Of a stretch of DNA of 64,000 nucleotides, positions 1 through 64,000 are shown one piece after another. The notes under the pieces were generated by a model. That model was not told the DNA's origin, did not search any database, and was given only the letters and a program-made list of their open reading frames with translations. Where the stretch lies: NCBI GenBank assembly GCA_964016885.1, contig OZ024740.1, positions 164,858,001 through 164,922,000 on the forward strand. The letters are read 5' to 3'. The position numbers and the translations under genes are program-made. Position 1 is the stretch's first letter. The number at the start of each line of letters is the position of its first letter. This stretch comes from Eledone cirrhosa. Taxonomy: Eukaryota.

Positions 1-1560
1 TCTAATTAGTTCTGCATATATATATATACTATTTTGCGTTGATTTGCTGTTCTTGGATTGCAAAAGCGTCTCCTTCAAAGTGGGAGCCAATATAACGGTT
101 GTTGGTCTAAGATAGACTACTTTGCTTATCTACCTTACTCTCACTCTGGAGCTTCCTGGCAACATATCCATGCATGATATTTTGTTGATAAGCATGCAGC
201 TTTTCATCCATGGATTTAGTGCGGTATTGCTGGGCAATTTCCCAGGGTGTGAGTTTTTGATTATCATGCAAGGAGTATCTTTCAAGGAGTTCCTTCCCAA
301 CTATCATGATCTTGTCTGTCTCATGCAGACAGGCTTACTTAATAGATGGGCTCCTACGCTGCGATGCTCTTAAATGTTATTAGAGGGATATGATGCGACA
401 TTGAAATGCTGTTTAGACTGATGTTAGGCCTCTGCCTCCTTACTTAGGTTTCTATGTCAATGTTGATGTGGAAGTTTCCTCTGTTGTTAGAATGTTTCGA
501 GTCTTAACTTCAATTGTTCGGATTTCGTCTTTCGTCCAATCGAGTATTCCAAACGTTGTTGTTAGGACAGGCCCAGCAACCATATTGTGAGCCACTGTTT
601 TATTGTGCGCAGAGAGTTCCGATGACGATATTGTTTCTTAACCGGATGTAAAATTCCCTGGTTATGCGTTCCTTATTACAGATACCATCATAGGATATAT
701 TCTCATGTATCATCAGGTATCTGTAGCAGTCTTCATCAGATATCCGTGAAATAGTTAGGCCATTGATAAAAATGTTACTACAGTGGGTTGCAGTTTTTCC
801 CCGCTTTATGAAAATTTATCTTGGCGAAACTCCTTTGTGAATGTTGTAACCAGGTTCAGATTGTTCTTCATCCCATTTATATTCTTGGCATAGAGTTTCA
901 GTTCATCCTCAGAAATCATGGGTTAAGTTCGTATTTGTGTCCTCCTTTGAGCCAATGATGTATCCTTCACATTTCTTGAGCAGTAAGGACAAGGGGTTTA
1001 ATGACAGGATAGATAGTAGCACAGAGAAACTGAAATATACCCCCTGTGATATTCTATTTTGTCAATGAAAATTGAGTCCTACTTCTCTGTTTTTAACTTT
1101 TGGGTAGTAGCCCAAGGAGAAAACAGCTTTTCTATGACTCTGATAATGTCTGGGATTTAGCAAGTCGGAGGGCCTCTATCATCCAAGAGTGGGGAACAGA
1201 ATCAAATGCTTTCCTGTAGTCCAGCCAGACTGTAGCCATATTCCTCCTAAGTTGTTGCAAGCCCGACATCGCAGCTTTGTAAATTAGGAGTTGTTCAGCA
1301 CATCCCCAAACATCTTTCTGTCCAGCTACTTGTTCATCTTTGATGTTGTTCTTATTTTCACAGTGATCTTGGAGAAATAGGTTCAGGCAGGCTGCTTACA
1401 TTATACAACAGATTCTGGCATGCAATGGTACGGTAGCTTTTTGCCAAGTAGGTGTCTTTCTTCTTGGGGACCAGTATTGTTTGTGCTAATGTCAACCATT
1501 CTGGTATATGTGCATCTCCCTTCAGGGCTTGCTGGTAGATGTCAATAAGATACATCCGAT
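1..1560 (-). mobile_element. Degraded R4/Dong-clade non-LTR retrotransposon fragment (RT region; runs off window start)
   Basis: Minus-strand translations give RLE-clade RT motifs: PEWLTLAQTILVPKK..YRTIACQNLLY, EQLLI, WLDYRKAFDSVPHSW and DELKLYAK (degenerate MDDLKLYAK). Many stops and frameshifts. Confidence 0.8.
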
Positions 1561-2737
1561 AGAAAATCGGAGGTATGTATGTATGTATGTGGTCTTTATC
1601 TCTTAATTTTTGCTTTATTTTGACCAGCCACCTTTCCGGGTGTGAGGTTGTAAAGCATATGAAATGGTTGTCCTACCTGTGCAATCGGTGATCCTTTAAA
1701 TTTTTGACTTTTACATATTTAAAAGGTTCTAGATATCGCGGCTATTTGTACCGTTCTATTTATGGAGCGGCGTTCTTTCTCCACAAATTCAAGCTCAGTC
1801 ATATTTGATCCAGGTGTGCAGTATATAAACTATAGCTCCAATAATAATTGGTCATTCTTTACATTCTGGTCGATTGTTAAGACAACAAAATAATGGTAAA
1901 TTCCATCAGCCTCACACAGGTGTTTTTATACTAAATTGTTAGATTAATTTTCATAGTAAAAAGTATGTGCGTTGAAGCCTCTAACACTAAGTTAATTTTT
2001 AATAAATATATATCCGCTCAACGTTTCTATAAATATCATAAATCATTGTTTACAATCTGGATGATTGATAAGACTTAAGAAAAACGAAAACCTTTGTTAT
2101 TCCTCCCCCCTTTTGAAGCAATCAGTAGGTCGGTATAGGGCAAATGCGATTTCGAGTCCCACGGGTGACGTTGTCGGCTTTTTGTCGTCAAGCGGCTTCT
2201 ATGCCTAATTCGTTAGACTATTTTTTTTTATAATAACGTATACGTAGGTTGAAACTTGTAATTCCGGGTGGACCAGCAGTAACGATGGTAGGGGTTGAAT
2301 CTGCCAAAGTCCATCTCAACGGCCGATGACCGTGGAGTTCTGTGTTCTTCGTTTGTATTTTTATGTATAAAAATATTTTATTAAGGTTTCCCTTAAAAAA
2401 TTGCTTTTATTTTTGTTTTGTTTCCGTTCGTTGTCTTGTAACCTCTATATTAATTTTCTTAAGTTTATATATATTTATATTATAAATCATGTCCTTAGAA
2501 TTATTAAATAAAATATATACTATTTCCTCTCCCAATTAGCATAATTAACCATATAAAAAATCAATTAGACCAGGCTATAAGGATAAAGGCTCCTATGAAG
2601 AAATATTTGGTAAATAACCGAAAGCAGCCTCTTCGCGGTTGACCACATTTCAACAGCATGTAGAAACTGACCAAATATACCGTCAACCATTCACAATTAG
2701 GTATAAATTTAAAGTTAGAAGAAATGCGTACATACCG

Positions 2738-3065
<328 letters not shown>

Positions 3066-3350
3066 TTTAATAAATAAATAAATATATATATATACATGGA
3101 TATGAAGTATAAAATAAAACTCCACTGTAGTTGAATGTATATGTATATCTGTGGTATTACTCATCATATTTTGTTTAATGTTTATATCAACATTTCCTTG
3201 CCGACATATTTTAGACTGGATACAAAGTTCGCAGGCGTTAATTATTTTAATTGCTTATAAACTCGTTGGGATATTTTCAGTGATATATATTGATTATGAA
3301 GTGTTGGAATGCGTTCGTGTGAGTCTTATTATCTCACACACACATACATA

Positions 3351-3418
<68 letters not shown>

Positions 3419-3523
3419 CACAGGATATCCGCAAAATATGTATCCACCATACTAATGAATATTGCCTGTACAGGTAATCAATTTTTTGCCACCCCCTAGA
3501 CACACACACACACACATACACCC

Positions 3524-3667
<144 letters not shown>

Positions 3668-3725
3668 ATATATGTGTGTGTGTCTGTGTGTATATATTTA
3701 TATATATATATAAATATATACATAT

Positions 3726-3980
3726 AGTGGAGGCATGTGGTCTAGTGGTAAAAGCCTTGGACTTACGATCATAATGTCATGGGCTCGATTCCTGGGTTGC
3801 GTGTTGTGTTCTTGAGAAAAAACACTTCATTTCACATTGCTCCAGTATACTCAGCTGAAAATGAGTACCAGTAATAGCTGGAGGTTTAACCCTGTGATGG
3901 ACTAGAGTCTTGTACTCTCAGTAGCTTCATGCCATAAAACCGGGATAAGCACCGGACAAATGAGCCTTCGGGTTTAAGAG
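3726..3980 (+). mobile_element. tRNA-derived SINE with CORE-like central domain
   Basis: A-box TGGTCTAGTGG, B-box GGCTCGATTCC, then TGTGTTCTTGAGAAAAAACACTT (CORE-like) and CTCAGCTGAAAATGAGTACC. Confidence 0.75.
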
Positions 3981-4418
3981 AGACTTCAGATTTAGATACA
4001 CATATATACGTGTGTGTGTCTGTATGTCTAAGCGTTTGTGTCTGTGTGTCTAGTTATTGTAATCTGCGATGCATTTGGTTTCAACGTACGCGAACGAGAC
4101 GTTTATCGTAATTACACCATACCCGTTTCATTTTTAATTGATACGTCATACTTTGATCTACAAAAACACCCGATCGTTAATAATTCATTGCAAGAAAAGT
4201 TCTACGCCAATGATTGAGCAAATACATATCCGTAGTCGAACCGAGGAGCATAGACACCAGATGTGGAGTGATCTCACCCTTTACGGTTGACTGTGACTAA
4301 ATTTCACCTCGCAAAGCGTAATCAAGCAATCTCTCTGAATGAGTCTCAAGATGTAAAACTTGAAATCAGTAAACAAATCTTTTTCTCTGTCTCGCTATCT
4401 CCTTTCTTTTTCTCATAA

Positions 4419-4584
<166 letters not shown>

Positions 4585-4597
4585 CTATATATCTATA

Positions 4598-5207
<610 letters not shown>

Positions 5208-5330
5208 ATTCCTGATCTATAATACATCTGATGTATTCACTTTGAGCAATTGTTCATACTGGTAATAGGGTGGTAAACAATACTGACCTTTCCTGTTTAT
5301 AATTTTATATAATTTATATATAAGTATAAA

Positions 5331-5438
5331 TAATAATAATTGTTTTTACTTTAGGCACAAGGCCAGCAATTATCCCAGTGTATTACTGGTACTTTATTTT
5401 ATCGACCCCGTAAGGATGAAAGGCAAAGTTAACCTCGA
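5331..5438 (-). mobile_element. 3' half of tRNA-SINE (family A)
   Basis: Reverse complement of CTTTGCCTTTCATCCTTACGGGGTCGATAAAATAAAGTACCAG...GCCTTGTGCCTAAAGTA plus ATT tail; matches 5771-5950. Confidence 0.85.
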
Positions 5439-5477
5439 TTGGGTTTTGAAAAGTATAAATAATAATAATATTATTAC

Positions 5478-5509
<32 letters not shown>

Positions 5510-5510
<1 letters not shown>

Positions 5511-5757
5511 TGTTGCATTTATCTCGCTTTATGTTCATACGAGATATCACCAAGTCACAACCAGTGACCTCAAGAGACAACAAGGTCCGCCATGTTCAAG
5601 AAAGAACATACATACACACACATGCATTTTTAGGTGTTTAGACTTGTGATGTACTTATATTGACATAATCTACCTTAGTATATGGGCAGTTCCCATTAGC
5701 ACTATCTTTTCTATTTCTCCTATACACGGGTTTCCTGGGATTTGCGATAAGTAATCA
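5510..5757 (-). mobile_element. 5'-truncated copy (3' end) of the R4/Dong element at 5986-10870
   Basis: High nucleotide similarity to 5988-6236; bounded by TTA repeats on both sides. Confidence 0.9.
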
Positions 5758-5770
5758 TTATTATTATTAT

Positions 5771-5984
5771 GTGGATTGGCAGTATCGGTAGAGGGTCGGA
5801 CGCCATGCTTTCCAACATAGTTACGTCCCTTTACGATCTGAGTTCAAATCCCGCCGAGGTTGACTTTGCCATTCATCCTTACGGAGTCGATAAAATAAAG
5901 TACCAGTAATGTACTGGGTTATTGCTGGCCTTGTGCCTAACAGTAGAAACAATTATTATTATTATCATTATTATTATTATTATT
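5771..5984 (+). mobile_element. tRNA-derived SINE (family A) with (ATT)n tail
   Basis: A-box TGGCAGTATCGG, B-box GAGTTCAAATCC, conserved body ACTTTGCC..TTCATCCTTACGG.GTCGATAAAATAAAGTACCAG. Further copies at 20966, 26570 and 62064. Confidence 0.9.
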
Positions 5985-5985
5985 A

Positions 5986-8900
5986 CAATTGCATTTATCT
6001 CGCTTTATGTTCATACGAGTTATCACCAAGCCACAACCAGTGACCTCAAGAGACAACAAGGTCCGCCATGTTCAAGAAAGAACATACATACACACACATG
6101 TATCTTTAGGTGTTTAGACTTGTGATGTACATATATTGACAGAATCTTCCTTAGTTTACGGGCAGTTCCCATTAGTACTATCTTTTGTATTTCTCCTCTA
6201 CGCGGATTTCCTGGGATTTGCGATAAGTAATCATTAGAACGCTTAGGTATCATTCCTAGAGCGCCTACAACCACTGGTATTGTTTTAGTTCTCAATTTCC
6301 ACATTTTTCCAATTTCTATCTCCAGGTCCTTATACTTGCTCAATTTTTCAAATGTTTTTATAGATACATTCTTGACTATTGGAACGGACATAACAATTAG
6401 CAGGCATACCCTCTTTTTAAAGTCCTTCAGTATTATATCAGGTCTATTTGCATCTATTTTTTTTGTCTGTTTGGATGCTAAAGTTCCACAAGATTGAGAT
6501 GTGATCTTTTTCAAGTATGGGAGGTGGTTGATGCTCCCACCAATTCTTTTGATGGGGCAGGTCAAAATGCTTTCACATTATCCAAGTATTGTGCAGCTCT
6601 GTCATGCCTGTTAGGTATTCGGTTGGAGCTATAGGACTGCACATTGAAGTTATATGATCAATGATCTCTGGTTGTTTTTTTACATACACGGCATAATGGG
6701 TTGCACCCATTTTTTATTATGTTGGCTTGATAATTTTTTGATGGCAGACACTGATCTTGTGCTGATATAATCAGTCCTTCAGTCTCCGATTTCGGTCCAG
6801 AGGATGCCAACCACTGATGGGTTAAAGTTTTGTCAACATCAGGATTGTTAGCTCTTTCTGGGTATTTTCCATACAGAGGCTTTTCTTGCCATTTCTTAGC
6901 CAGTTTCTGTAGCAGTTCTTTCTTTGCCGTTACTTTTACCTGCTTTGCTTTTTCTGTGTTTTCCATTTCAGCAGCAAATGGGACTTCTGAAATTTGTAGT
7001 CCATTACTGTATCTTTGTGCATCTTTTGTAATGGAGTATGATCTTTTGATGCTTTCGTGTTTCAAAACGAGTTTCATCATCCAATCATGTGATTCCCTTA
7101 TATATGTAGATAATCCAATTGTTGCAGTTTACAACGCAATATCTAACTGGATTAACCCACGTCCTCCTTCTTTCCTAGGGAGATATATTCTATCTGTATC
7201 TGCCTTAGGGTGATGCATTCTATGCATGGTTAATAATTTTCTAATTGTGCTTGACCAGTTGATGACATTGTAACTGTATGTTACCACTGGTATGGCAAGC
7301 GTGTTTATAGCATCGATCATATTCCTTGAATTCAATTCCGTTCTTAAGATTGCTCTTACTCTGCGGTAGCATTCCTTCCTTATCCTTTTGCTCATTGTCG
7401 AGTGCTTGATTCCGTTTCCTTCACAAACGCCTAGATATTTGTAAGTTTCCTCTTGATCAAGTTCTCTTATCACATTCCCCTGATCAAGATTAATGTCTGA
7501 AATTTTCAGCAGCTTTCCTCTGGTAAACGTTGCTTTGGCGCATTTATCTAGTCCAAACTCCATTTTAATATTATCACTGTACTGCTTCACGGTGGATAAT
7601 AGACCTTGCAATTGTTCATCATTTTTTGCAAATAGTTTCAGGTCATCCATATAGAACAAGTGATTAATGCTTTTGTCATAGACTTTATATCCATGTTTTG
7701 TTTCATTGAGCATTTTACTTAATGGTATAAGTGCGATGCAGAATAAAAGCGGTGATAAAGAGTCACCCTGAAAAATTCCACAATTAATATTAACTTCTCA
7801 GCTTCCAGTGATTTTTTTTCACTAATCAAAAGGAGTGTCGTTTTCTATGTCGTCATACTGAATCACAGGAACCTCCTGACAACGGGAGATATTTTGAAAA
7901 TCTCTAAACATTTTTCAATCCAACTGTGTGGCAAATTATCGAATGCTTTTTTATAATCTATCCAAGCAATTGATAGATTTTTGTGTCTATTATGACAATC
8001 TTCCAGTATCATTTTGTTAACCAAAAGCTGATCCTTACAGCCAAATGAGCCTCGTTTACACCCTTTCTGCTCAATAGGAAATAGATCATTTGTTATCAGG
8101 TGGTCATATGTATATTCAGTTAGGACTGATGTTAGCATTTTATACAAGTTATCGGTCTGTAATTTTTGGGATTGTTTGTCTCATCATTCTTCGGAAGTAG
8201 GAATGTAATGCCGTTAACTAGCCATGATGGTATATTTTCTGGCTCCTTAACTATTTCATTGTAAAGTTGGGCTAACCGCTCATGAGAGTCTGTGAAGGCA
8301 TTTATCCAAAAATTTGGTATTTTGTCTTTTCCTGTGGATTTCCGTTTGCTGGTTTTTCTTAGAGCCAAACGCAACTGTTCAACTGTTATATTTTCCCATG
8401 TTTGTTCCTCAAGGTGAGCTGTATCTTTCATTTGTCTGTCTATCCATGGGGCTTGTATATTATGAACTTTTTTCTTCGGCCCAGATCTTTTTCCAGAATT
8501 CTTGCACTTCCTCCTTGGGTGGTATTGATTTAGCAGTTATTGTTGACTTGCCAATTTTTCTGTAGAAGTTTCTTTGGTTGTTTTTGAACATATTATTGTC
8601 CTTATAAAATCTAGATCGTTTTTCAAAGCGCCTTATACGAGCAGCTTTGTCCGACACTTTTTGCTTGATTATTTCTATCAGCAGTCTATGTCACTTGTTG
8701 ATTTTATACTGTATTTTCTTTTCAATTTTCTAAGTTTAGTTTGTTTAACATGTTCACCTACTTTGTAGTTTGTTAAAATTTCTATGTCAGATCGGAGAAG
8801 GTTTATTTGGCGATTGATCTTCCCCTGCCAAGTAGAATACTTGTGGGAATTCCTTTGTTTTTTAATTTTCACTCCACATAAGTGAGTGGGGACCTTAGCC

Positions 8901-10870
8901 GATGCATAATAGAGATGATTTAGATCAGTAATGTTTAGTTTGTTTCTGATGATAATGTTTTTGAGAATTATGTTAGTTTTGTGTATTATCTTTTGGTTCT
9001 GTTTGGAGTTCTGGATCTTAGGGAGAGTGTCTCGTTCCCCCATGTCAGATTCTTTCATTTTCATCCATTCGATCATAATTTCCTCCTTCAAGTTGTCAAG
9101 TTCATTCTCATTCATTTCTTTATCATTTATGATCTCATTGTTTTCATTTTGTGTTTTATCTTGAGCATGCACTCCCTCCTCTTTTTCGATCATTTCTTTA
9201 ATTTGTTCTGCTGTCAGTGATTCCGTCCTAACCCTGGGATTCGAAGTGTTATAATTTACCTCGTTTTCACTGACACATGTTTCATTTTCCCTTCGCTGAC
9301 TTTGTGCTAATAGCTTGATCTGATCAATTTCTATATCAGTTAGTAAGTTTTCTTTAACAATATTTCTTCGTATATTGGCTAGTTTGTTACTGTCAATATA
9401 GCCTCTGTTTTCGGTATGTTTCTTTTTCCAGTTGATATATGTCTGTTCTGTATTCCATCTATTTGATGGGTAGTACATGGCAGTGTAGAAAGCCTCAAGG
9501 ACTTCTTTGTTGTCTTCCCTTGACCATTTTTCTCTCTTTTTCTTTGGATTTCTTGGTGGTAAGCAATGAGGGCCAACAGTAGGCGTATTCCAGTTATGGG
9601 AGGTCTCCAGCTCCGAAGTAATGGGAAGGTTTGAACCATTAGCTGATTTTTCGAACCCAATCTGGTCCCTCTCTGAGGGGCGCGGCCCTTTTTGACCCGG
9701 GTGACGGCCGATCCGGTATGAGATTTTATCATTTGACATTTACTTTATTTTGTCGCGTTTTATCCTTAACCGCCAAGGGGTAATCATTTCGTGTTACCAC
9801 TTCTAGGACGAGTGTCAACCAAGACTAGAAGGGTCGTCCTCCCCTAGAGACACGGCTATTCCCCGCCGGCCGCCTTCCCGTTATTTCTTGGTCACGGGTG
9901 TTTTCTGTTTTTGTTGTTTTTTAAATTGTTATTATCATGAGTGGTTCCTTAATGTGAGCATTGCGTGGCTTAAGATTGAAATTATTATTAATAATATAAT
10001 ATACTTTTTGTTGAAGTTACCAGTTGTTGTTGTTCGCTATGTCGTTGGTGGTGATGGGGCTTTTTCTATTGTTGGTGGGGTATGGGGGAGCCAGCGGTAC
10101 CATAGTCGTTGACGTTTGACCGGGTCACTAAGTCAGTCTACTCATATCTTTGCTAGCCTCTCCCTTGTCTAGTGATACCGCCACCTTCCCCTTTCTTAAG
10201 TTAACAGAAGATAGTGGGGGAATAGTGGTTGTAGCAATGAAGGAGTGGTGGCGGCGGTGATGGGATAGTGGTTTCAATGATGAAGTGGTGGCGGCGGTGA
10301 CTATAGTGATGGCGTTGTCGTTATTGAGTTTTGTTGAATAGACTGTAGTAGGATGCGTTTGTTTGATCTGTATATCTATGCGGTTTGTCGCGTATGTTTA
10401 ATATATGTGTTGACATATTTTCTTAATATTTGAATTAAACATTTTGAGAAAACTTGAGATACAATAATAGTAATTATTATTATTATGCTGGGATTGTTGG
10501 TGGTTGTGGTGAAATTGCCGTTATCTGGCTGTTGTATTTAGTGTACACGGAGGGGTTATGGGATAGGTGGTGTATCTAGGTTGTTGTGGTGGTGAAATTG
10601 CTGTTATTTGGCTGTTCTATATAGTGTAGACAGAGGTGGTTTTCTTCCATTTATAACCATTTTCTTTTTTTAATATAACATTTATAATACAAAATTGAAT
10701 ATTTGAGCGATATTACAGGATATTATGGGTCCTCATTTCCCGATAGTAGAGCCTGGTCCTTAATGGCCCATTTGTACTAAGAATTGTTATATCACAATTG
10801 TTTTAAATACTGTAAATATCAAAAACTTACGGGAGCGATTCCATAACACTCTATCCAACACGTGCATCTT
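5986..10870 (-). mobile_element. Apparently full-length R4/Dong-clade RLE retrotransposon #1, bounded by (TAA)n
   Basis: Disrupted single ORF plus ~1.1 kb 5' region; TTA tracts at 5951-5984 and 10871-10899. Dong-type R4 elements are known to target TAA repeats. Confidence 0.85.
6137..9739 (-). pseudogene. RT + CCHC + restriction-like endonuclease ORF of element #1 (frameshifted)
   Basis: KWSREDN N-terminal motif; NYRPITC; EQKGCKRGSFGCKDQLL; WIDYKKAFD; HLFYMDDLKLF; CRVC zinc knuckle; NRPDII...EKLSKYKDL RLE; PVVVGALG. Confidence 0.92.
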
Positions 10871-10899
10871 TTATTATCATTATTATTATTATTATTATT

Positions 10900-13800
10900 G
10901 TTCTTTGAGTCTCAGTCATTGATGTTAGTTAACTGGAAAGTTTGTTGAAATGAATATCAAGCCACTACCTGCAGCCTCAGATATTCAGGACGTATCGGAG
11001 GGTTCTTGCTGTTCCCAGCAAGCATGCCTTTTAAAGCGTACCAAAAAGCGTGGCGGGGCCAATTTTCTTTAACCATCCCTGGAAACTTTTTGAGATAGTA
11101 CCTAGTGCGCCTATGACAATCGGGACCATTTTGACTTCATGGCAGTTCCAAATGCTTTTTACTCCCACTTTAAGTCCTGGTATCGGTTAATTTTCTCCCT
11201 CTCCTTCTCTTGCACTCTCGTGTCGAATGGGCAGGCCACATCCACAATCAGGCACGATCTTTTTTCCTTATCCAAAACCACCAGGTCAGGTCTATTGTGT
11301 TCCAGTTTCTTGCCCGTTGGTATCCTAAAATCCCACAGCACCTTCACCTGATAGTTTTCTATCACCGACTCTGGCTTGTGCTCATACCACTTCTCAGAAT
11401 GTGGTAAATTGTTTACTTTGCATAGTTGCCAGCGGTTCACCCTGCCCATCACATCATGTCTCCAGCCCTTATATTGAGTCTGGGCTAGGTGTTTACACTC
11501 GGATACAATGTGAGCCACAGTCTCCTCTCTCTCTCCACAGATCCTGCACAGTGGCCTAGCCTCCTCCTTGTAAATAAGGTGTTTCAACCACTTCCTTTTG
11601 AGGGCCTGCTCTTGCGCAGCCATTAGCATTCATTCTGTAGCCTTTTTAAGGTCTCCTCTTTTCAACCAGTTCCATGTCTGTGGATTTCTGAATTCAGTTT
11701 TCTCAAAGAAGGTAATATGAAGGGATTTTTCATGAAGGCTGCTCTTTCTCCTTGTTGTTATTTCCTCCTTGGACAACCCCTGGTCTATTGTCCTCTCCTT
11801 CAGTACAATTCTGATTATTGTCTCCTTACTATCAGTCGCGTATTTGTGTAGGTTGTTTTTCTCCATCTGAACACAGTCCTCTATGCTGATAAGTCCTCTT
11901 CCACCTTCAGATCTCCTTAAGTAGAGTCTATCGACATCACTTCTCTTGTGGAACATGTTGTAGATAGTCAATAACTTCCTAGTCTTCCTATCCATTTCTT
12001 TTTGTTCAGCAACATTCCATCTCAGAATTCCCGCACTGTACCTAATAATAGACACAGCTCAGGAATTTACTGCACTTATGGCATTCCTACTGTTCAGATG
12101 TGAATTTAATACGCTCCTTACTCTCCGAATGTATTCAGATCTTATCAATTCCTTCATTTTTTTGTTCTTGATGTCATCAACCTCCGGAACCCCTAAATAC
12201 TTGTATCCTTCTTCAGTGTCAATTTCCTTTATCATCTCACCTGTTGGTACCTGGATTCCGTTGCTTCTGCTCAATTTACCCCTCTTCATCACAAGGACTC
12301 CACACTTACTAATACCAAATTGCATACATATATCATTGCTGAAAATACGGACAGTGTCAACAAGCACATCCAACTCCTTCTCACTCTTCCTGAACAGCTT
12401 AAGATCGTCCATGAAGAGGTGGTGATTGATGGTAAGCTCTCCCTTTCCCAACTTGTATCCTGCTCTCACTTTTCGCAGTATAATGGTCAGGGGCATCAGG
12501 GCAAGGACAAACAACAGAGGGGACAGACTATCTCCCTGGAAGATACCTCTCTTGATCTTCACGCCTCCCAAGGATTCTCCAGCTGATGTTAATTCTGTTT
12601 TCCAGGACTTCATACTTTTGCCCAACAACTGTCTGATGTTATCTGCCACCTTGAAGATCTCCAGGCTTTTGGTGATTCCAGAATGAGGCACCATGTCAAA
12701 TGCCTTTTTGTAGTATATCCATCCCATGGCAAGACCAGTGTGTCTCCTCTTGCAATTCCTCATTACCATCTTATCAATAAGTAACTGGTCCTTTGTACCA
12801 CGGGACTTCTTTCGGCATCCTTTCTGTTCGTCCGGTAACAAGTTGTTTGTGTGGAGGTGATGGTAGATTTCCTCAGACATAATGCTTGTCAACAGTTTCC
12901 ACATTACGGACAGACATGTGATAGGTCTATAGTTGGTAACATCATTACCCTTGATTCGGTCTTACATTACCAGAGCTGTGGTACTTTTTGTCAACCACTC
13001 TGGTACCTCACCTGACATCAACGAGTTATTGAACATGGTTGTCAGTTTCGATTGGAGGTATGTTATATTTTTAATCCAATACCCCTGCACACCATCTGGG
13101 CCTGGTGATTTCCAGTTGGTTAGTTTTTTGGCCTGCCCCTTAAGAGTTTCAACTGTGATACTCAAATCAGTTTGTTGATGTGCCTGTTCACTAAACTCCT
13201 TTTGTACTGTCTCAATTCACACTGCCTGGTCATTATGTTTAACATCCTGCTCCGATATTCCTCTCCAGAATGTCTTAGTTTGTTCCGCCTCAGGGATCAA
13301 GTTGTTGCCTCTTTCTTTCCCTTCAAGCTGTCCAAACAGCATTTTCTGGTTGTTGTCAAACATACGTTTCTGTGTATACTGACTGACTCTGCTCTCGTAT
13401 CGCCTAATTTTTGCACTCTTTGATACAATGCGTTGCTTCAGTTCCTCTATGATAATATTTAGCTTTTTCCTCCTAGTTTTGTACTTTATTTCCAGTCTAT
13501 TTTTAGTGTCTATGTTTTTTAGTGTCCCATTCAGTAGGTACTCAAGCTTTCCAATGTCATTTCTCATTTCCCTGATTTGACCATTCAGTCGTTTCTTCCA
13601 CCAAGGTTCTGATTTTTCTTGTTTGTTGTTTCCTCTCGCTTTTATGCCAAGTAATTTCCTCACCGCATTTGCTGTTGCTTTGAGAATATTGTTGCACTGG
13701 TGAAGGCTCCTCGCCTCAAGGTATGGGATGACTTTGTTTACCTTAGCTGTTGTTTCTTTTAACTTTTTCCTGTCTACAAACCTTAGGTTCATAGGTTTCC

Positions 13801-15262
13801 CACTATCATTGTTCAATTCATCTACCACTAAGTTTAGGATATCAACCAAATCTTGTCCTAGCCCGTCAGCATTCATCTCCTCAATGGCCGTATCTCTGTT
13901 CCAGGTATTATTTATTTCAGCATTCAGATTATTTTCTGCTTCGGATGGTTCCTCCGTTCTCTCAACCTCTTCACCTTCATTTCCCACTGGCTCGTTTGCC
14001 TGGCATACTCCACCCTCCATTTCCAACACAATCTCTCTGCTCAGTTCCTCCAGTTCCAGCTCGCTTATCCACCCATTAGCTCTTATTATCCGAGCCTGCC
14101 CGGCCAATTTTTGTTCATCTAATTTAAATAGACCAATCTCGTTCCAGATGTTATGCATCCGTTTCCTATAGCCTTTCTCCTTGGGGTTACTCTTCAGGTA
14201 ACATTGCATAACAGTTCTATTCAATTCTTTCGTCCAGTTGGTTCTGATCCCTTTCCTTCTTCTTCTTCCTCCGACACCAGCAGTATTTGATTGACAGCCA
14301 GGTCTCTGCTGCTGAGCCAGGGAGCACCTTCTGGGTGAGAGTCTGTCACATGACATACCAGTCTCAACTTCACCGTTATTCGAACTGTTTAGGTTCGACA
14401 TTTAAACACTGTTATCGAGGATTGGTGAATGTATGGTTCATTAACCACAGGTGATTTCATCACCTCCAGTGATTTAATCACCCCCGGTGATTTTAGTGTG
14501 GCACTATCACGCTGTAGACGAACATAAATAAACAAACAAATAGGTAACAAAAAAAAAAATGAATAAGTTTCATTGTAATGTAATGTTTGAATGTCTGACT
14601 TATTTTTCTTTCCTTCTCCGTCTGTCTGCTTGTTTTTCTTTTCATTTTTCTTTTCTTTACGTTTTTCGTTGTTGCTGTGCTGTTTTGATTTTGATTTTGA
14701 TTTTTGTTTTTTTGATTTTTTGACCGGGTCATCAAATCAGTCTATTTATATCTTTTGATTCCTTCCTCTTTTAGTGAGGACACTACGATGCATGTCTTAG
14801 CAGGAGGTATTGGGAGAGAATAGCGGCGGTAGCGATAATGAGGCAGTGGTGGTGGTGATGTGATCGTAGTACTGTAGTGATGGTGTTGAAGTTGAAGTAG
14901 AAATAGAAGTTGAGGTAGCTTGACTAGAGTTTTTGGCGTGGTAGTGGTGATGGTGGCGGGGGTGGTCTTGGTGGTGAAATTATTTGCCTGTCTGTCCACT
15001 TAGCCATTTAGCTATTTAGCCATTTTGCCATTTTCCTCTTTTTCGACTATAACATTTCTGATCCAAAATTAAATATTAAATATTGGGGCCCTATGCCTTA
15101 AAGTGATGCGTTATGTCTTGCTGAGTGTAAAAAGACTGTAATCTTATACGTCATTTGTAATAAGAATTATTCTATCACAGTTGTTTTAAATAAGTAAAAA
15201 TCAAAAACTTACGGGAGCGATTCCATAACGATATATATCCACCATGTGCGTTTTCTTCCCTT
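10900..15262 (-). mobile_element. Apparently full-length R4/Dong-clade RLE retrotransposon #2 (different family), head-to-tail with #1
   Basis: Bounded by TTA tracts 10871-10899 and 15263-15308; single long ORF plus ~0.85 kb 5' region. Confidence 0.85.
10980..14401 (-). pseudogene. RT + CCHC + RLE ORF of element #2 (one frame, five nonsense codons)
   Basis: ORF pieces 14401, 13165, 12904, 12055 and 11629 are all in frame. Motifs: [81 protein letters not shown]. Confidence 0.95.
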
Positions 15263-15269
15263 TATTATT

Positions 15270-15308
<39 letters not shown>

Positions 15309-15525
15309 GGCGACCTACGTAGTAAATCGTATCATCGTGAGCTCCGCAAAGGTTTGTTATTTTCAGTTATTTAAAATTGCCATTTATGGAAAATATTTAT
15401 TGTTAACTATATATAAGTGCACATACATTGATTTCTGAAAAGGACACTCAAAAATATTGGGGCCCTGAGCCCAAAATTTAAACTTTTTTATAATTATCAA
15501 ACAAAAATGTTTTCTTTGAAAAATA

Positions 15526-17302
15526 GTGGATGACTCAGATTCACTCCTTCCTCACAATCCAACACCTCACACCGACACCACCATTGTAAACATTGCTACG
15601 TTTGCCAACACTGGAATTGTAAGCAGTAGCAATATTTTAAATTTGTCTCAGGCAGACGTTCATTTCCCGCCATTACCAATGACTGCAGGTGTTAAAGCCG
15701 CCACTAGCACCACCACCACCGCCACAACCCCCCCCCCCCCCCCACCACCACCACAGCGACAAAAGAAACAAAAGAAAAAAATAAATTAACTCATGATATC
15801 GAAATGAATTCAACCAAAATGAACTTTTCCACACCAAACACCACTGACGCCACCACCACCACAACTGAAACTAAAATTAACAATAGCAAAAATAACGATA
15901 ATAACAACAGCAACAATGAAATTCAGAAGCAAAAACGTGCGAAGCGATCCAGGTAACTCTGGAAGAATTAGACGAAGCCAAAGGAATGGTAAAGAAAGAT
16001 GGGTACAGGGTCAGCCTCACCCCACCACCTAATAAAATGGAGCAACGTCGTCTATGCAGCGTGTCTTATCGGACAATAAACATAAAATCGCGCCGAGTGG
16101 AACGGGCATCTGAGTCCCAAATCCAAAAAGCTTTGGGACATGTGTGGGCAAAAAAACCCACATCAGATATGGGCAGAAGTATGGAACCGTGGACGTGTTC
16201 TTTGAAACACCACAGGAGGCAGAGAACACTCCATGGCCCCATTAAGAAGTGACGACTTCACACTCATCCCAAGCTATTGTGGCCAGAGACTTGTGAAGAT
16301 TAGGGTGACCCACGTTCCACCGGCCATCGAAATTCCCTGGCTAATGGCTGCCGTCCTCGCCGGCATCGAGGCCAACACCAAAATAATAGAAATAGCAAAA
16401 AAAAAAAGCAGGAGAACTGGTCCGGATCTGGGATGGCGCTCCTGATCCAAGCGGACCATAAAAGCATTGAGAAGGTCCCAGAAGTAATAGACCTCACTGA
16501 CGGCAGCCACCTCACCGTAATCGTCGAGGGCAGAAGACCTAGGTGTGTCGTTTGTGGTGAAGGAAGCCACCTAAGGGCTTTCTGCTCTCAGGCTAAAAGG
16601 TTGAGGCCACCTCTCTTACCCACCCAAGTGACTCAACCATCAACACCACCAGCAGCAGAAATAGCAGCAACAACTGTAGCAGCAACAACAGAAGCAACTG
16701 TAACAGTAACAACCCCTGCAACATTAGCCAAACCAACACCACCACCACCCAACGCCCCAGAACTAGCACCAGCGCCTACACCTTCCACCACGCCACAACC
16801 CAAACCAACGCCTGTGGAGGATTTTCCACACCCCGGCTTATCGCAACTGGAGACAGATTGCGACAACGAGGAGTGGGAAACGGTATCAGGAAAAAAGAAA
16901 AAAAAAAAGAACCAAAAAAGAAAAAATTCTCTTCCTTCCCCCTCAAAAAACAAAATACAGAGGGAAACAAATAAATTATCGAACAAGAAAGTTAAGACAG
17001 ATATGCCACCATCCACACCAGCATCACCAACCCCATCACCACAAACACCAACACCACCACCACCATCACCAACACCACAAAAGTCACCAAAAATCGTAAC
17101 AGAAACAAACCCACAACAAACGCCAACAAAACAAAACAACCAAAACGATACACACTACACAGCATTAAATTTGAACAACAACCAATTATTACACGACATG
17201 CAACACAACACCAGCATCACAGAAAAAGACTACACAACAACCCCAAAATTCACACCACCTCCACACATACAAACCATCCTTCTTCTACGAGAAGTAAGGT
17301 AA
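15526..17302 (+). pseudogene. Tx1 ORF1 (gag-like, zinc knuckle, Pro/Thr-rich), frameshifted
   Basis: VIVEGRRPRCVVCGEGSHLRAFC (CX2CX4HX4C) and WETVSGKKKK basic motif. Start position approximate. Confidence 0.8.
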
Positions 17303-17336
17303 GTGGTCTTTCCCATCTTTTCCACTACATTTCAAC

Positions 17337-20300
17337 ATGACCTCACTCAGAATAGGCAGCATAAATGCGCGTGGCTTGGGGTCGTCATGTAAGAAGGGCC
17401 ACCTGCTCAACGACCTCAGGTAACTAAACATAGATGTAGTGGCCATCAGCGAGACCAGAATCTCCGAAGCACGGGCCTACGCAGCGATCTTTGGCGGCTA
17501 CGATGTGTACGCATCTCCCAGCCATCCGGGATCGGGGGAAGGAGTTGCTGTGCTTTTTCGGAGAGGTTTCGATTTCGCCATATGGGCCATCTTCCTGGAC
17601 CCAGAAGGTAAGTTGGTGGTGCTAGACGTGACCAGCGGAGACGGGCAAGCTTTCAGGCTAGTGGCCGATTTCTTCCGGCGTCTGGAGGCCTTTCTTGGAA
17701 CTTCCCGCTCTTTAGTGTTAGTGGGCGACTGGAACGGGATCTTAGATGCACGCTGGGACTGTAGGGATTAGCGTATAGGGGAGGAGGGTGCAAGAGCCTC
17801 ACCAACCTGCTCAGGCGTTTTGAACTGTCTGACAGGTACCGATTGGATTTCCCGAAAGAGCCAATGTGGACTTGGACAAATCGCATAGGGTCATCCAGAT
17901 CATATCTAGATAGAGTATTTTGTAGAGAAATAGATAGGTCTAGCATAGGCTGTCCACAATTCAAGATAGTCAGCTACACGGACCACAAATTCGCGATCTG
18001 AGTGCTTGACTTAGATAGGCTTCATAGACGAGGACCCGGCTACTGGAAGCTAAACGTGTCCTTACCAGCGCGCACGGCCTACAGAGACGGATTAGCGAAC
18101 TAGTTAAGCGGGCGTTGATGGAGGCCATCGTCAACAACAAGTGGAGGTTTGCTCTGAAAAGAGCAATTATAATAGAGTCCATTAGGTTTAGTAAGGCTTT
18201 AGCAATAGAGAAAAATAGAGCAGAGGGAGAATTAGTAAGAAAATTAGACGAGGCGTTTAGCAAAGGCATCGCGACCGACGTACTTTCGGGGAAATTGGCC
18301 CTTGACTAATTATTCAATGCAAAGCACGAAGGCTGCGTTGTCAGAGCTAGGGTGCGTGCTCTCAGACACGAGGGAACGAAAACCGTTCAATGGGCCCGAG
18401 TGGCGGAGGCGCGTCGTGGCAACAAAACCACGATCCGGTCTTTGGTGGACCACGACGGGCGCATGCCATTCGATCCCGGGCAAATGTGTGAAGCTTTTCA
18501 GCGATACTTCGCTCAGTTGTTCGGGGGAATCGGCGGGCCCGATCAAGGGATGGGTTTAGTGTCTACCTCGACGGAGTGCCGCGACACAGGCCACTGAGGC
18601 GGAATGTTGCGAAAAGCCGATAACAGCCGCTGAAGTAGGGGAGGCAATGACTAGCTGCACAAGTGGTAAGTCGCCTGGTTTGAATGGTCTGCCCTATGAA
18701 CTTTACGTACAGATGCCAGACTTGTTCGGAGGCCTCTTGGCGGATGTCTACTGCAACTGGCAATAGAACGGGAGAATTCACAGCTCTGTGAGCCGAGGAG
18801 CTGTGGCGCTGCTGAGAAAGGGTCCAAACAAGGAGGTTAATATAGATAATTTTAGGCCCATAACTCTGATAATCACAGAGTTCAAAATTTTGTCCAAGGT
18901 GCTAGCAAAGAGGTTGGCGCTTGTCGTTGGTGGTCTGGTGGGAGAGGCGCATACATGCGCCATCCAACAGGTCCATCCACGACAACCTCCACCTCATGCG
19001 ATACATCCGGTAGCTAGGGAATCTGGCACGGGTGGGTCCTTGATCAATTTAGATCAGTCGAATGCTTTCAATAGGGTCGACCATCGTTACCTAGCGGCAG
19101 TCCTGAGGGCGGCTGGCTTTGGGCCCGTCTTCAGAGGCTGGATCGCTGCCATGCACAGTGACATCTGCTCTGTGTTGAGAGTGAAGGGTCACCTTTCAGA
19201 ACCGTTCAACATCATGCGCTCGGTCCGCCAAGGATATCCCCTCTCGTCCCTCTTGTACGTATTGACTCTCGAGCAATTACTGCACACACTGGAGACGTTG
19301 AGGGGGGCCCGCGCGAACTAGGATGCGGAAGATCCGTGTCAGCATATGCGGACGATGTCACCGTAGTGGTGGCGAACGCCAAACACATCGAGGCGATCGG
19401 CACTACACTAAGAGAATACGAAGCGGTGACAGGAGCAATGATCAACCAGGAAAAGTCAGTGGGCCTGCAGCTCGGCACCTGGAGAGGCAGGTCCATGCCA
19501 TCCAACAGCGTCGTCGGGCGTTGGACGGACGGGCCAGTTAAATTGTTCGGGGTCTGGTTCGGTCCGGATCTCCAGACGGACAAAAACTGGGACGAGGTGA
19601 CGAGCAGGGTGGCTTCTCTCACCCAGAAATGGGCCGAGAGGAAGCTATCCCTGAAAGGTCGAGCGGAGGTGGCTAACCCGTACATCGCGTCCGTCATCTA
19701 CTACCGCCTGACCGTCATACCTTGTCCTAAGCCCCGCCTGACTGCGCTGGAGCGTTTGCTCTTTCGCTTTTTGTGGAAAGGACGCGCTCCGATGGTCATA
19801 CGGTCCATCCGCTGTCAACACCCGCTACGTGGAGGGCTGGGAAGGCCGTGGCTGATGATGCGCAGACACGCGCTCAGGCTACGACATCTCCACCTCTTCC
19901 TCGACGGTGATCAGGTGTGGTCTCCGTTTGCTAGACGCGTCTTTCCCCAGCTCGTCTCATTGACGGAGCTGCAGACCTGGGTCAATCGAAGACCGAGAGG
20001 GACCGCTTGGAGACAGGAATGTCTTCAGGCGCTCACAGCCCTCGACCAATCGGGCAATGTGATCGGTGGAAACTCCACCTTGGCGTTCTATAGAGGATTG
20101 GTGGAGGGGAAGAGCGACGACGTACTTGGGGAAACTCTAGGTGTCGACGAAAATCAACTAGCGAATCTCTTCGGAAGAACTTTCGGGCCGGGGCCTATGG
20201 ACAACTTCCAGAAATGCCTGGCCTGGCAGTGCTACCGATGAGCTTTGCCTGTTCGGGATAAACTCTACAGGCATGGAGGTGCCGTCAGCCGGGCATGTCC

Positions 20301-20674
20301 GAGATGCGCGCAGGGCGATGAAACCGTCCTGCACGCACTCATCCAGTGTCCGAGCATTGCTGGACGGATCCAGCTATCAGCTGAGCCCATCGTGAGGATT
20401 GCTCCGCCCTCTTCCTTTAGCCGGGAAGGGCAGGCAGTTTTTATCTGTCTGGTGGTCATGGCGAAAGAGATAGTATGGTGGACACGTTTGAAAGGGCTGA
20501 AGACGAGCACTTACCTCTTCGGTGATGCCCGGATTAACTTTTTTCAAATTTCATTTGAAAAGGAAAATCAGGGTAGAAAGCGAAGTGCTCTCTTCCCAGC
20601 ATTTTGTTGAAAGATGGGTGAGAGAGGCAAGAATGGCCCGAGTGAATCGGCCTACTCTGAGTATGTGTCTGTAA
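17337..20674 (+). pseudogene. Tx1 ORF2: APE endonuclease + RT + C-terminal Cys/His motif, disrupted
   Basis: MTSLRIGSINARGL; AISET; LVGDWN; SYLDRV; YTDH; GYWKLN; NFRPITL; SVRQGYPLS; AYADDV; CPRC...ETVLHALIQC. Confidence 0.93.
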
Positions 20675-20965
20675 ATTAAAGGTGGAAAACTGGGAGAGGG
20701 CACTTGCCCTGGTGGTCAGGGTCAATGTGGATTTTTAATGGGCTTTCTCCACGAATGTCCCTCCGAAGTCTCCCCCCTATTGGGGAATTTTTTCATTGTT
20801 CTATTATTACATCCTCTGTTTATTGTTTTTTTTACACGCAGAAATGCCCATTTGTACCGCCCTGTATTGTCCTGTACTATCCTTAATGTCTACTTTATGT
20901 AAACCCTTGTGGTTAATAAAGAAATCATTATTATTATTATTATTACTATTATTATTATTATATCC

Positions 20966-21075
20966 TCAAATCCCACCGAGGTTGACTTTGCCTTTCATCC
21001 TTACAGGGTCGATAAAATAAAGTACCAGTAATGCACTGGGTAATTGCTGGCCTTGTGCCTAAAGTAGAAACAATT

Positions 21076-21090
<15 letters not shown>
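20966..21090 (+). mobile_element. 5'-truncated SINE (family A) with ATT tail
   Basis: TCAAATCCCACCGAGGTTGACTTTGCCTTTCATCC...GCCTTGTGCCTAAAGTAGAAAC followed by (ATT)n. Confidence 0.88.
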
Positions 21091-21165
<75 letters not shown>

Positions 21166-21429
21166 GTTAAATGCGTAAAATGTTTCCTTAATATTTGTAT
21201 ATATGTGTAATAAATTTTTGTTTGTACGTTGACATGTTTCATAAATTCAGATGTAAAAGAATGATAAAATAATGGTTGAGTTATTGAAATTAAAATATAT
21301 AATATATTGGATAATTATCAGACCCATTTTATGGAAAATCGAAACATAGCTCTGAAAGTAATGTTTTGGGAATTTATATTTCTATTCCAATGTGGTAACT
21401 TTCTAATTAGTATACGCTAAATACTGTCA

Positions 21430-21645
21430 AAGACAGCGATGTGCAAAAATGCCTCAGAGTTGTAAGACCAGCTGCTAGTAGTTTGTTTAACAGAGAGAGA
21501 CAATCCACAAGATGGGTGACAGGCATATGAAATATAGAAATTACTGAAAGAGGAAGAGGACAAGGAGAAGTGTGTCGGCGCATAGAAGTGACTGGGATAA
21601 AAGAAATATTGTCCATGTGCAAGAAATGTTTACACATAAACATAT
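21430..21645 (+). mobile_element. Possible degraded piggyBac transposase C-terminal Cys-rich remnant
   Basis: Translation RGRGQGEVCRR...SMCKKCLHIN resembles the piggyBac CRD; heavily decayed. Confidence 0.3.
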
Positions 21646-23732
21646 CTTCACCCTCGCCAGCTCTCAGACCATAGTCTTAATTATTATAATCAATAATAAT
21701 TTATTATAAAATAATTGATGTTAGTTAAAACATTTCTAAAAGTTTTTCTAATGTTGTTATCAGCTAATGCTGAAATAACTATCAACCTCAATTTGGAACG
21801 AACAAAAGTCAATAACTCACTGACAGAAATCTTCCCTCCCTCTAAATAAAATTTGCAGCATTTACTTCCACTAATTGTGTTATCTAAGAAATATTTTTGC
21901 TTTGCTGAATATATAATTTCCTAGCATACATAATCGCATTTTTGGGAATATGTTTCCGAATGTATAATTGTTAGAATATACCATCTCACATTTGCGCTCA
22001 CGCAAACATATGCACTATATACGTATGCATTTTAGTGTGTTAATGTTTTTTTGTTTTTTTTGTGTGTAGTAAAATATGCAAATGTAGAATGATAGTTGTC
22101 GTGTACCAGGATGCTGCGCATGGTTGAGAAAACTATATTTTCAGACATGGCAAAAGGGAGTATCATGAAAAAAGGTACCCCAAAATGGGGAGGTTTTACA
22201 TAATGAAAGCTATACCCATTTCCACAAAAAAAAGAATGCTCTCACCCACACCAAAGTGGGTGGGAGTTCTCAGCGTCGGACGGGGAATGAAAATAACCAT
22301 AGCATACATTCCTTGTTTTCATTCCCACAGACAATCCTACATGATCTCTCGGCCCGCTAGAAACAATAGCCAAATATCCATTAAATAATCACCCTCTGTC
22401 TTAGAAATTTGAAGCATTCAATGTAATTCTGGATGTAATCCGAGATAAAGATGTGGTGGTCTTTATTTGAATGACTTTGATCTTATATATGTACGTACGT
22501 CCAATGCCGTCCTTGAGTTATGAAAAATATAACAATTTATACCGTTATGTGGTACTGTACAGTGAATAACAACTGGTCACATGACCATATCCTTAAATGT
22601 ATCGATTATTTGCAGCATGTCGAATGGTCATACAGTTTCCCAATTTGCTGATGTGCCGATCTAAGAGCAGATGTTTCACTGTTCAAATATACGTAACATA
22701 TTGGTCTTATTCACCAAGCTGGGAAAATGTATTGCAGCTTAAACATATTACGCTTCTCTAATCGATAAGGTCTCTATGTAATTGATGTAGTTTTAATTTA
22801 GAATGCTATATTGTATTGACAGTTCGTTAATTAGAGGTTTTTGTTTCAATACTTCTTCGTTGCTGCACTGGATTTTCAAGCGTTGATTCTATCACTTCAC
22901 ACATCTCTATAGCTTCTACACAGTTAAATTACCTGTTTAGAATAGTAGTCAACTTTCTTCAAATCGCATCCTATAACTGAAGAATTAAACGGCTATATTC
23001 GATGTTTACTTAGATGAAAATATCGGTCTCTCACGGCATATTCGTCTTTGATCATAGAATCCTTCAGCGAGGTCCGACCTGGTGCTAAATCTATAAAAAA
23101 AAACAAGACAAAAAAGAAAAAACACCATCAACACAGCTATATAGATGAGCCTTTGATTTCATTACTGCATAACAAAGAAATACTCATAAGTTATACACTG
23201 CAGCGTAATGCAAATAACTGCAGCTAATCTTAAACTAAAGCTATACAAAACAGAATGCTTTATTGTTAAGAATTTGCGTTAGTCTGTACCCATTTTTTGA
23301 CGTCGAACATCAATAGATGGGTCTAAAGTAGTGAAACTGTATGGAATTAGAATTTCATTGAAATCTGTTTAATCAACGATAATATTATTACTACCAATAA
23401 ACCGAAAAATGCTAGATCAGCCATATGACAAAGAAGTCAACGTGAGTGATTATTTCATATTTAAATCTACTACATCAAGATTACATTTGTTGTTGTTACT
23501 GCTGAAGGCGTGGAAAACACAATACTGAAGTGGGAGGCGGAAGGAGTAGAAGAGAACACAAGTAAGAGCATGACACAAAACAAGTGAAAATAAAAGACAA
23601 AATACAAGACAGAGAAATGCAAAATGAATGTATAATAATGTGTGTGAGTACGTGCGTATTTTATGTCTATATGTTTGTATGTATGTGTTTATATATATAT
23701 AAACATAAACATATATATATATATATATATAA

Positions 23733-23791
<59 letters not shown>

Positions 23792-23795
23792 TATG

Positions 23796-23827
<32 letters not shown>

Positions 23828-23833
23828 AACACA

Positions 23834-23876
<43 letters not shown>

Positions 23877-23882
23877 GTATAT

Positions 23883-23932
<50 letters not shown>

Positions 23933-26569
23933 GTATATATATATATATTTATATATATATATATATATATCTGTGTGTGTGTGTGAGCATGTGTTTGTGT
24001 GTATATGTCTGTGTCTGTGTAAACAACAGTAATGTAAATTAAATAATAAAATAAATGTATCAATCAATATGTATGACGCGTATTTTATTTTCATGATTTG
24101 ATCTTTTATCGTAATTTGTATTCTTCTCAAGTTAATAACTTATTAACGTAGAAATTACCATTTACCACAGATTTCCATCAAACTTCAAAACTGTTAATGT
24201 TGTCGACTTTGTTGTTTTCTTGTGGTTTTCATTTGCTCCGGGGATTGTTAAATGCTGCTGATTTTGCTGTTATTATTTTTTATATTGTTCGTTATTATTG
24301 TATTTTTTATTTTTTATTATGTATATGTTATTATAATTGATAGTAGTCTTCTGAGTGTCGCCATCGATGTCGTTAATGTTTTTGTTGTTTTTGCTGGTGA
24401 TAACTTTGAAATTTGATCATTTTTTCATAGCGTAGTGGCCTGTATATCGTCATTGCTAACAATGTTAGCATCGTTTACTTAAATTTTTTTTCCAGTGTGT
24501 TGTAGTGCTCATGTTTAGATGCCAAATATTTTATTATCATTGTTGTCGATACTAATGTTTTCTTTCTGTATTTTGAATGTTAACACTTTTTCCCATACCC
24601 TTGTAGTAAAATGCGGAGGAGTTGCAGAAGTATGAAACGTAATTGTTCTTGATAGACGTTTTCTTCCCACTATCGTTTTATTGATTAATGAATGCATTCA
24701 TTGCAAATTTCTCTTTGCCATTGCAGGTCTCTTTGTTGTCGCTGATTTTGCTGTTGTTATTGTTATAATCAGCTTTATTAAATGATGAAATAATAGGAAA
24801 CATTGATGTGATTATGTGTGCCCTGTTGCTTTGCAGAAATTGGTGAATTAAGGAAACGGAAAAGATTATTTTATTTAGAAATGTTTCTAAGAGATTTGAT
24901 CCCAGAAACCAGGAACAAATTGTCCAATAGAATACCCACGTGTTCATCCCCCTTTTAAACCACTGTGTACTATAATAGTACACAGTTTTTCTTGATTAAT
25001 CCCAGATCAGCAATTATCGCGCAAGCCAGGTAATAGTGTTCCAGGAATAGCAAATCTGTCTTTAATATTTATATATATTGGATCACGTTGCTGAATGTGC
25101 TCATGCATTTTTAAGATAAAACTCTACAATTTGAGGGAAAATTACGTACTATTTTCATAGGTTGAGCCACCAATCAGAGATTACTTCATTGCTTCATGCA
25201 TAGGGAATTTAATCATTTTTGTAATATTTTATGGAAGATTAATATGAATCGCTTTTTTCTTTACCATGATTTAAATTATTAAAGATAAGTGTGAATCTTT
25301 TGTGTTAGAAGCATACGGATGTCATAGACACATAATACTAACATGACATCCATGTACTACAACCGACGGTCAGAGCTTCAGAGTTTGGCGGGTATTTAGG
25401 CTCTACTATCTCATTGCATTTTGGCACAATTAAGTACCTCATTACAAGGTACATTTTATATAGATTCCGGAAGAATAAATGAAAAATTTAATACTGACGT
25501 GATTTGAAATCAGTAAGTAAAAACATAGCTGAAATACATATCGCAATTCATTTTGTCCGACAATCTACGGATTCTGACAATCCACTATCCAGAGGTTCAT
25601 AATAAGAATCAAATAGAAATATTAGAACCGATTTCATTGATTAATCATACACTGTAAAGTTTATAGACATATGGCAGTATTAAAAATCATTATGTGGGTA
25701 TTGTAAATATCTAACATGAAAGAAAGTATACACGCGATTAGTATCGATTTCACAATTTGTGTGGTGTTGATGCTTATGTTATCGAACTCTGTTGCAAGAA
25801 AAGTCAAGTTGACCTCAGTGAGATTATGTAATGAGATGGCACCAGATGATAGATGACATTTTTTACACTCTTGGCCGAAGATATTGCGCTAAAATCTTTT
25901 TGTGGGGACTCTTCGGAAGCGTATTTTTCTATGGCCTCCGGTCGACTGAAGCCTTGTAAATGAAGAGCGAAATTGTTTGCACGGAATCTAATTGTAATTC
26001 AAAGAAACTCACATAACTGTGACACCACCTATTCTCCATTACAGGTATATTACGAGTACGCAAATTCAATGAATACAATGAGTAGACCTTTCGGTTACTA
26101 GAACAATTTGATCACTCATCGTGGTAAGTGATGAAGAGCCATTTTATATTTGCTGTCCTCTTGTTCTTTTACACTGTGTTTTTCTCTTGCCACTTCTTAT
26201 TTGTGAAACTATTCAATTTCGTTTATTCCTTCTTCTTTTTAGTCTTTCTTGCTCTCGTTCTCCCATCCTTTATTTTATCAGGCATTCATTCATTTTTTCC
26301 TATATTTTCAACCTATCTTTCTTCTTTGATTCATTTTATGTTTGTTTTGTTTTCTTCACCATTCCCTTATTTTTCTGGTGCTACACAATAGTGAGGAAGT
26401 CATTTAATTTTGAGCGATCTCTTTTGCCATCCAGCTTTGTCGTTTCAGATGACAAACTCTGATAATGTCAACTTGGAAACAAATGACGATTGCCTACAGA
26501 TAAAACAGTTAGCCATCACTAACTACACTCGCAACAACAACAACAACAACAACTACTACTACTACTGTT

Positions 26570-26725
26570 AATAATAATAATGATTTCTACTATAGGTACA
26601 AGGCCAGGAATTTTTGAGGAGGGGAAAGTCGATTAAATCCCCCTCAGTGCATTACTGGTATTTTATTTTATCGACCCTCTAAGGATGAAAGGCAAAGCTA
26701 ACCTCGGCGGGATTTGCACTCATAA
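26570..26725 (-). mobile_element. SINE family A-related copy, 3' part
   Basis: Reverse complement of GAGTGCAAATCCCGCCGAGGTTAGCTTTGCCTTTCATCCTTAGAGGGTCGATAAAATAAAATACCAG...GGCCTTGTACCTATAGTAGAAA. Confidence 0.8.
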
Positions 26726-27004
26726 CGTAAAGGGAAATAACTCTATGTTGCAAAGCGTGATGGCTGACGCTGCAGCGACAACATCTGTTCAAATGTTCAG
26801 GAATGGTTGAAAATAACGAAGTCAGCTGACATATTTGCACCATTAGGACCCGGTAAACCAATTTGTGTGTGCAGAGGTTCTCGGAAACAGTTGCACTCTT
26901 TTTTTTAAATAGAACTTTTTCCTTACACAAGAATTATTGTTTCTTTAGAATTGAATACTCGCATGCATTCCTTTCGCGTTTTTATCACTTTGACATGTCA
27001 CATA

Positions 27005-27083
27005 TGATTTTCTTCGTACATACACCCGTACGTATCATATACACGTAACATATACACGTATGGATGTATGTACGAAGAAAATC
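27005..27083. repeat. Inverted repeat, ~29-bp arms
   Basis: TGATTTTCTTCGTACATACACCCGTACGT / ACGTATGGATGTATGTACGAAGAAAATCA; the centre contains CATATACACGTA twice. Confidence 0.85.
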
Positions 27084-27414
27084 ACATTTAACATTTAACA
27101 TGTAATATGTTACCTATACCTGAAGTTCCTTTAACGTTTGATTGCTGCTTTCTGTTTGTACTGCCTTTATAACATTTCTCCGGCAAATGTGCTCCAAGAA
27201 TATTTATGAAACAATCCTTTTAAGAATCAATGTTTATAGTTTTACAGTTAAGAAAACAAGCAATTAATCCATGTAGAATATAATTCAGATGTTTGCCTTT
27301 AATGTGTAATTGCTTGCTAACACTTGTCTATGATGTCATTAAAATTATGGAAAACTTTCTGGGAGGAAAAAGAAGACGAGGAACACAGGAATAATAATAA
27401 GAATAACACAGAGG

Positions 27415-27602
27415 AATAATGATGATGATGATGATGATGGTGGCGATGATGATGATGGTGATGATGATGATGATGATGATGATGATGAGGAGGAGGAGGA
27501 GGAGGAGGAGGAGGAGGAGGAGGAGGAGGGGGAGGAGGAGGAGAAGAAGAAGAAGAAGAAGAAGAAGAAGAAGAAGAAGAAGAAGAAGAAGAAGAAGAAG
27601 AT
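27415..27602. repeat. Compound trinucleotide microsatellite (GAT)n(GAG)n(AAG)n
   Basis: Seen directly. Confidence 0.95.
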
Positions 27603-29199
27603 TATTAATGCAGAAGATGCTAAGAGGTTACTTATCTCGAAACCAAGTACACTTTTCATTTCTGAGAATTGTAACTCCACTGCATACATATTTTCCACGG
27701 ATATTTAACTCAAGAACTTCAAACTGAACATCAATTTTATAAAACCTTATCAGTATCAGAAACCTCCATAAGAAACCTATTATCATTCTCTTTCACTCCT
27801 TCATTCCCCTCCAATTAAGTATTTCGAAAATATCTGATATTCATTATCATACATGGTAAACACCTCATATTTATTATGAAATTTATGATCACGCGGTAAA
27901 CATATTTCCCCCAACATACTGCTTAGAGACTTTCTATTTGATGTTAAACATAGATATATTGTTTTTGATTGCTCACTTACTAACTATAAATATAATTTCA
28001 TACCTATCCATGAGCATTTATATTGTTACACATGTCCGTATGCTAATCATTGTTTTAATAATGCTTGTTAGTTTGAGTTCATGGGATGCACGAAAAATTC
28101 AAATTTGCGCAAACGAAAAATTCATGTAATACTCTAATATGTCCTCGAGGACATTAATCACAGTGACAATTATCTCTCCATTTAAAACCTTTCATTTATT
28201 TCCATTACTTCTCGTACTAAATGAGGGAAATAAATAGGTAGAAATACTTCATGACCAAAGGTAATCAATTTGTTCAGGCAAAGGATGTTACAAAGAAAGT
28301 GGCATTGGGCATCACTCTTCATTAAAGTCGTTACATAGTGATATGTTACATTTAGATACGAAATCATGGCTTTAACCATTCAAGTATGATCTAGTCAAAA
28401 TTGAGGTCAACAACTCTGAAATATTCATTGTTCACTTACTCTTTAAACCTTGCTGGAAATTGGAAGATAATTGCAAATGTTTTCCTCTAACATTCAGTTC
28501 ACTGAACTATGGATATTTCACGTAACCAAAATAATACATTCTTGCAATGTAGTTGGACTTGATAATGGTCGTTGAGACTTGACGCTGAAAATGTCAAGAT
28601 AAATGAAGATCAATATCATCCATAGTGGTTTTAATAAATTAAGAGAATCAATTAGTAAGAACTAAAATATCATCAACAAATATATTAACAACACTCATGC
28701 GGTCAAATTTTAAACTCATACTTGTGAAATATTTCAGAATTATCATGTTAAAATACAACCGCCTGGATTATGACATCACGCTAACACATCAAAAGGCATA
28801 TAGAATGCGTTTTAGAAATGAAGGTGCACCTAGTAATGAATAGAGAGCGGTCTTATACATGCAAAATTGAAAATATTGCCTAGAAATATATTAAATTTTT
28901 TTTACTATTCTAGCTACAAAGCTAATCTAATCTTGCATGAGAAGCATACGTTACAGTGAGAATTGTTAACGTAGCTCTAAAAATAACATGAACTCAAATT
29001 ACATTCTCCCTTTCTGAGATAAAATATCAGGATGGACAAAACTACAATGATTTTCATCTGTAGAGTATGTTTTGAGCATTTTTAATGAATTAGGTATTAA
29101 TTATATAGTTTAGATGTGTCATTTTATTGAGTGGTATTTGTATAGGTTATGTGTTGTGCGTAAAGCTTCTGATGTTTGTGTTGTATTATGGAAATTAAA

Positions 29200-29480
29200 G
29201 TGCCCTGTGTATGATGCGAGTAAGGATTAGAAAGGCTAATGTTTTTACAATATGCAAATTTTGTTTTATCTGGTAATTTTCGTAATGACACCCACTGCGC
29301 CAATTAACACTGATACTATTCTCACTTTCATAACCCACATTTTCCTTATTTCAATTTCAATATGATTGTACATTGACAATTTCTCCACCTCGTTCCGGGT
29401 AATATTATTTCGGCAGATGAGGTTGAAATAATCTATCAGAGAACCAACATTTGGTTCCAGTCCTTCATATTTATATCTAG
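29200..29480 (-). mobile_element. Old R4-clade RLE C-terminal fragment
   Basis: EKLSMYNHIEIEIRKMWVMKVRIVSVLIGAVGVI matches EKLSKYKDLEIEIGKMWKLRTKTIPVVVGALGMI of element #1. Confidence 0.75.
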
Positions 29481-31031
29481 ACACTCTGTGTTGGTCTACT
29501 TACTGTATTTATGAATGTTCCATATGATTATGTCCAAATCGTTTTAATGACGTGGACAAATCTGCTGAATCAAACGTGTCTGTGATTGCACTCGTATAGA
29601 AAAAAATTGGGAGCCGGAAATTCTGTGATAAATTGTCTCGTTCTGTTAGTTTGATAATCTGCACTACATTATCGCATCTATTTTGATTATTGTAATTATG
29701 TAATTATTCCGGGTAAAGAAACCTAAAAATCAGATATTCTATTTTACCTTTGATCCAGGGCCCTTGGGTATTTTAAAGTTCTCTCTAGTTAACTTTCTCT
29801 CACACGTCGTGTGTCGAATTGGACGTTGAGTAGTTTTGCATTGCATTTATTCTAGAACGTATTTTGAAATTCCCAAATGATTTATTATTAAAATTCATTT
29901 TAATAATTTCATTTGGCATATCGTGTTTAAAATATATTTCCATAACTCTACGAAAATCTTAATAATCTTAGAGAATTTTGCTGTCAAATATATTTATTTA
30001 ATTTACTTTAACGACTCCAAGGAAATTTCGTTGCATCATACATATTACACGGATAATTTGTCCAATAAGATGATTGTGATTGGTCAATTGTTCAATGATA
30101 TATGATTTAAAAATCGATTTCAAGGGAGAAGCCTTTTAGTAATAATCATAGCGTCAAGATGCCACACATAATTTGCTATCGTACACATTATAAAGTTAAC
30201 TAAATGGTAACATTTGAAATAAAGATTGAATTATAACCACCGTGCGTATATAATGTTTGTATGATAAATTCGATTAGTTTCAATAAAGTTTATTATGGCT
30301 GATGGACTTTCAGTAATTAATGAATGAATGACGCATATATATAATATGACACGCATTACTAATATGTGTATATGCATACTATACATTCTTGAAATATGTC
30401 TATATATATGTACGTACGTATGTATGTATGTATGTATGTATGTATGTATGTATGTATGTATGTATGTATGTATGTATGTATGTATGTATGTATGTATGTA
30501 TGTATGTATGAATATATGCAAGTATGTATGTATATACGGACACTCACACGTGCTCCAATGAACACATGTTTATTATATATATAAATATATATTAGACAAT
30601 GAGCCAACGAGAAAAGTAATGCGTCACTCTATGGTGGCTCGACCTCATCGCAAAAAAATCTATAAGTCTCTTAAATTCTCTCTTAAATATACGATGTTAA
30701 TAATATAAGGGATACTCATGATTGGACCATCCTTTGGACATAAGGATTTTCAACCAGCCCTGACTTAGGGCTAGATAACATTAACGATGTCTTACAAATA
30801 CACATAAATGTTTGCTATGATAATTACCATTGAGTATTTGATCCCGAGTATTTCGAAATGTATTATGTGCCGAAATATAATATATTACTGTCTGCATTGT
30901 AGAGTAAAAATCATTAATATGGTAACTTTTCACTTCCATAGTAGGCCGAGCAATGAGACTTAATGTTATACTTACAACATGATTCAGTCGACTGTTTATT
31001 TCATTATGAAACTTCTTTTCGCTTACATAAT

Positions 31032-31278
<247 letters not shown>

Positions 31279-33892
31279 CTTTCAGTAAAGGAACGATAGG
31301 GAGTTGCTGAGAATTATAAGAGCTGACATTGCATGTAACTTTATATGTGTGTGTATGTATGTATACACGTTGTATGCATGATTATATATTTATACACACA
31401 AGCACGCACGTTCGCACACATACACTCTCGCATCTACAAACAGATATATATATATATATATATATATATACGTATATATATATATATGTGTATATATATA
31501 TATATATATTACTGTGTATGTGTCGCATAAAGGCATGAAATAAAATTATTACTGTCCTGGTAAAATGTAAAAGTAGCAAATTTTCGTAGAATATATTTAA
31601 TGTGGTTGGGAAATAAAAACATCGACAACTTTCAACGATACTTTATTCATATGATAAAATAATTCTATTTTATGGTTAATGAATGTGATAGGTGCCACGC
31701 CGATTCCACGCCTTCTGGGTTACAGGTTTGTTGCAATATATATGATGGCTACACGCATATACAAATACACACTCATATATAAACAAGCATACACACATAC
31801 AGACATACACATATATAAATATATATGTGTGTGTTCATATTTATGAGGCTATGTAAATACATATGCATATATATACACATATACAATAGTAGTATATAGA
31901 TGTTATATATATGTTTTTTAAATCAAATGTTCCATTCTGAAACTTAGTTGTTTCAAACAAGAAATATTTCTTAAATTTAGATTCCTACATATATAACAGG
32001 TTTCAAATGCACGCATCTGTTATATCTCAACAACATTCCAAGAATGATCCAGCGAAATTATACGGATTGGACTGGTTAACAATTTCCTCATATATGTAAT
32101 GCCTTACTTCAGCAAGTAAAATAAGTTATCAAAATAAGTCAGCAAGTAAAATAAGTTATCAACGTATTTGCTGAAAAGGTAGCAGACCAGTATGGATACA
32201 CATAGCGATATTAAATGTAGAAATCTCTTACAGAAATGAAAATATATGTTAACTAATGCCTAGAATTATTTCTTCCTCTATATATAATTGAATATCATAT
32301 GAACTGAAATTTTTAAAAAGTTTGGAAATTTAGTCAAAATTCACAGTCACTCCTCTGATGCATGGACGTGTATACAAAGTGGCATGTTCAGTCTAAATAA
32401 ATCAACTGTAAACAATATAGTCGCAATAATAGGCCGATGGCAACACATATAACCGATTATAAATAGGCATAAAAGAAAGTTCGCAATAACACTATTGTCA
32501 AGATGACGCAGTACTATGTTTGAGATTGAAATTAGTAATCAAGGAGATATAGGAAAGAGATATAAAAGATATATTATTTATATTTTATTTTTATTGTTAT
32601 CATTTATGATCAATGGCGACGTTGTGTATAGTAGACCAGGGCATAAATTCTGGCTTACTACATTTCACATAGCTTAAATAACAAGTATTATTTATGCATC
32701 CGGGTTTAAAATTCCCAATTCTAACCTTTGCAATAGTTTCTGGGTCCCGTTCCATTGCCTGAAAATCAAATGCATAAATGTCCTATGAAAACTTTGTAGA
32801 GAACTGTTGCTGCGATGGCCTGTTTGGAGTAACGTAAGAAGTATTGACGGTGATACCTTTCGCAGCATCACTTCTATGAACTTAAGCGATGTAAATAGGC
32901 TTAATTTTGGATATAGTAAGTTGTTTGGATATGCTTCATATTTGATCTTTGTAAACGGTGTCTTTATCTTGCTTGTTCAGCTACCTGTGATTTTCGTAGT
33001 GTTCAAATCCCCTCTGCTATTTTTTCAATGTTACTTAGTACAATCCAAATATTTCCCATCATTATTTTTTATGTTTTTTAAAGTGATTTCTCGCTGATTT
33101 GCCCTTCATATAGCCGTCCAGTAATACAATAATTTTCATTAGTAACACAATAATTTTCATTAGTAAATACATTACTGCTTATTTATCTCCCTTAGGCAAT
33201 CACACTCAATTTTCTGTAACCGCTATGTTTATTGAAATATTAACGTTTTTTTTTATATATGCACCTTTCTAAAATGTGGACGATATCTATCCAACTCTCG
33301 CTTCTATTGTTGGATCTTCTCTCTCTGAACATATGGGTTGAATGTATGTGGGTAGTGTGGCTATGTGTATCTCTCTGCGTATGTGGGTGTAAGTACATAT
33401 ATCACAGGGGAAACAATGCGCACCTCTTTAGCCACCCACTATAAGTTTATAAATCTTTAGCTACTAACAAATAAACAACAAAAGAATATAAACGAAAAAT
33501 ATCAATAACAAACAGATAGTCGACTACGAAAAAATCAAATTGACACAAAGACAAAAATGTTTTGGAAATATGTATATACAAACAAAATATATTTTCAAAT
33601 ATAAATGTAAATCTAGAAAGTGAAACAGATACACTAGAATGCTGAAAGAAGGGAAAATATATTGTGCCTTCTGATCAGGCACTGAAGATCAGAAAGATAA
33701 CTTGACAGAAATATCGACACGAGGGCATTTGGTCATAGAGAACATAGGGGACTGGTGAAAGGGAAGTACAACTGGGAAGTCAGAATGACATTCAAGAGGT
33801 AGATGGAGTGAAAGAAAGTAATTTCACGAGAGAGAGCGAGGGAGTGAGAGATGGAATGTTACGTATTTATGTATGTATATATATATATAAAA

Positions 33893-34019
33893 AAAAGCAT
33901 TTTGAAGACCATTCACTATTGTTTTAAAATAGTGACAATCTCCCCTGTTTGCTGAAAATTTAAATAAGTGACATTGTCACTATTTTAAAACAATAGCGTA
34001 TGGTCTTCAAAATGCTTTT
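33893..34019. repeat. Inverted repeat, ~47-bp arms, next to (TA)n
   Basis: AAAAGCATTTTGAAGACCAT...ATAGTGACAAT / ATTGTCACTAT...ATGGTCTTCAAAATGCTTTT. Confidence 0.9.
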
Positions 34020-34382
34020 AATTAAGCATACAGTGTATTGCAAAATACACTGTATATACATTCATATATATATATCGCTATTTCAGAGCACCAATTCTAA
34101 TTTATATATATATATATATACAAGTGGAAGCTAAGTAAAATCGAAACTTGGCTGCGGCCAAGCAAAACCGACCTACAATTAGGAATGAGTAGCAAAGCAC
34201 TAAATAAGGGTAGGCCCTTAGAGTAATAACATACGTTTAGATAGCTTGACAAATTGAAAATTGCGGCAGGCAAAACCCAGCCATACAAAACCAAAACAAC
34301 AAAAAAAAACTAATCACGTTATATATACATATTATAAAATAATAGGAGGCTGGACTGGTGTAAATCCTTAAAAGTTTATTAT

Positions 34383-34436
34383 ACTATGATCATTTCAACG
34401 ACCGGGTTCAGTATGAATCCGGCGACATCATCAGGT
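34383..34436 (-). ncRNA. Hammerhead ribozyme-like motif in a putative PLE pLTR
   Basis: AC-CUGAUGA-[CCGGAUUCA-UAC-UGAACCCGG stem II]-GAAA-UGAUCA-UA-GU, followed closely by AATAAA (34375-34380). Palindromic stem III AUGAUCAU; stem I is weak. Confidence 0.6.
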
Positions 34437-34969
34437 GTTCGAAATATAACAAAGGAATATAATAGACAAAATCCATGGGGCTGAAAATCAAAGACATGAG
34501 AGCGACCGAACATTTAGCAGCTTCTACCCCAGACGGCCGCCCTCAAGTGGTGATTATTAAGCCTACTTATGTCCATCTGGTGAAGGGGCGTAGGCTTATA
34601 GTGTACTACTACCACCCCGTCAAAGACAGAGGCCAGCGTTGAGGTCAGGTTACAAACAAGATAGAAAGTGCCACGAAAAATATCAAAGAACATATATATT
34701 TAACAAATCTATATATAGTAAATTATAGTGGGCGTCTGCATGGTATAATCTATGGTCAGAAATTACGATTAACAATGAGAAACGTTAAATTTATGTTTAG
34801 AGTTAGAAGATGCCATTTAAGATGAAATTAGAAATATAAGATTTAGGTTTGAAGTTGTGAGATTTAGTTAAAGAATTTACAGAAGGAGGCTTTTATGATC
34901 AAGTTTAAGTGTATTATAGATAGTCACGATAAATTTCAGGGTAGAACATAGAGTAAAGATTAAGCCCAT

Positions 34970-35453
34970 GCTTAGCGATCAATAACAAGCGACGTCGCGG
35001 ACCCCCGGCCATCCCGGGGCCCAACGGCGTGTCAGCCGTTAAGAGTAATATCGTCTAGCTAAAGAAATGTAAATTGATTATTCCGAGCACTCCAGGAATG
35101 TTAACTGTCTTAAGCATCGCGTGTGTTAGCGGGAAGTCCGCCACTGTCCGCGGCCATCGTATATACCAAACGATTACTAGTTATTCACACTGGTGGGGGA
35201 TTTAATTAAGTACTAGTGGAAGGAGGCAAGATAAAGTTAAAAGTTACGATTAAGCCTAGAATTTAAAGGTACTGTTTGGCGGTCAATAACCGGTGTCGCG
35301 GCGGGTTCCAAGTCCGACAGGGCCCCAGGGTGTGGCAGCCGTTCAGAGTATTTTCGTTTCCTAACTTTTTTCCTATTAGTCACTCTACTACCCAAAGTAT
35401 CGAATACTCTGGTGAATTATGGTCCACCTGGTTCCTTACCACACTTCTTTCGT

Positions 35454-35487
<34 letters not shown>

Positions 35488-35524
35488 CGTGTGCGTGCGT
35501 GCGTGCGTGTGCGTGTGTGTGTGT

Positions 35525-35562
<38 letters not shown>

Positions 35563-35789
35563 TGGTAGCTAAGATGATTCTATAGGCGGTAAGGCGGTTG
35601 AGCATGTTCTTACAGAGCAGAGTGTGATATAACTTTGATCCGAAGTCATTAGAAGTGTCCGACGAACCAGCAGATCAAGTATCAGATAGATCCACACACT
35701 GATCGTGTCTCGAGCTGGCTGCCGGCGAAACAATTGTAACACCATAAATCGAGTTCAGATGCATCACTGATTTTTCGTTTTATATTATA

Positions 35790-35829
<40 letters not shown>

Positions 35830-35830
35830 C

Positions 35831-35921
<91 letters not shown>

Positions 35922-35929
35922 CATACACA

Positions 35930-35962
<33 letters not shown>

Positions 35963-35963
35963 T

Positions 35964-36009
<46 letters not shown>

Positions 36010-36024
36010 AATATATATATATAT

Positions 36025-36116
<92 letters not shown>

Positions 36117-36334
36117 TATGTGTATAAGGGTCTGTATGTGTGTGTTTGTGTGTCGATTACTTATGTCTGGGACTATGTATGTCAAAGCATGTGCTATGTA
36201 AATTGGTTTTGAAATATAACACAGATTGTATTTACAGAGGAGTTAACCGAGCGAAACACTATATACTATCTTGGTAAACGCTAGATTTCTTATATATTTA
36301 ACGTTTCTCGCCCAACTCTCTTTCTCTTCCTCTT

Positions 36335-36389
<55 letters not shown>

Positions 36390-36528
36390 AAAATGGAGAG
36401 CTGCGTGGTTGCACATGGGCCACATATGAATAAAACTAGTCCTTCATCAGTGATCTTCCAACTTTCATTGGTATTTCATAAAGCGATGAAATACCAATGA
36501 AAGTTGGAAGATGACTGATGAAGGACTA

Positions 36529-36570
<42 letters not shown>

Positions 36571-36690
36571 TAAACATGCAGAAGTGAAAACCAACCAAAC
36601 AGTGTTATGTAATTATTTCTGGCAATATTATTACAACAATATGACCCTCCGCAAGTACATATATATATATAAATACACATATATATGTGC

Positions 36691-36726
<36 letters not shown>

Positions 36727-37258
36727 TTATGTATGTGTATAAGGGTCTCTATGTGTGTGTTTGTATATATCTATGTATAGACATTTCTTATCTCCAAAGA
36801 AATAGGGTTTTAGGAAGCCGTAGCTATGCAAACACGGGGGGTGGGGGTAACACACACACACACACATATTTATATATATATGTATATATGTATATATATG
36901 TATATATATATATATATATATATACATTTCAGGACTCCGACGGCTGAGCTCCGGCCAGTTCGACAGGTAGATACGAACACCTAATTAGTATGTGATAGCA
37001 GTTAGGATTGACGAAATATAAATTTTTAGATTTTCTGAATGCACAAGGGTGTCATTGGTGCTTCTGTACTCCGATATTTTGTTACAGAATTGTTGTTGGA
37101 ATCGATGTTTTCAAGATTTGAAATTTACTCCCTTGTCCAGGTTCAAAAGGTCGGTCTCAAATAGCTAGAGCAGCGGGTTCATATTACTCACTTTACTACC
37201 CCAAGTATCGAGTACTCTGGTGGGCTATGGTCTAGCCGGCGGTTTTTACCACACCCTA

Positions 37259-37301
<43 letters not shown>

Positions 37302-37345
37302 TTTATATTTATGTGTGTGTACGTGTATGTGTGTATATATACATT

Positions 37346-37386
<41 letters not shown>

Positions 37387-37665
37387 GTAAAACACTGGAA
37401 GGTAATATCCGTAGTGGTAGAGCACTCAGTCCATGGGACGAGTTTGATAGAAGTAGTAACACAACATTTTGTTCACCTTACCGAGAACAATTGTTGTTGA
37501 AGGGGGCAAGCTTCAGACCTTCGGCAAGGGCATTCTGGTGGGGTGCCGTCCCTAGGACTATTGGTGATGTGAGCCTTCATGTTCTTAGCGCAGGTGTATC
37601 CTAGTTTTACCCTGTGTCTGTTAAAGATGGAGCGGTATTTGTGACCTATGGGAAAGTGTCTAAAG
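34970..37665 (-). mobile_element. Cluster of Naiad-like PLE fragments interleaved with microsatellites
   Basis: 37473-37665 gives [27 protein letters not shown]...[11 protein letters not shown](NNNC after one frameshift), i.e. CxCx5Cx5C. Related C-terminal pieces at 34970-35110, 35278-35380 and 36945-37060. Confidence 0.6.
36430..36535. repeat. Fold-back, 50-bp arms with one mismatch, PLE pLTR-derived
   Basis: ATAAAACTAGTCCTTCATCAG...TTCAT-aaagcg-ATGAA...CTGATGAAGGACTAGTTTTAT; same family as 38780-39398. Confidence 0.9.
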
Positions 37666-37669
37666 ACAC

Positions 37670-37794
<125 letters not shown>

Positions 37795-38515
37795 CGAGCC
37801 CCCTTTGGATTTTAGTCTTCACATATATGTTTGTGTGTGTATATATGTGTGTAATATGGGTCTGTGAATGCGCACGCGCTTGTGTGTGTATTTACCTTAT
37901 TTGAATAACTGATTTGTTTACACAAATTAAGTTGCAACTATATTATATGATCATGTAGTGCGCTCTTCAATAAAGTGCTCAATAAATGCTGTAATGAAGA
38001 GATAATATGCTTTTTTATTATACATATATTATCACAAGCTGCTGTATACTTCATTCGAATGAATATGTTCATTACGTATGATATTCTAATAAATGGGATT
38101 TTACAAATATAAAAATTTTAAACAAAAGGTAACATATAGTTATGGTAAACATTAAATCAATTGTAAAAGTTGCCATCTTTATACTTTTAAAAGATTTGAA
38201 AACCAAGTGGCAGCTACATTTGTACTACAAGTCACGTGATATATAAGGACCACTGTAAAATAGTCTCTAGCCACTACTAGTAATATTCCAATTCTAAAAA
38301 TAAGGATCTGAAGAACACGGAACATAAATGTACATCAGGATTACAGAACACTATTGTTCCAAATCAGGCAAGGAGTACAAGCGTAAACATTTTAGAATTT
38401 CTTTATATAAAATATCAAACTTCACCACACTCATAATTTTAATATTACATGTTTCAAAGAAAGGCAGTTCGCAAATTGTAAATACAGACTATCGTAAATA
38501 TACATATTTATATAA

Positions 38516-38550
<35 letters not shown>

Positions 38551-38555
38551 TATAA

Positions 38556-38673
<118 letters not shown>

Positions 38674-38779
38674 CGAAAGAGAGAGAGAGATAAATATGTA
38701 TATATATATATATATATATATAAATATATGAAAAATATGAAAACATGGCGTGCTACGTGGTTGCAAATGGGTTACATAT

Positions 38780-39398
38780 GAATAAATTTAGTCCTTCGTC
38801 AGTGATCTTCCAGCCTTCATTGGTATTTCATCGCTTTAAAGACCATATACCTCTGGTTGGTGCGAGCAACGGCTAAAGAAAGTCGTTGCGACACGTAAAT
38901 AGGGGGAACGAGCTAGACAGTAAACAAATAAAGATGGTAATGCAACGAAGATGGTAATGTGAGGAAGAAGAAATCAAGTCCCTGAAATCGATGAACATAA
39001 GTTCTGTGAAATCGTAGACGAGAGAGAATAAAGACCATCCAACGTGGTCGAAATGTGAGTGAGGAAACAATTTCGCATAGGTCAAACGGGAGGAAGTAGG
39101 ACAGGGAGTAGCAGGGAGTGAATGAGTGAAAGTGTGAGGGTTAGATGGTCTTTATTCTCTCTCGTCTACGATTTCACAGAACTTATGTTCATCGATTTCA
39201 GGGACTTGACTCCCTCTTCTTCACTTTTCGTTGCATTACTATCTTTGTTTGTTTACTGTCTCACTCGTTCCCCCTATTTACGTGTCCCAACGACTTTCTT
39301 TAGCCGTTGCTCGCACCAACCGGAGGTATATGGTCTTTAAAGCGATGAAATACCAATGAAGGCTGGAAGATCACTGCTGAAGGACTAAATTTTTTCAT
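38780..39398. repeat. Inverted repeat, ~260-bp arms (38780-39042 / 39140-39398), PLE pLTR-derived
   Basis: Reverse-complement arms flanked by (TA)n. Shares GTTGGTGCGAGC with the 3' region of the PLE at ~43880. Confidence 0.9.
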
Positions 39399-39605
39399 AT
39401 ATATATAAATATATGAATATATATATGAATATATATATGAATATATGTATTTATGTGTGTATGTATGTATATATATATATATAGAGAGAGTAATATGTAA
39501 TATAATATAATACAATGTATCAATATTATATAATATTATATATATATATATATATGTATCTATCTATTTATATATATATATATAAATATATATATAAATA
39601 GATAG

Positions 39606-39745
<140 letters not shown>

Positions 39746-39945
39746 CTTTATATACATATATATATATATATTAATCTATACGTAGACAAGAATTTTATGG
39801 GAAACGATATGTGAAATAGAAAGTGAAATAAAATATATATTAGCTCTCTTTCGTTTTTGACGCCGAATTACTCATCAGGAAATTACATTATAAATGATAT
39901 ATGTTTGTATGCAGACATATATATCGCTTATATATACTCACACAC

Positions 39946-39977
<32 letters not shown>

Positions 39978-39981
39978 ATGT

Positions 39982-40045
<64 letters not shown>

Positions 40046-40285
40046 CTGTGTGTGTGTATGTGTATGTGTGTGTGTGTGTGTGTATACACACACAGATATC
40101 CTCGTGCCCACACATATATATATATATTGGTTTACACTTACATATTGAAATATATTAGCGATATACACTTAGACATGTACGCATAAACAGGTATAATTCA
40201 TATACACAAGTATTTATCCATATTTAGAGATATATTTGCCTGCCTCACTCTTTCTCTGTCTCTCTCTCTCTCTTATTATATATAA

Positions 40286-40319
<34 letters not shown>

Positions 40320-40365
40320 ATGTGTGTGTGTGTTTGTGTGCGCGTTTGTGTGCGTGCGCGCGCGC

Positions 40366-40423
<58 letters not shown>

Positions 40424-40830
40424 GTGTGTGTGTTTCTCTATTTATGACGAGAGTTACATTCACACGATCTAACACATAAAGAAAGACCTGAATGCAAAAT
40501 ATAACTTTAAACACAGTTTTCTCTCCACGTTTTTAAAGATGTGATCCGTATTTTTTATATCATCTGTCGAGTGATGGAAGGAGAATGCGAAAAATAGATA
40601 GAAGGAGAGGGAGATGGTGAGATAGCTGTTTAGAAAGATTAACGAATGTCAAATATATTATGTACAGAATTCATCAGCAATGTTATTAAGGAACAAAAAA
40701 TAAATTGATACTGACCAAGTTTTTAACGTGCATGGATATGCGTTTAAATACATATATACATACTCATACGAACACACATAAATTCACACACGTACACACA
40801 GAAATATATATGCATGTATATATGTATGTA

Positions 40831-40872
<42 letters not shown>

Positions 40873-40877
40873 TCTGT

Positions 40878-40924
<47 letters not shown>

Positions 40925-40992
40925 ATATGTTATATATATACAGATATGTGCATATACGTATGTATGTTCATATATATATATATATATATATG

Positions 40993-41023
<31 letters not shown>

Positions 41024-41256
41024 ATGTATGCATATGGGTGTGTGTATGTATGTGTGTGTGTGTATATTTTTTCTCACTAGTCAGTTCGTTCGTTGCTACA
41101 GATCACGCAGCTGAATTATCGGTCGCTATTTTCCATTTGCAAAGGCCTTTAAACTGTATGTTATTACTCTGAGGTCTATACCTCATCGAGTGCTTGGCTG
41201 CACTGCTGAAGGCATTCGTTGGCTTAGCTGCTACTCGAACTTCGAATATGCTGCAC

Positions 41257-41357
<101 letters not shown>

Positions 41358-41977
41358 CGATTAGGAAGAAAAATAAAATTGTCCGTTATTCTTTTCCTTT
41401 TTCTGGGTTAGAAAAAGTTCATAACAATTTATTTTACTTTGTGTAAAGTGTCAAAGTATTAATTAATTTATTTATTAACTAACAATACCATTAATTAATT
41501 TATTTATTAATTAATTTATTTAATAATATCAATTACCTGTTTTAGCATTTTATGCATTTTCAAATTATGAGAGTGGGAGAGAAAAAAAGGATTTGTGTTT
41601 GTACAAAATGTACTAGAGAAAATAAAGTGATGTTAAACATGTTAAGGAAATGGGAAAGAAAGAATAATATTATTTACAAACATGCTTTTTGAAGACAAGC
41701 AATTCAAACATTGTTTTTAGGCAAGATCGCTTGAAGATGTTCATTCTGGGAGGAGGCAAATGGCCGTCCGGGACTGGGTGTGTGTTTCCCTTTTTAGAGA
41801 ATTAATATGCATGGGGAGGTAATTCAAGGTGGGAGGGTAGTGGAGGAGAAAGAGAGGAGAGGGGGTAATTCATTTATATAAGAAAAAGGAATAGGTAGGG
41901 TGTCAGGGAGGTAACACTTTAGAGAACACACAAATTTCAGATATGAGTGAGTCTAGGGTTCATTGTTCATTCTAGTT

Positions 41978-42540
41978 TTAGTTTAGTTCGAAGTTTAGTC
42001 CATTAAGTAGAGGTTGGAATTTGTTAATGAAGTACGTTTCCTTATTAGTACGTTGGATGAAAGAAGCGTTGTCTATGAATTTGTAAATGGGGAAAATTCT
42101 AAACTGTGGATGTTGGTTAGGTGCACGTTTGGCGATGTGTTCACTAAGAGCAATATTTCTGTATTCCTGTATTTTCATTTGTGATCTATGAACTGTTATA
42201 CGTTGTCGGAGGCTGTTGTTTGTCTGTCTTATGTAGTGCTCTCGACAACCTGAGCAGGTCAAAACATAGATTAGGTTTTCAGATGCACATGCAAAGTTGT
42301 GTTTAATTGTGAAATGTTGCCCTTGTTTGAAATGGAATGGTGAACCTTCTTTTAGATTTATGCATATACCACAGTTGGTCCTTCCGCATTCTTTTACTGT
42401 AGGGTTCATTGTGAGGGTTGGCTAGATTTTGGCTGGTGTGAGGATGTTTTTTATGGATTTAGGTTGTCTTTTGCACTTTATGGTGTTGCGTGTTTGGAGG
42501 ATTTTACTCATTCTTGGATTTCTTTTTAGTAAAGGTATGC
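41978..42540 (-). mobile_element. Neptune-like PLE fragment: linker zinc finger + GIY-YIG endonuclease
   Basis: CGRTNCGIC linker; NLIYVLTCSGCREHYIRQTNNSLRQRITVHRS; ALSEH; KETYFINKFQPLLN. Confidence 0.88.
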
Positions 42541-42640
42541 TATCAGACAAGAACTTAATGTTGTGAGTTCTATTTGACTATTCAAACAGAACTCACAACA
42601 TTAAATTCTTCTCTGAATATGTCACTATCTGTAAACTAAC

Positions 42641-42695
42641 TTTATCTGTTGAGAGCGTACCAAAATGTTAGTACCCTTGAAATATATATAATAAA
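42641..42695 (+). ncRNA. Hammerhead-like motif (core CUGUUGA) in the inverted pLTR at the PLE 5' truncation
   Basis: UUUAU-CUGUUGA-GAGCGUAC-loop-GUACCCUU-GAAA-UAUAUA-UA-AUAAA, then AATAAA. Confidence 0.5.
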
Positions 42696-42942
42696 ATAAA
42701 TATGGTTTTATAAAGATAGATTCCATTTATTAATATTATTGATATTATACTCCAGAAGAATCTGTTATAAATTAATCAACAAATTAAATAACTCACTGCT
42801 TAAATATAGTTATATATATATATATATATATATATGAATCTCAAGTATATTTGCGACGATACAGACTCACCTGAGCCTCCTACATATAAGTGCACATACA
42901 TATATGTATAGACGCACCTATGCATGCATATATATATGTACA

Positions 42943-43014
<72 letters not shown>

Positions 43015-43118
43015 AATTTGTATATAAGTAAAAACGAGATATATTGTACAGGAATTGAAACCATGAACATTTTCGCTCAATTCCTCATTTCTATTTGAAT
43101 ATATATCCGTACTAACGA

Positions 43119-43182
<64 letters not shown>

Positions 43183-43362
43183 ATCTATCTCTCTCTGTCT
43201 CTCTTTTTCTCTCTCTCTCTTTGTCACTTCCTCAGTCACTCCTTACTCCCCCACTGGCACACATTCTTTTTTCCAAAATGGCTGACTAAATACACACATG
43301 CTTTTTCCGGTCTTTCTTTCTTTCACTTTCTATATTTCTATTTCTTCTTTGATTTCCAATTC

Positions 43363-43398
43363 TATTCTGAGGAAGGACTAGTTTCCGAAACGTAAATA
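43363..43398 (+). ncRNA. Minimal type I hammerhead ribozyme (PLE-type)
   Basis: UAUU-CUGAGGA-A-GG-ACUAGUUU-CC-GAAA-C-GUA-AAUA. Canonical core, GUA triplet, stem III reduced to palindromic ACGU. Confidence 0.7.
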
Positions 43399-43619
43399 CT
43401 CATTTCCTGCTATACAAGCGTTAAATAAATATATACTTCACCGTTGTATCGTGTCGTTTGCTTTGTTGTCTCCTTTTAATTTTTGCAAACACACACACAT
43501 ATGCGCACTCACACACTCATACGCACACCCACACACATACGCACACGCCCCCATATCTCTCTCTCTCTCTCTCTCTCACTCTCTCTCTCTCTCTCTCTCT
43601 CTCGCTCGCTCGCTCGCTT

Positions 43620-43707
<88 letters not shown>

Positions 43708-43729
43708 GTGCGTGTGTGCGTGCGTATTT

Positions 43730-45275
43730 ATGCAAAAGACAAACACAAATAACAGGAAACGACACAGTGAAATATAGAAATATATTCTAGTTTACGCTTG
43801 ACATATCAAGAAAAAAAGTTTTAATTTAGCATGTGTGACGGTGGACTAGGTAGGGATGATAGTGGCTAGTGGTATATAAGTTGGTGCGAGCGTATGTATG
43901 CAAGATTAAAGAAATTGGGGTGGGGAGTTGAGTTCTTTAAGGAAACTGGAACCAAGGCTGAACATCAGGCGCCTCTCAGTCCTGGTGCGCGAGGCCAGTG
44001 TACCGTGATATCAAAGGACACCAAGGATTGAAATATGTAGGAAGGAGTGACACTGGGAAAGAAATGACGAGCGACGGGGCCAAGTCGTATGCTCCTCAAG
44101 TGTTCAACGAAACGGTCCGTCAGACGGCGGCCTGTTTGTCTGATGCAGAACACTATGTGGCTGGTTGTGTAGATGAAGGAATGGTGCATATGGAAAGAAC
44201 TCTTAGTGTATTTGAGAGCGGTGAGGTTAGAAATGAAGGGTTTGGTTTACCTGGGGGTGATTACGGGCGTGCTTAAAAGCTGTGATGGGGTGGTTGGGAA
44301 AAATCGAGAAGCGAAAAGGAGAATATGTTCCGGAAAGATAGGGTAAAGAGGTGATAGGTGAAGAAAAAAGGAAGGTTGGTGTTTGGAAGGCAGTGGTGGG
44401 ATGAGTGGGCTATGTAAAGGGTGGTTTCACGGGCGCAGATGAAGGCAGCTTGGATCAGTGTGGGGGAATAACCACGCTGGATGAAGTAGGAGTCCATGTG
44501 TAGGGACTGGGTCTTGAAATCCTGCTCCTGGCTACTGAGCCGACGAAGACGGAGGAATTGTGAGTAGGGTATGGAGAATTCGGTGCGGGTGGGATGGAAA
44601 AGGAGCTGACGTCGAGATAGGAGTGGGAATCAGTGGGCTTATATTAGATGGATGTAGAGATTGTGTGGTGAGTGTGGTCGATAGACAGTGAGATATCGAG
44701 ACATTGAACTAAACAGTTGGTGAAGGCGAGGGCAGGATGAAAAGACTGGACAAAGTAAGAAAAGATTCATTGTTCATGGGAGAGAGATGTGGCGACGATA
44801 CAATCGTCGATGTAACGACCGTATAGCACATATATCGGACCAGTGTAGTGGATCAAGATCAAGCCCTCAACGTATCCAACGTATAAGTTCCAATAGTTAG
44901 GCACAATTCTAGTACCCATGGCTACCTCAGAGAACTGCTGATAAAACTCTCCGGAAAAGGAAATAAACAATGAGTGTGAAACGCGCTTAAAAAGGCGAAG
45001 AAAAGTAGATGTGCTTGGGTAGGGCTTAGAGCGTAAGTCTAAAATTCATGACGACGACGGTAGAGATGGAGTTAATGTACATGGTAAAGAGAAGACGAGA
45101 GGAGTCAGAAAGGAAGGGGAGGGTGTTAAAATGTTGAAGGGCATGATTAGTGGCATGGATGTGAGAGGTTACTTCGGTCACTTCAGCTACAATTGGGGCG
45201 TGGTGGGTGTCAATATATTGGGAGATTATTGCGTTTGGGCAGTTAGAGGCGGAAACAATAGGGTGGTCGGGATTA
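43730..45275 (-). mobile_element. Degraded PLE (RT + GIY-YIG + 3' pLTR)
   Basis: PIVSASNCP; FYQQFSEVAMGTRIVPNY.NLYVG; YGRYIDD; KPTDSHSYLD; IPYSQFLRLRRL; YFIQRGY; TGRRLTDRFVEHLRSI..PVARHF. Confidence 0.9.
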
Positions 45276-45433
45276 TATATATATATATGCATATAATATG
45301 ATATAATATGATATAATATAATAAAAGATATACCTAGTGGGATGTGAGAGAGAGAGTGAGCTCGAGAAAAAGCGGGAGACAGAGAGGGGGATGTAGCTAG
45401 TAAGTGCGAGGAATTATTTTATAGAATATATCT

Positions 45434-45464
<31 letters not shown>

Positions 45465-45814
45465 AGGGGGAGAGAGGGAGAGAGAGATGTTTGTATGTAT
45501 AAATAGATAGATAGACTAAAATATACATAAATAATAAATAGATAGATAGATAGATAGATAAGTTTCTATTTATTTGCCACGAAGGCACAAAAGAAGGGGA
45601 CAAATACAGTGGGGGGGGGGGGGGGGGTTACATAAAGGAACGAGTAAAAAAAGCAAATAACGAATATAAAATTAACAATACAGTCCTCAATAGGGAGGAG
45701 GCGTTTTGGGGGCTACACACACCCCCGAAAAAGTGTGCAACCCTTTTCCTTAGGAGCACAGAGAGGGGGTGCTCCTTTGAACTTCCACCTTTCCACCTAC
45801 AGGCTGATAAAGAG

Positions 45815-48800
45815 AGAAGGCCCATTCACACGGGCCATTCTCGCTACTTTCACCCACCTTTCATAAAATTTGCTGGGCGTAGAGCACATCTCTCTCCATT
45901 CTGATCCTTCTCTTAAAATGGTATTTAAAGAAAAGGACCAGTTGTTGGCCGGAGAGAAAGGTAACCGATCTCAGCCCTTTCAAACGTGTCCACCATACCA
46001 CCTCTTTCACCATAGCTATTACACAGAGGAAGACCGCCTCTCCTTCATTTTTGAAGGGAGGAGGCGGCTTGATCGTTACAATGGACTCGGTGGTCAACCG
46101 GATTGGTCCCACCCGTGACAGCAGTCGTTCGACATAGCCCCACAGATCGGCAACGCCCGAGTAGTGTACCAATGCGTGCGGAACGGTTTCCTCGTCGCGC
46201 ACGCATCTGGGACAGATCTTTTCGAGGGGTCCCTACCCGGGCGCCGCGTCTGTAGAGCTTTTCTCGAACGGGCAGCACCCCTCGGTAGCACTGTCCATAG
46301 GTCCCGGGCAAAATGTCCTCTTGAATAGGCTGGCCAGTTCGTCTTCTTCTATGCCTAGGGGTTGTCCGAGGGCGTCGTCGCATCTACTAACCACCAGCCT
46401 TCTATAGAATGACGAGGTGGAGTCTCCACAGATAGCCAGGTCCGCCTACCAGAGAGCCGTGAGCACCTGGGCACACTCGGTGTGCCAGGCGCCCAAATTT
46501 CTCGGTCTTTGCTTGACCCAGGACTGCAGCTCGGTGAGCGAGACGAGTCTCGGAAAGGCTCGCCTCTCAAACGGGGCCCACACCGGTTGACTGGTGAGGA
46601 ATACCTGGAGGTGAGGTAGCCTTAATGCGTGTTTACGCATCAGCAGCCACAGCAACCCCAGCTCTCATTTCGAAGGGTGTTGACAGCAGATGGATCTCCT
46701 CACCAAAGGAGCCCGCTTCTTCCAAAGGAATTGGAATAGTGCGCGCTCCATTTTGGTGAGTGTTTCGCTTGGACAAGGCACGACGGTCAGGCGGTAATAG
46801 ATGACGGACGTTATATAAGAGTACGCCACCTCCGCCCCACATTTCAGGGATAGTTTGCACTCAGCCCACTTCTGCGTCAGCGCAAACACCCTATTCGATA
46901 CCTCACCCCAGTTCTTCTCCACCTGGAGGTCTGGCCCGAACCAGACCCCTAGCAACTTCACCGGGCCCTCCGTCCAACGTCTGACGACGCCGTTCGAGGC
47001 CATCTATTTTCCCCTCCACTCGCCGAGTTGCAAACCGACTGACTTGTCCCGGTTCAGCTTAGCCCCTGAAAACTTTTCGTATTCCTCCAGTAAGGTGCCG
47101 ATCACCCCGATTTCCGAGGCGGTTGAACCATTACTGTCACGTCATCGGCGTAGGCCGACACCGCTTTCCGCAATCCCGGTTCCAAAGGGACGCCCTGTAA
47201 CAACACCAACGCAGCAGTGGCTCTAGGGCCAATACATACAGAAGGGATGAGAGAGGGCATCCCTGTCGGATGGACCGCGTGATTTCAAATGGCTCCGAGA
47301 GGTAGCCGTTCACCTTGACCCTAGAGCAGATGCGACTGCTGTGCATGGCAGTGATCCAGCCCCTGAAAATGGGTCCGAAACCTGCCGCCACTAGCACCGC
47401 ATCCAGGTAACGATGGTCGACCCTATCGAACGCCTTAGATTGATCCAAGTTGATCAGGGCCCCACCAAAGCCGGGTTCGTTCCCAATCCTCTCTATGATG
47501 TATCGCATGAGATGGATGTTGTCGTGAATGGACCTAGACGAGATGGCGCATGTCTGCGCATCTCCCACCAGGTTGCCCACGACAAGCGCCAAACTATTTG
47601 CTAACACCTTGGCCAAAATCTTTAACTCTGCATTTAGCAGAGTTATTGGCCTAAAATTACTTATTTCATCCCGTCCTTGTTCTCGCCCTTCCTCACTAGC
47701 GAGACTACGCCCTTGGTCACAGAACAGGGAATTCTCCCGTTCTGTTGCCAGTTGCAGTAGACCGCCTCGAGGAGATCGACGAACAAGTCCGGCATACTTA
47801 AATACCGTTCGTATGGAAGACCATCGAGGCCCGGAGATTTGCGTCTGCCGCATTTGCTCAGCATGTCCCGTATTTCAGCAGCTGAAATCGGCCTCTCGCA
47901 AGACTTCGCCTCCTCGTCCAAAAGACGCGGCAGACCGTCGAGGTATGGCCCGAAGACCTCATCCCTATCCGGCCTCTCGCCCCTTCCGAACAATCGGGCA
48001 AAGTGCCTTTGAAAGGCCTCGCACATTGCTTAGGTTCAAGGATCACCCGTCCATCCTGGTCGCGCCAAGACCGGATAGTGGATCTAATCCCACTTTTGGC
48101 TTCTGTCACGCGGGCGCAGTTAACAGCTTTGGTCCCCACGTTTCCCAGCACGTATTTTGCTTCGGACAACGCAGCCTTCGCGTTTCGCGTCGAAGAACTG
48201 GCACAAGACCGTTCTCGACGCTGGCACTCCGGCTACGTCGCCGCTTCTAATTGCCTCTTCTACATTATCTACCAACTCCCTTTCCTTCCTATTTCTATCT
48301 GAGGCTAACTCCTTACTAACTCCTATTGAAGCTATTCTAATCTCTCTTTTGAGGGAGCCCCACCACCCGCTGTTGACGATGGCGCCCGTCAACCGCTCCT
48401 TAACTAAAGTACTAATCCGGTCCCTGTAAGCTTTACTTGCCGGTAAGGACAAGTTGAGCTTCCAGTAGCCGGGTCCCTGTCTATGCGTGCTATCAAGGTT
48501 GAACATGGAGGTCACTAACTTGTGGTCTGAATAGCTAACCATGAGCATTTCTGGACAAGTTAAAAAGTCCCTATCCTTATTTCTAATTAATAACCTATCT
48601 AGGTACGATCTAGATTGACCGCTAAGGTTTGTCCAAGTCCAGGTTGGCACAGTCGGAAAATCTAGTCCATATCTATCGGCAGCTCGAATCGGCCGATTAA
48701 CCTCTTGAGGCTGTTACAACCCCTCTATCAGGACATGCCCCTACATAGTCCCAACGTGCATATAGAATACCATTCCAGTCCCCCACTAAAAGCAAGGAGA

Positions 48801-49187
48801 GAAAAGTCTCCAGACGTTGGAAGAAGTCCGGCCGCGCAGACCCAAAAGGGGCGTAGGCGGTGACGAGCCTAAAGGCTCCGCCTTCACCACTGCCAATGTC
48901 TAAAACCACCAGTCGATCCTCCGGCTCCAGGTGTACCGTCTGTGTTGTGAGACCCAGATGTTTTTGCAGCAGAGCGACAACCCCACTCCCACCTCCGGGT
49001 TGACAGAGAGATGCGTGCATCTCAAAGTCGTCAAAGGTGGGGGCTAGTTGGCCCACGCTGATGATCCGGGCCTCGCAAATGACCATCACATTTATACAGC
49101 GTGACTTGAGGTCATTTAGAAGTTTTGCTTGCTTCCAATATGAGCCCAGGCCATGCGCATTTAGACAAGACACTCTCAAACAGCCAT
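45815..49187 (-). pseudogene. Tx1 #2 ORF2 (APE + RT), frameshifted
   Basis: LRVSCLNAHGL; LVGDWN; SYLDRL; YSDH; GYWKLN; KSPGLDGLPYE; NFRPITLLN; LDQSKAFDRVDH; IRQGCPLS; AYADDV; ETVPHAL. Confidence 0.93.
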
Positions 49188-51128
49188 GTTCGTGGTAAAG
49201 AGAAAAAGGAGGCACCTACCTCTCTGCGTCCCGGAGACCAGGCTGCACAATTTCCATGGGGGGGGGGGGGCTTGTGGTGGTGTTGGGACATCTGAGTGTG
49301 GTGGGGTTGGGGTGTTTGGTGTGGTGTGGGTGTCTGAGGCGGGGATGGGGAAATGTTTCAAGAGGACTCGATTCATTGGTTTTACACAGGGGGTGGGGAC
49401 GTCCTCAGGAAAATTGTCTTTTAGTTCTATATAAATGTCTATCGGAGTTTTAATCATTTTTAAAGAGGGGTTCTCTGTGGCCCTCGTGAAATTTGGCCCG
49501 TCGGTTTGTACCGAACGGTTTTGTTCAATTTTGTTTACAAGTTTTATATTTTTTGTGTTGAAGTATGTGTATAGCTGTGTCTGTGTAATTTTTGTTGGTT
49601 TTTGTTCTGTATTTTTTATACTTTTGTTTTGGGGAGGGGCTATTTTCCTTTGTGTGGGTGCGGTGTGTTTTCTTTTTTTTCGCTTTATTTTTTGGAACGG
49701 TTCCCCCTTCTCTTCTGACGTTAAGGGATCCTCTTCCATGTTGGAGAGGAGGGGTATATTTGGGCGTTTTGTTATGTATGTTGTTGGAGTTGTTTTAGGT
49801 GGGGAGGGGTTGGGTGGGACCGTGTTCAGTTTTTTGTTAACTTGTTTTGTTTGTTGTTTTGGGGGTGGTGGTGGTGGTGGTGATTGTGTTTTTGTTTGTG
49901 GAGTTGTTATGGGTGTGGAGGGGTTGCGTGGGTCCATGTTCAGTTTTTTGTTGACTTGTGTTTTTTGTTGTTGTTGTGGTGGTGGTGGTGTTGTTTTTGG
50001 AGGTGTTGGCAGTAAGGGTATTTTAGTTTGTTGAGGACAGGCAGCACTCAGGTGACCTCTGCCCCCACAGAGGTAGCAAGCGGGCCGCCTACCCTCAACT
50101 GCAATGTTCATAAATCGGGAGCCTTCCAGGGACACTTTTTGGGGTATTTTTGCGATACGTTCTGGTTTCATTCGAACCAGAACCTGTATGCCTATACCGC
50201 CAAAGTGACCCCTGGTGGCTTTGCCTATATCAAGGAGTTCATCTTCGTCGTCCAGTATCCCTCCTAGTATCCACCACATTTTTGTATTTGGGTGTATACC
50301 GGTGATTGTTATTTTTTTTAGTTTTCTTCCCGATGTAGGTGGGGAAGAAAGTGTACTATTTGGACACAATTGGCGACACCGAGTATTTTTGGGCCACCAA
50401 TTGGTCCTTCATCAAAATTATCAGACTCCCATATAACTTCCCTCTCTCAATAAAAATCATGTCCTTCAACGCGTCTTTTAACACCAGCTCAATTTCGCTA
50501 TGCGATAATTGAGCTGGTTTTTTCGACGCATCTGATATAGTTCTAAAATTAATTGTCCTTAGGACCGTGTCTCTTTTAATATCCTTAGGGGAGATTATGG
50601 TAAATTCACTGTTTTCACCAAAGCTCACCTGTTTTCTCCCCTCTTTTAGCAATTCCGCTGCAATACTGATGTCAACTGGGGTGAAAGGTTCGCTCTCCTT
50701 AACGACCTGGGCAAAGGATATTCGTGTAGTGGGGTCCTTTTTTGTGTTTCCTTGCTGTTGTTCTTGTTTTCTCGGGTGTTTGCATTTTGGTTGTTGTCGT
50801 TTGCGGTACAGTTTTTTGGGTTTTCACCCATTTTTTCGGGTTTTGAGTTCAGATTTATGTTGTTTTCTTTGTCATTGTTGCTGCTGTGTGTGTTTGTGTT
50901 ATTTTCTTTGTTATTTGTGTTGGTGTTGTTAGTGTCAGTGTAATTTATACAATCTTTCAATTTGGTGTTTCCATTGTTTGGGTTATTATCCAAGTATTTA
51001 CAATTGTTCGCCAAATCCACTTCCATACTCGCATGCGAAAGCGAGAGAAGGGAAGCTTCAGTAGGTTGAGTTACTTGTTGCTCTTTATCACTTTCCATGG
51101 GGGGGGGGCGTGACAGTTGTGTTTTCAT
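49176..51128 (-). pseudogene. Tx1 #2 ORF1 (zinc knuckle), frameshifted
   Basis: IAVEGRRPACYLCGGRGHLSAAC; internal duplication (K..VNKKLN..P.NPS twice); FQKIKRKKRK. Confidence 0.85.
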
Positions 51129-51335
51129 GTATGGTGTCCATTATCGTAAGTTGGTATACAAATTTTCAAAGTAGTTTCTACCCCCAAAAAGGGGTAAAAA
51201 TAAAATAACCACCCGTCTGCAAGTCCAAGCGGGAGGTTAGGTCACACAAATAAAGCAAATAAAAAATAAACTCAGTCAAAAACGTAATACAAATCCAAGA
51301 GGCTGCAGCCGAAGTAACACACGTCTACTATCACC

Positions 51336-51367
<32 letters not shown>

Positions 51368-54300
51368 TGTCTATATACCAGTCCGGATGTGTCTCAATTC
51401 GACACAATAAATCAGTATTTACTACATTGTCTAAATTGTTCATTTAGCTTTTAACGCACGGGAAATAATAATAAATCTAGATATGTAATCTTGTTTAATG
51501 TATCTAGAGCTATTTTCGTCTCCTACGGGATCTGATGATGATTATGGCGTGGAAAGAGTCAGCGTTCTTATGAAATCTTATCAATGTAATGATATTAAAA
51601 TATTGATGTTAAAGCTTAACATTTAATATTTATACTGATTATGATATCACAGAAATAACTAAATTGATATTGTAATAGGTTCTTTTGTGTCACGAGAAGA
51701 CTGTTAGCGATGAAAAACAATTCTGTTTTCAATGAAGTAGTTTATATGAAGCAGGCAATCTAAACTAAGGCATCTAAAATTAAAAGCATTTTAACCATAG
51801 CCAATTCAGTTTTTAAGGATTTATAAGTTTACATTATCCAATATAATTTCCTTATTTAAGATTATAGGATTTAATTTAAAGTATTTTCGTTTGTTATTTC
51901 CAAGCAGATAAAACAACCACTTGGACTATTTTTCACAAGTGGATAGCGTAATGTTTCATTGTATCAAACACACATTCGCAGAGTCTAAACATCGAATAAT
52001 CCGCCGTCACATTGTTGAAGAACTTAATGAATCAAACAAGAAGAAGTTCAAACAGTTCTGAAGAAATTCTGAAGAAACCCTGAAGAAATCTTTAAAAGAT
52101 TTTGTATAGAAGTAGGCATTATTTTGCGTTGGTAATTTTAACTGCGGATTATTTTCAGTATGTTCGTAATGTTTATATGGGAAAAAGTCTAAAGTGATCC
52201 AATCAGTTGTCAGCAACATTAGTCTATCGGATTTATCAAATCTTAAACAGTTACAAAGTGTTCATTGTACAAATATTTTGTGCAGGAAATTCAGCTTCTC
52301 ACATAACCGAAATGCAGTAGACCACCTTCCATTTAATTTCCGAATATTTACCGATTGTAAAAGAACTAAAGAAATAAAACAGAACCTGATTAGAATTATG
52401 AATCATAGCTCTTGACATTGAAGATAGAGGCAGGTACGACATATCTTGCGGTTAAAAGTTTATGCGAGAAATTAATTATGGGATTGTAAAGAAACATTCA
52501 TGTTACATTTGTGAATGTATCCTTCTCATAACAGTTGCCGATCCAAAGCCTAATGTTGCTAATTATTTGAGTGTTTGAATTCTCTAGTTGCACCACCAAA
52601 TTCAACAAGTGAGATTCATCTTGTGGTAACCAGTTTGAATAAAAACTTTGATCGATTGAAAGTATGATTGGTCCACTTTGCATTGACATACAAATACAAT
52701 TTCTATTCAAAATCAAAAGTGTGGAACGGTGAAACTCACTCTGCGGTTAAAGATAAAATAAACTCTTTCATAACAAATATCTGATGTTGTTACGACGACT
52801 CATTTATGCTTAATAGATATTTTTTTTGTTAATTCTGACTTAAATGCTCAGTTAGCATAAACAAAGACACACATACGTCTAATAAGCAAATATATAATAT
52901 CAACTAATTGGTGTGTTATAAGTGATATTCATACAACTCTAAATATTTTTGAACTGAACAATCAATACTTGCCATCGTGATAATACTACAATTGTATCTA
53001 ATAACATTAATCCTGATTCTGATTCGATATATCCCAGGCCTTAATACATCTAGAACACTTATAAGCTTCATCTGCATAATTTGCTATTGCTGCTGGGAAA
53101 GCAAATATTTTTCTTTCATTTGTAGAAATATATTGAAAAATAACAGATTAACCGTGTTCAAGATTTTGTTGATGTATTTTCCAATATTGTACGTGTGTTA
53201 CCAACAAGGAAGAAGAAGAAAATAAAGAGAAAGAGAAAGAGAAAGAGAGAGGGACGGAACGAGAGGGAGGGAGAGAGAGGAAGATGTATAATTGTATATA
53301 TATATATATATATATATGTATGTAAATATATATATATAGAGAGAGAGAGGGCAGACTGCTGAAGCTAGAGAATGTATTACAATATCAAATCAATGTTATA
53401 ATAACGTGGGAAAGTAAAACAATTATCTCTTGAAAATACAACTGTTTCTTACATATACGGGAAATAAGAAGTTGTGAGAATTAGACTTCTGCTAATGACA
53501 ATCATGACGTCAACTAGACGTACTTCGATTTTGTGGAAACGAAAGAAAAATTCAACCAGTAGCGCTAGTTCGTTATGCAACAGTAATGACATTCTACAAA
53601 TTGACAACGAAGAAAAAAATAAATGATTCATTTATAGAAGAATTATGAATATAAAACGAAATAGATTATTTTATTGTCAAGCACAACAACAACAAACATT
53701 GCATTTGAAAGAACTGCCCAGAAGCAAGAAAACGCAAACGCATTATTGTCGTTCAGCCCCGGGCTAATACTGATTAAGAAACCCTATGATATGATCAAAC
53801 GCGTTCTAGCTGTAACTTTCACAACATTTCATACAAGGACTACCTTGATAATGTCTCCTCTTTTTAAAAAACGGTAGGTTAAGATTTGTAAACATTTCAA
53901 GAAGATCAGGTTTCTGTGTAGGTGTTTGCTTGAAGGCTTACAGCAAAACGCTGTTGTTAATTGAGAAGATCTGTAGTCAAAAGCTTTCCATCTCTGATTT
54001 ACTCATATTTTAGCTATATTCAGAGAAACCAGGAGCACATTATAAAACGTATTTGTTCTCAGAAAACGAGGAGTGGTTTCAGATATATATAGCTTATATA
54101 GTTTAAGCACGTCGAGCGACCGTGTACCTTGATGGCTCATCGCTAGAGGTGGTGGATCCCGGGGATATTGCTGTTCGGTTCTAAAATCACATTTCGCACC
54201 GAACCCTGAAATTAATCTTCCATTTTTCAGTGCATTAATTTTACTTTCCTAGCACTGGGAATTCAAAACGATTCCCCAACCCCGATAAAAAAAAACAACA

Positions 54301-54664
54301 ACAGACAATACATAAAATTGAAAAAATAAAATGAACCAGACAATTGCATGATGATGATGTTGATATATATAGTGGAACACAGTAGCTTCATTACCACTAA
54401 ATAATTCCAATCAGTATAAACATATTAATAAAACGACTTCATGCCATATAATTACAGGCCTCGCTCGCAATTGCATATGACTAGGTAATATGTTATATAC
54501 TTTCGCAAAGGGTTTTACTTGTCAATGTCCAGGCAAGCAAATAAAGCCCCTTTAAACTCTCCCTGGCTTCATCTAGGGGAATAGTCAGAATATAGCATCT
54601 GGAAAAAGAAAGGGCTGCATCAGCAATGGACAAGAACTATCTTACTAGACCGCAAAATATGACA

Positions 54665-54750
54665 GGCAATGTGGATCTCGGTGGGATTTGAACTCAGAAC
54701 GCAGACACAGATGTAATATCCAACACGTTAACGAATCTGCCAAATCGTTT
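54665..54750 (-). mobile_element. Degraded 5' part of SINE family A
   Basis: Reverse complement contains TTGGCAGATTCG and TTCTGAGTTCAAATCCCACCGAG. Confidence 0.65.
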
Positions 54751-57119
54751 GCCTTATTTCATGCAATAGAAATGAAAAACCAAGCTCATACCCCACATAA
54801 ATATTCTAGGAAAATTAGTAGCAACATCGATGTTGTATCCATAGCATTCTGTAAAATCAATCAAAACGCAAGGCGTTGTTATTTAACAATAGTTCAACTC
54901 TCATTGAATGAACCTATTCTCAAATATACAACAACCATGATCCGCATGATCTTTCTTCCAGGAATACACAATCAATGTGTTATTCCATTTTCAAAAATGA
55001 CAGGCTTTTAAGTCAAGCATGCCGTTGATGGGTAAATTCGTATGTTCCTCCACTATTCTCAAGAACGTTGGGCAAGCTCATTTGTTATGCATCAGCAATT
55101 ATTTACCAGATAAGAAAGTTGCTGTCATCAAGATATTCTCCTGGACGACAATTTTCATATATCTTAGGTACTGCACTTTTATTAGGATAAACTGTCATGT
55201 AACAAATATATTTGTATTATACAAAACAATGTGGCGGGTCCTACATGACCGCACAACGTGTTAGAAATAACCGCCAGATATCTCGAAACTCAAATCCTAC
55301 TAACATTAAAAAAGATAATGTTACAATGCATAATGTAGTCTGACATAAAGACAGTGATGTCACAGCTATAACTTCTAGGATTATAGGTCTGCTCGTTCAA
55401 AACCACCATTGAGCTTATTCATAATATCAATAATAAGGAAACAAATACCATTGAATTAACTAATTCCAGTCTCCAATAAATGAACTTTCATTTTTAATAC
55501 AATATGTTCTTCCTCTTACACATAGAACTAATGATTAATCGAGCCAATGAGCGAGCCAACCCAACTGAGTTACATAAAAACAAAGAGGGCACATTGAATA
55601 AAGTACTTCTAGATACTTCATTTACAGAATGAGCACATTTGATTATAGACCTGTAGGATCAAGGCTGACCTTAGCTAATCTAGAACAAGTTAATAATTAA
55701 TATCATGTACATTTGTTGTACCAGCGTACATAAACATTTCTGTATACATACATATCTACATATGTAAAATGGACTAAGTAATTGTAGACCTTGAATATTA
55801 TATGCTAGCGTTACAAAATGTGCTCGAGAATCATTGGTGGACTAGATGATTGCTATAGATATGGAGACATGTGCATATAAATTTATATCATGAAATGTAT
55901 ACACATGTACGCAGACATGAATACGATTCTGTATAAACATTGATAGCTATGCAGACACCAATGCGCATATACACACACACACACAGACACAGAGACAGAC
56001 ACACATACACACACACACACATATTCATATATGTATGTGAGCGTGTCTGTGTGTATGTATATGCGCCTTGGTGTCTGCATATATTCATACATGTGTGCTG
56101 TGTATGTATATGTGTATATGTATTCATATGTAAATGGGTGCGGGTATGTGTATGTGTTTCATAATGTGTGCGCTTATATGAATATGTGTATCGAGATCTT
56201 TCCTCAGTCTGTTAACCTACACTGACTTACACAGATGTGGTGAAACCAGTATTCTCTTCAGGGAATACTATAAGCCGAATTTCAACAAACCTGACACACG
56301 AAGAAAAATTCTTTCTCTAAATAGACGGTTTCAATTGCTGTTCCTACTTCCCGTCATTCAATTATTCCTTATAGCCTCTCCCATATATATATAAATATAC
56401 ATATACGTTCATACTTTCATATTTATATATCTAAATAGGGGGAAATGAGCAACATTTAGAGATAACAGGTTCAATTCTCATTTGAAAATCTACAATTTAA
56501 TATATGATGCTAATTCTCCTCTTATAGAACAAAGAAACATGTTACAAATTAATAAATGTGCTTTCGCCATGGATATTATTTGAAAGAGGTAAAGGAATTT
56601 TTTTTTTTTGTAGGGCCACAAACTTGCTGTATTTAGTTATATAATTTTATGGTTTACCTTCAAATTCGGCTGTCAATTGTAATTTAAATCAATCTGCAGT
56701 TATTATTTAACACAGGTGCAACCCTAATCAGTCCCCCCCCCCATTTTTTATGACTATAAGGGATTTGAATGGGCTTTAGCAGATATTTTTATCAGTTCAA
56801 TCAAACCCCTGTAACTTCCCACGTTTGTTATGTTTATGTTTAACAATATAAGCAAGTAGAAAACGTTTTTGTCAACTTATTCGAACGTTCCCATACACAA
56901 GTCTCTTTAGCTCAAAACATGTCTTAGGAAACATATCTTACAGCTCGTTAAAATATAAAGCAGTTTTGTCTTCGATATATTGAAATGTGTGTTTATCATG
57001 CGGAGAACATGGTCTTAACTGCTAATTTGGGTGAATTCCAGTAAGGTTGGAGTCGAAAGAAACTTCAACCATGGCAGTACATTTGTGTCTGTAGCCTTGT
57101 ATTGTCACATAATGCACAC

Positions 57120-57380
57120 ATAAATTATGTGAAAACGATTCAGCTGTTTGGCTTGCTTGCTGTAGATAGTTCATGTTTTCCAGGCAAATCGGAGGACTGA
57201 AAAAACGACTACTTGGTAGTAATCCAGAGACAACTCTAGAAGAGAGGTGAAGCCTTCCAAAAGCTGAGCTCACATTAGTTACCCTGGAATTAACCTCATC
57301 GTAAATGTGGGCGTGTCTTAAGAGACGGCTATAAAGGTAGGTGAACTTTCCCACTGTCCGGAGAGGGGAATCAATGACTA
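57120..57380 (-). mobile_element. RTE-clade LINE RT fragment
   Basis: VGKFTYLYSRL..HAHIYDEVNSRVTNVSSAFGRL resembles the RTE motif FTYLGS..DDEV..RI..AS.AFGRL. Confidence 0.75.
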
Positions 57381-59021
57381 GTAACATAAATATCATAGGT
57401 ACAAATGATTTTATATTCACACAAAGTAAATTATCTGCTGAATAGTAGAAGTATAACTAATCCAGATTTTCATAAATTATTTTGTTTAAGCAAATGACCC
57501 CTTCCATAACCAGCGTCTATGAGATAGAAATATCAACCAAATATTCTGTCTTCGAAATAAAAATAAAGTAAATGATTAAGGAATTAAAAGACAAAACAAA
57601 ACAAAAAAATGAAAGGAAAATAAAAGGAAAGAACAATAAACTAGAAGAAAAACAAAGGATAAATGAGATCCTGTGTCTAAAACATAACAGAATGACCACA
57701 GCTGGAAATCATAATCCTGCTGGAAAAAGATTAATCTTGAATTTAAAAAAAAATTCAAATATGTCAAGTTCGTAATTCATTACATTAAATAACAATAATT
57801 TTTTTATATTTATGTTTTCACCGAATCGCTAGCTGAAGTAGGAATGAAGTATAACATCAAATATTTGTTTCTCTTTTTCTCTGTCAAATCGCCATCGACA
57901 TTATATTACTAAAAACAAAAGAGTCACTTAAGCTTATCTCATGTTGGTGTAATTTTCCTCTTCCATACCACGTGTTTAGAGATCTGAAATTATATTTTGT
58001 TTGCCGTTGATGAAATGTGGTGTATTTTATCAGTTAGTGATGAAACTTATGGGTTCGTGTTTGCGTTAGCTGTGTTGAAATATACAGTACATTATGAATT
58101 GGTTTGATGAAAGATGTGAAACTCTCTTAATACCAACGCTGCAATATGTGAAACCAAACACTATCAAAATATTCAAATTCGGTTCATTGTTTCTATAAAT
58201 ATTACTAGAATTTCTCTTGGTAAATAACGATTTCTTACTTTGGCGAACGCAAACATTTTTAGTAAAAAGTTTGAATTATAAGTTTAGTAATTATTTTATG
58301 GAACGATGAAATATAAATTGCAAATATACTTTGTTGGGTTTTTAACTTAATACGCAAAGGTACGTGAAATATCACATGGCATTCAATCAATCACTCTACT
58401 GTTTTGTAATGCTCTACAACACTATGATATTAATGGTAGTAATCTTTCCAAATGCCACAATTGTAAGCTATTGAAATATCTGCCTGCTATTCGGTACACA
58501 AGTTTGACGGTTTATTTTCTTCATATATATAAATTAAGGAAGAGAGACGGTATCACATATACAACATCATTTTATTCTATTACGTCATTGTAAGTCTTGT
58601 CTCTCACTCCAGGGACAGCGCTTTGGCTTGTTTGTCAGACGCTGTGACCTTAGCTGGACCAGCAGTACTATAGGTAGTGGTCGAAACTGCATAAGTCCAT
58701 GTCAACGGCTGAAGTCTTTAGAGTTTTGTGGATTTCGTTTGTCTTTTTTGTCATTGTTTTTATTTAAAAAAAAATGTTTTTTGAAGTACCTTTTAAAAGA
58801 TCGCTTTTCACTCTGTCTTGTTTTCAATCATCTTGTTTTCCGTTATCTTCTCTTTGTCAATTATCCCTATCTTATTTTATATATATATATATATCTATAT
58901 ATATATATATATAAATATATATATATAAATATTTGCCCTACGGTTCTTATATATTTGATATATATTTATCCTTATCGAACCCTCTTTGGATTTTAGTCTT
59001 GAAATTTATTATTATTATTAC

Positions 59022-59054
<33 letters not shown>

Positions 59055-59863
59055 GTATAAATATATATATATATATAAAGACAAAGAAGTTAGTCGGGAT
59101 CACACATTCAACATCCTTTTATTATTTTACATCATCCTGTTATGCATATTTCGAAGGTACTGAAAGATCCCTTTTCTACAATTATTCAGTATGTTTTTGT
59201 AGGACAGGAAGATCAAGTGTAAATAAAAGTAAAGTTCGTTTGTTGTTTTTGTTATGCCAGCCAGCGAAGACATGTATACCTCTCAATTTTTGGCAACAAT
59301 ATATCGTGGTAGGTCAATAGAAATGGGAAACGGAAAACTAAAGTAGAAGCAGTAGTTGGTGTAGGTCAGTTCACTAAAAGGAGTCAGGCTATTCAATCTA
59401 GGGTCAATCCTGGTTGCTAAAGGGTTATAAAATTGTTAAATAATCTATTTAACGTATCTGTCGGTTAGCCTCCAGCGGGGAGTAAAAGTGGTTTTCTCAT
59501 AACTGCGAAATTAGCAACAGTCGATCTCCGGAATATCGGCCTCCTTTTAAGCAGTTATGTAGAGGGAAGAGAGGATGTTTGGACTAAAGCTTGCAAATGT
59601 TGCTAAATGCACGTGTGTGATCCAGAGCTAATGCGAGCTACTGAACTTCCACTAAGAGAATTGGCACGACATGTGCTTGCCGAGCATTTAGATGTAAACA
59701 GGTCTTCTGAGACAGACATATCTAAAACAAAAACAAACATTATTCTTATTCATATTTGAAATTCCTGTCTGAAAAAAAGTTATTGGTATCCGTTACGCCG
59801 AGTGCTTCCTTCTGATTACATCATACATAGTTGGTCGATTGACTGGATTAATAAACACTAATT

Positions 59864-59928
<65 letters not shown>

Positions 59929-60662
59929 ATGTGTGTAATATTAACACAAATTGCACACAATTGCGTAAAATGAGCAGAGAGTTGTATCTTTACCTCGTAA
60001 ACCAGGTTAAGGTGGTATTTCATTTGTAATGTCAATTTGTCGAACAGAGACCCGCTCAGATGGTAAGAAGCATTTCAGACGATAGCAAAACAAAGATTTA
60101 ACCATGTCTTTCGACAAAAAGTGTTGAATACATAAAAGGCTAGATGTAAATAGACAACAGGCGTATCATCTAAAATATGCAACAATTTAATGCTGCAAAG
60201 ACTGAAAGATTGAAAATTTTGAATGCATATATACAAAGGACATAAACGGCAGATAACATCATGTGTTAAAAATATACAACAGCATAAATGTAACCATCAA
60301 AATTATATTCTGAAAGGATGTTTCACATATAATTCAACGTCAGGCTGAGCATTATATTGGTCAAACAAGTATGACACCGTACATGAGAAAAATGCTTGCC
60401 ATAGTTTCCCTATTTTCCATTTTAACCTAGTAGCGATTTTATAACCAAATGCAACCACAATTAAACTCCCTCTGCTTCAGCTAATGTAGGACACTGATAC
60501 ATGTTCGTTCTGAATTCAGAGTTGTATTCTTTGTTATAGACAGGACGTAAGGGGTACACAGTACCAGCATACATGTGACCTTGAAAATTATATTCGGAAA
60601 CGCAAGCGATCAGTAGAAAAAGAAAAGAGATAATGGGGTTTTTTTCAACGTTTTTAAAAATA

Positions 60663-61243
60663 TACTAGCAGAGGAATCCAGCGTTGCACGGGATAAGGTA
60701 TTTTGGAACGCGGGCCGCCAACAGACCTAATCGTGGAAAAACTGCATGCCTGGACAATATGTAAAGAAAATAAACCGAATACTCTCATGGCTGGATAATC
60801 TTTAAGATTTTCTACGATGAAGCATGAAAAATGCTGGTTATCACCTAATGCGGGCCTCAGGCCATAAAAAAAGTAGGATTTTCTTTACTCACGGTATGAA
60901 GAAGAGACTGAATAATACATAGTTACAATTTCAAGGAAATCGGTCTGACGTAACGCCTCAAAAAAACCCTGAAACGCTGAAAAAACGCTGTTTTTCACCT
61001 AATCCTAGGGGATCAAAAAGTTGAATTTTTTTATGTGCATAACACTCCCTGAAACATAAGTAATACACATGTAGTGTTTGAAAAAAATTGGTTGGGTACT
61101 TCTCGAGTTTCACACACACACACACACACACACCATACATACACGCACATACACACATACACACATACACACATACACACATACATACACACATTCATAC
61201 ATACATACATCCTTCTTCAGTTTTATATATATACATATATAGA
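60663..61243 (+). mobile_element. Probable non-autonomous Helentron/HINE-like element
   Basis: Starts TACTAGCAGAGGAATCCAGCGTTGCACGGG; ends ...AAAAATTGGTTGGGTACTTCTCGAGTTT-(CA/CATA)n-AGTTTTATATATA..GAT. A similar 3' end lies at 61600-61705. Confidence 0.55.
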
Positions 61244-61260
61244 TTAAAATAACAGATTAA

Positions 61261-61311
61261 AGTTTAAGCAAAGAATCATTGCTTTCGCCCTAAACGGGAT
61301 CTTCTGAAACT
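61261..61311 (-). ncRNA. Second-locus copy of the CAGAAGA-core hammerhead
   Basis: AGUUU-CAGAAGA-U-CCC-GUUUA-GGG-C-GAAA-GCAA-UGAUUCU-UUGC-UU-AAACU. Confidence 0.6.
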
Positions 61312-61914
61312 AAAAACATCAATCTGTGAACGCAGAAGTAAATATTTCGAAAAACGTTGCAACCGAAGGGATAAAGGAAGACGATACTTTGGTTCGTGAA
61401 TACTTTCCCTGGCAATGAACGGAAAATAGCGAACATATTACCTCATCAATGTTCGTCAGAGTGTAATGCAAACAGTCAGGCATACAGACATATATTATAA
61501 GAGCGCTACGGAGATGGATAACCGGCGCCTAAGACCCATTTAATAACAGAAAATTGAAAAATGAAAGCTGGATTTAATATATTTTGACCGCAAGGGATAT
61601 ATATATGCAAGTTTGAAGTCAATCGGAGTAGAAATGTGGATTTGTATAGACTTTGCAAAAATGAGGCCACACACACAGACAACAACAGTTTTATATATAC
61701 AGATATATATAATTCATTTTGTCTAAGTTAATTTTTTTTCACTGTGTATTGTAAAGGTACAAGTATATTTGAAAACAAAAAAGATATTAGGTATATTTTC
61801 AATAACTTTATTATTACAATTTTTCACCCATATATATAATATATGTATGTATGCGGGTGTGTGTGTGTAGGTGTATACGTGTGTATCTGTGTTTATATAT
61901 ATATATATATATAT

Positions 61915-62424
61915 ATAATTTTTGGTCGCGTGTAACCACGCATAGCTAGTATAGGTAATATTTACCTTTAAGAGTAAGGTAGGCACAACACGTGGTAACG
62001 GCTAGTTGAATATTTGAACTCATTCTGTAAGGACGAATAGCTGCACATTATTACACTTTCCTTTGGCGTTGGATTGGCAGTATCGGTAGAGGGTCGGACG
62101 TCATGCGTTGACGCATAGAGTTATGGCCCTTGCCATTCTGAGTTCAAATCCCGCCGAGGTTAACTTTGCCTTTCATCCTTACGGGGTCGATAAAATAAAG
62201 TACCAGTAATGTACTGGGTAATTGTTTGCCTTGTGCCTAAACTAGAAACAATTATTACACTTTCCTTGTTGACAATCCAATAATATCCACTTTCCGTGAC
62301 TTACCATCTGATTAATTGGTGAATTATATTTCTTTAATGGGATATATACAAGGAAGGTTAATCACTCTTAAAGGTAAATATTACCTATACTAGCTATGCG
62401 TGGTTACACGCGAGCAAAAATTAT
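61915..62424. repeat. Inverted repeat (~63-bp arms) enclosing a SINE insertion
   Basis: ATAATTTTTGGTCGCGTGTAACC...TTTAAGAGT / ACTCTTAAAGG...CGCGAGCAAAAATTAT. Confidence 0.88.
62064..62250 (+). mobile_element. Full-length SINE family A with 17-bp TSD
   Basis: A and B boxes present; TSD ATTATTACACTTTCCTT at 62047-62063 and 62251-62267. Confidence 0.93.
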
Positions 62425-62594
62425 CTCCTGTGATTATTCTAGTATATTTATATGTTAATCAATTTCTAGTTATAATATGCTCGGATTTATTCTTTGAGCT
62501 TAATTTCCAGGATATATGGCGCATGCATTATGACATGACACCCATAATTTAGATTTAGATTAAATTCATTTAATTTATTTTATCTTAAATTTGG

Positions 62595-62656
<62 letters not shown>

Positions 62657-62811
62657 GTTGTTTATTACATAACTATTAAGCTCTGTAACCTACATAGAGC
62701 ACTCTTTTTTCCTGGACCTTTCCGACGGAATTACTTCATTCACACAATATATACGTATATATATATATATATATATATTTAAAAAAATAGAGGTGTAACA
62801 CACGAGTTGTG

Positions 62812-63195
62812 ATATATTAGTAAAAGGAAAAGAAAATGCTGACAACTTTTTCCCAGTGAAAAATAGTTTAATTAGGAATAAGTATAATTTAGTAATAAGT
62901 ATTGGTTAGTATTCAGTTTTAGTTTTAAGTTCTTACCGGTTGCACATTTCTAATGCTTTTCAAAAATAATTTTGTGATAGAACGCTCGTGATGTTTGCTC
63001 TGATTAGAGCAAACATCACGAGCGCTCTATCACAAAATTATTTTTGAAAAGCATTAGAAATGTGCAACCGGTAAGAACTTAAAACTAAAACTGAATACTA
63101 ACCAATACTTATTACTAAATTATACTTATTCCTAATTAAACTATTTTTCACCGGGAAAAAGTTGTCGGCATTTTCATTTCCTTTTACTAATATAT
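62812..63195. repeat. Near-perfect palindrome, ~190-bp arms, 4-nt loop at 63002-63005
   Basis: Reverse-complement arms with few mismatches. Confidence 0.95.
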
Positions 63196-63257
63196 ATATA
63201 TTTCGTTTCTGAATTTGTTTAGCAAGATTCTTTATCTGAAAACGTGTGTTGAAACCG

Positions 63258-63946
63258 ATATTGTTATACTTTGGGAGGGTCATGTTGACAATAAGAAACA
63301 CATGCACCAGTAACTTTCACTTCAATTTATTATAAATTTAGGAATTTATAAATTTCCGGTTGGTTGGTTGGTTCCACAACCAGACGATTGTTCATATATT
63401 GTCAAAGTTCTTTCGTCACACATTCTGTGACCTCTTCAATGACTGGGGATTCTTTTCTTTGTTTTTGTGCCTCTCCTTTGTTCTGTCCTACCCCATCTTG
63501 TTTTTGTGTATTTTGTGTGCTTAGTTTGCGCATGTGTTACATCCGGGTGTATGTGTGTGTTTATATTTGTTTATTTATTTGTTTATTTACATGTTACTGG
63601 TTGGTTGTTTGTTCTATGTGTGTGTGTGTGTGTTTTCATTTTGTCCTTAATTGTAAGTTGTGATGTTGCTATTCTATTCAACTAAGCACACAACACACAC
63701 AAAACAAGATGGCGTAGGACAGAGGACAGAACAAAGGAGAGGCACAAAAACAAAGAAAAGAATCCCCAGTCACTGAAGAGGTCACAGAATGTGTGACGAA
63801 AGAACTTTGACAATATATGAACAATCGTCTGGTTGTGGAACCAACCAACCAACCGGAAATTTATAAATTCCTAAATTTATAATAAATTGAAGTGAAAGCA
63901 ACTGGTGCATGTGTTTCTTATTGGCAACATGACGCTCCCAAAGTAT

Positions 63947-63954
<8 letters not shown>
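63258..63954. repeat. Inverted repeat, ~270-bp arms (63258-63526 / 63680-63954), hammerhead-bearing pLTR pair
   Basis: Reverse-complement arms; the right end runs into (TA)n. Confidence 0.95.
63769..63811 (+). ncRNA. Type I hammerhead ribozyme (mirror copy 63401-63443, minus strand, C3U)
   Basis: GUCA-CUGAAGA-G-GUCACA-GAAUG-UGUGAC-GAAA-G-AA-C-UU-UGAC. Canonical core, 4-bp stem I, 6-bp stem II, CUU triplet. Confidence 0.75.

Positions 63955-64000
<46 letters not shown>

What the first reader, a model, noticed from the sequence alone, without database searches (positions are those of the whole stretch)
9900..15380. Two divergent RLE retrotransposons share one 5' leader that also resembles the Tx1 5' end: possible promoter capture across LINE clades
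Seen: the ORFs of R4/Dong #1 and #2 align by eye only as protein, yet their 5' regions (10870->~9900 and 15262->~14510) are collinear homologues. They share an identical 30-mer ATCAAAAACTTACGGGAGCGATTCCATAAC (10818-10847 = 15200-15229), a similar ~100-nt terminus, a GGTGGTGAAATT block, and TTTGACCGGGTCA..AA.TCAGTCTA (~10115 and ~14719). The leader is AC-rich and Thr/Pro-coding, like the start of Tx1 ORF1. The Tx1 #1 5' end (15309-15380, GCTCCGCAAAGGTTTGTTATTTTCAGTTATTTAAAA) resembles the leader terminus (GCTCCCGTAAGTTTTTGATTTTTACTTATTTAAAA) and faces it head-to-head across the TTA tract; this match is weaker. Established: 5'UTR replacement is known within L1 lineages. Inference: a portable internal-promoter module is exchanged between RLE- and APE-type LINEs that meet at the same (TAA)n target. 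Alternatively it is a separate non-autonomous element that repeatedly lands just upstream of RLE elements.
Basis: partly seen in the sequence, partly recalled or inferred. Interest (0 to 1): 0.78.

Follow-up and report, generated by a model that had tools for sequence, protein, structure and literature searches.

The report
Dong retrotransposons captured a Tx1 promoter
Two very distant families of one kind of jumping gene (Dong/R4 LINEs) begin with a 5' end taken from an unrelated kind (Tx1 LINEs) and have since swapped it between themselves, which likely gave them their own promoter and would be a rare case of a start signal moving between retrotransposon clades.

Summary
Both leaders are fixed parts of their Dong/R4 (RLE) families: leader-selected loci ran into the matching RLE body in 30 of 30 and 30 of 30 cases. 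The two RT domains are 44% identical, yet the first 99 nt are 86% identical. A third family has a leader-1-type 5' end on an RLE2 body, so leader and RT trees disagree (AU p=0.029). The neighbouring Tx1 is only a weak match. An older Tx1 family elsewhere in the genome (Tx1-g) aligns with leader 1 at 157 of 231 columns, through the ORF1 start codon; a profile without the core motif hits both leaders at E~1e-6. The core motif sits near +26 to +44 in several Tx1 families and in the leaders. Outside Dong relatives lack it. Best reading: an old Tx1-to-RLE capture of a 5'UTR plus ORF1 start, then swaps among RLE lineages. No reverse transfer was seen. The head-to-head layout comes from opposite orientation in one microsatellite. 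Promoter activity and the capture route are inferred; no RNA run was available.

The parts
5986..10869 (-). Dong/R4-type RLE LINE, family RLE1, full length, ORF broken; flanked by (TAA)n
   Evidence: RVT_1 hit; C-terminal CCHC and PD..D-type region aligned to P0001; ends
9900..10869 (-). Leader 1: Tx1-derived 5'UTR, dead ORF1 start, Thr/Pro-rich low-complexity stretch and later additions
   Evidence: 30 of 30 loci continue into RLE1; aligns with Tx1-g majority at 157 of 231 columns
10826..10836 (-). Core motif GCTCCCGTAAG in leader 1, likely a downstream promoter element; contains a GTAAG splice-donor-like word
   Evidence: position; same motif near the 5' end of Tx1 families d, e, f, g
10644..10653 (-). 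Retained start codon context matching the predicted Tx1-g ORF1 start
   Evidence: alignment runs through this ATG; position
10470..10487 (-). (TAA)4 run inside leader 1, near where similarity to a Tx1-g copy ends; candidate old insertion junction (inferred)
10115..10151 (-). Block shared by leaders 1 and 2, origin unexplained
   Evidence: 86% over 37 nt; no Tx1 ORF1 core match
9740..9898 (-). GC-rich structured 5'UTR of RLE1 between leader and ORF start (ATG 9739); likely the older RLE1 5'UTR
   Evidence: near-invariant in 30 copies; no Rfam family at gathering score; no HDV descriptor match
10871..10899 (.). (TAA/TTA)n target between RLE2 3' end and RLE1 5' end
10900..15261 (-). Dong/R4-type RLE LINE, family RLE2, full length, ORF broken (start 14401)
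   Evidence: RVT_1; RT 70% identical to outside protein P0001; 44% to RLE1
14560..15261 (-). Leader 2, homologous to leader 1 and to Tx1 5'UTRs
   Evidence: 30 of 30 loci continue into RLE2; motif-free Tx1-g profile E 1.1e-6
15208..15218 (-). Core motif in leader 2
14719..14755 (-). Shared block, leader 2 copy
14512..14560 (-). Pyrimidine tract ending in CAG; acceptor-like, but a similar tract is in a leaderless outside relative of RLE2
   Evidence: sequence; L191/L200; no spliced genomic copy
15262..15308 (.). (TAA/TTA)n target between RLE2 and Tx1 5' ends
15309..20925 (+). Tx1-type APE LINE (family a), full length, ORFs broken; opposite orientation to the RLEs; a cousin of the donor
   Evidence: Exo_endo_phos E 3.4e-8; RVT_1; 30 of 30 5' ends continue into ORF1
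15339..15346 (+). Tx1-a variant of the core motif (GAGCTCCG)
   Evidence: same word reported about 40 bp from the start of frog L1s (PMC5381506 section 9)

Best explanation
The leaders of the two Dong/R4 families are homologous to the 5' untranslated region and ORF1 start of Tx1 LINEs from the same genome, are fixed parts of the RLE elements, and have been swapped between RLE lineages; they likely act as a captured internal promoter. Inferred route: a TAA-specific RLE inserted in the sense direction into an AAT run of the Asn/Thr-rich ORF1 start of a Tx1-g-like copy. The Tx1 promoter then read through to the RLE 3' end, and the RLE protein, which recognises its own 3' end, copied the whole chimeric RNA. 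Later crossovers in the shared ACC-rich block moved the 5' end between RLE lineages. Shown: homology, fixed linkage, mosaic families, tree conflict. Inferred: promoter activity, direction, route.
For: Linkage: 30 of 30 and 30 of 30 leader-selected loci. In loci chosen by ORF start alone, 30 of 30 RLE1 and 27 of 30 RLE2 extend into their own leader, with scattered truncation points; 15 of 30 and 9 of 30 reach the first bases. Divergence: RT 44% between RLE1 and RLE2, 68% between RLE2 and outside P0001. Mosaic: RLE2b has an RLE2 body (RT 86-87%) and a leader-1-type first ~700 nt; leader tree groups RLE2b with RLE1b at 100/99; AU rejects leader 2 + RLE2b, p=0.029. Tx1 origin: Tx1-g loci, 18 of 25 with a Tx1 ORF1/ORF2 hit downstream and 19 of 25 in TTA orientation. 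Its majority aligns with leader 1 at 157 of 231 columns through the ATG; motif-free score 102 vs 27+/-4, 0 of 1000 shuffles; motif-free profile E 1.1e-6 and 2.1e-6. Raw copies agree: window leader 1 vs L300 161 of 252 columns. Direction: leaders form one branch (92/93) among Tx1 5'UTRs; no motif in 48 outside Dong-like loci nor upstream of 21 of 21 RLE3 copies. Bombyx Dong self-cleaves from a co-transcript (PMC3774820 passages).
Against: No RNA data, so no start site or promoter activity was shown. The RLE-leader branch is not starred (92/93), and AT-rich 225-column trees are weak. Tx1-d (111) and Tx1-a (99) score about as well against Tx1-g as leader 1 does (102), so the exact donor is not pinned. 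Beyond the motif, families a, b, d, e, f match the leaders only weakly (mean z 1.6). No folded ORF1 core remains in the leader; this fits capture inside the low-complexity start but gives no protein-level proof. No present-day sense insertion of RLE2 into a Tx1 ORF1 was found (1 pattern match, not ORF1; 1 of 61 adjacency rows in the same orientation). The core motif is no better conserved among copies than its flanks. Tx1-g was first found through the motif itself.
Confidence: 0.78

Rival explanations
1. Same Tx1 origin, different route: the 5' end was added by a reverse-transcriptase template switch from RLE RNA to Tx1 RNA, or by DNA recombination or inversion inside head-to-head arrays.
For: Head-to-head RLE/Tx1 pairs are very common (58 of 61 rows). 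Tx1 families shuffle 5'UTRs among themselves: d and e share a 5'UTR but not ORF1, e and f share ORF1 but not the 5'UTR. Strand switching is a proposed source of L1 mosaics (PMC3600994 passages).
Against: TAA runs sit at or near internal junctions of leader 1 and of old copies L286 and L343, as target-site insertion predicts. An inversion step has no support here. Confidence given is the share within the Tx1-origin reading.
Confidence: 0.35
2. Convergence or a common host source: RLE and Tx1 5' ends independently gained the same host factor site or U1 splice-donor word in AT-rich sequence, with no Tx1-to-RLE transfer.
For: Against Tx1 a, b, d, e, f the match outside the motif is weak. GTAAGT is the splice-donor consensus (recalled). 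Short promoter motifs recur across divergent L1 families (PMC5381506 section 9).
Against: Motif-free collinearity with Tx1-g over ~130 nt at E~1e-6, and alignment continuing through the ATG.
Confidence: 0.08
3. The leader is a separate non-autonomous element that repeatedly lands upstream of RLE copies.
For: Old Tx1-like 5' ends in TAA orientation sit before four different RLE lineages (RLE1, RLE2, one RLE3 copy L286, one P0005-like copy L347), and L346 has no RLE body within the locus.
Against: 60 of 60 young leaders run into their own RLE body with no TAA break at a shared junction. 5' truncations run smoothly through leader and UTR. Leader subtypes track body subtypes (RLE1b, 30 of 30).
Confidence: 0.05
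4. Vertical inheritance, or the reverse direction: the leader is an ancestral Dong 5' end kept since RLE1 and RLE2 split, possibly donated to Tx1.
For: All young RLE leaders form one branch.
Against: RLE2 groups with outside proteins and with leaderless L191 rather than RLE1. 86% non-coding identity cannot easily persist where RT is at 44%. The ATG the leader retains is the predicted Tx1-g ORF1 start. Tx1 5'UTRs are more diverse than the leaders.
Confidence: 0.05
5. The leader is a short first exon plus intron: the motif is a splice donor and the RLE2 pyrimidine tract the acceptor. This can coexist with the promoter reading.
For: GTAAGT at about +50 and a pyrimidine tract ending in CAG at 14512-14560.
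Against: 0 spliced genomic copies for that junction; no such joint among the 15 listed of 161 in contigs of unknown kind; RLE1 has no comparable tract; a similar tract exists in leaderless L191.
Confidence: 0.2

Closest known systems
5'UTR recruitment and exchange in mammalian L1 (PMC3600994 passages; PMC5381506 section 9 and passages)
   Same: A LINE gains a non-homologous 5' promoter region, and 5' ends then move between co-existing families.
   Different: There the exchange is within L1. Here the donor is an APE-type Tx1 and the recipients are RLE-type Dong/R4 lineages, and a dead ORF1 start came along.
Bombyx Dong and R2/R4 elements (PMC3774820 passages)
   Same: Single ORF with RT, CCHC and RLE; (TAA)n target.
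   Different: Bombyx Dong self-cleaves from a co-transcript with an HDV-like ribozyme at its 5' end. These families start instead with 700-1000 nt of Tx1-like leader, and no ribozyme was detected.
5' extension of SINEU-2 from a master copy inserted in another element (PMC4494074 passages); SVA_F1 promoter capture (recalled, not read)
   Same: Upstream sequence of a host element becomes the fixed 5' end of a new family by read-through or template switch.
   Different: Those are non-autonomous elements; here autonomous LINEs of two endonuclease types are joined.
Tx1-clade microsatellite-specific LINEs (PMC4640811 passages)
   Same: The donor and the window neighbour are APE LINEs with target specificity; here they insert in (TTA)n orientation.
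   Different: Only their 5' end is found on the RLE elements.

Membership tests
R4/Dong clade RLE LINE (RLE1, RLE2) | RT domain related to R2-group elements | tested here: met
   RVT_1; relative P0001 matches R2 structures best
R4/Dong clade RLE LINE (RLE1, RLE2) | C-terminal CCHC knuckle and PD..D..K restriction-like endonuclease, no APE | tested here: met
   motifs read in alignment to P0001; weak HSDR_N_2 hit in P0001 and no APE hit
R4/Dong clade RLE LINE (RLE1, RLE2) | (TAA)n target | tested here: met
   flanks in window and copies
R4/Dong clade RLE LINE (RLE1, RLE2) | RT tree placement with named R4/Dong references | not testable with these tools
   only unnamed relatives were available; clade name rests on structure, target and recall
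R4/Dong clade RLE LINE (RLE1, RLE2) | 5' HDV-like self-cleaving ribozyme as in Bombyx Dong | tested here: inconclusive
   no Rfam match, no descriptor match, but no positive control was run
Tx1 clade (window neighbour and donor Tx1-g) | Two ORFs, ORF1 with zinc knuckle, ORF2 with APE and RT | tested here: met
   window: Exo_endo_phos, RVT_1 and zf-CCHC; Tx1-g: 18 of 25 loci hit Tx1 ORF1/ORF2 by blastx, although Pfam did not score the L303 APE piece
Tx1 clade (window neighbour and donor Tx1-g) | RT tree placement in Tx1 rather than L1 proper | not tested
Captured LINE internal promoter | Homology to a donor 5'UTR beyond short motifs | tested here: met
Captured LINE internal promoter | Conflict between 5' end tree and RT tree | tested here: met
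Captured LINE internal promoter | Transcription starts at the first base and depends on the leader | not testable with these tools
   no RNA run listed; shared sharp 5' start in copies is indirect
Non-autonomous element upstream of RLE | Stand-alone copies with own 3' tail and target flanks | tested here: not met
   0 of 60 young leader loci stand alone

The most novel reading that the evidence does not exclude
Dong/R4 elements in this genome gave up the ancestral co-transcription and self-cleavage strategy for an L1-group internal promoter stolen from Tx1 elements that share their microsatellite target. That promoter then circulated among up to four RLE lineages (RT identities 30-45%) and enabled their expansion to thousands of full-length copies. 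TAA arrays would act as a promoter exchange between LINE clades.
Probability: 0.45. Interest if true: 0.78.

Novelty: new variant of a known kind. Interest (0 to 1): 0.64.

Why it matters
5'UTR replacement is well described inside L1, and tested R2-group elements rely on host transcription plus a ribozyme. Here an RLE LINE carries the 5' end of an APE LINE, with the donor family still recognisable in the same genome and later swaps visible as mosaic families. It gives a testable answer to how site-specific RLE elements become transcriptionally independent, and names a candidate core promoter motif for Tx1/L1 elements in a group where none was found in my searches. Dong-R4 and L1-Tx1 are among the most active LINEs reported for Octopus vulgaris (PMC13282606 Table 1 passage); that this genome is octopus-like is my recalled guess from repeat content and was not tested. 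It also warns repeat annotators that these 5' ends will be mislabelled.

Tried and rejected
RNA: no RNA holder listed. The three runs laid were contigs of unrecorded kind from one sample; they show joints between leader 1 and leader 2 positions, as mosaic families predict, and say nothing on expression. Spliced genomic copy of RLE2: 0 matches for one junction. Present-day sense insertion of RLE2 into Tx1 ORF1: 1 match, not ORF1; RLE1 was not tested this way. Tx1 ORF1 core remnant in the leader: HMM scores below shuffles; a by-eye likeness was rejected. Antisense Tx1 3' tail in the 3' part of leader 1: score 34 vs 34+/-3.5 in shuffles, rejected as unproven; the version in L343 looks closer by eye only. 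Ribozyme: no Rfam family at gathering score in the window or in four outside loci; no HDV descriptor match. Window Tx1 #2 and Tx1-c 5' ends do not match the leaders over the first 120 nt. L286 first looked like a capture snapshot, but its 5' end is in TAA orientation and no Tx1 remainder follows, so it is better read as an old leader joined to a truncated RLE3. Eight-row alignment A1 was too loose for a locus scan. Earlier findings: three look-ups returned nothing. Literature: ten searches listed no report of a Tx1 5' end on an RLE element; the library lacks most subscription papers, and Repbase was not searchable. Supplements were not read.
Full report
Anatomy. The stretch holds two full-length, decayed RLE LINEs in tandem on the minus strand (RLE1 5986-10869, RLE2 10900-15261) and one APE LINE on the plus strand (Tx1-a, 15309-20925), separated by TAA/TTA runs. 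RLE1 and RLE2 align as DNA only in the leader (86% over 99 nt and short blocks) and as protein at 34-52%; their RT regions are 44% identical.

The leader belongs to the element. Searches of the genome with leader 1, leader 2 and the Tx1-a 5' end gave 2902, 2527 and 1922 candidates, of which 40 each were scored and 30 each fetched, the window copy included. All 30 leader-1 loci continue into RLE1, all 30 leader-2 loci into RLE2 and all 30 Tx1 loci into Tx1 ORF1. To avoid selecting on the leader I also took loci by ORF start alone. There 30 of 30 RLE1 copies (five are one tandem array) and 27 of 30 RLE2 copies extend into their own leader; the other three are truncated below it. Truncation points are scattered, and 15 of 30 and 9 of 30 reach the first bases. 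Full-length copies of both families begin at the same homologous base. A separate non-autonomous element is not supported.

Leader and RT histories differ. RLE2 is closer to outside proteins (68-70% to P0001) than to RLE1, and groups with them and with outside locus L191. A third family, RLE2b (L089, L170, L188), has an RLE2 body but a leader-1-type first ~700 nt, switching in the ACC-rich block. A subfamily RLE1b was found in 30 of 30 loci. In the 5' tree RLE2b is sister to RLE1b at 100/99; holding leader 2 with RLE2b is rejected (p-AU 0.029), while holding leader 1 with RLE1b is not (p 0.11). Further mosaics appear among the loci.

The Tx1 link. Against the neighbouring Tx1-a the match is collinear over about 200 nt at 61% and beats shuffles, but is weak after bias correction. 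Because RLEs read into (TAA)n and Tx1 into (TTA)n, I searched for the core motif behind a TTA run: 319 overlapping matches against 0 for the control. Of 19 distinct loci, 15 had a Tx1 ORF1 hit, 2 a Tx1-type 5'UTR without one, and 2 were RLEs. These families (d, e, f) carry the motif at +26 to +31, the leaders at +41 to +44, mostly with an A-run ATG 160-190 nt further on. Outside the motif they match the leaders only weakly (mean z 1.6 over 36 pairs). A second search that excluded the known contexts gave 31 matches against 10: of 30 loci, 20 were RLE leaders, 1 Tx1-e, 7 other Tx1-like 5' ends and 2 unrelated. Two of the seven (L270, L292) match the leaders without the motif at z 3-11.

The closest donor family. 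L270 led to an old family, Tx1-g (315 candidates, 25 loci). Of these, 18 have a Tx1 ORF1 or ORF2 hit downstream, 6 none and 1 a distant RLE piece; 19 of 25 sit in TTA orientation. The majority of 24 copies (L322 left out) aligns with leader 1 at 157 of 231 columns and leader 2 at 127 of 201, and the leader-1 alignment runs through the predicted ORF1 ATG. A profile built without the motif hits leader 2 at E 1.1e-6, leader 1 at 2.1e-6 and the window Tx1-a at 0.004. Single raw copies give the same result. Against this: Tx1-d and Tx1-a score as well against Tx1-g as leader 1 does, so Tx1-g may simply be near the root of this Tx1 group. The leaders, with three old copies, form one branch among the Tx1 5'UTRs at 92/93, short of strong support.

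Direction. None of 48 outside Dong-like loci holds the motif; L190, L192 and L193 start right after TAA with a 270-310 nt GC-rich UTR. An old family in this genome, RLE3, has its own 5'UTR and no motif in 21 of 21 upstream stretches. Bombyx Dong self-cleaves from a co-transcript (PMC3774820, passages). Frog L1 families share GAGCTCCG about 40 bp from the start (PMC5381506, section 9), the same word as in Tx1-a; this short match is a lead only. Old Tx1-like leaders in TAA orientation also precede an RLE2-lineage copy (L343), one RLE3 copy (L286) and a P0005-like copy (L347); the last two are single loci.

Mechanism. Shown: Tx1 homology, fixed linkage, RLE-to-RLE exchange. Inferred: the leader is an internal promoter, as the shared sharp start and the position of the motif suggest. 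For the route I favour insertion of an RLE into an AAT run of the Asn/Thr-rich ORF1 start followed by read-through. The leader keeps the ORF1 start but not the folded core. TAA runs lie at internal junctions. L073 and L079 show that such runs in a Tx1 ORF1 start are hit by TAA/TTA-specific elements. No present-day RLE example was found, so template switching stays open. Head-to-head pairs dominate (58 of 61 rows, some repeated) simply because the two clades face opposite ways in one microsatellite.

Comparison and verdict. It works like L1 5'UTR recruitment (PMC3600994 passages; PMC5381506) and like SINE 5' extension (PMC4494074 passages), but crosses from an APE to an RLE clade. Passages of two octopus repeat papers mention Dong-R4 without describing its 5' end (PMC13282606; PMC9115989). 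Other papers read in passages: PMC4640811, PMC5786205. Ten searches listed no report of this arrangement, within a limited library. Family labels a-g, RLE1b, RLE2b and RLE3 are my own. Verdict: real, a new variant of a known kind, interest 0.64.

Noticed in passing
L190:55-120, L192:55-110, L193:1-70 and 3775-3840: Outside Dong-like elements begin right at the TAA junction with a conserved stem-loop motif (variable hairpin, fixed 8-nt loop that could pair with the first 7 bases). No Rfam family and no HDV descriptor match; candidate self-cleaving RNA.
   Followed up: partly
L154, L169, L174, L178, L159, L176: Tx1 families shuffle 5'UTRs among themselves: d and e share the 5'UTR with very different ORF1 cores; e and f share ORF1 with different 5'UTRs.
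   Followed up: partly
L238-L267 (RLE1b leader): A ~45-nt piece of the genome's common SINE tail is fixed inside the RLE1b leader, inserted at a TATTATT run.
   Followed up: no
window 9740-9898: GC-rich structured RLE1 5'UTR, near-invariant in 30 copies, with a small hairpin loop resembling the outside motif by eye.
   Followed up: partly
L151, L272, L291: LINE 5' ends turned into satellites: a ~44-nt repeat from the Tx1-f ORF1 start, a 79-nt repeat from leader 2, and a long AAC/CAG array after a Tx1-g-like 5'UTR.
   Followed up: no
L116-L120: Full-length RLE1 copies in a head-to-tail array with a period of about 4.9 kb (at least seven units listed).
   Followed up: no
window 45560-51335 (-): Second Tx1-type element inserted in (GATA)n, 68% identical to Tx1-a over ORF2, with an unrelated 5' end lacking the core motif.
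   Followed up: partly
window 4738-5210: A 473-nt near-palindrome (87% to its own reverse complement).
   Followed up: no
window 5478-5760 and 5954-6236: The RLE1 3' tail occurs twice (94% over 283 nt), with a SINE between: a short 5'-truncated RLE1 copy downstream.
   Followed up: no
window 43900-45050 (-): GA-rich element with RT-like and GIY-YIG-like wording by eye, possibly Penelope-like (recalled resemblance).
   Followed up: no
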